DNA of 64,000 bases, taken from NCBI GenBank assembly GCA_964016885.1, contig OZ024742.1, positions 213,714,001 to 213,778,000 of the forward strand, given 5' to 3'. Below are positions 1-64,000 of this stretch, piece after piece; positions within the stretch are counted from its first letter, which is position 1, and each line of letters begins with the position of its first letter. The position numbers and the translations under genes are program-made. A model generated the notes under the pieces. It worked only from the letters and a program-made list of their open reading frames with translations, was not told where the DNA came from and ran no database searches. This stretch comes from Eledone cirrhosa. Taxonomy: Eukaryota.

Positions 1-514
1 TATATATATATATATATGTACACACGCGCTTGTACTTTCACCCCTAGATTCCTATGGTTCTCTTATGGTCAGAAACATATACTCTTACAGCTGATACAGA
101 CCAACAAAATACGCGCACACACCTCTACTTTTTCCTTCACAGCTCTGTATATATACACACACACACACACACACTCCTTTTTATCAACATACTTTTGCTC
201 ACAGCTTCGTACTTACAAGCACACACACACACACTTTTTTACTTACATATACACACACATATCCTCTTAGCTTCGTATGGACGTATAATAACACACACAC
301 GCGCGCGCGCATACGCACGCGCATACGCACGCGCATACGCACGCGCAGACGTATAGCTCTTTATACAAAACTTGCTTTTTTTTTCATTCTTACTTCTGAT
401 GAAAGACTAGCGTCCAAAACGTTAAGACCCTCTTCCTACTATTTCAAGCGTTAAACTAATATATTCCTTCCATATACTGTACCGATTGTGTTGTTATTTC
501 TGTTTACCCTTTCC

Positions 515-551
<37 letters not shown>

Positions 552-839
552 ACCTACTATATAAAGTAACCCCGATGCGTAGGTGGATCCGTTTAAGTAT
601 AGTACATGGTGCCTACATTTTGGTGTTATATTATGGTTAGTTTCCTTTATAAGCAGAGTATAATATTAATAATAAGTAGGAACGAGATGTCAGTGCATCA
701 TCATTAAGTTTATTCGGGTGTGACGCGCGTTTCACGATTGACCAGCTCAAGGTTCGATCTGTATCGATTGGATTCTACTCTGTAATTCAAGAACGAGCCC
801 AAGAGTCTGGTGAGCTGTTGATTCCAGAACCCCCTGCAC

Positions 840-1690
840 TGATACGAAATGTGTAGTCTGTAGGCTAAGCCCGCAAATTAACTTCAAATCTAGGAACGTA
901 TTATATAGCATACTATGTACTGAGGGACAGTGTAGGAATAAGAACATAACATACATAGGTGAAACAGCCCGTAGCATAGGAGAAAGGATAAGTGAACACT
1001 GGCGAGAACTCCAGGGTGGGAAAAACTCACCAATACTCCACCAACATGCCAAAATAGAATGTAGGGACACATTAGAGAACATTAGATAAAAATTATATCC
1101 ACTCACAGAAAAGATGCAATGCTCAGACAAATCACAGAGGCGACAAACATAAACGAACTCCAACCAAAATTAAACAGAAAACATGAGTGGAATAGCAGCA
1201 TCACAACTAGTAATTAAGGACAAAATAAAGACATACAGACACGCACACAAAATGGAGACATACAGACCAAACTAACAAAACAAATCAGAAACACACAGAT
1301 AGAACAAACAACCAACTAGTGACAAGTAAATAAACACATAAATAACTAAATAAAAACACACACACTCTGATGTAACGCATGCGCAAGCTAAGCACACAAC
1401 ATACAGCACACAAAAACAAGATGGTGTAGGACAGAACAAAGGAGAGACACAAAGTAAAAACCTAGTCACTGAGGAGGTCACACAATGTGTGACGAAAGAG
1501 CTTTGACAATATATAAACAAACATCCGGTTATCGAACCGACCAACCAACCGGAAATGTATAATAAATTGAAGTGAAAACCAACAGGTGCATGTGTTTTTA
1601 TTGGCAACATGACCCTCCCAAAGTATAACAATATCTGTTTCAACACAGGTTTTAAGATAAGAAATCTCGCAAAACAGATTCAAAAACGAA
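840..1690 (+). mobile_element. Penelope-like element 3' remnant (GIY-YIG endonuclease plus terminal repeat)
   Basis: Reads KSRNVLYSILC...C...TYIGETARSIGERISEH; 1410-1680 recurs at 46985-47240. Confidence 0.8.
1465..1507 (+). ncRNA. minimal type I hammerhead ribozyme motif (Penelope terminal repeat)
   Basis: gtca-CTGAGGA-g-gtcacac/aat/gtgtgac-GAAA-gagc-TT-tgac: stem I, core and 7-bp stem II all present. Confidence 0.75.
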
Positions 1691-3167
1691 GTAGAGAGAG
1701 AAAGAGAGAGGGAGGGAGAGAGACTCATACATACTGAAACAAACACACAAAAGATATAGGTGTACCTGTGTACACCCAATTAACGTGTTAATTTTTCATT
1801 TTCGGAAACCACATTGCAGTCTGTTCTATTATTTACTTTCTACCTCCACTTCACATCTCTACCTTCTCTCTATCTCCCCCACACCCTCTCTGTTGTTCTC
1901 TCTCTCATACACCCCTCTCTCTTTCTCCTGCTCTTTTCTTTTCTCTTCTTTGTAGAAGATGCATGTAGGTGGTTCAATTTGTAAATTATTTTGTTTGTAA
2001 TTTTTAGATTATTTTCTTCTTTTTTCTTTACAGCAATCTTATTTATAACAGCCTTCATGACCTACCTACAGAGGAAACACCAAGGCATACGCACGGCCTG
2101 CTGGAAATAGCAGTCAAGTCTTCCTCAACTCATACCTTACAGTATAAATTTAAAAAAAAATAACAGGAAAGAAATATATAATAAGATGATGTAGACCTAG
2201 ATATTAATCAAACAAGCAGTGGTTACAGGTTAGAACGGCTTTCATTATAAATGTGCTCGAACAGTTCTGATTTCGGTTAAACAGAATCTACATCAACAGA
2301 TGTAACGATGAGAAAGGAATGATTAAATCCATGATAGAAATTAAACAAAATACATCAGAGATTATATATAGTTAATGTGCTACATCCTTCCTCCCTCTTC
2401 ACAAGCTAAACCCCCCCAAACAAAACAAAATTATAACCTACACCATCTCCTTCACTTCTCCCTTTGCATCCTTCGTTCTCGCCGCCTCTGCAGAAAATTC
2501 GTTGTGTGTATATGTGTGTGTGAGAGAGAGAGAGAGAGGGACTGGAAGGAGCTAGGTGGAGTGATGTAGATATATAGATATATACATATAGAAACAGAGA
2601 GAGAGGGAGAGAGTGTTAGAGGAGATCTAATTTACTACGCTACGTATCTTTACCAAATATGGCGCCCTGTAATAACATGGACAGGGGGTTGAGAAAGAGG
2701 ACAGAGATAACAGGAGTAGAAGACAGTGAAATAGAAGTTGGAAGCAAAGAGAGAAAGAAGAAAGGAAGGACAAACAGTGAAGACGTAGAAGTAGAAAAAC
2801 GTAAATATTAAATATAAACAAAAGAAAAGCAACGTAATAAATAAATAAATAAATAATGTTAGTATAATAATGAAAAAAATATAATCATGATAAAAACGTA
2901 AGCTACAACAATATAACAAAATGCAATAAATAAATAAATAAGGAAACTCGATTAGCTTTCCCATAATCCCCTACGTAAATTCCTGCGTGGTATTGGTGAT
3001 GAGTAACTTTGTGTATTAGTATGTAGTATTTATATGCAGGTGCATACAAAGTTATAAGCAAATATACACACTAACATACATTTCGCAAGCTACAATGTAT
3101 GTAAACGTTACACACGCATACACAAAATACTTGTGTGTGACTGTGTGCGTTTGTGTGTTTGTGTGTT

Positions 3168-3225
<58 letters not shown>

Positions 3226-3756
3226 CTGGAGAAGGCATGGGCTCCGTCATTAAAAAATGCCCTAAGAAACACGGTATGTTAATATGGCGCCCCTACAACT
3301 CTCTTGGGAATTACAGGTCCATACCACACCATATATATATATATATATGTGTGTGTCTGTGTGTGTGTGTGTACATACAGACATACATACAACAATATAC
3401 AATATATTAGTGTGTTCCAGGTTAGACTTTTGGAAGGCGTTCTGTATATTGTTTTCACGGGCAATTCGAGACTAGTGAGAACTGTTGTAAGCCAACGACT
3501 GCATGGAGAGAGATTTCCAGTGGAAGTATGTTCTGGTAAAGGACTGGGCGTACTGATTAGTGTATGGAGTTGGAAGGTGTGTGTGTGTGTGGGGGGGGGG
3601 CTTCTAAACACAATATGGGGTGGTGGTGAAGAGACGAAGTAATCATGTGTGCTTGAATAGAGCAGCGGTCATTGTAGTTGTGATAAAAAATGGCAAGAAT
3701 GATGTCACATCAATCTATAGAGTAGCCTTTCCTGAAATAGTTTGTCTTTTATTATA

Positions 3757-3945
3757 GGGCGGTGAATTGGCAGTATCGGTAGAGGGTCGGACGCCATGCT
3801 TTCCAGCATAGTTACATCTCTTTACGGTCTGAGTTCAAATCCCGTCGAGGTTAACTTTGCCTTTCATCCTGACGGGGTCGATAAAATAAAGTACCAGTAA
3901 TGTACTGAGTTATTGTTGACCTTGTGCCAAAAAGTAGAAACAATT
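3757..3945 (+). mobile_element. tRNA-derived SINE (abundant family, MetaSINE-like core)
   Basis: A-box-like TGGCAGTATCGG, B-box GAGTTCAAATCC, core gcctttcatcct...ggggtcgataaaataaagtaccag; many copies in window (about 4120-4245, 17230-17420, 52710-53122, 63250-63440). Confidence 0.8.
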
Positions 3946-4830
3946 ATATATACGTATCACAATGTCCGCAATACACACCAGGGGCCGTGGAAGCATTCCT
4001 GAATTCAGAGCAGGGAGGTGGGGTGGAGGTCAATTTAGTTGTAGTGATTAATTTAGCTGTTATCAAATATCAACCAAGATAGTGCACCTGAGCACTGTAC
4101 ACAATAATTTTCAGATACGTCCCTTTACATTCTGAGTTCAAATCCCGCCGAGGTTAGCTTTGCCTTTCATCCTTACGGGGTCGATTAAATAAGGTACCAT
4201 TTATGCACTCCCCTTCAAACTGCTGGCTTTGTGCCAAAAGTAGAAAAAAAAAAATTACTGCTATTATTATATAAAAAAAACTTCGATATGCGATAAACGT
4301 AACATGTACATAAATTGTAGCGCATATACAAATAGATGTGTGTTATGGTAGTTTGGGGAGAAAAATATAATTTGTGTGTGTGGAAGAGGGGGGGGGGTTA
4401 TAGATCACTGCATTCACCCACCCAATTCCACTGCCCCTGCACACATACGATACTGTACAAATTTACTAAAAAGTAGCTAAAAACATGTATGCCTTTCTTT
4501 CACGCGAAATACATTTCTTGGACAATATAATTTATTCCACATGCCAACACCATAAATGAAATTTAAGAGTCAGTCCCCCTCGTGTTCCCGACGGACAGGG
4601 TGGAGAAGTCATTGCTCCGGATGCCATCTGGGATGCCTATATGTTATAGTAGTAGCAGCAACCACAGAGGACTACTTTGTTGTGGGTAACACCTGAGCTT
4701 CCTTGTGCTCTAGTAGTTGTTTCCTGCTGAATAATTTCTAGTCCCCAAAGAGAGAAATCATTATTTCAGACGCAGTTTTTGCTATGTTGAGGATGTGCGT
4801 GCTCCAGGAGGCATATTCGGTAATAGAGAG

Positions 4831-4868
<38 letters not shown>

Positions 4869-5056
4869 TGCGAGAAAAACCACAAACTCTCCATCTCAAT
4901 TCTGCTTTTGAAAAGGGCAAGAACTGCAAAATCAGTAAAGGAACCAAATAAATATTCTTAAAAAGACTCGTTGCATTTTCGATTTCATCTTTTTTTCCTT
5001 GTACTTTCACTCGTGTAGGACACCTCGCTTTTTTTTCATTTTGGAAAAAAAAACTC

Positions 5057-5088
<32 letters not shown>

Positions 5089-5173
5089 GCAAAAGTTTTA
5101 TTTAAAATTGTTGGGTTACAACAAGTAAATATTTTATAACCGATATAAAGCACTCGACAAGTTTTTGGAGTAG

Positions 5174-5523
5174 ATATACGATATTAAACAAATGGAAACT
5201 ATATTTATAAAACCATATTTATTTCATTATACATATTTCAGGGATACCATATTAAAAATATGGCATGCATTCTTCAGATAAAATACAATATATAAACAGT
5301 TTTAAAAATAATTTTGACGTACCATAAATATAAGCGACCATTAAGCCAGCCTCCTATCTTAATGGTCGCTTATATTTATGGTACGTCAAAATTATTTATA
5401 AAACTGTTTATATATTGTATTTTATCTGAAGAAGGCATGCCATATTTTTAATATGGTATCCCTGAAATATGTATAATGAAATAAATATGGTTTTATAAAT
5501 ATAGTTTCCATTTGTTTAATATC

Positions 5524-5529
<6 letters not shown>
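5174..5529. repeat. near-perfect 356-bp palindrome (172-bp arms, 12-nt loop)
   Basis: 5174-5345 is the reverse complement of 5358-5529 with 2 mismatches seen; arms carry a CTGAAGA...GAAA hammerhead-like motif (5422-5476). Confidence 0.95.
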
Positions 5530-5565
<36 letters not shown>

Positions 5566-5586
5566 ATACTTCGAACAACAGAAAGG

Positions 5587-5629
<43 letters not shown>

Positions 5630-5719
5630 TATTGAAGTTTCCGTTGAAAATAGAAAAAAGTCATAGGAGTGAAGAGTGCTCTATGTAAGTACCAGAGCAA
5701 AATTTAATATATATATATA

Positions 5720-5808
<89 letters not shown>

Positions 5809-5867
5809 GACATATATATGGTATATGTGACATAAATATAAATAAGGACACTTTATACCACGGTACT

Positions 5868-8800
5868 TACTTGTACTTGTACTTGTGTCGACATTCACCC
5901 TGGACGGGTTGAGGCGGCTTCTTCCCTTGTCCTGACGGCACCCCGAACCATGGCAGCCCACGCACGACGGTCCCGGGCTAGGTCACTGGAGATAGCGAGC
6001 CAGTCACGGTTCCATCGGCGCAGGCCGACCACCTGCGCGACCTGAGAGTTCGGAGAGGTCCTCCTTGATCGTCATTGCCCAGGTCTTCAGCTGCCCGCCA
6101 ACGCGCTTGCGCCAGTTAGGGAGTGGAGGTGAGAGGATACATCGCGGATCAGCTCACCCTCAGGGCGCCGGGCCGCGTGACCAAACCATCTCAAGCGCCG
6201 TTGCAGAAGCACTGAAGGAAGGGGTCGAAGATTCAGGCGAAGACGAAGTCTGGCGGTAGGTATCCGATCAACGCGACGGCAGCGAAGAATGCGGCGGAGA
6301 CTGTCATTGTCAAAGACCTCCAGCCCTCGTTGATCGACTACCATCATAGGCCATGTTTCACAGCCATAGAGGAGGATAGTTCGATAGATTCGCCCTTTGG
6401 TCGCCGAGGTGATCTCTCCTATGTCCCACAGACACCGCTGTAGGCGCCAAAAAGCGGATCTGGCAGCACCTATGCGACGCTTGACCTCGGCTGCACCCTG
6501 TCCCGTTGGAACCACTGTTGAGCCCAGGTAAACGAAGGACTCCACATCCCCCAGGTCCACGCCCTCGAGAAATATTGGCTGCCAGGCATCAGGCGAGACC
6601 AGTGACGTCATGACCTTCGACTTGGCGGCATTGATTCGTAGACCAACAGCGGCTGATGCAGTGTGCACTCTTTCGAGAGCACCTTGTACATCTGTCCCGT
6701 TAGCGCCCATCAGACCGATGTCATCCGCGTAGGCCAGGTCTGTCACCACGACCCCTCTGCCGACCTCTACGCCCGGGTAGTCCCGGAGCGCTGTGTTGAG
6801 AGTGTAGTCAATGGCATAGTTCAAGAGAGTTGGCGATAGCGCACATCCCTGCCGAACACCGGTCCCAACATCGAACGACTCCGTCTCCCCACCATAGACC
6901 CTCACTCGAGCCCGAGTCGACCGGTAGTAGCCCTGTATGAGACGAAGCAGCTTCACTAGGATGCCGTCCGCCTGCATTATACGCCATAGGGCTTCCCGAT
7001 CTACCGAGTCGAAGGCAGCCGCAAAGTCGATGAAGCAGAGGATGGTAGGCTGTTGATGTGCCCACCGTTGTTCCAGGACACGTCGGAGAATGAAGATTTG
7101 ATTAACGCACCCCTTCCCCGGACGGAAGCCGCCCTGAGAAGGATGGGTACGGACATCACGGATGGCCTGGAATCTCTTTAGCAGAAAAATTGTGAAGGTC
7201 TTGGCAGCAACGTCAATTAAACTGATACCCCTGGAGTTGGAACACAGTTTCCTGTCACCCTTTTTGAAGAAGGGTAGGAGAGTTGCATCGCTCCAGTCAC
7301 CAGGGAACCGCTCCGTCGCCCACACCGAGGAGAAGACTCGATGGAGCCAAGCTGCGAAGACATCAGGCTCGGCCTTGTAGACCTCAGCTGGAACGCCATC
7401 CTCGCCCGGCGCCTTGTTGTTCCAGAGATGTGTCAGGACACCACGTACATCCTCGACCGTTGGAGGGGCAGTGCTGCACCCGTAATCTTCTCAGGAAGGC
7501 TGCACGTAGGTTGGCGTGGATGGTGGCGGGTGGTTGAGCAGCTCGGAGAAATAGTCTCGCCATCGAACTAGCCGGTCATTAAGATTGGTAATGACCGCCC
7601 CGTTTCGATCACGGATCGTCTCGCTGATACCCGTACTGCTTCGGCTGGCTCGCTTCACCAGTTGGTAGAGCTTGCGCGAGTCACCACAGGCTGCTGCCCT
7701 CTCCGTCTTCTCCGCAAACTTGCGCCAGTGTGCATTCTGATCGGCCCGAATAGCCCGAGATGTGCGACGTCGGAGATCTCTAAGATTGGGTGCACCCTCG
7801 AGTCGGGCCACTCTCGCCCTCTCCACGAGTTCAAGAGTGCCGCTGGAGATCCAGTCTCGATGGCGTCTTCGGGTCGACCCGAGATGCTCCCTGGCCACCT
7901 CAACCGTCGCCGCCCTGAGCGCGTTCCACTCCTGCTCCGGTTGCTGTTCCACTTCGTTACTCAGCATTTGGTATCGGTTTCGCAGCTCTAGCCGGAAAGT
8001 ATTTCCAGCATCGAGCTTGAGTCGCGAGATGTCGATTCTTTTCTGGCGGTTGGGAGGAGGTTTCGCCCGCATACGCAGACGAAGTGATGCTCGAACAAGA
8101 GTATGGTCTGACCCATGCTCACTGCCCGTATCAGCCCTCCGATACGCACGCGAGTCCATCACTGAGCTGGCCCACCGAGATCTGACCAGGATGTAGTCAA
8201 TCTGATTGGCTGTTCTTCTGTCACTGGATCGCCACGTGACGAGGTGACGGCGAGGATGCTGGAACCGGGTGTTGGTGACAATAAGACGATTGGCATCCGC
8301 GAAGGACACGAGTCGTTCACCATTGTAGATCGGCATAGAACTGCGTTCTGTCCGCCTCGTCCGTATTGAGTGTGGGAGCGTAGACGGCAATTACGCTGAC
8401 GTTGGAGATTTGACCCTTCAATCGAACCAGTGCGAGTCGGTGTGAGATCGGCTGCCACGCCAGCAGAGCCGCTTGCGCGTCGAGGCCGAGCACTACAGCG
8501 ACCCCGTGAAGGCCACTGTTGTCAGTCACGCCACTATGGTACAAGTGGTACGAGATGTCCTCGCCAGGAACTTTGATCAGAAGATGACCAACATCGGGAA
8601 GTCGAACTTCTGAAAGGCAAGCGACACTAACGCAGTACCTGTGCAGAGCCTTCATTGAAAGTGATCGGACGTTCCAGCACGCCACCCTCAATTTCTTCCT
8701 TCGTCTGAAGAGCGGGACTACTGCGGGAGTAGTCTGTAGAGCCATTGCGGTAGGAGCGCTGTTGCTTTGCATTGCGTTCATATCTGGAAGGCAATTCGTA

Positions 8801-9146
8801 TACATAGTTCGTATTTGTAGGATTCATGGAAGAAGTGTCATGGGAGTAGTGAATTCACAAGCGGTCCCCAAAAAACCCGCAAGTATATCCCGAACGAGGG
8901 GAAAAAACGTCCTGTTTGCCGCATATTCTCCACAGACGCAGGGACAGAAACGACCCGAAGCCGCCGGTTACCGGAGCAGACACTTCTTAGATTTTCACCA
9001 GAGCCCCTTTTGCCGGGTTGCGACCCTAATACCGCTGGGTGCCAGACCAATCCGCCTTGGGTGGCCCTACCAGGAACCGAAGTTCCCGACGGCATAGCTC
9101 TGACACTACCCGTTGCCACCGCCCTGCCACGTTGAGGAGGGGTTGG
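5868..9146 (-). mobile_element. apparently full-length RTE-clade LINE (APE endonuclease + RT), frameshifted
   Basis: VACWNVRSL, IAVYAPT, NQIDYIL, FIDFAAAFDSVDR, GVRQGCALSP, LAYADDI; (CAAGTA)n 3' tail; 18-bp TSD 5850-5867 / 9147-9164 with 1 mismatch. Confidence 0.95.
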
Positions 9147-9399
9147 ACTTTATATCACGGTACTCTCGTCTAGTTAACTAGCAAAAATAGGTTGTACTTG
9201 TAATTCGAAGGGCCATTCTTTTCACATTCTCTGTCACGTTGAATCTTCCCGAGAACTAAGTTAAGGGTGTCTGTGGAATACTCAACGATTTGCATGTTAA
9301 TCTCACAAGCAGGCTGTTCCGTTGATTGTATCATCTACTGGAACACTCATCGTCATAACCGACTGAGTACCACTTACATATAAATTAGGAGGGAGAATT

Positions 9400-11700
9400 C
9401 GCCATGGACCAAATTACGTAAGGAGGAAGGATTTGATTCGTGAATCTCAGGCTGAAAATAAACAGGGCTCTGTGGGTGGCGCAAGTTTATGCACCAAACA
9501 AAAAGTCCGAATACAGGACCTTCCTTAATGAAGTCACTGCAGCGTTAAATGTAGATAAGGCAGTCATATATCCTGATGGGATACTTCAATGCACATGTTG
9601 ACACAGTCACCTGAAATGGAAAGGAGTGATTGGAAGGAATGGTGACTCCGATCTAAATACGAATAGAGAGTCCATACAAGACTGTTCTAGCAATGGACTC
9701 GCTATTATGAACACCTTCTTCCAGCACCCATAAATATAGATGGTATAAGGGAAGTCAGGGACAGAGATCAATAATTGATTTTGTTATGGTCTCTGATCTC
9801 TTCGATTCTGTGATTGATGTCCATGTTAAGAGAGGGGCTGAGCTGTCAACTAATCACCATCTAGTTATTTGCAACCTGAGACTACCTAAAACGAAAGAAG
9901 ACCACAAAACCGTCAGGTTCAGGGCGATCTACAGGATAAAGTAGGAAGCGTTGGTGGATAAGAAAGTCATGACCAGGTATGCAGAAACTATTGCATCCAA
10001 ATTCAGAGAACTCCTTCAGCAAACTTGGGACATTGAGACAGATTGGAGATTGTTCAGCTCAGCAGTTTCTGCTTCGGCTGTTAAATGCTGCGGGTGAAAG
10101 AGACTTGGTTCAATCAAGAGGTTAAAGATGCCACCCGACCAACGAAGGAAGCCTACAAAACTCCTCCTTTCACTTGCAGTACAAGCAGGCAATAAGAATC
10201 GTACAAGAGACAGTAAAGGCGTCCAAAGTTAAGACATGGGAGGACTTTGGGGTTAAACTGGAATCTGACTGCGGATCAGCAAATAAAGAGTTCTTGCAGA
10301 CCATCCGCCTACTTCGTAATAAGAAGTCCTCCTTCATACTTGCTATCAGGAAGGCATCTGGTGTTCTCCTCTCTTCAGAGTGGTGCATCCTCGCGAGGTG
10401 AAGAGAATACTTTGCTGATCTCCAATACCCGATCACAGCATGTTCTGATGTACACGAGGTGCATCTGAATGCAGTGACTAATCTCTCGGAGGCTGGGGTC
10501 ATGAGAGCAGTTAAAGAGCCCGAATGTGGTAAGGCCGCCGAGGAAGAGGAAAACCTTAAATAGAGAAGGTATTAACTGGCTGACTCGTGTGTGCCGGGTG
10601 GCCTGGATCTCTAAGAAGGCACCTAAGCAATGGCAATCGGGAGTGATAATTCCAATTTTCATAAAAGGGAGACAAGAGAGATTTTTCCAATTACAGAGGG
10701 ATCTCCTTGTTAAACCTCCGCAGCAATGTCTATGCTAAGTGTCTGGTAAAGTGATGCAGGGAGGTTGTCAAGTCCAAGCTAGCTGATGAACAGTGTGGTT
10801 TTCGCCAAGGACGCAGCAAAACCGACCAAATATTCATACTGCGGCAGGTATTCAAGAAATATGCCAAGAGGTATATTCTTGTTTTATCGACCTTGAAAAG
10901 GCATATGACCTCTTTCCTCGGGACATGTTGTGGAAGGTTCGGCAGGAGTATTGGATAGATGGCCAGCTTCTTACTGCCCTGATGACTATACGAATGCCCG
11001 AGTAATTGTGTTCGGATGAATGGTGTTAAATTGAAACCAAACAATGTGGGAGTCGGAATCCACCAAGGATGCGTACTGTCACCTCTCACGTTCATTATTT
11101 ACATGGACAAGATTAACATACGCAGCCGGGTTGGAAGCAGTATCACGACTAGTAGGTGTAAAATCAGTCGGCTAGAATTTGCAGATGGCATGGTGTTACT
11201 TAACTCGGCAGAAGGTGATCTCCGACTTGCACTCAATAGGTTTGATGCTGAGTGCTGCATGACTGGAATGAAAATTAGTGCTGCGAAAACTGAGACATTC
11301 GTCTTCTCAAAGAAGCCTGCACAGTGCACCACTCTACATGTGAATGGAGTTCCACTGAAGCAAGTAGAGAAGTTCAATTATCTTAGGACCATGTTCATGA
11401 ATGAAGGAAGGTAGGAGGCTAAATAAAGTGCAAGAATTGCTGGAGCTGATGCAGTAATGCGCTAGCTTCAGCATTCGGTAATCAGAAGGGACGTAGGCGT
11501 AAAAGCCAAACTCGTTATCTACCTATGAATGATGGGAAATTACCGAAAGAATACGATTACGTATACAAGCGGCCGAAATGGGGTTCCTCTGAAGGGTCTT
11601 TGGACTAATGTTACTCGATAAAGTGCGGAGCTCGGAGATCGGAGAGTCACTCCAGGTAGAGCCGCTACTTCTCCAAATAGAGAGTAACAATCTTCGAAAT
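9400..11700 (+). mobile_element. degenerate RTE-clade LINE (Expander/Rex3-like)
   Basis: Fragments EQCGFRQGRSKTDQIF, CFIDLEKAYD, GVGIHQGCVLSP, LEFADG, with many stops and frameshifts. Confidence 0.85.
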
Positions 11701-12148
11701 AAAAACCCAACTAAATTTCATGCTATGTACTTTTTAATATCTTTATCATTGAAACCTTTCGTTTTTAATGTATTCATCCTTGATTAAAATTGTTTAAATA
11801 AAGGGTGTTATAAATATTAGAATATCTGAAAATGATAATTGATAGAATTTTAAACAATGCAGTAAAAAGTAATCAAATAAATTAATTTTGATAATTTTGA
11901 GGAAATTATTGGAAACAAAATTGTGATTTAAGGGAAATAACTCTTAACGTCTTTTATTCAGTTACGTTTACTGCTCTCCCTTGCCTATCAGCCCGGAGAA
12001 CATTTTGAAGAAATAATTTGCCGTAAATAAAGTAAACAAGTCAACGTTTACTTCAAATATGTTGAAGCTAATTCCAATATAGACATTTTGTGATCTCACT
12101 CTTTCTAATGTAAGGTATGAGACATCGTATTAAGACATTGCATTAAAG

Positions 12149-12293
12149 CAGGCATGGACAGCCTTTTTCGAGCCGTGAGCCGCATAGGATGTGGCTCATT
12201 ATAAGGCAGGTCACACTACTAAAGAAATTCAAGGAAGTTTTGAAATTAGATGCCATTCAGAAAGCCAAACGAGCCGTTGTTTGCCCATTACTG
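12149..12293. mobile_element. possible degenerate hAT-type MITE
   Basis: Ends caggcatggacagc ... gtttgcccattactg are imperfect inverted repeats; no clean TSD. Confidence 0.4.
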
Positions 12294-13489
12294 TTTTAGT
12301 GTATTTTCTGAAAACTGTGATGTAAAGTATCTGTTATATCACAACCAAAATTCGTAAATTCAGCCCCACTGAATGGGTCAGAGACAGTTCAGGAAAAAAC
12401 AACAACAACGTCAAAGTCTACAATCCTTGAAGAAATGTTGCCACTCCTGCACACTGGGTAGCTTTTATTCACCACCTGCAAGCCTATCATACGAATTGCA
12501 AAGGATTCCTTCGTGAATTGAACTCTCTGCAAACTCTGTTGCCTACCAAACTGTAGCTTTTCATTTTGATTCTTTGTCAACACAATCTCTCCTAACTTTG
12601 TGGAATACTCCTTCTAAGCTACCATGGTTTAGTTAATGGCACCTTCTTGGTACCTGTTTTACAGCTACCGGAGTCTTGCTTTCCTATGTCACTAATTAGT
12701 GGCTCTTGTACACTAGAACATTGGTGAAAACACTAAAGTAGCACTGGACATCAGCAAATCATTTAATTGTGTCTGTAATAGCAGTCGAGAGAGGGAAAGA
12801 AGTTTCTGGAGCAGAAGATGGTCAGTAGACGACATCGTTATGATATCGGACACATCGGAAATCCAGGTGTTTAGCATCACACGAGAAGAATATCAAGGAG
12901 AGAATAGAAACACACTTCAATTAAGACAACTCGGAATCTATGTGGGAGAATGACAAACTGGGAAGAGAATCCCAGCGGGGTTATCAATCTCACTCAGAAA
13001 TCGTCTGAGAGGAACTTGTCCTTAAAAAGTCAGATTGGGGTGGTAAACACTTTACATTGCATTGGTAGTGTACAAAAACTTGACCATCGTGCCTTGTTCC
13101 AGAATTCATCTCACCACGTTGGAACGTATACACTTTCATCTTCTTTCAGAAAAGACAGACTTCACGGACTTAGAAGGTCCACTTGATACGAACATCTACT
13201 TCAAGAGGGTTGATACTGACTCGAAGAGACGTGCTGAGACATGCAAACATTACAGAGACTCCTTGGTGATGACTGTGAGCAGGTATACTTGCGATTAAAA
13301 TGTCTTTTTACATGACCGAATTTAAAAGTTAGATCTATTGTTTCCGGTATAAACTGTCCTTTCTATCAAATCTCCTGGTTCCTCTCCAGACTTCTCAAAC
13401 CTCTTCTTCATACCTTCCCCAGACATATAGACAACACTTACAAAGTTATCAACTGACTGCAAAGCCTTAACTCTATCATACTTAGACAG

Positions 13490-13960
13490 AGTAGATACGC
13501 TTTTAGCTTAGACGTAGTTTCCCTCTACACGTCTGTTCCCCAGCCCCATCACACAGATATCGTCTTAATTACTGATCACATTATCGCCTCTACCAGCTTC
13601 AATTGTTTTGGTCTCACTACTGTTGACATCCACAATTTGCTCTGTCATCATGTGTAACACCTTTTGCCAGTTCCAGGGCTCCATCTACAAACAGATTTTG
13701 GGACTGCTGATGGCTGTTAAGTCTCCCAGGTCTGCTAGCCAGCACATACGTGGACCAGTTGGAGCCGCTCATGCTCCTTCTTCTCCAGGTACGAGGATAT
13801 CCTGATTTTCACTTCGTCGTGCAAAGAAGCCATCAAAATATACGATGATTTCAACAACGTGTACGTCCACATAAGCCTTGAAGTTGAGCACCTGGATACT
13901 AATGGATCCTTCTCTCTACTCGAATTTGCATTGAGAATCACAGAGAAGGGGGTCCACACA
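13490..13960 (+). mobile_element. highly degenerate Penelope-like RT fragment
   Basis: FSLDVVSLYTSVP and FCQFQGSIYKQILGL motifs. Confidence 0.6.
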
Positions 13961-15159
13961 TGTGAGAGCAGTACACACTGAACCAAGTGGCTTCATGAAT
14001 TGAAAAATACAACAGTTTTTAAGTCTTCTTAACTAAGTCTGACTGGATTGTTGTTCTATTGTTTTGTTAGTCTCCACTATAAAAGATTATATCAAACCAA
14101 TTATAATGGCAAAGGAACAGTAACACTTGTGTTCTTACCAAGTCTACCTTGCACATCTCTGCTATATCTACTACCAGATAAGTGAACAATGGAGTCCCTA
14201 CATAGTTGCTTGGCCTGTTAGAAATAGCATCCATATTCCTTCAAATCATACCTTATCATCTAATAGTATTACAAGGATTCTCATTAAGAGTACCAGTAAT
14301 GCACTGGGTAATTGCTGGCCTTGTGCCTAAAGTAGAAACAAGTATTACAAGGATTCTCAGTGCCCAAAGACAAATACATTTTTGGGTGTCCTCTCTTTAA
14401 CTAACAAGTATAACAGATAAAAGGAAACTTTGCACGTCTTCACCTTCCTCTTTCTACACACCTCTGTTATAATCTTTAAAAAGGAAGGATGCATTGGACA
14501 ATAGGTCCTGATATATAACAAGATGGAATGGTAATGGCTGGAACACCATTGATCATAGATCTGTCAATCAGAGCTGACCTAAGCAACAAGAACAACAAGC
14601 ATATAAAAATAGACTTGAAAATGGAGAGAATACATACATGGTCCCATAACTTATGAGGGAGTCGTACATGTACTGTATTGACATACTTTGTTTCTAGGGC
14701 AATTTTAAACTTGGTAGAATCCATTCCCTCTTGAGAGCTGAATACAGCAGATTTCTGCCACAGAAGGATTGAGAAAGTGACAGAATGGAAGTGAGAAACA
14801 GATAGAGAGGAAGAATCGCCCCCAGTCTGGCACATTTTATATCAACTTTCAATGGATGAAAGGCAAAGTTGACCTTGGTGGGATTTGAATTGAGAAAGCA
14901 GAGCGCCAAATCAAATGAAAAGCATTTTATCTGACCTTCTAACAACTCTGCCAATTCACCACCTTCAATGAAAAGAATACAAGAGGGTAAAACTATTACA
15001 CTGTACCCCATTGAATTCCTCATTGCATATTGAGATGTGCAGTATGGTCCTTGGTTAGAGTAGACTATTTGATAAATGTACAGCCTATATGGAGTCCAAT
15101 AGTCAGCATTATATATATATATAAATCCTACCCAACCCTCCCACTGTATAGCGGTCGTG

Positions 15160-15350
15160 TAAGTATGACAACACAAAGCATCCAGCCCACACAGTAAATT
15201 GGTCATGTAGGTGTCACAATAAAAAGCTCCCAGCCCACACAGTAAATTGGTCATGTAGGTGTCACAATAAAAAGCTCCCAGCCCACACTGTAAATTGGTC
15301 ATGTAGGTGTCACAATAAAAAGCTCCCAGCCCACACTGTAAAGTGGTCAT
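15160..15350. repeat. 48-bp minisatellite, about 4 copies, inside a SINE-like element
   Basis: Repeated cccagcccacacagtaaattggtcatgtaggtgtcacaataaaaagct. Confidence 0.9.
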
Positions 15351-15887
15351 GTTGGCATCCCAACAACAAGCACCCAGTACTCACAGTAAATAATGTTGGC
15401 ACTAGGAAGGGCATCCAGCTGTAGAAACCAAGCCAAAATCAGTTCTGTATAAGCAAGGCATGGTCACATGACCTAGCATTTCCAAGAAGACAACTCATCT
15501 AACCTATGCTAGTGTGAAAGAATGGCCGTAAAATGGTGATACACATATATAGATTCCAGATCTATCCTGGCTTTTAGCATAGGTACACCATATCCCTGTG
15601 TGTCATAAAAGGTCATTAAAAGGCTTGGAGTCAGGAAGGGTATGGATTTATTGTAAAACATTGTCTCAAATCATCCTGTATACACATAAAATTGATGGTG
15701 ATCATAATATATATATATAAATATAAGAAAAGAATCAGGACCCCGACGGCTGTCGAAACGGCCAGAGCTCAGGCGTTGGGGTCCTGACTCTTATCCTATT
15801 ACCCACTCTACTACCCTAAGTATTGAGTACTCTGGTGCGTTATGGGCCACCTGGTATCTTACCTCACCTTCTTTGTTATATATATGT

Positions 15888-16234
15888 GGAGGCACATGGC
15901 TTAGTGGTTAGAGCATTGGCCTTGCAATCGAAAGGTTGTGAGTTCAATTCTCAGACTGTGTGATGTGTTGTTTCCTTGAGCAAGACACTTTATTTCACAT
16001 TGCTCCAGTTTACTCAGCTGTAGAAATGAGATGATAGGGACTGGGGTCCATATCATTCCACTGCAAAGTGGTTGTGGAGGTGCCACGGCAAAAAAGCACC
16101 CAGCACTCACTGTAAATGAGGTTGGTGTTAGGAAGGGCATCCAGCTGTAGAAATCAAGCCAGAATTAGTTCTCGTCCCACCCTTGCAAGCAGGGAAAAGC
16201 GGACGTAAAATGATGATGATGATGATGATGATGA
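15888..16234 (+). mobile_element. tRNA-derived SINE, second family, (GAT)n tail
   Basis: Head tggcttagtggttagagc...gagttcaattc, core ccttgagcaagacactt, (gat)n tail; close inverted copy at about 30572-30887, related copy at about 49810-50170. Confidence 0.8.
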
Positions 16235-16979
16235 TATATATACACATGCAAGGCAAACATCTTAACCATATGGATATGTCTATACCTCATACTGAATGTA
16301 GGGACTATAGTGTGAGTGATAAAATAAGGAGTTTAGTAGAAGGTGACATGATGAGTTTAAGTAAAATGCATATGATAGCTAGAATGCCCTGCTGACTGAG
16401 TACAAGATAAATGAGAAGACAGTGAGCTGATTAAAGAATGAATTTTATGTATTTCTAATACCACAAGGCATTGCATTAATGCTTTAATAATATCGCCAAT
16501 TCATTGTCCTAGACTGGTATTTTAAATTAATGAGTCTCAAAAGGATAGAAGGCTAAGTTTCTCCATGAGAGAATTTAAACTTAGAGCACAGAGAGTCAGG
16601 AGAAATGCCACATGTAGCATATTGTCCTTCACTAACAATTCTACCAAATTGCTCCCTAATGTGATGAGCTAAGATTGAGAGATGGCAGGACTAAATGAAT
16701 AACTATAGAACATGACATATAATATCAGCTGTGGGGTGTAATTCATGTTTAAATGATAAATTTCAGAGTAAATTTATTATTGAAATTCAGGATGAGTTAC
16801 ATAATATAAAGTGTATAAAACATGAAATACAAATTTTGTAAACATTTTTACTTTCAATATTCTTTCAAAAATACCAATGGGGAGATAAAAATATAATATA
16901 TTTGTATAAAATCATATATATATCTTTCATTTTCAAAAATAAGTATGTAGTTTCATTTGTCATGCACACAAACACAAAC

Positions 16980-17053
<74 letters not shown>

Positions 17054-17081
17054 CACACACACATATATATATATATATATG

Positions 17082-17181
17082 CATGGTGTCCTAAAAAAAT
17101 GTAAATACACTTTGTTTACCTGTTCAGGCAATATTTATTAGAATGCTGTTGAAGTGTGTATACATTTTCTGGGACAACCTA
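17082..17181. mobile_element. Tc1/mariner-type MITE in a (TA)n tract
   Basis: About 30-bp imperfect TIRs: catggtgtcctaaaaaaatgtaaatacactt / aagtgtgtatacattttctgggacaaccta. Confidence 0.7.
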
Positions 17182-18319
17182 TATATATATATCATTAGTA
17201 TTATTATTATGATTATTATTATAATTTCGCAGTATTGGTGGAGCGTCAGACACCATGCTTTATGACACAGAGTTACGATACTTTACGCTCTGAGTTCAAA
17301 TTTCGCTGAGGTTAGCTCTGCCTTTCATCCTTGCGAGGTCAATAAAATAAAGTACCAGTAATACACTGAGGTTGATTTAATCGATGTTCCCCTTCCCCAA
17401 AATTGTTGGCCTCGTGCCTAAAGAATATATATCTATAGTTGACTAAATTGTTGAAGGCAGGTGCTCCATTATATCTATAGTCAACATATCACCCAAAGTA
17501 ATTATTTTAATCTTCTAGTTATTTTATTAATTTGTCTTTGTCAAACCTCTAAATAATGTGACATAAAGGAACACAAACAAACAACACTGGGTTTTAGACC
17601 TCATGAATAAACATACACATACACACACATATATATATACATAACATCATGAAGCTGAATCTATGATAGAAGGCACATGTTCATGGGGCCACACTGTGTG
17701 ATCAAACTCAGAACATGGTTTCAAAGCTAACTTCTTAATCTCATTGTCATATTTGCACCTAATATCCATGTATGTCTTGAATTTCTCTTCTTATGAATAT
17801 GTCTTTAGTTCATCCACTGACCTTCAAATTTTCAAAACCAATGTTATATAAGTGACACCAAATTTCAAAGCAGAAAAAAAAGTAAACAAAAAAAAAAAAG
17901 AAAAAGGGAGGAAAATATTGGTTCCCTAAGAAAAAGGGTCAGTGACAATGAACATTGCAGACTCTGCCAGTCTAGTTTAGATTGAATTTTTTGGTTGATT
18001 AAAGAGAATAAAAATACAGATAGCTGCATTTGGGGTAGAGTTCTCAGTGTAAGATACAGTAAGGATGATAAGAAGAAGACTGGAGGAGAGGTGTAAGAAG
18101 TATAAGAAGGCTATAGTTAAACCCTTTAGCATTCAAACCGGTCATACCCAGTCAGAATCCTCTCACCTCCTTCTGTTCAAACTGGCTGTAACCAGCCACT
18201 CATACTGACATTAAGGTTATTGTTCTCAAAATAAATAACATCAAAATCTCATAGTTTCGATATTATGTGGGGTGAAGCCTTTACTGTGGAAATATAATAG
18301 TATAAACTGAATTATAAAA

Positions 18320-19710
18320 TAATAATGGTTTCTGATTTAGGAACAAGGCCAACAATTTTGGGGGAGGGGAAAGTCGATTAAATCGACCCCAGTGTGTTAC
18401 TGTTATTTTATTTTAACAACCCTGTAACGATGAAAGGTAAAGGTAACCTCAGTGGGATTTGAAATCAGAATGTAAAAGGCTGTAACTATATGCTATGATG
18501 ATAATAATAACGGTTTTTGATTTAGGCACAAGGCCAACAATTTTTGGGGAGGGGAAAGTCAATTAAATTGAACTCCAGTGCATTACTGGTGCCTTATTTT
18601 ATCGACCCTGTAAGGATGAAAGGCAAAGCTAACCTCAGCGGGATTTGAACTCAGAACATAAAGGACCGTAACTATATGCTGAGATAATAATAATAATTGT
18701 TTCTACTTTTGGCACAAGGCCAGCAATTATCCAGTACATTACTGGTATTTTATTTTATCGACCCCCGTAAGGATGAAAGGCAAAGTTAACCTTCGTGGGA
18801 TTTGAACTCAGTCTGTAAAGGGAAGTAACTGTGCTACAAAGCATGGCGTCCAACCCTCTACCGATACTGCCAATCCACCACCCTATATCAAAATAATTCT
18901 TATAATGATAATAATAATTGTTTCTACTTTTTGGCACAAGGCTAGCAATTACCCAGTACATTACTGGTACTTTATTTTATCGACCCCATAAGGATGAAAG
19001 GCAAAGTTAACCTCAGCGGGATTTGAACTCAGAATAGCAAGGGCCGTAACTCTTTGCTGGAAAGCATGGCGTCCGACCCTCTACCGATACTGCCAATCCA
19101 CTGCCCATGATAATAATAATAATGATTTCTAGTATAGGCACAAGGTCAGTAATTTTGGGGGCGGGGAAAGTCGATTAAATTGAACCCAGTGCGTGACCGG
19201 TACTTTATTTTATCGACCCCGTAAGGATGAAAGGCAAAGTTAACCTTAGCGGTATTTGAACTCAGAATATAAAGGGCCGTAACTATATGCTGAGATAATA
19301 ATAATAATAATTGTTTCTACTTTAGGCACAAGGCCAGCAATTACCCAGTGTATTACTGGTACTTTATTTTATCGACCCCGTAAGGATGAAAGGCAAAGTC
19401 AACCTCGGCGGGATTTGAACTCAGATAATGATAATAATAATAATTGTTTCTACTTTTGGCACAAGGCCAGCAATTATCCCAGTGCAATACTGATGCTTTA
19501 TTTTATCAACCCCATAAGACTAGCAATTTGAAGGGGAGGGGAATGTTGATTAAATCGACCCCGATGCATTACTGGTACTTTATTTTATTGATCCTCTCAC
19601 CTCCTTCTGTTCAAACTGGCTGTAACCAGCCACTCATTGGTGGGATTTGAACTCAGAATATAAAGTGTCGCAATTATATGCTGAGATAATAATAATAATG
19701 ATAATAATAA
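18320..19710 (-). repeat. tandem array of full and partial tRNA-SINE units separated by (AAT)n
   Basis: About 8 head-to-tail units of aataattgtttctac...ggatgaaaggcaaag...gggatttgaactcag. Confidence 0.92.
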
Positions 19711-19929
19711 AATATGAAAAATGAATTTGAAACTATTCACTGTGAAAAGAAATAAAGTAGTAATATATGAAAAAGAAACAGCGCAGTGATTTAATAAATG
19801 GAATATATGATAACTGAAATACAACAAAAACTGTCTTTTCAATTGAGACAGGTGAAACATGATCAAATATATCAAAACTCCTGGCAAATATATTAAAGAA
19901 AGGAAGCTGGCAGCCATATGCATCTGTAT

Positions 19930-20346
19930 TTATCTGTTGTAAGCCAAAAGAAAATAAGCAACGAGTGAACCACCAAATAGGAACAAATAGCAAACGAAGA
20001 ACAGGCTATTGAGCACCATTGCTAATCTCTTCCACTCATCAATTACTTTCTTCTCTGCTTCTGCTTCATTGGTTTTCTTGGTATAGTCATTGGCAATTCT
20101 TCTGATATTAGCAATATCTGTTTCTATTTGTTGGTATTCTGATCTCGGAGATAAACTTTCTGGTAAATCATCCTCACAGAGATGATCTTTGTCAAGTTCT
20201 CCTTGATTCTGACTTATTTTTGGCAGTGAACAATAATTATTGATGCTGAGCTGGAAGCTGTTTTCTTCTGTAATCAAATGTTGAGATCTGTTTTGTTTTA
20301 CCATGTTCTTCAAACAAAGTATTGGTGCAAAGAAATCAAACACAAT
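19930..20346 (-). CDS. nAChR-like subunit terminal exon: MX, intracellular loop, MA helix, M4, stop
   Basis: tttcacag acceptor, phase 0; IVFDFFAPILCL...VIDEWKRLAMVLNSLFFVCYLFLFGGSLVAYFLLAYNR*; EWK.LAMVL matches the nAChR pre-M4 motif. Confidence 0.93.
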   Translation of the reverse strand: MVFDFFAPILCLKNMVKQNRSQHLITEENSFQLSINNYCSLPKISQNQGELDKDHLCEDDLPESLSPRSEYQQIETDIANIRRIANDYTKKTNEAEAEKKVIDEWKRLAMVLNSLFFVCYLFLFGGSLVAYFLLAYNR

Positions 20347-21396
20347 CTGTGAAATAGATAGAGTTGTATGGAAATACTTTAGACTATACTCTATTAGATT
20401 GTCTATGCATTGTATTTGTTTGTTTAAAATATATTACATTAAGAAATTATAGATTGAAATTATAGATTCTCAATACAAAAGAGTATAAATTTGGGTATTA
20501 GATACAATTGAAAAAGACAGCTGACAGAAAAACTTAAAAAAGCAATATGTTAACATGACAAACAGTTCTGTAATTTGTCAATCAATGTAATACTCTGGAA
20601 AAGGACACAATGGTTTCAAAAATGTTCTGGGTATAAGAAAAATTCAATAAAGGAAAAGAAAATGGTATATATTGATTCTATCAAGAATGGTAGGCTGAAG
20701 AATGTGAATAAATAATGACAGTGCAGTGATCATTTTTAAACATTCATCTATGATTTAAGATATATCCTATATGGTCATTTGAACTGCATAAACCCCTTAA
20801 AATAGAAAGACTAAATGGATGATGTAGTTCCATACATTGAAAGAAAAAAACATTTAATAGTCATAGCTAAAGCAGCTTTGATCATAACACTGCTATATCA
20901 AGGTTGACCTGGGGCTAAATAAAAACAACATCAACTCATTTACTTATCTTTTCCAAATCATATGGAATGTCATCCATGATGGCTCAGAAAGTGTGAGTCA
21001 TATTTATGTTATAAATATTAATTCTGCTTTCACATATAAAAATACTTCTCCAATATATTAGAGCTTTTAAAGATTAAACTTCTACTATTATCATCATGAT
21101 CATCAGTTTTACAACCATTTTCTCATGTTAGTATGGGTTGGATGAAACATTTTATTGGGCAGAATTATAGAGTCAGATGCCTTTCCTGATGCAAAACTTC
21201 ATTTTTTAAAAGAAAGTTACAGGTTTTTGCATGTCTAACTTCTAAGGAGCAAACTCTCTGTTTATGCAGAACATAAACAATCACCATCAGCAATGTTATT
21301 GCTCAGAGAAGAGACAAATGAACACACACACACACATATATATTACATTTTCAACGACTTTTTCCTATGAAAATAGTGAACTATTTATAGTACAAC

Positions 21397-21439
<43 letters not shown>

Positions 21440-21489
21440 TATATAATATATATATATAAGAAAAAGAAGTTGAAAATGAATTGAGAGAC

Positions 21490-22290
21490 TTTAAAAAGAT
21501 TTATTAATAATAACTTTACTGGTTTCACGTTTGAATGTTTTTCAAAAGTTAAGTGAGATGGAGATATATGTGTCTATGTGCCCTACATCTGTTATTTCAG
21601 GAAGTTTCTTTCCATTTTGATAACATAAGTGTCTCAGATTGTTATCTGTTTAAAGTACAATTGGACTGGATATGGAAGATCATGTGGTTAGGCATAGAGA
21701 GAGTGCATGTGGGTATAGCGATTTGTCCACTTCATGTGATAACAATAATAGTGGTCATAGTAATTATAATAGTTCCATTACCAAAACGAACAAGTATGTT
21801 ACACGTGCGCATGCGTGTGTGGATAGATCTCCATAAATGTTTCTCATCATAGTTTATTCAGACTTGGTTTGTATTTCTGAATAAATATATTTTATTTATT
21901 CATTCGTGTTTGGTCCGTGGTTTTGTATGGACAAAGATAAAGTGGAAAGACTTGGAATTTGGGGGAGTTATTTGCTGCACATAAGTTTAAATGTCCAATA
22001 AGTCATATCTATCTTGTGGTGTGGTCTCGTAATTGTTGATGGTGAATTTTCATTCTGTTTGTGAGGATTAGTTTGATTTGCTCTATATAATCTTCATTAC
22101 AGCGTTTACATTTAATAGCATATGTGAAATTTTTTGTTGAACAAGTAAAATGATTTTTTACAAAAATGTTTGTCCTAATTTAAATTTATACAAAGTGCCT
22201 TCAATGACAACCACACTTTTTGACTATTGTGGTTAGGTTTGTGGTGGGTAATTTGGCGCTGGTGAGTAGTTTATTAAGAGATCCTGGTTG
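21490..22290 (-). mobile_element. Penelope-like 3' remnant (GIY-YIG and terminal repeat)
   Basis: 21890-22270 resembles the GIY-YIG region at 44490-44920; hammerhead-like motif followed by AATAAA at its end. Confidence 0.7.
21512..21550 (-). ncRNA. hammerhead-like motif with U3/A8 variant core
   Basis: aactt-TTGAAAA-ac(attcaaac)gt-GAAA-ccag-TA-aagtt; 5-bp stem I. Confidence 0.55.
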
Positions 22291-22383
22291 TCCTCAAAGC
22301 ACGCCACACCAATCAAACTCAAGCAAGCAGGAAACTTACCTGCACATTGTGTGGTATGACATGTAAATCACTTCTGGTTAGAC

Positions 22384-22704
22384 CAGATGTTCTCAAACAT
22401 TTTGGGCCACGGCCTGCCTCACGGCTACGTAATACCCTCAGCACCCCCACCCCTATTTCCAGAGAGATCTGCCTACATGCAAATTGTAAATAGTATATAA
22501 TAAATGAAATCGTTAATCTATATATAATAAATAATATAATATATACTATGTATAATTAAGTATTATAGATTTTTTATTTTACTATATTTATATATATGTA
22601 TCATTTGATATTTAGAATACTATTATATCATCTCTACCATCCCCTTAGGCCCTCTTAACGCCCTCTGGGGGGGGGGGGGGTAGCGCCCACTTCGAGAACC
22701 TCTT
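22384..22704. mobile_element. hAT (Charlie-like) MITE
   Basis: TIRs cagatgttctcaaac / cttcgagaacctctt (11/15 match) flanked by perfect 8-bp TSD ggttagac (22376-22383, 22705-22712). Confidence 0.85.
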
Positions 22705-24037
22705 GGTTAGACGAACCATCTAACACATCACTAACGGCAGCAACATCAAAAAACGTTTTTGTCAATATTTCTCTTTTGTATTTTTATTATTATTTTGTCT
22801 AAGTTGTTGTACTTGGACACAAGTTAGTTTCTACTATGTATGTACATATACGCATACACATACGTACATATAGGTATATACATCTATGCACACACACAAA
22901 TATATATGTTTACATATATATATATATATATATACATGTGTGCGTATGCATAGATGTGTGTATATATTTATATGTACGTATGTGTATATATATATATATA
23001 TTTATATATATACATATATGCATACATACATATATATATATACACATACACACACACACAATATATATATATATGTATTGTTTTTTTCGTTTTGCCTTGT
23101 TTTCGTTTGTCGTCTTGTGTTTGTTAATTTTCCTAAGTTTCCTTCCTTCCTTTTCTTTTCCTTTCTTGTTTTATGAGACACCTCTGGCCAAAACGCAATT
23201 ACGTTTCCCTGACGTCACATAAAAATCTATATTTTCTATATAATTGCTATAAATTATTGTTTTGTCTTGTGTCTGACGCCGTGACCCCGGTTGGACCTGT
23301 AGTACCGTTGGTAGGGGTCGAAACTGCCAAAGTCAATCTATGCGGCCGAAGAAGTCTTTCCTTTGTATTATATTTAAAAAAAAATTTTTTTTAGAGCTTC
23401 CCTTTCAAAAAATTATTTTTCGTTTTGCTTTGTTTTCTTTTTGTTAATTACCCCCCTCTCTCTCTCTATATATAAATATATATTAAAAAGAAGAATAAGT
23501 ATAACCGAAGTTCCAGCTGCAAGTAGCAAATATATATGTATATTAAAAAGAAGAATAATAAGTATAACCGAAGTTGCAGCTGCAAGTAGCAGATTCGCAT
23601 CCGATTTTCGAAGTCTGTCACAAAGCACTCAATGAGAGAGTAATCAATAAATTACCCATCAGAGTAAACACAATAAGGTAATAGTGACACAATGAAAATG
23701 GGACCAGAGGCATGTTGACACATTAATACTAGAACAAAAAATACAGACAGGTTAAAGACGAACCTGGACCTGATCGATAGATATTAATTAGATATTAATA
23801 GATAAATATCTTCGATAGGTTTCTGGGAATCAGAAATTACACTCAAAGTTGCGTAATGTATATGCAAGTCAGTAATGTATCCTGATATATATATATATAT
23901 CAATCAGACCTGTCAACTCTCCCCATTCGATGGGCAGATCTCCCACCCACTTTCTCTTGTAAAAATGGGTATAGCTTTCATTACGTAAAATCTCCATTTC
24001 ATGATACTCCCCGTTTGGGGTTTTAGAGGTTGGCAGG

Positions 24038-24102
<65 letters not shown>

Positions 24103-24396
24103 TAAAGTATATATGATTAAGAAAATTCGAAAAGTCAGTTGACATTGTTTATCACACTAGTATAAAATAACGGATTGAATACACAAAGAAATATTGATTA
24201 ATTGACTAATTAAATCTATTTTGCATGCAGCGCACGAGAAGAAAATGAAAGTTTTATTTCAGTCAGACAAGAACAGCACAAGTTAGAGGATTGTTTTGAC
24301 ATTTTAGCAAAAACAAACTGCTCAGAAACTTAATGTACTGATGATAATTGAAATATATATGCATATATATATACATATATATATATATATTATATA

Positions 24397-24463
<67 letters not shown>

Positions 24464-24527
24464 GTAGAACACTGGAAGGTAATATCCGTAGTGGTAGAGC
24501 ACTCAGTCCATGGGACGAGTTAAGTAG

Positions 24528-26695
24528 AAGTGGTAACACAACAGTTAGTTCACCATACCGAGAACAATTTTTTCACCTTAGCGGATCCTCAGCTCGTAAT
24601 GGTCATGGTTATACGGAATAGGAAGGACAACCGTATGAACGTGCATGCGCAGAAACGGTCACGTCACCCAATCAATACGAAAGTGCGGGCGAAAGGTGTA
24701 AGGGAGATAACTGCGAAAGTCCGAAAAGATGTTCTAGTTGATAAGAAAATTAGGATGTCGTTGTTATTCAATCCGGAGCTTTGTAGTTATGTAAGAGGTG
24801 ATTCCAGACACGTGGACAACGTGTGAAGATTTCATTCCTTGAGTTTAGGCAATCGCTATTGCGTAATCTCCTTAGAATATTTATCCGTTCATCAATACAT
24901 AGTCCACAGGACGGATTACCCCTTGCGTATGGCTTGGACTTAGTGATGGCTGTCCATTGAATGGAGTAGTCTACACTTTCGTGGATGATCATTTGTCCTG
25001 GTACCTAAAGGTCTACTGATGGTTCGGGAAGCGTTCCTTAATTCGGCCCTCCGCCATATCCACACATGATTTGACCTCCTGTGGTTGATTTGGTCGGTTG
25101 GAAGTGGTTTAACTCCTTCAAATCCAAAAAAGCGAAGTTCACGCAATTCGACATGGTAGATCTTTACCCGTCAATCTTAGAGACCCTGTTAAACAAAGCG
25201 TTGGACTTTGCTACCACTTCCACTACCGTCCATGTTTTAGACAGGGAAATCATAGCCTGGGCAAAGAAGTTAACCACTTCAGAACGTCTCCATGGGATCG
25301 TTTGACTATGCTGACGTATGCGACTTGGTTGGCCTATTTATTTTAGACATATTACGTGTTAGATTCCCGGACTTCCATACGGGAATATACCGCGACGATG
25401 GCCTGACCTTACCGAGCCATAAAAGTGCTCACGACCTCGACCGGTTTAAAAAAGATTTAACTTCTACCTTTAATGAGTTAGGGCTTAGTATAATAGTAGC
25501 TACCAACCTCTCTAACGTAGATTTCTTAGACATTAATTTAGACCTGCGCACACACACCTACAGACCCTTCCATAAGCTTAACGAAAACCTCAATCACATT
25601 CACAAGAACTCATGCCACCCTCCCACTGTTTTTAGAAACTTCGTAAATACTATCAGTACGAGAATCTCTAACCTCTCCTCTAATAAGGCTATTTTTGACA
25701 GAGCGACACCCTACTATAACGCGGCGTTAACTAACAGCGTCTCCACGCAACCTATCACTTACCCTCCTAATAACAACAACAGCAATAAGAAAAGAAAGCG
25801 TAACAATAGACAACCTATTTGGTTCTCTCCTCCCTTCTCACTCAACGTTAAAACTAATGTAGGAAAACATTTTTAGTTCTCTTAGATAGACACTTTCACA
25901 TAGGTCACAAATACCGCTCCATCTTTAACAGACGCAGAGTAAAACTAGGGTACTCCTACGTTAAGAATATGAATGCCTACATCACCAACAGCCCTAAGAG
26001 CAGCACCCCACCAGGGTGCTCTTGCCGAAAGCCAGAAACTTGTCCCCTTCAACAGCAATGCAATACACCCGCTGTAGTTTATGAAGCTGTGGTCACTTCC
26101 AACCGACCAAATCAACCACAGGAGGTCAAATCCTATGTGGGTATGGTGGAGGGCCGATTTAAGGAACGCTTCCCGAACCATCAGTCGACCTTTAGGTACC
26201 CGGACAAATGATAATCCACGAAACTCGCGAGCCTCGTATGGTCCCTCAAGGACTCAAATATAGACTACTCCATTCAATGGAAAGCCATCACTAAGTCCAA
26301 GCCATACGCAAGGGGCAATCCGTCTTGTGGACTATGAACGGATAAATGTTATAAGGAGATTACGCAATAGCGATTGCCTAAACTCAAGGAATGAAATCTT
26401 CACACGTTTTCCACATGTCTGGAAACACCTCTTACATAACTACAAAGCTCCGGATTGAATAACAACAACATCCTAATTTTCTTATCAACTAGAACTACTT
26501 TTCGGACTTTCGCAGTTATCTTCCTTACACCTTTCGCTCGCAGTTTTGTATTGCTTGGGGGAATTGTCCGTTTCTGCTCATGCGCGTTCATACGGTTGTC
26601 CTTCCTATTCCGTATAACCATGACCATTACGAGGTGAGGATCTGCTAAGGTGAAACAATTGTTCTCGGTATGGTGAACTAACTATTGTGTTACCA

Positions 26696-26698
<3 letters not shown>
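24528..26698 (+). mobile_element. Penelope-like element (Naiad-like, YRDDG RT) with inverted 5' copy of its own 3' end
   Basis: RT QFDMVDLYPSI, MGSFDYADVCDLVG, GIYRDDGL; CSCR..CPL..C..VVY...YVG GIY-YIG; 24528-25106 is the reverse complement of about 26093-26698. Confidence 0.92.
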
Positions 26699-26743
<45 letters not shown>

Positions 26744-26843
26744 AAAAAGTATCATACTTTTTCCTATTTCCCACTCTACTACCCTAAGTATTGAGTACTC
26801 TGGTGCGTTATGGTCCATCTGGTTCCTTACCTCAATTCCTTTG

Positions 26844-26917
<74 letters not shown>

Positions 26918-28355
26918 ACATATGTTTTTATATATATATATGTAGAATATGGGGCTAGGTTTTGCTGTCTGAAAAGCTCAGGCTATCATAATTGATATTC
27001 CTCAGTGAAATATGTATAACAGAGTTTTAAATAAACCTGAATCAACTGATTATAGCCCCTCCGATCATTTTGTTATATATAAAGTTATATATAAATATGT
27101 TTGTATATATTTATATATGTGTATTTAGACCCCCGCCCCCACACATATTGAGAAATTATTCTTTCGAATTATTATATATGAATCATCACCTTGATCTCTA
27201 CTAGGAACATAAATTATCTCTTCCAAAACAGAGAAAATGTAAAGAAAGCATTCAAGTATCTTAACTGATGAAGAATCAGTACTATGATTAGCTTTTCTGG
27301 TTGCTACTACTTTTGTTGTTGCTGTTTAGCCATCGATTATCTTTAATCAAGTAAACACATGACTTAAAATGTTCCAACCATGACAATCTCAACATTTTGT
27401 ATACCAAAACTACAATATCTAATGCATTCTTCCCTTCTTAATATAGTAGTGGGTGATTTCTAGTAGTTTGAACGATCATGAAGAAGCTCTCTTGCTGGCT
27501 AATGTGGTTTTGTGATATTCAGTAGAGAATAAACTATCTTCCTCTTGAATGAGATGTTAGTTTCTTGGAAATGTAAAGTATGTTGACAAGGCTCCCTCAA
27601 GATCAGTTGCTACTGACTTTAACTGTTTCAGGGTTCAGTTATGTCACCCCAAATGTTTTATCTGTCCATGAAGAACCTGCTTGTTGCTACTTCTAATCAA
27701 TCCAATTTTCAACAAAATAATATCACTTTTCTCTCCTTATTAACTAACTGTCCAAGATACATGAAAGATGGAATAGAATACCTTTAATTATATGTCTGCT
27801 TGATCAGGAGTAATCTACATTATCTCTGTTGATTCAAAGCAATATAACCAAGAGGATGAATTAAAGATTGTCATGCTGCTGTCAAGTGCTATGGTTAACA
27901 TGCAACCTGACACATGGTCGGGTTGTTAGCAATTAATTTGGCAACTTCACCAAATTTGCTTGGTGAGAAAAAGCGAATTTTGGAAACCCCACAGAATGAA
28001 AAACAAAGCCTGTCCAAGGGCAGAGGAACTAAGCGAAGCAAATAATGTGCACAAATAATAAATGCGCATAGAGAACTCATTAGTCTTGGCTGGTAATCTG
28101 TCTAGGAGATAGATCAGTCTGATTTTAAAACTAAGGTAGATAGGACTCCTTTGTCACCTTTTATGTGGCCAACAGCAGCATTCTTGTGATGAAGGGAGAT
28201 GAGCCAGCTTCCGGGTTATGGTTGAACAAGGATTCAGGTACTTTTTACCTGATGTGAACACACAATATCACATAGATGAGCATGTTTTCCAACCCTCAGC
28301 AATGAGGACGAGAAGAGACAGACTGGATCAAACAAGATCATCTCTCTCTCTCTCT

Positions 28356-28457
<102 letters not shown>

Positions 28458-29439
28458 AAAAGCAAGTCGGCTGTGTGTGTGTCTGTCTGTGTACAAACAA
28501 ATACTAGGCTCCTTTTAACTTTTGAAGTACTAGGCCAATTTGGCACGTGCTGTTGAGGCGACCTCTCATTGGCTAGCCAATTAGCTGACATAAGATGACA
28601 TGCACTCAGAAATTGCTAGCTAACCCATAAACGACCTTGAACAATTCAGGCTGTCATTCATTTCCCGAGCAGCACCGGGTACATATGCTAGTATATATAT
28701 ATATATATATATCATCACCGTTTAATGTCCATTTTTCCATGCTTGCATAGGTCAGACGTGCCATCTGCATCCTGAGACAAGTCTGACCAGGTTTGGCCAT
28801 GCTGTACCTTGCTCCGATGAGACTGTAAATTTGGCCGGGGTTTTTACACCTGGATGCCCTTCCTAACATCAACCACATTTATTATATATATATTATACAC
28901 ACACACGCACACATATATATATATTCCCGGTCCATTCATCTATCTGTATCATATCGTCCAGAATCCAATCTTTTTTTTTTCAATGCTATTCAATAATTCT
29001 GTCTGATTGTTCAAAATAATCTTCTTGTATTTTAAAATCCCATAATTCTTCTCTTATTACTGTTATATGCTCGTTCAATTATGGCCCAAATTCGAGGGTT
29101 TTATTTTATAACCTTCTCGCTAACTACCCCATACTACTCCCACCCACCCCCACTCGCCACCATTATTATTTGGACCAATCATAATTCAGCGGCCTATGCT
29201 ATCACTACTTAAGTTTAGACTTGGTTGACTTTCGATATGTTGGATGGACTACGGAATTCTGGAGAGTCTGAAAAATCTGGACACTCAGTGACAATGCCAA
29301 ATATAAAGACAAATTAACCTCATGCTGCCGGACGAGAATGCAAGGACTCCTCCTCTTTATTTCGGCCGCGGATGGCTAACATAACCCCATCTCTCTCTCC
29401 CCTCCCTGCGCCCCATCCTTCCCACCCACCAAAAGCAAT

Positions 29440-29900
29440 CAAAAACTTCAGAGTTGGTACCATGAATGTAGGCACCTTAAAAGGTCTCTCTAACGAGATT
29501 GTAGAGATGCTTGAACGTAAGGACGTTACATGGCAGTGAGACCTGGGCATTGTGTGCAGAGGATATACGTAGACTGGAGAGGAACGAAGCTTGCATGCTC
29601 CGTTGGATGTGTAATAGTAATATACGTGAACGGCAAGGTATAAATGAACTAAGTGAGAAATTAGGAATAAGAGGAATCAGATGTTGTTTACTCGAGAGAA
29701 GACTACGTTGGTATGACCACGTGATGCGCATGAAAGACGACAGCTGTATAAAAAAGTGCAGGGCGATCAAAATTGATGGTAGTTACGGAGTAGGTAGACC
29801 CAGAAAAACCTGGGACAACTTGATAAATTCCGACCTCACACACTTACACCTCTCCAAGACAATGTCACTGGACTGAGATCTTTGGCGCTACACAGTAATA
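29440..29900 (+). mobile_element. internally deleted RTE-type LINE (APE start fused to ORF 3' end)
   Basis: RVGTMNVGTLKGLSNEIVEMLERK runs directly into LHGSETW...RRLRWYDHVMR...GRPRKTW. Confidence 0.8.
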
Positions 29901-30987
29901 CAGAAGACCCTCCTTGCCTAAGTACAAAGCGAAACCTACAGTCAGTAGGCACCTCTTAACCAAACTACACCCCCGTCCCACTACCCATACCCCCACCCCC
30001 ATCTACACCACCCCTTTCGAGGTAAAGTTATGTTGGTACCACAACATCCAGTCCTAAATAGATGAGATCGTGTAGGTGTCACGACAAAAAAACACACAGT
30101 CCACGCTGTAATGTGGCCATGTAGGTAACACGGTAAAAACCTCCCAGTCCACACTGTAAACGTGGTTGGTGTTAGGAAGGGCATCCAGCCGGAAAAACCC
30201 GCCAGACAGTCCTATACGAGCAAGACAACCACTCTTGCCTCAAGTGGGACAATTCCCGTCCAAACCCATGCTAGCGTGGAAGATGGACGTTAAATGATGA
30301 TGATGATGATATAAACATATATTTCACGTGACTAAAGGTACACAGTATAGTGGTTGGCATTTGGATAGGCACCCAACCAAGGAATATCAAGCCCCAAATG
30401 GATCATATGAGAAGTTCATGGTTACCTGACCTGTCTAGCCTCATAATGTGATAGCCTGTCTGACCCATGCAAGTATGGAAAATAGACGTTAAACAGTGAT
30501 ACTGGTGGTATACAGATGTTAAATGATGATGATTATACATAAATATATGAAATTGTGCATTAAGCAGTCAATCATCATCATCATTTAATTTTACGTCCGC
30601 TTTTCCCTGCTTGCAAGGGTGCGACGGGAACTGATTCTGGCTTGATTTCTACAGCTGGATGCCCTTCCAAACACCAACCTCATTTACAGTGAGTGCTGGG
30701 TGTTTTTTTGCCGTGGCACCTCCACGACCACTTTGCAGTGGAATGATATGAACCCCAGTCCCTATCATCTACAGCTGAGTAAACTGGAGTAATGTGAAAT
30801 AAAGTGTCTTGCTCAAGGAAACAACATATCACCCGGTCTTAGAATTGAACTCACAACCTTTCGATTGCAAGGCCAATGCTCTAACCATGTCAATGAATAT
30901 GATAATTATATATATATATATATACCGTAAAGAGGTAATTGAAACTATGTAAATCTGTATATACATTTACGCATTGTGTGTATATAG

Positions 30988-31018
<31 letters not shown>

Positions 31019-31044
31019 CTTCTTCACTCACTTAATCCTAGCAG

Positions 31045-31290
31045 TGACATGGGGGGCAGAGTCCTCAAACACTCCTTCTAGTGGGTCCTGTTAGAAGCAA
31101 CCGTCTCCAATTGATCCGGCTGGATCCCCCAAGTTAGACCAACCAAAGCTCATAGATGTTATCCAACCACCTTCCTCGGGGTCTACCCCTGGGTCGCCTA
31201 CCGGTTGGCTTTTCCTGCAAAATCTGTCCAGCGATTCTTTCAGCAATTCTTTCCTGAGACATTCTAACCACATGCCCGTAGTGTTGGGAC
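31045..31290 (-). mobile_element. Expander/RTE LINE 3' fragment
   Basis: PTGRRPRGRPR.RW.D-like coding remnant; adjacent (CTT)n tract. Confidence 0.65.
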
Positions 31291-31364
31291 AGTGATCTCT
31301 TTCATGTAAACATGTCGAATTTAAATGTATTTCAATTTACAAGTGAATATCTAAGATTTGACAC

Positions 31365-31670
31365 ATCATCATCATCACTCGTGGACTACTGTCGAGATGA
31401 TGGATCTCACTCTCATGCCCCAGAATCCCCTGTCCCCCATCGCTGCCCCCAGGTCCTGTCTGCTGATTCCCGTATCCCTAGAGATAACGTCAGGGAATGA
31501 CAGCTTCCTACTCCTAGTCAGGCTGGAGTCAGGGTTCCAGAGCAAGAGAGCGGATATGATTTCATTGCTGGCACGGTGACAGTAGCCAGCAAATTGAGCT
31601 CTCCGGGATTTTAGAAGGGCAGAGGCTCGAGGGAGTTTGCCATAGATTTTAGACAAGGTGGGATGTCTAT
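31365..31670 (-). mobile_element. RTE-group LINE 3' fragment with (GAT)n tail
   Basis: HPTLSKIYGKLP...RRAQFAGYCHR...LLLW. Confidence 0.7.
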
Positions 31671-31894
31671 ATTCTTTGTGTGTAAATTTATGTTCACATT
31701 TATGCATTCTTGGTCACCTCTATATTATATATATATATATATTTATTGTATTCTTCAACTGCTTAGAGCACAATTTTATATATGTAAACATTAATTACCA
31801 AATTAGCGCTTATATGCAAATTTCAGCAATAAGTGATAGGGCACATTAACCTCTTTGTTATGTAGTTCCTTGTGGTTGTTTCGGTGATGTACAT

Positions 31895-31939
31895 ATCTTC
31901 TGATGAGAACTCAAATAGGTTTGAAAACCGATTAAAGAT
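31895..31939 (+). ncRNA. minimal type I hammerhead ribozyme motif
   Basis: atctt-CTGATGA-gaac(tcaaatag)gttt-GAAA-accgat-TA-aagat. Confidence 0.7.
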
Positions 31940-32091
31940 GTTCATTATTTTTTTTTCAATTTAGTGAATGATACATAAAACTTTATATATTTACAAATCT
32001 ATACACTGAATAATTAAATTTATATACACATTTACACAGCTATGGTTACCTCTGTAATGTATATATACAGATATATATATTTAAATATATA

Positions 32092-32163
<72 letters not shown>

Positions 32164-32283
32164 TAACCCATGGTAGCGTGGAAGATTGACGTTAAACGAA
32201 GATAATGATGATGATGATGATGATAATATACATATATATATCATATACTGTACCCATTGTGTTGTTATTTCTGTTTACCCTTT

Positions 32284-32332
<49 letters not shown>

Positions 32333-32381
32333 AAAACGTACGTCCTCTTCCTGCTATATCAAGCGTTAACCTAATATATCC

Positions 32382-33706
32382 CGGATAATTGGATTCTATT
32401 ATATTTTATATTTATGAGATGAAAGAATGGTATTTAACTAATGTAATGGTACGCGATGGGGCCCGGCCACAACCCCGGTGGACAGAATGGAGAAGGCATT
32501 TCCCCGGGGGACGGCAAGGGAGACGCGCTGGAAAAGCCACTCCAACTCGCGGGGCTCACACCTACGGCTGGCCAGCTCAGCGCCTATGGTGGTGAGTAAG
32601 GAGGTAGCCCTGGGGCTGAGGACACCAGAAGTCTCCACTGCCAGGGGAACGACCGCAAACCTGTCGGAGAGCGACCGGTATTTGAGGAGTTTGGCCCCCA
32701 CAGCCCGACGTGCAGCAGAACCTGGGTCAGTCGCAGACTGCACCAGGTTGCGGCTGCAGAAAGTGTCGGTGCAAGTGGCATCCCAGACGAGGGGTTTGCC
32801 ACCGCGGAACGGGAAGATGGTCATGCCATCTGTCCTTTTGCCGTCCCCTCGATCCAGCCCCACCGGCTCGATCTGGGAAGGGAAGCCTGCAGCGTCCAAG
32901 CCATGCTTAATGACCTCGTTGAGGGCAGTATGGCGTGGAATGCGGCCGGCACTGTAGCGACAGGAAAGCGGGTGGAAGCTGAAAGAGTCCACGGTGGAAC
33001 CGCAGCGACATTGTTGTGGCTGGCAGATCCGGAGGCCCAGCCTCAGGGAAACGCCGATTCGCAGGCTATGGTTGTCTAGCTGCGTGCCAGTGGAGAAGGA
33101 GGGCAGAGCATGGAGCCAGGCACCACTGTGGGGTTTGGAGGCCGCACGAAAACAAGCAAGGCGGTGCTGGTCGATCTGGCGCGTGAACCTGTCTGAGGCC
33201 AGGCTGCACTGGATGGCATCCCATGTGCGTTGGGGGGACTTGACGTCAACAAGGGGAGAAGGAGGAGGGACATCTACTGGGCTATGTCCCAGCCGGTCCC
33301 ACGTCTCACAGGCGGCCTCACGTTCTCTGAACACAGAGGGTTCTGTTGTGTTTTGAAGAACCCTGCTGACGAGGACGCGGCACGAGGTTACCGACGAAAG
33401 ATACGCCGGCAAAGCTAGTGAGATCGGGGACCGGATCCTAGGCCGCCATACCTGACCGGTAAAGTGGCCTGTGCGTGCTGAATTCTGGGTCTTTCCGCTG
33501 GGAACAACCCTTTGTTTCGACCCCCTCCCTTTTTTTGTGTGTACATCCATCCATTCACTCATTCATTTACTGCCATTCTACCTTCCTGTGTCTCCTCCTC
33601 CATGCAGCCCCTTTTCGCTCTCGTTTTCTGGCACCTCCATATATATAGGTGAGCTATGCTGCCCTCTTACCAGCACCTCCCTCACAGCTACCGGACACGC
33701 CGATCC
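32382..33706 (-). mobile_element. CRE-like (RLE-type) non-LTR element lacking the RT core
   Basis: GC-rich block interrupting a repeat seen intact at 425-515; carries the ORF below. Confidence 0.75.
32438..33562 (-). CDS. 374-aa ORF: post-RT region, CCHC zinc finger, restriction-like endonuclease
   Basis: SGAWLHALP, CRCG...HPLSC, RH..LN, EP...DGKRTDG (RPDG-like), LVWDATC, PLAVETSG, RGNA; ATG start, no internal stop. Confidence 0.75.
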   Translation of the reverse strand: MSEWMDVHTKKGRGSKQRVVPSGKTQNSARTGHFTGQVWRPRIRSPISLALPAYLSSVTSCRVLVSRVLQNTTEPSVFREREAACETWDRLGHSPVDVPPPSPLVDVKSPQRTWDAIQCSLASDRFTRQIDQHRLACFRAASKPHSGAWLHALPSFSTGTQLDNHSLRIGVSLRLGLRICQPQQCRCGSTVDSFSFHPLSCRYSAGRIPRHTALNEVIKHGLDAAGFPSQIEPVGLDRGDGKRTDGMTIFPFRGGKPLVWDATCTDTFCSRNLVQSATDPGSAARRAVGAKLLKYRSLSDRFAVVPLAVETSGVLSPRATSLLTTIGAELASRRCEPRELEWLFQRVSLAVPRGNAFSILSTGVVAGPHRVPLH

Positions 33707-33738
33707 ACCGATTCTGTTGTTATTTCTGTTTATCTTTT

Positions 33739-33824
<86 letters not shown>

Positions 33825-34090
33825 GTACATATGTATCTTACTAATTTTATTTTTTACATCTTTAGCTTTCTTCACAGTTTGAGAATAATTGCATGTGATA
33901 TCATAAGCCATCATTGCCATATTGATTAAAATCTAGCAGGCGACAGTATTCTGCCAACCTTCCTGTTTACTTTGCTATTTGAAGCTAAATTCCAGAAAAT
34001 TATTTTTCAATATGCTTTGTTGATATCTTAATTAACTTTATTCACTCTTTTCTTTTCGAATTTTGGTCGTTATTGTTATTATTATTATTA

Positions 34091-34134
<44 letters not shown>

Positions 34135-37100
34135 GGGCGCACATGTATGAAGACGCACAAGTCTGCGGAGGAAAAAAAGGTTCGTAACTTTAAGCTGTTT
34201 TAAAGTATCATTTTTTGTATTTTCTTTTCGTTAACGAAGCACAAAGTACCCACCTTGGTTCCAAGGGAGGGAGACCTCTCAACATTCGGGCTTTAAGCCC
34301 GAATATTCAGATTTAGTTTTAAAAACTTCGAAAAATGTTTGACCTTGGAAATTTTTGACCTTGAAACGGTAAACAACGTTCAGGTCAAAAGTTCAAAAGC
34401 AGCCACTGTAGATTTCACCACAACTACTACTACTACTACATACATGCCTGTCATCCTCTCCACTGAATGTGAAGGCAAAACTCAAAAGCTACCATCACAA
34501 CCGCTCCCTTCTGTGTTAACAGTAGTATCATCTGAAAACGACATCACCACCACCACCACCACCACCACCGCCACCACCACCACCACCACAACAACAACAA
34601 CTCAGAGCAACAACGACAATAACACCGACAGCTTCAATGTAAACACGGATGGCGGTGGCAACACCAACAACAAACAAAACAACAACACCAATAACAACAG
34701 CAAGAACGACAACACCAACAACAAGAGCAACAGATGCTCCACCTTTGCTGCAGCAGCAGCAAAAATAAAGCGCTTATTGAATATTGATATTAGCGATAAA
34801 GATGAACAGTTGGCCCAGGCGTGGAGGTTAATTAAACGGGAGAAGTCCTGGACAAACTTGACCATCCCGGACGGGGCAATAGCGGCCATGCAAAGGAGGA
34901 CTGTGTACTTTCGATGCATTTCGGTGCAGACGCGCAAAGTAGAACTCGCCAGCCAAGCAGAGGTCGAGGCTGCTTTGAGGTGTATCGAAAGTGACATAGA
35001 GTATAAAGCAAGGGCCAAACAGTTCGGTACCATCTTGGTACTGTTCAAAACCGAAGCCCTTGCTATTAAGCACTCGGTGACCCCCTGCAAAACGGAACGG
35101 ATTATCATGCACCCGTCCTACATGGGTAAAAGGACAGTAAAGGTCCGCATTCCCAGCATCGCACCAGGAATGAACATATGGTGGTTGCTGGGATGCGTAA
35201 TCGAGGAGGGGACAGACACTACCCTCCTGGATATCAAAAGGACAGAGAGAGAAGACTGGTCCGGAATGGAGTTGGAGATTCTTCTCCAAATGAAACCGGA
35301 GGACATGAACAACATCCCGAATTTTGCCCGCCTGCGGGACGGGACAACAATCCAACTAATCAGTGAGGGAAGAAGACCGCACTGCTTCGTCTGCGGGGAA
35401 GCAACGCATCTGCAAGTCTTCTGCCATCAGCGCAAAAATGCAGGGGGTCGCAAACCTCCTTTGTTGCCAACGCCAGTGTCAGCACGGAAAGCTGCACCAC
35501 CACCAAAAACAACACCAACAAAGACACGGACACCAACATCAAAAACAGCTGGATCACCACCAACACCCAAACCAATCCAAGGGGAAAACGAGGAAAGCCC
35601 CCCCCCCCAATTATACACATAGATAACACAAGAAACGCACACACAGACACAGAGACACTCACAGCCACAGACCCTTTGTCTTCCAGCAGCGAAAATGAAG
35701 GAAAACCCAAAAGTGCAAAAAACCCAGAAAACTCACAAAAAAAAAAAAAAAGCCCCAACAAAACACAAAAACACACAACAAAAAATACAGACACCACTAA
35801 TGAAAACACTTCCCCAATAACATCAGCACCAACAGCAACATCGACACCACCCCCACAAACGCAAACAACCTAAACAAAGACAAGAACAAATAAACACACA
35901 AATACCTGAAATTGCAGACACCACACCTACAACAAACACAGACATACTCGAAACAACACCACCAAAACCATCACCACCACAGTCACCAAAACGAAAACAA
36001 ATAAAACCACACCAACAAAATGTTAAAAACTTCGTGCTTGTCAGAAGGGCCAACGATAAACTGATGGCCCTCTTAGCACGAAGCGAGGACATTCAAACAG
36101 AGGGGGAGATCTTTGAAATGAGCACATTTTGCGTCCAGAAGATTTGCTTCTGGTCCGAATGTCACTCGATTCCTTCAAAGAAATTCGGGAGAGCTTTCCT
36201 CAAGACGTGGGAACCCCGAATGTGAAACCCACATCGAGACTTTTAAAGGGGTTCCCAAAAGAAACCGCACCAACCATGGAGGTCGAGCCACCCGACCTTC
36301 ACAAGACCCCGGGAGGTAAGTAAACCTTCCCTCCCTCTTTTAGCTTGCCAACATGGCCATATTAAGAGTAGGAAGTTTAAATGTTCGTGGCCTGGGGTCA
36401 CCCTAGAAGCAGGGTCGCCTGCTCAACGACCTCAGGTCGCTGGAAATGGATGTGATTGCGATCAGCGAGACCAGAATTTCCGACACGCGCGCACTAGCCC
36501 CAATTTTCGACGACTATCAGATCTTGTTCTCTGTTAGCAGGCCGGGAGTGTGAGGTGGCGTGGCAGTGCTGTTTAGGAAAGGACTGGATCTCGATTTTCC
36601 GGGACCCGGACGGTAAGTTGGTGGTCTTGGATGTGAGCAGTAGCGAAGGTGGTGCCTTTAGACTGCTGGCCGTCTACGCCCCTACAGGGGCCGGACGACC
36701 GGACTTCTTTAGGCGCCTGGAGACCTTTCTGGCTACGTCTCACCTTTTACTGTTAGCGGGGGACTGGAATGGCATCTTAGACGCACGCTGGGATTGTCTG
36801 GGAGTAGCTGATAGGAGCGGGGTGTGCAAAAGCCTCAAGCACCTACTCAGCCAGTTCCAACTGTCTGGCAGGAATCGACTAGATTTCCCCAATGCGCCAG
36901 TATGGACATGGACCAACCGAATGGGGTCATCTAGATCGTATATAGACAGGATCTTCATTAGGAAAATAGATAGAAATAGTGTAGGATGCCCACTTTTTAA
37001 AACGGTCGCCTATTCAGATAACAAATTTGTGATCTGTATGGTCGACCTAAATAAGACGCGTAGGTTGGGACCGGGTTACTGGAAGCTGAACATGTCATTT

Positions 37101-37830
37101 CCGGTACGTAAGGCTTACAGAGACCGAGTTAACAATTTAGTTAAGCAAAAGTTGACAAGGGTGATCATCATCAACAGATGGTGGTGGTGGTGGTGGTGGT
37201 GGTGGGGGCTCTCAAAGGAGAGATTAAAGTAACTTCGATAGAGTTCAGCAAAGAACTACTGTTAGAGAAAAATAGAAAGGAGGAGGAGCTGGTAGATAAG
37301 TTAGACGAGGCTATTTTTAGTGGCATTGCAACTGACGTGCTAGCGGCGAGAATGGCATTAGACCATTTCTTCAATGCGAAACACGAAGGCTGCATTGTCA
37401 GAGCTAAGGCGCGTGCGCTGAGAAACGAGGGATCCAAAGCTGTTCGATGGGCCCGCGTGGCAGAGGCGCAGCGTGGTAATAAAACCACGATTCGGTCTCT
37501 GGCGGACCGAGTCGGACACGAGATAAGCGATTCCAAGCGGATGTGTGAGGCCCTTCGCCAGCACTTTGCTCGGTTGTTCGGGGAGAGTGGCGAGTCAGAG
37601 AGAGTAGCGGAATTCAGTCCCTATCTTGACGGCTTGCCGCGCATCGCGAAAGTTGACGCTTAGCGCTGCGAAAGGCCGATTACTTCAGCCGAAATTCAGG
37701 ACGCCCTTGTCGGCTGCATGAGGCGCAAGTTTGGATGGCTTGCCCTACGAGTTTTACGTAAATATGCCAGACTTGTTCTCCGATCTCCTCGAAGCACTCT
37801 ACTGCAACTGGCAGCAGAATGTGAGTATTC
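34135..37830 (+). mobile_element. Tx1/L1-clade LINE, 3'-truncated
   Basis: ORF1 with zinc knuckle; ORF2 ATG at 36353 (VGSLNVRG, AVYAP, LAGDWNG, SYIDRIF, PGYWKLN) with stops; preceded by (TTA)n 34069-34134. Confidence 0.92.
34339..35622 (+). CDS. Tx1-like ORF1 (gag-like); continues via frameshifts to about 36323
   Basis: CFVCGEATHLQVFC (CX2CX4HX4C); clearly homologous to 57512-58678; true start uncertain (first ATG 34444). Confidence 0.8.
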   Translation: MTLEIFDLETVNNVQVKSSKAATVDFTTTTTTTTYMPVILSTECEGKTQKLPSQPLPSVLTVVSSENDITTTTTTTTATTTTTTTTTTQSNNDNNTDSFNVNTDGGGNTNNKQNNNTNNNSKNDNTNNKSNRCSTFAAAAAKIKRLLNIDISDKDEQLAQAWRLIKREKSWTNLTIPDGAIAAMQRRTVYFRCISVQTRKVELASQAEVEAALRCIESDIEYKARAKQFGTILVLFKTEALAIKHSVTPCKTERIIMHPSYMGKRTVKVRIPSIAPGMNIWWLLGCVIEEGTDTTLLDIKRTEREDWSGMELEILLQMKPEDMNNIPNFARLRDGTTIQLISEGRRPHCFVCGEATHLQVFCHQRKNAGGRKPPLLPTPVSARKAAPPPKTTPTKTRTPTSKTAGSPPTPKPIQGENEESPPPQLYT

Positions 37831-38560
37831 AAAACTGAGGCGCTTGCTATCAAGCATTCTATGGTCTCCTGTAATATGGACCAAATAATCATGTACCCAT
37901 CCTACATGGGGAGGAGGACTGTAAGGGACCGTGTTTCCAGCATTCCGCAGGGACTGGACTTATGGTGGCTCCTGGGATACGTGGCAGCAGAGGGCCCTGA
38001 GACTCTCCTCGACATCAAATTTACAAAGAGAGAGAGGTGGTCTGGGGCAGGTTTGGAGATTCTTCTCAAATCAGACTCAAAGACATCAAAAATATCCCAG
38101 ACCATATCAAACTACCAGACGGGCATGAAATCCAGGTAGTCATAGAGGGCAAATGGCCACACTGTTTCGTTTGTGGAGAAGCCACACATCTGCGAGTCTT
38201 TTTCCCCCAGGTGAAAACTGCAAGGGGCCACAAACCTCCATTGCTGCCAAGCCCGGTGATGGGACAAAAGACAACATCAGTAGCAGCACCAGCAACAGTA
38301 AAGGAAACAGCACTACCAGCAACAAAAGAGCAGCTATAACACCAACAAGGACTATTAAAACCACCCAGGAAGTCACCCAAATAAGCCCTCCCTCACTGCA
38401 TCTTTCAAACAAACACTCACAGAACAACACTCACACACCCACTCTCTTCTAGGAGACAGTTCCCAGACATCAGTTCCTCCCCATACCCAAGTGAAGATGA
38501 GGGCAAAGCCCCCAAACCAAAAAAAGCAAAAAAGAAAAGACAAAAAGAAAAAAAATATTG
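37826..38560 (+). mobile_element. second Tx1 ORF1 fragment joined to the truncated ORF2
   Basis: MYPSYMGRRTV...LWWLLG...HCFVCGEATHL, a diverged paralog of 35045-35700. Confidence 0.85.
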
Positions 38561-38562
38561 AT

Positions 38563-39113
38563 AGAGAGTATAGAGACCACCCTTGATTGACCAATCGGGT
38601 GATCTGAAATGGTTCCAAAAGATGGCCATTAACTTTGACCAACAAGCAGATACCACTGTGCATTGCAGTGATCCAACTTCTGAAGACATGACTGAAGCCT
38701 AAATTGATCAGAGCCCCACCAAGGCCAGGGTTACACCCTATTCTCTCTATGATGTATCGGATGAGGTGGACGTTGTTGTGAATGGATCTGGTTGAGATTG
38801 TACAAGTTTGCTCCTCCCCTACCAAATCCTCGACGACAAGTGCCAACTTCTTCGCTAACACCTTGGCCAAAATCTTAAACTCTCTGTTTAGCAAAGTTAT
38901 GGGCCTGAAGTTGTCAAGTGTATTCCTTTTCTTCTCATCTTTCTTTATCAGCATCACTATGCCCAGCTCACAGAACTGGGACTACTCCCATTCTGTTGCC
39001 AGTTGCAGTAAAACACTTCAAGGAGATTGGAGAACAAGTCTGGCATATTTACGTAAAGCTCGTAGGGCAGATCATCCAAACTGGGTGACTTGTGCCTCGT
39101 GCAGCTGACTAGG
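38563..39113 (-). mobile_element. inverted Tx1 RT fragment
   Basis: NFRPITLLNREFKILAKVLA...EQTC...NNVHLIRYII, homologous to 54860-55460. Confidence 0.88.
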
Positions 39114-40304
39114 GGTGTAGAGACCGTTGTAGTGTCATCATTTTCCTGGTTTTTCTATCAAGCTCAGTTTTTACCTTCATGTTTTTTCATTTGTCTGGAG
39201 TTGAGTCATGTCTAGTATCTTGTTTTGTATTGCAATGCTAATATCTCACCAGCATTACATTGCTGAAGGTATTTACATGGCTGAAGAGTTTAGTTTATAT
39301 CAACTCTGTAATGCTTTCTCCCAGTAGCATTGCTAGGACATTGATTTCCAGAAGTCATACCAAGTATAGTGGGGTGTATCGATGTTAAAACCTATATTCC
39401 TCTGAAAAATGTCATCACCCTTACCCATCAATAATTCAGTATAGAATATATGGGCTGACATACCCGAAACTGCATTGCTTGATTAGTGGAGAACTGTGAT
39501 CTCTTGACAATATTCCAGATATCAACCATCTAATCCCATTTTTTTAAATCAAAGAGATGAACTGTATTAAGAAATGCCTGACAAATGGTAATGTGCTTAA
39601 CAAAGTACACTATCTCTGCACTGTCAAGGAAATGATACAAATATCTCACTTTGAAACATTTTTAGGAAGAAGTATTGTCGATTGTTCATAATATTCATGA
39701 ACAGGATTGATATGCACAACTAAGGGGGAAGTGGTTTTAAAACCAATGGTAGGATCAGTTAGTTGATATTTGAAGATGACATGATGTTACTTAACTCGTT
39801 GAAAGGTAATCTCTGACATGCACAAGATAGGTTTGCTGCTGAGTGCTGCAAGGCAGGAATGAAAATTAGAAGAGAAGGATTGTCAATTGAGTCAACTCCA
39901 GTACATTAGTTATAGCATTTACAGAAAGCAGATTCAGAAGTTAAAAGCAGATTCAGAAGTTAAAAGCAAAATCACATATAAAATAATATAATGGAAAAGC
40001 AAAATGTGTTAGCGTTTTGGGAAAATATATTAGCTATGGTTCTTTAGTATTTAAGATGGAGAAAAAGGTTAATTGAAGATAGATAAATATATAGATAAAT
40101 ATGTCGATAGATAAATAAATCGATAAATAAATAGATAGATAGACCAGAGTATATCTAAGGGCGGGTGAGGGACAGTTCATACATGGCAGCATTCTTTCAG
40201 AGTAGTTGAGTATTTGGTAATTTCTTATGTCTATTTTACGGGGGAGAAGGGACTCTTCGAACAGCACAAATTTTAGCTACACTACGCAATAGAGAAAGAG
40301 ACAG

Positions 40305-40383
<79 letters not shown>

Positions 40384-40384
<1 letters not shown>

Positions 40385-40502
40385 AAAATGTTCAAGACCC
40401 CGACGGCAGAGCTCAAGCTGTTTCGACGGCTATTTCTAGACGCAGTCCAGAAATTGCCGTCAAAACGGGTTGAGCTCTGCCATCGGGTTCTTGAACATTT
40501 TC
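40384..40502. repeat. about 120-bp imperfect hairpin attached to a dispersed repeat
   Basis: gaaaatgttcaagaccccgacggcagagctc... / ...gagctctgccatcgggttcttgaacatttt; shorter version at 15725-15800. Confidence 0.8.
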
Positions 40503-40582
40503 TTATTACCCACTCTACTACCAAAAGTATCGAGTACTCTGGTGCGTTATGGTCCACTTAGTTCCTTACCACACTTTCTTCG

Positions 40583-40644
<62 letters not shown>

Positions 40645-40664
40645 AAAGTTTCTATTTATTTAAT

Positions 40665-40708
<44 letters not shown>

Positions 40709-40958
40709 GAGAGAGAGAGAAAGAGAGAGGGAGAGAGAGAGAGGCAGATAGATAGATATAAAGAGGGCCACTAAAAGATAAGTTTACTAAAATGTTGTGA
40801 ATGACTATAATGTGTGATTGAGTACTATGTATAACCTTTTAAAAGGCTCCAAAGAAAGTATGAAAAAATAACAAATAAATAACACAAAATATGAATAACA
40901 ACAGAATAATGCAAAACAAAAATGAAAGTGAGTTTGTATATAGATGAAGGCAACTTAC

Positions 40959-41074
40959 AGCTCGGATTGGTTTTATAATTTTACTTCTGGCATGTGAGTT
41001 TGCTAAGTTAACGATCAAGGCATTCAGAAATATTGATAGAGTTAAAATAGCCAAATTGAAACACAAGTAAATAC
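40959..41074 (-). CDS. nAChR-like subunit exon: M3 and post-M3
   Basis: ttatag acceptor, gct|gtaagt donor; (G)IYLCFNLAILTLSIFLNALIVNLANSHARSKIIKPIRA; phases fit both neighbours. Confidence 0.93.
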
Positions 41075-42483
41075 CTATAAACAACAAAATAAAACAGTTT
41101 TTAATGTAAAACGAAATGGAGAATGTAAAAGAATTTTAATGTAAACAAACAAACAAAACATGGATATATTCCCTCTATAGTCAAACAACTCTATTAAGCA
41201 ACTAGAAAAGCACTGTGTAAATACTATAGCAAGTCATTCATCATCATCATCACCACTGTTTAGCGTTCGTTTTTCCATGCATGCATGGGTTAGACGGGTA
41301 GTCCATGCCAGGAGTCAAGTCTGGCTAGAGTTGGCCATGTTGCACCTTGCTCCGGCTAGGACTGTAAATTTGACTGGGTATTTTACAGCTGGATGCCCTT
41401 CCTAACACCAACCACATTATGAAACATATATTATACACACAGATACATACACATGCACTAACACAGACACACATATATAAACAGATAGACACACAGAGAG
41501 ACACAATTTTAACTGCCTATATTTATGCTCATCTGGGGAGCCAGCTTCTCTGTACAGGGCGGGTCCTGTTTTCAAAAGTCACCCTTCTATGGCTAATATC
41601 CTTAAGGACCCCCAGATGGCAGACTGTGGTTCATTCAAAGGCTTTCTCTAGATCAACAAAAGCTGAGTGGACTAGAGCAACATGAAATAAAACATCTTGC
41701 TCAAGTACACAATGTGGTACCATGACTGAGAATTGAGCTTAACACCCTAACCACTAAACCATATGTCTTCACATATATATTAGGGTGTGGGTGTATCACA
41801 GTTTTTAGAATATGTACACCATATCCCTTCATGGCATATGAGGGTTAGCACGAGGAAGGGCATCTAGAAGCCATTTCTATATCAAATTTGTTTATAATAT
41901 GTATGTATGTATGTATGTCAGGTCACCAGTTGGTGCTACTGGTAACATGTATCCCAGTACAACCTGTCTCATGGTTGGGTCGTTGGCGACTAAACTGGCA
42001 ACCCCGCCAAGGTTTCTTGGTGAGGAGGGTGACTTTGGACATCCTACAGGACTAAAAACAAAACCTGTCAAAGGGCAAAGGAGCTCTTAAGAGTCAATGG
42101 CCATCCAAAATCACTGGGAGAGAAGACCCCTTAGCCTTTGTCAAGGCAGAATTCTAGGAGAAGGAAAACTCTGATATAACACCTGCAACTCTGATGGTAT
42201 CCAATGATGTTGACTTGTTCTTCTTTTTGGTAAATATCATCTTGGTTAAGAGAGTGGGACAGGCATTGCTTTATATCTGGAGATCTCTCTGCACTTGTCA
42301 CATGGTACCATGGGCCCAGTACTATGTGTCAATAATTGTCACAAGTGTAGTGTTTGTACCAGAGTTTTCAAGTCGCTGGCTGGACTAAAAAGGCACACTC
42401 GTTCAGTGCATCGGTAGGGGTTCTCCTATATAGATATAAAGTAGTGGCCGTACTCGAAAACGAGTTGGCAGCCACTATGTATG

Positions 42484-42536
<53 letters not shown>

Positions 42537-43128
42537 ATATTTGGGGAGGGTCATATTTGCGTAATATTGCCAGAATTAATAACAGAACACACTCACTGTT
42601 TGGTTGGTTTTCGCTTCTCGCTGTCTTTTATATATATATATCTGCGATCTAGCTTACTCGGTCCTCAATGTTGCCATTGACTGACCGGCGGTCAAAAATA
42701 ATACAGATACAATATAGACAAACACATATATATATAGTTTACATAAATCTTTCGTTGCACATCTGCAACATCGTCAGTGGTGTTATATTCATTGTTCCTC
42801 CTGTTGTGTTGTATGTCTACGCCATTTTTTTTTGTTCAGTCTGTCTATATATTTATTTATTTATTATATATATTTATATACTATATATACACAATATATA
42901 TAAAATTATATATATATATTTATATACTATATATACACAATGATATTAAATAAATGGAAACTATATTTATAAAACCATATTTATTCTATTATACCAAAGT
43001 TTTGGTACCCTTGAAATATATATAATAGAATAAATATGGTTTTATACTCTAGAAAAATTGTCGAGTGCTCTAAATCAGTTATAAACATTTATATTTGTTG
43101 AATTACCAACAAATTGGATATCCTTTTG

Positions 43129-43195
<67 letters not shown>

Positions 43196-43214
43196 TACTC
43201 CTCTAAATACCATT

Positions 43215-43360
43215 TCTCAATTCTTCTTTTGAAAGCAGAAGAACTGCGAAACCGGTAAAGGAACCAAATAACTATATTTAAAAATATATATATATATATA
43301 TATTTATTTGGTTCCTTTACCGGTTTCGCAGTTCTTCTGCTTTCAAAAGTAGAATTGAGA
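43215..43360. repeat. inverted pair of Penelope ends, each with a hammerhead-like motif, around (TA)n
   Basis: ctt-TTGAAA-gcag(aagaa)ctgc-GAAA-ccgg-TA-aag at 43226-43260 (+) and 43315-43349 (-). Confidence 0.75.
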
Positions 43361-46300
43361 TTGGGGGTTTGTGGTTTTTCTCACATCTGGTTGGTGTTTG
43401 AATGTTACTTCTGGTTTATATGGAAAAAAAGTGGCTCGAAATGGTTTTTAGAGAAGTAATTTAGTTGGTTGGTGAATAAGTATAATAAATTTCGCGCCTT
43501 TTCGCGTTACAAAGTTCTTATTACATTTGCCTTAAAAAAAGGGTGGGAGGGGGGGGGGGGGGGGTCAGGTTGTTTTTTCATATATGAGTGAAGTTTGGTT
43601 GGTTGATGCAGTTACGTGAATAAGTACATCAGCTTTTGCGACAGCTTGTGTTTGAATACTTGAATACTTAAATAAAGGTGGTTCACGAAGGCTTTTTTTT
43701 ATAAATGTAATTTGATTGGTTATAAATGAAATTATGACTGTCATGTGAACAAGTACATTAAATTTCGCGCCCGCATTTTGGAATTGTTTTTGTAGCCATT
43801 TAGAGAATTTTGTGCCAAACAAAGATAATTGTCAAGAAAAAGGGATGGAGAAATTTGTTCTGAGTATGACTGATGTGCTGAAATGTAATTTGATTGGTCA
43901 TAATTATGACTGTCACGTGAACAAGTACATTAAATTTCGCGCCCGTATTTTCGAATTTGTTTTGAAGCCTTTTACAGAATTTTGTGCCAAACAAAAGATA
44001 AAGGACAAGAAAAACGGAATGGGGAGAATTGTTCTGGTTCATTGAATATGGCTGGTGTGCTGGGGTGTCAAAATTCAGACTTTCTATTGAAATAAAGTAG
44101 AGATATGTATGATTATTTGTGTGCTGGTGTGTGTGTGTGTGTGTGTGTGTTGGATGATGATTTTCTTAGTAGAAATGGGAGAGGGAGTTGTGTGTGTGTA
44201 TGTGCGTGTGGAAGTATGGTTAGCATGTTAAGATGTAGAGAATATATGTATTTTGTATGTGTGTGTGTGTAGGAAAATGATTCCGTTAGTATAAATGGGG
44301 GAGTGAGTTATGTGTGTGAGGGTGTGGTTAGCATGTTAAGGTGTTAGAGTATTAACGTATGTTAAGGTTTATTTAGTTCTGGTTTTTATTTTCTAAAATA
44401 GAAGTGTTATGTGTGTGTGTATGTATGTGTCTGTTTGGATGGTTAGCATGTTATGGTGTTGAAATAATGTATATTAAACTATATTTAATGCTGGTCTATA
44501 TTTTTGAATAAACATATTTTCCTTATTCGTATTTGTTCTGTTGTATTGTCAGCGCAAAGATAAAATGGGAAGACTTGGAATGTGGGTGTCTTATTACTTG
44601 CACATATGTCTGGATGTGCACTTAGTGGTATCTGTCTAGTGGTCGGATCTCGTAACTGTTGGCGATGAACTGTCATTCTGTTTCTGAGTGTGAGTTTAGT
44701 TTGTCCTATATAATCTTCATTGCTTCTTTACATTTAATGGCATAAAGTAGATTTTTTGATGAGCAAGTGAAGTGATATTTTACAGCAAAATTCTGTCCTG
44801 ATTGAAATGTATACGTATTGCCTTCAATGAGGTGAGTGCAGGTTCCACAATTAGAGTGCCCTCATTTTTTGACAGTTGGTTGTGGGTTTGTGGTAGGTAA
44901 TTGGGCATTGGTGAGTAATGTTTTTAGTGATTTCGGTTGTCTTTTGCTTTTGATTATTTTGTGTGTTTCAAGAGCTATTTTCATTCTTGGGTCTTGTTTC
45001 AATAGTGGGATGTTCTTGTGAATAGTGTTGTAAGCTTCCGCATTTGTGTTGAGATATATGATAGAATTTGTTTCTGTTTTCGTAATTCATCAATGCCTAT
45101 TGCTTTAACCCTTTCTATTCCATTATTTATTAGTAATGGTGGGTACTGTCTTTCGAGTAGAATTTCCTTTAATTCTTGAAGTCTTTTATTTCACGTTTCA
45201 TAATTGGAGACAATTATGCAAATTCTTCTTGCTAGGTTAAAAGGAATGTTCGTCTTCGTGTGCTTTGGATGGTTGGAGGTGAATAGCAGGTATTGTTTGG
45301 AATCTGTTGGTTTGTAGTGTATGTCAGTTTCAATATTTGTGTCTTTTTTATGATTAAGATGTCCAGAAATGGGAGTTGATCTTGGCTGTATTCCATTGTG
45401 AATTGGATGTGGTTATTAATGCCGTTAATTAACTTTTTGAAATCATTTAGTTGGTCGAGTGCGTGAGACCAACGAATGAGACAATCATCCAAGTAGCGTT
45501 TCCAATTCTCTGATAAATATTTGTGGAAGTTCAATCCGTATTTTGATTTGGACTGTTCATATATCTGGACTTCCAAGTATGCCATGACTAAGTTGGAATA
45601 AGTTGGAGCGACTCTTGTACCCAATCGCAGTCCCCGATATTTGCTTGTAAGTACTGCCATCGAAATCAAAAAAGTTGTTCTGTAAAATAAATTTTAATCC
45701 CTCGGTGATGAAGCTTTTTTTCTATTCTGTCAGGTATCTCATTGGGATATTTCTCTAGCCAGAATCCTATTGCTTCTAGTCCGTATTGGTGTGGGATCGT
45801 TGTCGATTCACTACATCGAAAGACATAATAATAGTGTCTTTGTTGACATGTTTGGGGAGGTGGTTTAAAAGGTCCAGTTCGTCTCTTACAAGGCTTGGTA
45901 TGTGTTTTAGAATTGGTTTTAGTAGTATGTCTACAAAGTAGTATGTCTGTGTGTTTCACATTGTGGGCCCGCTACAATTGGTCTTAATTTAAGGTCCGTG
46001 GGGTATTGTGTGTTCATGCAGGTTGAGGTGGATGGTTTACAGGCATCGTTAATTATTTTACACTTGTGGATCTTCGGAAGTCCGTAAAAGTTGCTGGTTT
46101 TGTATTCAAAATGTGTTAAATAATCGCGTTCCTTTTTAGTTAACTCTTCCTGGTATCGACAAATGAATGTGTTTAATCTGGTCATCGTTTTTGATTGCTG
46201 GTAGTTATTTTACTCTTTCATAGTAGTTAGTATCTTGTAAGAGAGAAAACATAGAATTTTTATATTGTTCATCATCCATAATGACGACAGTGCTTCCCTT

Positions 46301-46750
46301 GTCCGCTTCCTTAATTATAATGTCAGTATTGTTTTTTAGTTCATGAATAATATCCCATTCCCTTCGACTCGTGTTGGGTTTGGGTTTAAGTTGCGATAGT
46401 TCATGGTATTAGAAGTTGCTATGTTGTCACAAAATTTGTCCAGAACTCTGTTTCTACCTTTTGTTGGGTTGTAGGTGCTTTTATTCCGTACAATTGATTG
46501 GTCGTTATTCTCCTTGTCAAAAAATTCCTCTGTGAGACGTAATTTTCTACAGAAGTGTGAGATATCGTCATTTATCTCATTGAGGTTAGAATATTGTGGT
46601 GTTAGTGTGAATTTCAGTCCTTTGGAGAGAATTTTAACTTGTTGGGCTGAGAAGTTTGTATTTGAAAGGTTGATTATTTTCGGTTTTTCAAAATCGGTTT
46701 GTGCTACCGAGTGTCGTGGGTCCTGTAGGCTTGCTCTAAAATATGATTTT
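43300..46750 (-). mobile_element. near full-length Penelope-like element (Neptune-like), decayed
   Basis: IINLS...LSKGLKF N-terminus, FYGLPKIHK, LRPIVAG, GTRVAPTYSNL, RYLDD, LPFLDI, LLY...YIGQT GIY-YIG; long 3' repeat ending in hammerhead-like motif and AATAAA. Confidence 0.9.
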
Positions 46751-46796
46751 TCTGAATTGTTTTTTCATGGGTATATATATATATACTTCATTTTTG

Positions 46797-47240
46797 AATT
46801 TGTTTTGCAAGATTTATCTGAAAACGTGTGTTGAAACAGATATTGTTATACTTTGGGAGGGTCATGCTGCCGATAAAAACACACGCAACTGTTGTTTTTT
46901 TACTTCAATTTATTGTATATTTCCGGTTGGTTGGTTCGATAACCGGAAGGTTGTTTATATATTGTCACAGCTCTTTCGTCAAATAAGATGGTGTAGGACA
47001 GAACAAAGGAGAGACACAAAATAAAAACCAAGTCACTGAGGAGGTCACAGAATGTGTGACAAAAGTGCTTTGACAATATATAAACAACCTTCCGGTTATC
47101 GAACCAACCAACCGGAAATGTATAATAAATTGAAGTGAAAACCAACAGTTGCGTGTGTTTTTATAGGCAGCATGACCCTCCCAAAGTATAGCAATATCTG
47201 TTTCAACACACATTTTCAGATAAATCTTGCAAAACAAATT
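46797..47240. repeat. inverted repeat (about 185-bp arms) of a Penelope terminal repeat; degenerate hammerhead at 47032-47074
   Basis: 46797-46981 is approximately the reverse complement of 47056-47240; same family as 1410-1680. Confidence 0.88.
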
Positions 47241-47453
47241 ATCGAACTAACGAACCGGAAACTGGTGACCCAATACAAGCTGCCAGCCTCTAAGCTTCTT
47301 ATCTAAATAAATTCACTGAATGTCATCTTTAATGTCACTACAGCGCATATACACATTGATTCTTGTGAACATAGATCACCATAAGTCTTTTTACATTCTA
47401 GCAATGGTATTTAATGAGGTTCTGAATAATTGACCACTGCATTCAGAAACTTA

Positions 47454-47484
<31 letters not shown>

Positions 47485-47859
47485 CTTATATATTATTATC
47501 TAAGTCTAAAGTCTATCTTAAGCCAGAAGGCTTTTTAGGCCGGTGCTTATCCCGGTTTCATGGCATAAAGCGACTGAAAGCACAAAACTTCCTCCTGGAC
47601 AGGACGCCAGTTCATCGCAGGGTTAAACCCTCAGCTATTGCTGGTACTCATTTTCAGCTGAGTATACTGGAGAAACATGAAATGAATTGTTTTGCTCAAG
47701 AACACTACACGCATGAATCAAACCCATGACATTATGATCATAAATCCAGCACCCTTACCACTAGGCCAGGTACCTCCACATATATATACATATATATACT
47801 TATATATATATAAGTACGAAACTAATACGATTTTATGTTAATGCATTCTCTTGTTTATT

Positions 47860-49250
47860 CGTTTTTTGTTTCCTTGATATATACTTCCACGCTTACATGG
47901 ACTCCCACCCAGAACCCCTGGATTACCCTTTGATTACTCCTGGATTTCCCTCGGATTTCCCTCGGATTACCTACGGACTCCGACTCTTGGATATTTTGAT
48001 TTACATTCGCAAAACAAATCTCCGCGACTGACCACCTACTTTGCTCTCTTTGTTTCTCTCTACTTGCCTTTACCCCCATCCACCCATCATGTTCAACCAG
48101 AAATCCTTCCTCCGCCACCTTCACTCCTCCCTAAAAGTGTATCTCACCTCCTCCCCCACTTCTGAATCCAGCTCGCACTCCGCCTCTCTCCCTCCTTCTC
48201 GTTAAAAAAACCCTGATACTCCAGACCCATCACCTTCCTCAGCTGCTGCCTCGACCTCCATCTCATCTGCCTTCCCTTTCACCCCATGACCTACCTCCTT
48301 CCATCGACCCCATCCCCACCTGATCTGCCTGCCATCTCATGCACGCCACGCTCTGCTCTACCCTCTCCCTATTCCGCACCATCGACCGCGCACACCTTCC
48401 TTCTTCTTTATTCCACCTGTCACCCTTTCTTCACACAAACCACCCACCTCTTCATCTCTCACCTCAATCATCTACTTTTTAACTGCCTCACCTCCACCAA
48501 ACTCCGTAAACTTAATTCCCTCCTTGTCCCCATCCTCACGACCCGCCCACTCCTCACACTCCCACCCCAGCAACTACACCCTCTCCTCCCACCACACCAC
48601 CCATTCTATGATCAACACCCCCAACCGAAACCCCACCCATCCCATCGTACCACCACACCGCCAACCCACAACTTGTTACTATATCCCCAACTTCCTCCTC
48701 CCCGGATCTGAACGTTTCCTCCTCAATAGAGGTCTGCTCATCGTATCCTTCACAACATACAGCGACGAGGTCTGCATGGGCACCGACGTTGAGAGGTTCC
48801 CGCACCACACGAAAATATATCGTACATCATATACCGAACGGAAAGATCCCCAAAGACCCACTGTTGGGGAATTGGGCACTGGCACAAGAGCATGAGGACA
48901 CCCACACCTTCGTTTCAAAGATGTTTGCAAGAGATATATGAAATCAATAGAACAGGACGTCCAGAGATAGAGAGAGGTCACTAATGATCGCCCACGTTGG
49001 AGATGGGTATTATGCAAAAGGATGGAGTGAGGGGAAAAGAAGCAGAAATTTGCCTTACAGGAAAGTGTGCTCGAAGGAAGGACATCACAGTAGCATTGAA
49101 GGAGAGCATCTTCAAATGCAGCTGCTGCAAACAAGACTGTCACTCCCGTGTGGGCCTGTAGAGCCACATAAGACGCTGCACTGTCATCAGAAGCTGACAC
49201 AAAATTCTGCAGGTGCAGATCACTGCTCTTTCGAGACCAACGGATGCTGC
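47860..49250 (+). mobile_element. Penelope 5' fragment fused to an RTE-LINE 3' fragment
   Basis: SERFLLNRGL-type Penelope N-terminal remnant, then PKD.L.GEL.TG.R..G.P.LRFKDVCKR and terminal C..C.......GL.SH...C. Confidence 0.65.
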
Positions 49251-49252
49251 TT

Positions 49253-49310
<58 letters not shown>

Positions 49311-49474
49311 AATGAGTGAAGATACCTTAAACGATATCTCGTTAACTTATATATATATATATATATATACACGTATAGGCATTTTGTTACTCTGGTATAC
49401 ACCAATGTCATTGCTTGGGAAGGATGCCAACCTGAAAGCATTTCAAAGGATATTCTCCAAAGGATATAACTTAC

Positions 49475-49558
49475 CAACATAAGGAAGTTCTTCTGAAGGT
49501 GGTAGAACTGATACGAGATATAATAAAAGAACGAAGAAGGCCATGAACAACCCAAAAC
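49475..49558 (-). CDS. nAChR-like subunit exon: M2 and M2-M3 loop
   Basis: tttag acceptor, g|gtaagt donor, 84 bp, phase 1-1; (G)FGLFMAFFVLLLYLVSVLPPSEELPYV(G). Confidence 0.93.
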
Positions 49559-51008
49559 CTAAATGAAAGAGAAATGAATATAATAATACATAATCACCAT
49601 CCTTATTGTCATTCCTCTTCTTCCTGTTCCTTATCATTTTCATAGTCCTAAAACATCATCACCCCTTTCTATTCTGAGTTGAAATCCAAATGGAGTTAAC
49701 ATAGCCTTTCTTACTTGTGAGAGAGGTATTGGCAGATAAAATAAGTACCAGTCAAATATTGGATCTCGATAGAATTGATTACCTCATGGTCCCTGAGTAG
49801 GTCTGTGCAGTAGGGTTAAGGCTGGGTGTAAAAGGGTGAAGACCCCATTCGGTCACGAATGACCATGGGATTTGTACCTAGAAAATTCTCCTCCAAGGTA
49901 CAGTCCAGACAAGGTTGTTTGTGGAAGACCAGCAGTTGCCCATGCATACAAGCCTCCCCTCTCCACACCAGTGATGTTGTCCAAGGGAAAGGCAAAGGCC
50001 GAAACAGCTTGACACCAGTGACGTCGCAACTCATTTCTACAGCTGAGTCAACTGGAGCAACGTGAAATAAAGTGCCTTGCTCAAGAACACAACGCAAAGC
50101 CCGGTCCAAAAATTGAATTCACCTCCTCACGATTGTAAGCTTAGCGTTCTAACCACTAACCCACACGCCTTCTCATGGCTAGGTGTAGGCATTGCATAAC
50201 TAATGAGATGAATTTGTAGGTTATGCCTCGTCATTCGTGCAATTACATGCAAGTTGTCGGGTTAGTCTGGACTTACACAACAGCAACAACAACCATTTGG
50301 TTATCTAACCACTACGACAACAAAAACAGAAAATCCCAATGGCGCAAGAAGGCTTCTTAACATCTAGGGACTTTGGGCATCCTTAGCTTAACTAATAGAC
50401 ATGGTCGGCCAGAGGAAATGTTGCATCTAATCACCCTGACCACAGAAGAGAATTCATCTCGTCCCTCATTGTGATATGCTTCTGCAACAGCTCCATAACT
50501 ATATAAGTAAAAACAAAAAAAATGTATGTTGTTGTTTATCCTTGGTGAGGCTTTTTCAGCTGATTCGATCTCACGGTCACCTTTTGGACAACACTTCTGG
50601 ACTACCTAAGTCTTGCGAATAAATTTGGACTAATGGAAACTGAGTAGAAGTTTTTCAAATGAATTATGCCTGTAATTCAAATGTTCAGCCTTGTCACATA
50701 CTGTGTCATTAGGCTTGAACACATATCTGTAAATTACTTGATCACATACATATTAAGTTAACGTAGAAAATGATATAGGACCCATCATTATATCGCTGGA
50801 AATGACGAGTTAATGACAGTACAACAGGTAACAGTTACCTGGACATATCACGTCAGAAACAAACATACATACATGTACGTAAAAATAGGACTTTGGTAGT
50901 AACAAGCTGATAACTATTCTAAACATATACATTTTAAGAGAGTGATAACAAAAAGAAAGAATATAATAGTTGACAGCTGAAAATATCCCCGATTTTACTT
51001 TTACTCAC

Positions 51009-51378
51009 CTAATGTGACTTTATCGGACAAATCTGATGGTAGTAAGAAAAGGACGAGGCTGAGGGATGACAGCAGAAAACAAGGCAGCAGGAATGTGTAG
51101 AAAAACACTGTGGCATGACGTGTAAAGTGAAAGTGTATCTTCAGGTTGACATAAGGGACATTACAGCCTATGCATGTATTGAGAACCCTATCTGTAGCGA
51201 CGTGTCCCACCTTCCACAATGGATGTTTGTTAATGTTCCAGGTAGGGATGTCATGTTTGACAAAGTTCAAATCCATATGCTGGATGTCGTAGATCTCGGA
51301 ACCAAGGACGAGTGTACAGATCTGTGTGTCAAACGGGAATAACGTGGTATTTGGACGGCATTGTGCTTGATATTTCGT
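51009..51378 (-). CDS. nAChR-like subunit exon: Cys-loop, loops B/F/C, M1, start of M2
   Basis: ttccacag acceptor, g|gtgagt donor; CRPNTTLFPFDTQIC (C-x13-C with FPFD), pre-M1 Arg, M1 FLLPCFLLSSLSLVLFLLP, SDKVTLG. Confidence 0.96.
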
Positions 51379-52161
51379 CTGTGGAAAGAAAACAAAAATA
51401 GATAGTAATATAAATATAGATAGAAATAAAGTAGTATAGTTAATATGAAGCATTGTGAGATACGTAATAATTGATTTGTAAGGACATCAGAATACCGGAA
51501 CAATACGGCAGAAAGGACAAATGATGACAAATAAAACAAAACAAATGTTTTTTACCCAGTGTGTTTCAATTGCTGCATTGAAACCTAACCTGATACTTCA
51601 TGCATCAAATATCTGTACACATAGAGGGTGTATGGCTCATTTAAAAGTTTGTTTTGCTCTTCACCCTTCACCGGAGAGTAGGGAAAGATGAATATGTAAT
51701 ATACTGGGTGCTGAGGACCAGGTTAATAACACCTTTCTCTATTCCCCGTAGACAGGTGAGAATCTGAAATGATAGGTGTTTCTCACTTCACAGCAATTAA
51801 AATTATTGATATTTTACAAAACATCTTGATTAATCGTTACCGATGCAGACTTTTATTTGTTTTCAGTTTTCTGGACTTTACATTGCATGATTTACGTGAA
51901 TTAGTTACTGGTCTGTTCAAGTGTTCAAACAGAAGTGATTATGGCTGCCATGAGACGATTATAGCAAGAAAAGTAACAACAACAGTATCATCTCTACCAC
52001 TACCACCACCAACAATGACAACAGTACTATCATTACCACCATCAACAGTACACAACTGTTTCAGGTTTGATCTCTATACGTTGGACAAGTGTCTGCTACT
52101 GTAATTTCGAGATGGTTAATGACTTTCTTTTGAAATTGGTAGACGGAATTCATGGGAAATC

Positions 52162-52193
<32 letters not shown>

Positions 52194-53378
52194 CGCACAC
52201 GCGCACACACACACATTTATGCTTACACTTATATGTAAGAAATATTAGTTCATAGTTCTTTGTTAGTCCTATACCAACCGTACATATCGACTCCGAATTA
52301 TACAATAGGGTCTTTTGGGATTGTTCTTATGGATGGCTGCCCTAAGGCTGTTTTAACTGATTACAATAATATACAAGCAGTGTATTAGAGTAAAACACAT
52401 TATTAGTAAACCATTCAGAAAATATCAAATTAAACCACCACACCCACTGGTGAATCTCCCAGTTTTTTTTAAAATCATTTTATATAATTAGTAAACTATT
52501 TTTTAATATAAAAATAAATAGGTTCATCGAATTCAAGGTTTACGTAATTGGAAATATATTTTGCAACTTGCCGAAGTTACGTTAAGGAATGTACAGTGTT
52601 TGTTAGGAGCTACGAACTCAGCAAGGACATATAAAATGAATTGTTTTTGTTTTTTCTCAATGATTTTCATCATAAATTAGTATTTAAAAGAAATTCCTCT
52701 GTAGAAATAATAGTTTCTGATTTAGGCACAAGGCCAGCAATTTTGAAGAGAAGTGGGAAAGTCGATTAAATCGACCGTAGCGCGTTATCGACCCTGTAAA
52801 AAGCAAGGCTAACCTTGGCGGGATTTGAACTCAGAACATAAAGGGCCGTGACTCTATGCCACGAAGCATGTTGCCCGACGCTCAACCGATACTGCCAATT
52901 CACCACCCTTCTTGTAGAAATAATAATAATAATAATTGTTTCTACTTTAGGCACAAGGCCAGCAATTATCCAGTGCATTACTGGTACTTTATTTTATCGA
53001 CCCCGTAAGGATGAAAGGCAAAGTCAACATCGGCGGGATTTGAACTCAGATCGTAAAGGGACGTAACTATGCTGGAAAGCATGGCGTCCGACCCTCTACC
53101 GATACTGCCAATCCACCGCCCTTATAATAATAATGATTTCATTTATTGGCCACAAGGGCCGACATATAGGGGACAATACAAAAGACTGGGACAGTGGGGT
53201 TTTACAGAAAAATCGAGTAAACACTATGAATAACAATAACAAAGTAACAATAAAAATACAAGAAAAATTCCTCAATATGGGGGGATGACCACCCAGGGTT
53301 CGCTCAGGTACACCACCAATCCTGAACGACCCGACGCTTCGAGAGCACCCTGGAAGGGCACCCATCTCTTCCTCAAAT

Positions 53379-56300
53379 TTACCCACCGCATGACCAGAGT
53401 GGCCCACTCACACGGGCCATTCTCGCCACATTCACCCACCTTTCAGCAAATGTATGGAGGGCGGGGGGCAGCACTTCTCTCTCCGCCCTCACCTTCCTTT
53501 CCAAGTGAAACTTGAAAAAGTTGATGAGGGATTGGCCGAAGAGAAAAGTGTCTGTCTTCAGTCCTTTCAACCTCGCCCACCATACAACCTCTTTCGCTAC
53601 TGCCACCAGACAGAGGAAAATTGCCTGCCCTTCCTGGTCAAAAGAAGGCGGCGGGTCGATCTTCACTATGGACTCGGCCGATAGCCGGATCCGTTCTACA
53701 CGCGACAACAGCTGTTCGACATAACTTCACAAGTCAGTAATGCACGGACACTGGACGAGTGCGTGCAGAACGGTTTCGTCGGTCTGCGCGCATCTCGGGC
53801 AGGTCCGTCTGACATCACTTCCGTGCCTGTAGAGTTTATCTCGAACCGGCAGTTCCCCCCGGTAACACTGCCAAGTGAGGGATTTTTGGAAATTATCCAT
53901 CGTCCCCGGCTCGAAAGTCCTCCGGTACACACTGGTTAGTTCGACTTCGTCGACTCCCAGAGCCTCTCCGAGTGCGTCGTCGCACTTGCCCACCACTAAT
54001 CCTCTATAGAACTCGAGAGTGGAAGTTCCACTGACCGCATTGCCCGCCTGGTAGAGGGCAGTGAGTGCCTGGCAACATTCCAGATGCCAGTCACCCAGTC
54101 TCGGTCTCTTCTTGACCCAGGACTGCAACTCAGTCAAAGAAACGAGCTGCGAGAAGGCCCGTCTGACAAACAGCGACCACACCTGTTCACCGTTTAGGCA
54201 GAATATCTGGAGATGCTGCAGCTTCAGCATGCGTCTGCGCATCATTAGCCACGGCATGCCCAGCCCTCCACGTAGAGGGTGCTGGCAGCAGTTGGACCGC
54301 CTCCGCAGCGGAACCTGACCCCTCCACAAGAATTTGAAGAGGAGCCGCTCCAAGATGGCGAGGCGCGAACGGGGGCAAAGGACGACGGTCAGACGGTAGT
54401 AGAAGACGGACGCGATGTACGCGTTCACCACTTCCGCCCGACCTTTCAGTGATAGGTTGCTCCCAGCCCATTTCTGGGTGAGACTGGCTACCCTTCCCCT
54501 CACCTCATCCCAATTCTTATCCACCTGGAGGTCTGGCCCGAACCAAACCCCGAGCAACTTTACCGGTCCGTCCGTCCAGCGCCTAACGACGCTGTTGGAC
54601 GGCATGGACTTGCCTCTCCAGGTGCCGAGTTGCAAGCCCACCGACTTTTCCGGGTTAAGTTTTGCTCTCGTCAACCTTTCATATTCCTCCAATAAGTTGC
54701 CGACCACCTCGATTTCTGAAGTGTCCGACACCATCACGGTGATGTCATCCACATAAGCCGACACAGCCTTTCCACGCCCCGGTTCGAGCGGGATGCCCTG
54801 CAGCAGCTCCAGCTTCCGCAGTAAAGGCTCGAGAGTCAATACGTACAGAAGGGAGGAGAGAGGGCACCATTGACGGACTGATCCGGAGACCTGAAACGGT
54901 TCCGAGAGGTGGCCATTAATTTTGACCACCGAGCAGGTGCAGCTGTGCATCGCAGCGATCCAGCTTCTGAAGACAGGGCCGAAGCCAGCCGCCTTGAGGA
55001 CAGCCTCCAGGTACCGATGGTCGACCCTATCGAATGCTTTCAATTGATCTAAATTGATCAGAGCCCCACCGAAGCCAGGTTTACACCCTACCCTCTCTAT
55101 GATGTATCGCATTAGATGGAGGTTGTCGTGTATGGACCTGGTTGGGATTGCGCAAGTTTGCGCCTCCCCAACCAAATCCCCGACGACAAGCGCCAACCTC
55201 TTCACTAACACCCTGGCCGAAATCTTAAACTCTGTATTGAGCAGAGTTATGGGCCTGAAATTGTCTAATGTGTCCCTCTTGTTCTCGTCTTTCCTTATCA
55301 GCGTCACTACGCCCCGGCTCACAGAACTGGGAATACTCCCGTTTTGCTGCCAGTTGCAGTAGAGAGCTTCGAGGAGATTGGAGAACAAGTCTGGCATATT
55401 TACGTAAAGCTCGTAGGGCAGACCATCCAAACCGGGTGACTTGCGCCTCATGCAGCCGACAAGAGCATCCTGAATCTCGGCTGAAGTAATTGGCTTTTCG
55501 CAGCGCCCAGCGTCAGCCGTCGAGAGTTGCGGCAAGCCATCGAGGTAGGGACTGAAGTCCGCCACCGTCTCTGACCCGCCACTTCCCCCGAACAACCGAG
55601 AAAAATGTTGGCGAAAGGCCTCACATATCCGCTTGGAATCGCTCAGCTCGTGTCCGTCTCGGTCCGTCAAAGACCGAATAGTGGTTTTATTACCACGCTG
55701 CGCCTCTGCCACGTGGGCCCATCGAACAGCTTTGGTTCCCTCATTTCTCAGAACACGCGCCTTACCTCTGACAATGCAACCTTCGTGTTTCGCATTGAAG
55801 AAATGGTCTAATGCCATTCCCGCCACTAGCACGTCAGTTACAATGTCACTACCAATAGCCTCGTCTAACTTATCTACCAACTCACCCTCCTTTCTATTTT
55901 TCTCTAACGCTACTTCTTTGCTAAATTCTATCGACATTACTCTCATCTCTCTTTTGATAGCCCCCCCCCCCACCATCTATTGTTGACGACTCCCCCTGTC
56001 AACCTTTTCTTAACTAAATTGTTGACCTGGTCCCTGTAAGCCTTACGTGTCGGCTAATGTTTAGCTTCCAGTAACCAGGTCTTAACCTACGTGTCTTATC
56101 TAGGTCGACCATACAGATCACAAACTTGTGATCTGAATAGGCGACCGTTTTAAAACGTGGACAGCTTACACTATTTCTGTCTATTTTCCTAATGAATATC
56201 CTGTCTATATACGATCTAGATGACCCTATACGGTTAGTCCAGGTCCACACTGGCGCATTAGGGAAATCTAGTCGGTACCTGTCCGACAGTTAGAACTGGC

Positions 56301-56806
56301 TGATCAGGTTCTTGAGGCTTTTGCACCCCCCTCCTATCGGATACTCCCACACAGTCCCAGTGTGCGTCTAAGATGCCGTTCCAGTCCCCCGCTAACAGTA
56401 AAGGGCGAGACGCACCCAGAAAGGCTTCCAGGCGTCTAAAGAAGTCCGGCCGTCCTGCCCCAGTAGGGGCATAGACGGCCAGCAGTCTAAAGGCACCACC
56501 TTCGTTATTGTTCACGTCCAAGACCACCAACTTCCCGTCCGTGTCCCGGACGATCTACCTTACCTCGAGATCCAGGCCTTTCCTAAACAGCACTGCCACC
56601 CCGCATCCCATTCCCGGCCGGCTAACAGATGCAAAGATCTGATAGTCGTCGAAAATGGGGGATAGTGCGCGCGTGTCGGAAATCCTGGTCTCGCTGACGG
56701 CAATTACATCCATTTCTAGAGACCTGAGGTCGTTGAGCAGGTGACCCTGTTTCCAGGACAATCCCAGGCCTCGGACATTTAAACTTCCTACTGTTAATAC
56801 GGCCAT
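53379..56806 (-). pseudogene. Tx1-like ORF2 (APE + RT + CCHC) broken by a few frameshifts; longest piece 53727-55976
   Basis: VGSLNVRGL, KSPGLDGLP, NFRPITLLN, KAFDRVDH, SAYVDDIT, CPRC...ETVLHALVQC. Confidence 0.93.
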
Positions 56807-57511
56807 GTTGGCAGGTTAAAAAGAGAGAGAGAAAAGGTTTACTTACCTTCCGGCTCTTGTGTAGGTCGGGTTGTTCGACCTCCATAGTAGGTGGGGTTTC
56901 TTTTGGGAACCCCTTTAAAAGTCTTGAAGTGGGTTTTACGTTCGGGGTTTCAACGTCCCGAGGAAAGCTGTCTCGTATCTCTTTGTATAAATCGAGCGTC
57001 ATTCGCACTAGAAACAAATCTTCCGGCACACGAAATGTGCTCGATTTAAACATTTCACCCTCTTTTTGTATATTTTCACTTCGTGCTACGAGGGCCATCA
57101 GTTCCTTGTTGGCCCTCCTGACGAGCACGAAGTTTTGTATGTTTTGTTGGTGTGATTTTATTTGTTTGCGTGACTGTGGTGGTGATGGTTTTGGTGGTGT
57201 TGTTTCGGTTGTGTCTGTGTTTGTTGTGAGTGCGGTGTTAGGAGTGCGGTGGTTTCAGATGTTTGTGTGTGTATTTGTTCTGTTTAGGTTGTTTGCGTTT
57301 GGGGGATTCTGGTGATGGTGATGGTGGTGTTGATGTTGGTGTTATTGGAGAGATGTTTGCGTGGGTGGTGTCTGCATATTTATTGTGGTTGATTTTGTGC
57401 TTTGTTGAGTTTTTTTTTCCTTTTTGTGTTTCCATTTTTGTATTTTGGGGGATTTTGGTTTTCTCTCATCTTCACTACTGGTAGATGAGTGGTCTGTGTC
57501 TGTAAGTGTGT

Positions 57512-58678
57512 TTATGTTTTTGTTGGTGTGTGTATTTTTTGGGGGGGAGGGGGAATTTGACAACTTTCCTCGTTTCCCCACTGGGTGGTCAATGTTGGTG
57601 GTGGTCTTTCTATTGGTGTTGTTGTTGGTGGTTTTGCCGGTGCTGGTGTTGTTTGTGGTCCTCGCCCCGGCGTCGGCAGCAGTGGAGCCTTTCGACCCCT
57701 TGCATCTTTCAGCAGTTGGGGCAGACGGCTCGCAAATGGTTTTTTTTCCCCACAAACAAAACAATGCTGCCTTTTGCCCTCGGTCATAATATGAATGACC
57801 ATCCCATTCTGAAGGCGGATGTGGTCCGGGATTGTCTTCACATTCTCCGGCCTTATCTGGAGAAGGATCTCCAGTTCAACCCCGGACCCGTCCTCTCTGG
57901 CCGTTCTGGTCACTTCTATAGGGACTGTATCCGTCCCCTCCACAATCACACATCCCAGAAGCCACCACATGTCAAGTCCTGGTGGGATTCTGGGAATGCG
58001 GAGACGGGCCGTTCTTTTTCCCATGTGGAAGGGGTACATTATGACCTTGCTGGTTTTGCAAGGAGTCATAGCGTGTTTCATAGCGAGGGCTTCTGACTTG
58101 AACAGCACCGAAATGGTGCCGTACTGTCTGCCCCTCGCTACGTATTCAGTGTCTTCTCTGATGCACCTCAACGCGACTTCGACATCTGCTTGTGGGATTA
58201 AAGCTGCCCTTTTGGTTTGAGCTGAGATGCATCTATAACGCACCGTTCTGCGCTCCACTGCCTCAATAGCTTCTACCGGGACAGTTAAGTTGGCCCAGGT
58301 TTGCTCTTGCTTGATGAGCTTCCATGCCTGGGTCAACTGTTCATCTTTGTCTGAAGGGTCCATGTTGAAGCATGGCCTCTTTTTTGCTGCTGCCGAAGCG
58401 AAAGTGTTCTTCTTGTTGTCGTTGGAGGTGTTGTTGTTGTTGTCGTTGTTCTTGTTGGTGTTGTTGTTATCACTGTCGCTGTTATCATTGTTGTCTTTGG
58501 TGCCACCGTTGTTCTCGGTGCAGTTAGTATTGTTGCTGTTGCTGTTGTCGCTATTTGTTTTCATGTTAGTGATGTTGATATTGTTGTTGCATTTGTCATT
58601 TTTTCTGTTCTCTGTATTTTCGTTGTCGCTGTTACTGTTATTTTTTTTCAAAATTAGAGTTCTCAGTGTTGTTATCAT
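57512..58678 (-). CDS. Tx1-like ORF1, Asn-rich N-terminus; frameshifted at the zinc knuckle, continues to about 56840
   Basis: TFASAAAKK...DKDEQLTQAWKLIK...WWLLGCVI...HCFVCGE. Confidence 0.8.
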   Translation of the reverse strand: MITTLRTLILKKNNSNSDNENTENRKNDKCNNNINITNMKTNSDNSNSNNTNCTENNGGTKDNNDNSDSDNNNTNKNNDNNNNTSNDNKKNTFASAAAKKRPCFNMDPSDKDEQLTQAWKLIKQEQTWANLTVPVEAIEAVERRTVRYRCISAQTKRAALIPQADVEVALRCIREDTEYVARGRQYGTISVLFKSEALAMKHAMTPCKTSKVIMYPFHMGKRTARLRIPRIPPGLDMWWLLGCVIVEGTDTVPIEVTRTAREDGSGVELEILLQIRPENVKTIPDHIRLQNGMVIHIMTEGKRQHCFVCGEKKPFASRLPQLLKDARGRKAPLLPTPGRGPQTTPAPAKPPTTTPIERPPPTLTTQWGNEESCQIPPPPQKIHTPTKT

Positions 58679-59017
58679 TGGTCTCTTTGTTTACATTGTT
58701 TGTGGTGGTGTTTGTTGTATCAATTTCTGTTAATTTCGCCGTAGCGCTCCTCTCAACTTCTACGTCGTTGTCGCACGACAGCAGACATATCGCTGGGGGC
58801 GTGACTCAGCCATGTTTTTTTTTTCTCGATAATTTTTTAAAATGTAAAAAAGTTCAAATATTTGGGCCAAAAGGCCCAAATATTATTCTTTCCCCTTCAC
58901 AGGGAAAAGTCCAAGGGCTTGTATGCCTTACACAACAACAAAAATTTCAATAAATTAGTTTTGACAGGTAAATAAGTGAACTTACGGGAGTGAGCAAAAA
59001 GACGTCCGTTCAGACTC

Positions 59018-59226
59018 AATAATAATAATAATAATAATTGTTTCTACTTTTGGCACCAGGCCAGCAATGACCCAGTACATTACTGGTACTTTATTTTATC
59101 GACCCCGTAAGGATGAAAGGCAAAGTTAACCTCGGCGGGATTTGAACTCAGACCATAAAGGGACGTAACTATGCTGGAAAGCATGGCGTCCGACCCTCTA
59201 CCGATACTACCAATTCACCGCCTTTG

Positions 59227-59261
<35 letters not shown>

Positions 59262-59985
59262 TGTTTCTACTTTAAGCACAAGGCCAGCAATTACCCAGTG
59301 CATTACTGGTACTTTATTTTATCGACCCCGTAAGGATGAAAGGCAAAGTCAACCTCAGCGGGATTTAATAATAATAATAATTGTTTCTACTTTAGGCACA
59401 AGGCCAGCAATTACCCAGTGCATTACTGGTACTTTATTTTATCGACCCCGTAAGGATGAAAGGCAAAGTCAACCTCAGCGGGATTTAATAATAATAATAA
59501 TTGTTTCTACTTTAGGCACAAGGCCAGCAATTACCCAGTGCATTACTGGTACTTTATTTTATCGACCCCGTAAGGATGAAAGGCAAAGTCAACCTCGGCG
59601 GGATTTGAACTCAGATCGTAAAGGGACGTAACTATGCTGGAAAGCATGGCGTCCGACCCTCTACCGATACTGCCAATCCACAACAATAATTGTTTCTAGT
59701 TTTCGCACAAGGCCAGCAATTATCCCCATAAAGGGCCGTAACTCTTTGCTGCAAAGCATGGCGTTCGACCCTCTACCGATAGGTACAAGGCCAGCAATAT
59801 GGGGGAGGTGAAAGTCGATTTAATCAATCCCAGTTCGATACCGGTACTTTATTTTATTGACCGCGTAAGGATGAAAGGCAAAGCTAACATCAGCGGGATT
59901 TGAACTGAGAATGTAAAGGACCGTAATTATATGCCACAAAGCATACTGTACGACGTCCTACTGGTTACTGCCAATACACTGCGTT
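59018..59985 (-). repeat. tandem SINE array including three near-identical 120-bp units (about 59247-59606)
   Basis: Lines beginning 59281, 59401 and 59521 are identical; period 120 bp. Confidence 0.95.
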
Positions 59986-60579
59986 ATATTGCTATGACGC
60001 TGAGATTTGAATGCATATAACTTTACTAGAACAGAAGATATATGATAAGTTGTCTTCGCTATTTTTTTACTCATTGATTCATTTTATGGATAAATATTTA
60101 ACTAAGGGATGGAGGTTAAAGCGAATAGCTTTACCTCCATAATCAAAATTGCTACAGAAACGAAGAAATTCGCCCAATGCAAAAAGAATTGAAGAAATTT
60201 TATTTGTTTCTCGAAAAGATTCACATTCAATCGCTGCCAGACATGCCGATTCCAAGTTTTGGAAGAATATATTTCAGGCTTAAAACATCGACTTATAAGT
60301 CAACTCTGACTTCTCTCCTTTCTGGGTCGATAATTAAAATACCAGCCTAGAAGAGTATATAGGCAGATTTGTCAGAGTGTCGGACGAGATGTGTTGCGGT
60401 ATATGTTACAATTTTGTTTTCTGAGCGAAATGTTTCGCCTTGGTGGCGATTGCCAGGCCTAATCTTCCGAGCACGTGAGCATCTTGCCCAAACCGCATTT
60501 GGACGGATAAGCCTAAAGCCAACACAATTGTTGAGAATTTATCCAGCAGTAAATCGGAGATGGCTGGACCGAATATATA

Positions 60580-60639
<60 letters not shown>

Positions 60640-60642
<3 letters not shown>

Positions 60643-61615
60643 GTGGTTACACAACAGTTAGTTCACCATACCGAGAACAATTGTTTCACCTTAGCGGATC
60701 CTCAGCTCGTAATGGACATGGTTATACGGAACAGGAAGGACAACGGTACGAACGCGCATGCGCAGAAGCGGTCACTTCACACAGGTAATACTAAATTGCG
60801 TGCGAGAGGTGTAAGGGAGATAACTGCGAAAGTCCGAAAGTTTCTAGTTGATAAGAAAATTAGGATGTTGTTGTAATTCAATCCGGAGCTTTGTAGTTAT
60901 GTAAGAGGTGTTTCCAGACGTGTGGACAACGTGTGAAGAATTCATTTCTCGTGTTTAGGCAATCATTATTGCGTAATCTCTTTAGAATATTTATTCGTTC
61001 ATCAATACATAGTCCACACGACGGATTGCCCCTTACGTATGGCTTGGACTTAGTGATGGCTTTCCATTGAATGGAGTAGTCTATACTTGAGTCCTTGAGG
61101 GACCATACCATACGTGGCTCGCGAGTTTCGTGGATGAACGTCTGTCCGGGTACCTAAAGGTCGACTGGTGGTTTAGGAAGCGTTCCTTAAGTCGGCCCTC
61201 CACCGTACCCACATAGGATTTGACCTCCTGTGGTTGATTTGGTCGGTTGGAAGTGACCACAGCTTCATAAACTACAGCGGGTGTGTTGCATTGCTGTTGA
61301 AGGGGACAAGCTTCGGGCTTACGGCAAGAGCACCCTGGTGGGTTGTTGCTCTTAGGGTTGTTGGTGATGTGGGCCTTCATATTCTTAGCGCAGGTGTATC
61401 CTAGTTTTACTTTGTGTCGGTTAAAGATGGAGCGGTATTTATGACCTATGGGAAAGTGTCTATCTAAGAGGGCTAGACATTTTTTGCCTACATTGGTTTT
61501 AACGTTGAGAAGGGAGGAGAGAACCAGATAGTTTGTCTATTGTTACGCTTTCTTTTCTCATTGCTGTTATTGTTAGTGGGAGAGTAAGTGATAGGTTGCG
61601 AGAAGCCACTCTTAG
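60640..61615 (-). mobile_element. 5'-truncated Penelope-like (Naiad-like) copy: GIY-YIG plus terminal repeat
   Basis: Close paralog of 25740-26698; CSCRKPEACPL...VVY...YVG...CGLCIDE...RCPH. Confidence 0.92.
60672..60709 (-). ncRNA. minimal type I hammerhead ribozyme motif
   Basis: cgag-CTGAGGA-tccgctaaggt-GAAA-caattg-TT-ctcg; palindromic stem III AACAATTGTT; stem II weak; paralogs at 24559-24596 (-) and 26630-26667 (+, core mutated). Confidence 0.7.
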
Positions 61616-61624
61616 CTAACTGTG

Positions 61625-62058
61625 TAGATATGTATGCATGTATGCATGCGTGCATGTGTATGTAGGTATGGCTGTTATTGTATGTGTGGGTGTGTATGTT
61701 TTGAGTTATATGTGTGCATGTACATATGTTTTGTATCTGTACATGTGTACATGCAGTTATTAGATGTATAATTTTCGGAATGTTTTACATTTATGCACGT
61801 ATGTTCTTTTGGTTCTATAATTTCACAAATTTTTGCCAATAGAGAGAGAGAGTCGGTTTCTAACATACTTACAAGACTCTCTCGTTGGAATTTAATCAAC
61901 ATCAACTAGGTAGATATGTCTGCATGTCTGCATGCATGTGTGTGCAGGTATGGATGTTATTGTATGTGTGATTGTGTATGTTTTGAGTTGTATGTGTGCA
62001 TGTGTATATGCTTTGTATCTGTACATGTGTATATGCAGTTATTAGATGCAGAATTTTA
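61625..62058. repeat. diverged direct duplication of about 150 bp
   Basis: 61625-61775 resembles 61911-62058. Confidence 0.7.
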
Positions 62059-63137
62059 CATATTTTTACTGTTCCATTAATGGATTGTACTTGTAATTTC
62101 CTAACTATGTATATATGTATGGTCGGCGACTAAACCGGCAAACCTACCAAGCATGCTTGATAAGGAGCGTGATTTTGGACACCCTGCAGGATGAAAAACA
62201 AAATCTGTTAAAGGGTGGAGGAACTCAAGAGAGTCAACGGTCAACCAATAATTTTTTTTTTTTTGAGCGAGAGACTCCTAGTCTTCATTAAGATAGTTCG
62301 CTTGGAGAAGGTCATTCTGATATAAAACCTGCGACTTCATTTGCATCCAATGATGTTGACCAGTTCTTTTTGGGCAAATGTATTCGATGTTCAGAGAGCG
62401 GGATTGGACTATGCAAAACCATTCCTCACTTAAAACAGCTTCAAGCACAGGCATCGCTTGTTATGTGACAGTTTTTGTGAGGCATGGCATTGCTGGCTAC
62501 AGGACTAAAAACCCACGTCCATGATGCTCATGCTTAAGTATCAAGCGATGGCGTTACTCGAAATCGAGTTGCAGTCATCATCATCACGTATGTATGTATG
62601 GTGGTTAAACCACTGGGAGTGAAGGACTCCTAGCCTTTGTCAGGACATTCTTCTAGCAGGCAACTCAGGAAACTGGGATGACTCCGACATAAAACCTGCA
62701 GCTCAGTAGTTACCGATGATGTTGATCCTTTCTTCTTTTCAGGTTATAGCTACTGTCGCTCAGAGAGTGGGATTGGCTCAGTGCACAATCTTTCCTCACT
62801 TTAAAAAAAATCTTCACGGACAGCCATTGCACGATAGCATTAATTGATAATTATTAATAATTGTTTCTACTTTTGGCACAAGGCCAGCAATTTTACCCAA
62901 TGCATTACTGGTACTTTATTCTATCGACCCCGGAAGGATGAAAGGCAAAGTTAACATTATTAATAATGTTCGATAATGAGGGGGCAGCCATCATGTACAT
63001 ATGTATGTATGTATGTATGTATGTATGTGAGTGCATGTGTATGTATTTATGTATGTAAGTCAGAATTTAATGAATGTGTTTTGTGAGAGGGATGTAATTT
63101 TGAGGTGTAATGTTGGGATATAACAAAGTGATCTTAC

Positions 63138-63216
63138 CATAGGTACCCACAACACATGCCCATCATGTGATAACATAGTGCGCACAAAAGACCGCTTATA
63201 TCCTGGCTCATTTGCC
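63138..63216 (-). CDS. nAChR-like Cys-loop channel subunit, first visible exon (end of loop A through loop E); 5' exons outside window
   Basis: tttcag|g acceptor, atg|gtaaga donor; reads ANEPGYKRSFVRTMLSHDGHVLWVPM, matching the nAChR 'NAD...G.V.W.P' region; phase-0 join to next exon. Confidence 0.88.
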
Positions 63217-63585
63217 CTGAAAATATAATATATATGTATATATATATAATGGTTTCTGATATTGACATCAGGCCAACAATTGTGTAGTGGGGAAAGTCAA
63301 ATAAATCGACTCCAGTGCATTAGTCGTTATTTTGATTGATCCTGTAAGGATGAAAGGCAAAGTTAATCTCGGAGGGATGTGAACTGAGAAAGTAAGGGGA
63401 CGTAACTACATGCATAAAACATGTTCCGAGGCTCTACTGGACCACCGCTCACTTGTTAATATATGTATATATATAAGGTTTACGAAAATTGTTCATATTA
63501 CCTCAACGGTCTCTGGCCAACGCCTTACCCACTCAATGAATCTGCGAAATTGCAGAAATAATACTGAATAGCAAGTACAGTTTTG

Positions 63586-63676
<91 letters not shown>

Positions 63677-64000
63677 TAGAAGAAATAGGGTCTGTGTAGT
63701 TGCTGGATAAAGTGTATTTAGAAATAAGAGGAAAGCACAACGGGGGATATTTCCCATCATCAGTTGTCTGCTGGAGACCACGGACATTTCTACACATGAA
63801 AGACAATATGTCTTGCTCCAGTGCTTCAATAACTAAAGGAAGTTATTGGGGGGAAAAAGGAGAGAGAGAAAAAAATTTAACAGAAGGGAAAAAAGAAAGA
63901 AAAAAAGAAAAAAAAAACACATACCGAAGAGGTAAACACGAAAAGCACATGTATGTACGCAACCGAAGAGAAAGTAAGGCAAGTCAAAATTAGCTACTGG

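Follow-up and report, generated by a model that had tools for sequence, protein, structure and literature searches.

Acetylcholine recognition by nicotinic receptors needs TrpB and the aromatic box, and TrpB was reported to be absolutely required in alpha7 (PMC4006026). Three further residues, Lys145, Tyr190 and Asp200, couple binding to gating (PMC2266616). Within this class, the Pro-Ala-Lys (PAK) motif is the mark of AChRB (preprint 2025.04.02.646353; PMC4055736), a group of chloride channels gated by acetylcholine to which octopus AChRB1, Lymnaea AChR B and Schistosoma SmACC belong. For the octopus PAK subunits AChRB2 and AChRB3 no homomeric current was reported, and the same source describes the screening of 41 O. 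vulgaris channels against 18 ligands and provides, with DopC1, a cephalopod precedent for nicotinic-like channels with other ligands (preprint 2025.04.02.646353). Two uncharacterised cephalopod venom-gland groups, termed "PSG unknown 4 and 5", were placed as sister to AChRB (preprint 10.1101/2025.06.15.659772). The chemotactile receptors (CRs), represented by CRT1 and CRB1, are nicotinic-derived channels which have lost the acetylcholine residues and possess a hydrophobic pocket (PMC11526382, preprint 2025.03.03.641191); in octopus they form a tandem cluster on chromosome 15 of O. bimaculoides and are expressed in suckers (PMC9068888). Divergent pockets are reported to be common in lophotrochozoan nicotinic subunits (PMC6896357, PMC13174522, Alpo4 PMC10338036). 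For instance, the complete principal site survives in only 13 of 33 alpha subunits of the oyster (PMC6896357), and many divergent subunits are silent as homomers, Alpo4 among them (PMC10338036). The zinc-activated channel (ZAC) is described as a metal-activated Cys-loop channel (PMC11536092).

The gene considered here lies in a 64-kb window of the Eledone cirrhosa genome, the window being the whole stretch of DNA that was analysed (64,000 nucleotides). Translation of the minus strand at 51007-51378 gave the middle portion of a subunit of the Cys-loop receptor type, and tblastn with the orthologues located five coding exons in the window, all on the minus strand, with AG/GT ends in 5/5 and a frame continuous to the stop codon. 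The first is a 79-bp exon (63138-63216) for the end of loop A and loop E (ANEPGYKRSF...WVPM), identical to O. bimaculoides at 18/26 residues. It is followed by the 370-bp exon (51009-51378) carrying the Cys loop, loops B, F and C, the pre-M1 segment, M1 and the M1-M2 linker, which matched PF02931 with an E value of 4.5e-10 and is identical to XP_014777761.1 at 94/123 residues. An 84-bp exon (49475-49558) encodes M2 (FGLFMAFFVLLL, Met at 9') and the M2-M3 loop, a 116-bp exon (40959-41074) encodes M3 and the start of the intracellular loop, and the last coding exon (19930-20346) supplies the intracellular loop, M4 and the stop, with 119/135 residues identical to O. bimaculoides. Positions in and before M2 are given in prime numbering (-1', 9' and 17'). 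The 5' exons for the signal peptide and loops D and A fall past the window end, and loops A and D are known from the orthologues. PF02931 was detected in the window exon and both PF02931 and PF02932 in the Argonauta orthologue, so that the PF02931 domain with its C-x13-C loop and the four transmembrane helices (PF02932) characteristic of a Cys-loop channel subunit are all present.

A further exon, suspected near 51653-51765, was discarded because no orthologue matched it, and tblastn with the orthologues found no second receptor gene in the 64-kb window. As to expression, no RNA run was listed as carrying the sequence. One of four public runs (X4, the kind of which is not on record) gave low-depth contigs on two exons with ends diverging from the intron, and left unique intron bins without cover; this resembles spliced RNA, yet no joint across the intron was listed. 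The intron between the 79-bp and 370-bp exons is in phase 0. In vertebrate alpha7 the intron lies one base further on, behind an 80-bp exon, and the PAK-type fragments P0088, P0146 and P0073 look like single exons covering the equivalents of both pieces; the phase-0 intron may have been gained, or may have slid by one base.

The introns carry LINE-type and other repeats. Two diverged LINE-type copies lie in opposite orientation at 53727-58690 (minus strand) and 34297-38258 (plus strand), 78% identical over 3.2 kb, with RVT_1 and zf-RVT domains recognized within 53730-55976. Downstream of the gene lies another LINE-type element (6087-8823, minus strand; RVT_1 E 1.3e-29), which is GC-rich relative to the background. 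In the intron that follows the 370-bp exon, positions 49840-50110 hold a very high-copy short repeat, for which the summed contig depth reached about 1e6 versus 5 in unique DNA. Tandem arrays were found at 59246-59606, 18314-19292 and 15153-15391 with periods of 120, 186-233 and 48, respectively, the first two sharing sequence, and self-complementary stretches at 5171-5532 (96% over 362 bp) and 46797-47240 (83% over 454 bp).

The initial annotation of this DNA, made from the letters alone, had described a rebuilt ligand pocket in the 370-bp exon, and minus-strand translation agreed with it in every residue named. Loop B reads LGSEIYD with Glu (GAG, 51295-51297) at the TrpB position, and loop C reads NTCIGCNVPY with cysteines at 51172-51174 (TGC) and 51163-51165 (TGT), Gly at 51166-51168 (GGC) and Tyr at 51151-51153. 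The register assumed there, in which Tyr190 becomes Cys, Cys192 becomes Gly and Cys193 and Tyr198 are kept, is sound, since the segment that runs from the beta9 Trp to TyrC2 was 22 residues long in 9/9 proteins checked, including an alpha7-like sequence and three of PAK type; there is also no indel in the orthologues. The spacing of loop C is that of the alpha7/neuronal type (Y188-x-C190-C191-x-x-P-Y195 in alpha7 numbering), and the top solved-structure matches of the exon were alpha7 chains, with an ungapped alignment through loop C. As to the hallmarks of a nicotinic alpha subunit, YxCC is replaced by C-I-G-C (51163-51174; Cys at TyrC1, Gly at the first vicinal Cys, the second vicinal Cys kept) and TrpB is missing, while TyrC2 (51151-51153) is present and is the only aromatic-box residue unchanged.

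No letter difference was listed for the exon (51009-51378) in the four public runs, which represent two samples of one study and possibly include the assembly's own source. Judged from its recurrence in the orthologues of O. bimaculoides, O. sinensis, O. vulgaris and Argonauta, the C-x-G-C-x-x-P-Y arrangement is more than chance or sequencing error. In total, 142 of the best 150 of 1242 representatives could be scored for loop C cysteines, multi-domain proteins being counted by their first domain only: 110 had CC, 27 had no Cys, 4 were of other kinds, and the sole CxxC was the orthologue itself. In the same best 150, the TrpB position held Trp in 128 and Glu in 2. A separate and apparently independent case of both kinds of change was seen in an unrelated subunit from the nemertean Lineus longissimus (P0065/P0195, XP_064645403.1), where Glu takes the TrpB position (GSEHY) and the two loop C cysteines are non-vicinal (C-x6-C).

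Full-length orthologues were identified in O. bimaculoides (XP_014777761.1), O. sinensis (XP_029645319.2), O. vulgaris (CAI9716434.1) and Argonauta hians (GAB1597573.1), under automatic names only ("alpha-5-like", "alpha-10-like"). They share with the window gene the C-x-G-C-x-x-P-Y loop C, the loss of TrpB, the M2 sequence and the intracellular loop, with 67-76% identity to the window exon; Eledone is nearer to Octopus (94/123 identical residues) than to Argonauta (83/123). No paper in the literature searched cites these accessions in its main text, and no match was found in a supplement of PMC9068888; published trees almost certainly include the gene as a leaf without a name.

Loop C reads C-[A/S/V/I]-G-C-[D/N]-[V/A]-P-Y in all orthologues, with C, G, C, P and Y invariant in 4/4 octopod lineages compared, where only 7/20 positions are invariant across exon residues 57-76 (beta9 to loop C). 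The conservation of CxxC, which the initial annotation had proposed to check across cephalopods, was thus found in every lineage compared. That of the Glu was not: loop B reads GSEIY in the three Octopus species and the window and GSAIY in Argonauta, and a distant relative, P0010, has Ala as well. Such variation had been named in advance as evidence against the pocket model, and Glu as a functional replacement is not supported. The loss of TrpB is conserved, the residue replacing it is not, and the loop B Glu is probably incidental.

The pocket is rebuilt more widely than the two lost aromatic-box residues first claimed. Both of these losses, TrpB and TyrC1, are real; in addition, alignment of the orthologues gave Leu for the loop D Trp and Phe for the loop A Tyr, in exons outside the window. 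Mapped on an alpha7-like sequence, the gating triad K145/Y190/D200 (PMC2266616) becomes Val/Cys/Asn in the window protein, with Val at 51307-51309 (Ile in the orthologues) and Asn at 51145-51147 (Asn in all orthologues). Set against vertebrate alpha7 and muscle alpha1, the subunit has the same fold, Cys loop, loop C length, TyrC2 and pre-M1 Arg, whereas four of the five aromatic-box positions are changed (one conservatively), Met stands at 9', and the vicinal disulfide and gating triad are gone. As only TyrC2 is unchanged, neither face is able, on the residues present, to build a standard acetylcholine site. The claim that acetylcholine binding at the principal face is unlikely was therefore strengthened by the loss of K145 and D200 and by the loop D Trp and loop A Tyr changes of the orthologues. 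The cavity lining is mostly aliphatic, consisting of Leu, Ile, Val, Met, Phe and one Tyr. The coupling interface is kept, namely the Cys loop C-x13-C with FPFD (51316-51360), the pre-M1 Arg (51118-51120, the invariant alignment column R230) and the M2-M3 Pro. Three of the new codons lie one base from the presumed earlier residue (TGC from Tyr, GGC from Cys, GAG from Ala). RNA editing was considered as a route back to a normal site and rejected, as A-to-I changes cannot restore Trp, Tyr or Cys.

The ancestry of the subunit was traced through three Logan proteins, P0010, P0110 and P0054, with 29-35% identity and a homologous intracellular loop. Together with the octopod gene they formed a clade of 5 rows with support of 100/100, and this clade grouped with 8 PAK rows against 12 outgroup rows, again at 100/100, in a tree with long branches, of 25 rows chosen for length and relevance from about 195, in which the orthologues stand in for the split window protein and the AChRB-type rows were labelled by the PAK motif, not by accession match. 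The M2 motif xFxAFF was found in 11/150 representatives (6 PAK, 1 QHK and 4 clade members) and in 0/55 GEK/LLS-type rows, with 51 rows giving no match and 33 truncated or other; its distribution is an independent marker that agrees with the grouping in the tree. By tree and motif alike, common ancestry with the PAK (AChRB-type) subunits is indicated; nesting inside the PAK group received support of 87/92, and PAK monophyly was not rejected (p-AU 0.328). While the 100/100 grouping and xFxAFF are common to AChRB and the window gene, the lineage of the latter has S/A-D-K instead of P-A-K, evolves much faster, and is without TrpB, TyrC1, the vicinal CC, TrpD and K145/D200.

The motif before M2 is S-D-K in the window (51019-51027, minus strand), with Asp at -1', and A-D-K in the orthologues, where AChRB-type relatives have P-A-K; the role of this position is taken from PMC4055736. 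All clade members carry Asp or Glu at -1', an acidic residue that would be a cation signature, its acidic state being either a reversion or retained. The initial annotation, right about the residues of the subunit, had missed both its AChRB-type ancestry and this acidic -1' residue. Elsewhere in M2, Met occupies the 9' gate (49542-49544, minus strand) and Tyr the 17' position, both conserved in the orthologues, and in PAK relatives the 9' residue is Val or Ile; the M2 gate may be unusual. The linkers of P0110, P0054 and P0010 are SEK or PEK, and P0110, with its Trp, TyrA and YACC intact, is a candidate for a cation channel that is gated by acetylcholine and descends from the AChRB type.

Trp and YxCC are still found together in P0110 and P0054, Ala stands beside YPCC in P0010, and the octopod gene has neither Trp nor YxCC, which suggests that Trp and then YxCC were lost stepwise in the clade. 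The order of the steps is tentative because P0010 comes out as sister of the octopod gene with support of only 67/9. A clade that began with a cholinergic site, as P0110 and P0054 imply, could have left a residual one, a low-affinity site for acetylcholine or choline in which Glu or backbone carbonyls, Phe93 and Tyr198 would replace the aromatics. TyrC2, the aromatic residue of loop A and the anionic nature of Glu fit such a site. It is nevertheless improbable, given that Argonauta has Ala instead of Glu, that alpha7 absolutely requires TrpB (PMC4006026), and that all three triad residues and TrpD are changed.

In the AlphaFold model of the Argonauta orthologue (mean pLDDT 75.7, 18-row alignment), the loop C cysteines C212 and C215 lie in the turn between strands 198-211 and 218-230. 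The extracellular domain of this protein contains four cysteines only, two of the Cys loop and two of loop C. An ordinary structural i,i+3 disulfide at the tip of the beta9-beta10 hairpin, with the Gly permitting a tight turn, would be the simplest reading; it is simpler than a redox or metal function since no extracellular Cys exists beyond the Cys loop and the loop C pair. Where an extracellular protein has such a Cys pair and no further free Cys, oxidation of the pair is to be expected in the course of secretion.

The initial annotation had considered a redox- or metal-sensitive loop C plausible, with CxxC serving as a thiol switch or a Zn/Cu site, possibly together with the loop B Glu, to gate or tune the channel. 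This now appears decidedly doubtful. The motif is indeed conserved, rare (1/142 scorable among the best 150 of 1242 representatives) and located on the mobile loop C, ZAC provides a precedent (PMC11536092), and His is invariant at orthologue positions 177, 195, 227 and 231. Nevertheless, the proposed acidic ligand is missing in Argonauta, His 210 adjoining the motif is Asn in the other three lineages, and identity to ZAC is 18%. DTT sensitivity would be nothing new, as the ordinary vicinal disulfide is already the DTT-reducible one (PMC8777805). No report of a non-vicinal loop C disulfide was found in the literature searched.

Among described cephalopod groups, PSG unknown 4 and 5 resemble the window gene in tree position, cephalopod origin and uncharacterised state, and the gene may belong to them, the match being by tree position alone. 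The CRs are likely its functional analogue, and by that analogy the subunit may work as they do, through a hydrophobic pocket. It is probably not a CR itself. The window gene has at least five coding exons, whereas octopus CRs are described as intronless (O. bimaculoides; unverified in other cephalopods; PMC13174522), the identity by structural alignment is 18% with CRB1 (8eiz) and 20% with CRT1 (9e6b) versus 24-27% with vertebrate nicotinic subunits, and the subunit groups with PAK proteins in trees that were built without CR or ZAC rows. Neither CRT1 nor CRB1 was among the best 60 sequence matches of the exon, P0001, P0110 or P0010, or among the Foldseek rows listed, in all of which vertebrate entries fill the lists. 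For comparison with the CR cluster of O. bimaculoides, the orthologue sits on a 199.9-Mb contig.

Pocket conservation across octopods does not exceed background: the positions are identical at 10/11 sites between O. bimaculoides and Argonauta against a background identity of 76%, which is not significant (p = 0.22, sites chosen post hoc). Divergence between the two is similar in the extracellular part (144/189, 76%) and in the intracellular part plus M4 (112/149, 75%), while over the same split the extracellular identity of two PAK paralogues is 187/189 and 176/189 (93-99%). Given this fast divergence of the whole protein, relaxed constraint fits as well. M1-M3 are well kept, with 84/91 residues (92%) identical between Octopus and Argonauta. 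A decaying gene, whose pocket drifted without function, would also diverge faster than the PAK paralogues; yet the frame is open with GT-AG ends in 5/5 window exons, full-length orthologues exist in four species and M1-M3 stay 92% identical to Argonauta, which makes decay very hard to credit.

Three word-index searches gave one close cluster per lineage, and one representative was obtained at E<=1e-30. No family expansion was seen in the word-index and representative searches, which miss relatives, and the gene appears to be single-copy. A profile search started from the clade alignment added no member, from squid or cuttlefish either, but it also missed the known P0010 and P0110, and the protein atlas gave matches to generic nicotinic clusters only. 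The O. sinensis orthologue and one PAK paralogue are on contigs of equal size (213,406,131), probably one chromosome. The apparent lack of expansion in these searches is unlike a sensory family and weighs against the subunit being a ligand-gated orphan.

The main alternative, possible though less probable than the reading preferred below, is an accessory subunit, which would bind no ligand at either face and co-assemble with AChRB-type or P0110-type subunits, the acidic -1' residue altering selectivity or kinetics and CxxC acting as a structural brace. The principal face (TrpB, TyrC1), the complementary face (TrpD) and the gating relay are all lost while M1-M3 are kept (84/91), the gene appears single-copy, and AChRB2 and AChRB3, without homomeric current, may need partners (preprint 2025.04.02.646353). 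However, a partner of AChRB2/3 should supply TrpD, which this subunit does not have, and the new pocket residues are mostly alike across octopods, though not significantly so. The fast divergence, the background-level pocket conservation and the missing expansion fit an accessory role about as well as they fit an orphan receptor.

The reading we prefer, with a probability of roughly 0.45, is that of an intact octopod Cys-loop subunit, likely an acetylcholine-insensitive orphan of cation type, which would be gated by another, probably bulky hydrophobic ligand and carry an ordinary i,i+3 disulfide in loop C. TrpB would have been lost first, to the Ala held in common with P0010, which still has YPCC, and Ala would later have become Glu by a one-base step in the lineage of Octopus and the window genome. 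The changes of Tyr190 to Cys and Cys192 to Gly, one base each, would have shifted the disulfide from the vicinal pair to a C-x-G-C hairpin turn, with loop C still braced. With TrpB, TrpD, TyrC1 and the K145/Y190/D200 relay gone, the usual hold on a quaternary ammonium would be impossible, and the cavity would be larger, lined by the aliphatic residues, Phe and single Tyr noted above. Gating should still be possible through FPFD, the Arg before M1 and the M2-M3 Pro, all of them retained, and an Asp at -1' instead of Pro-Ala would favour cations. A bolder extension, speculative and rather unlikely on present sequence evidence, is a second octopod chemosensory-type channel independent of the CRs, which would have arisen from the chloride AChRB lineage, regained an acidic filter, emptied both pocket faces and moved its disulfide to C-x-G-C, and which may be an orphan venom-gland channel for a non-classical ligand.

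Taken by its sequence, the gene is a real, conserved and unusual variant of a known receptor class. The weight of the finding is limited in that molluscan nicotinic subunits commonly lose binding residues; the unusual parts are CxxC and the ancestry. Neither a C-x-G-C loop C nor the joint occurrence of such a loop with AChRB-type ancestry and an acidic filter was found in the literature searched, which did not extend to the primary papers on CRs or to several supplements. It is the vicinal disulfide that marks a nicotinic subunit as alpha, and here two single-base changes appear to re-pair it across a hairpin in an arrangement kept by octopods. The clade forms a natural series in the dismantling of the acetylcholine site, from Trp with YxCC (P0110) through the loss of Trp (P0010) to the loss of both (the octopod gene), and is suited to asking whether an anion-selective channel can turn back into a cation-selective one, with the octopod gene itself now named as a concrete orphan for ligand screening.
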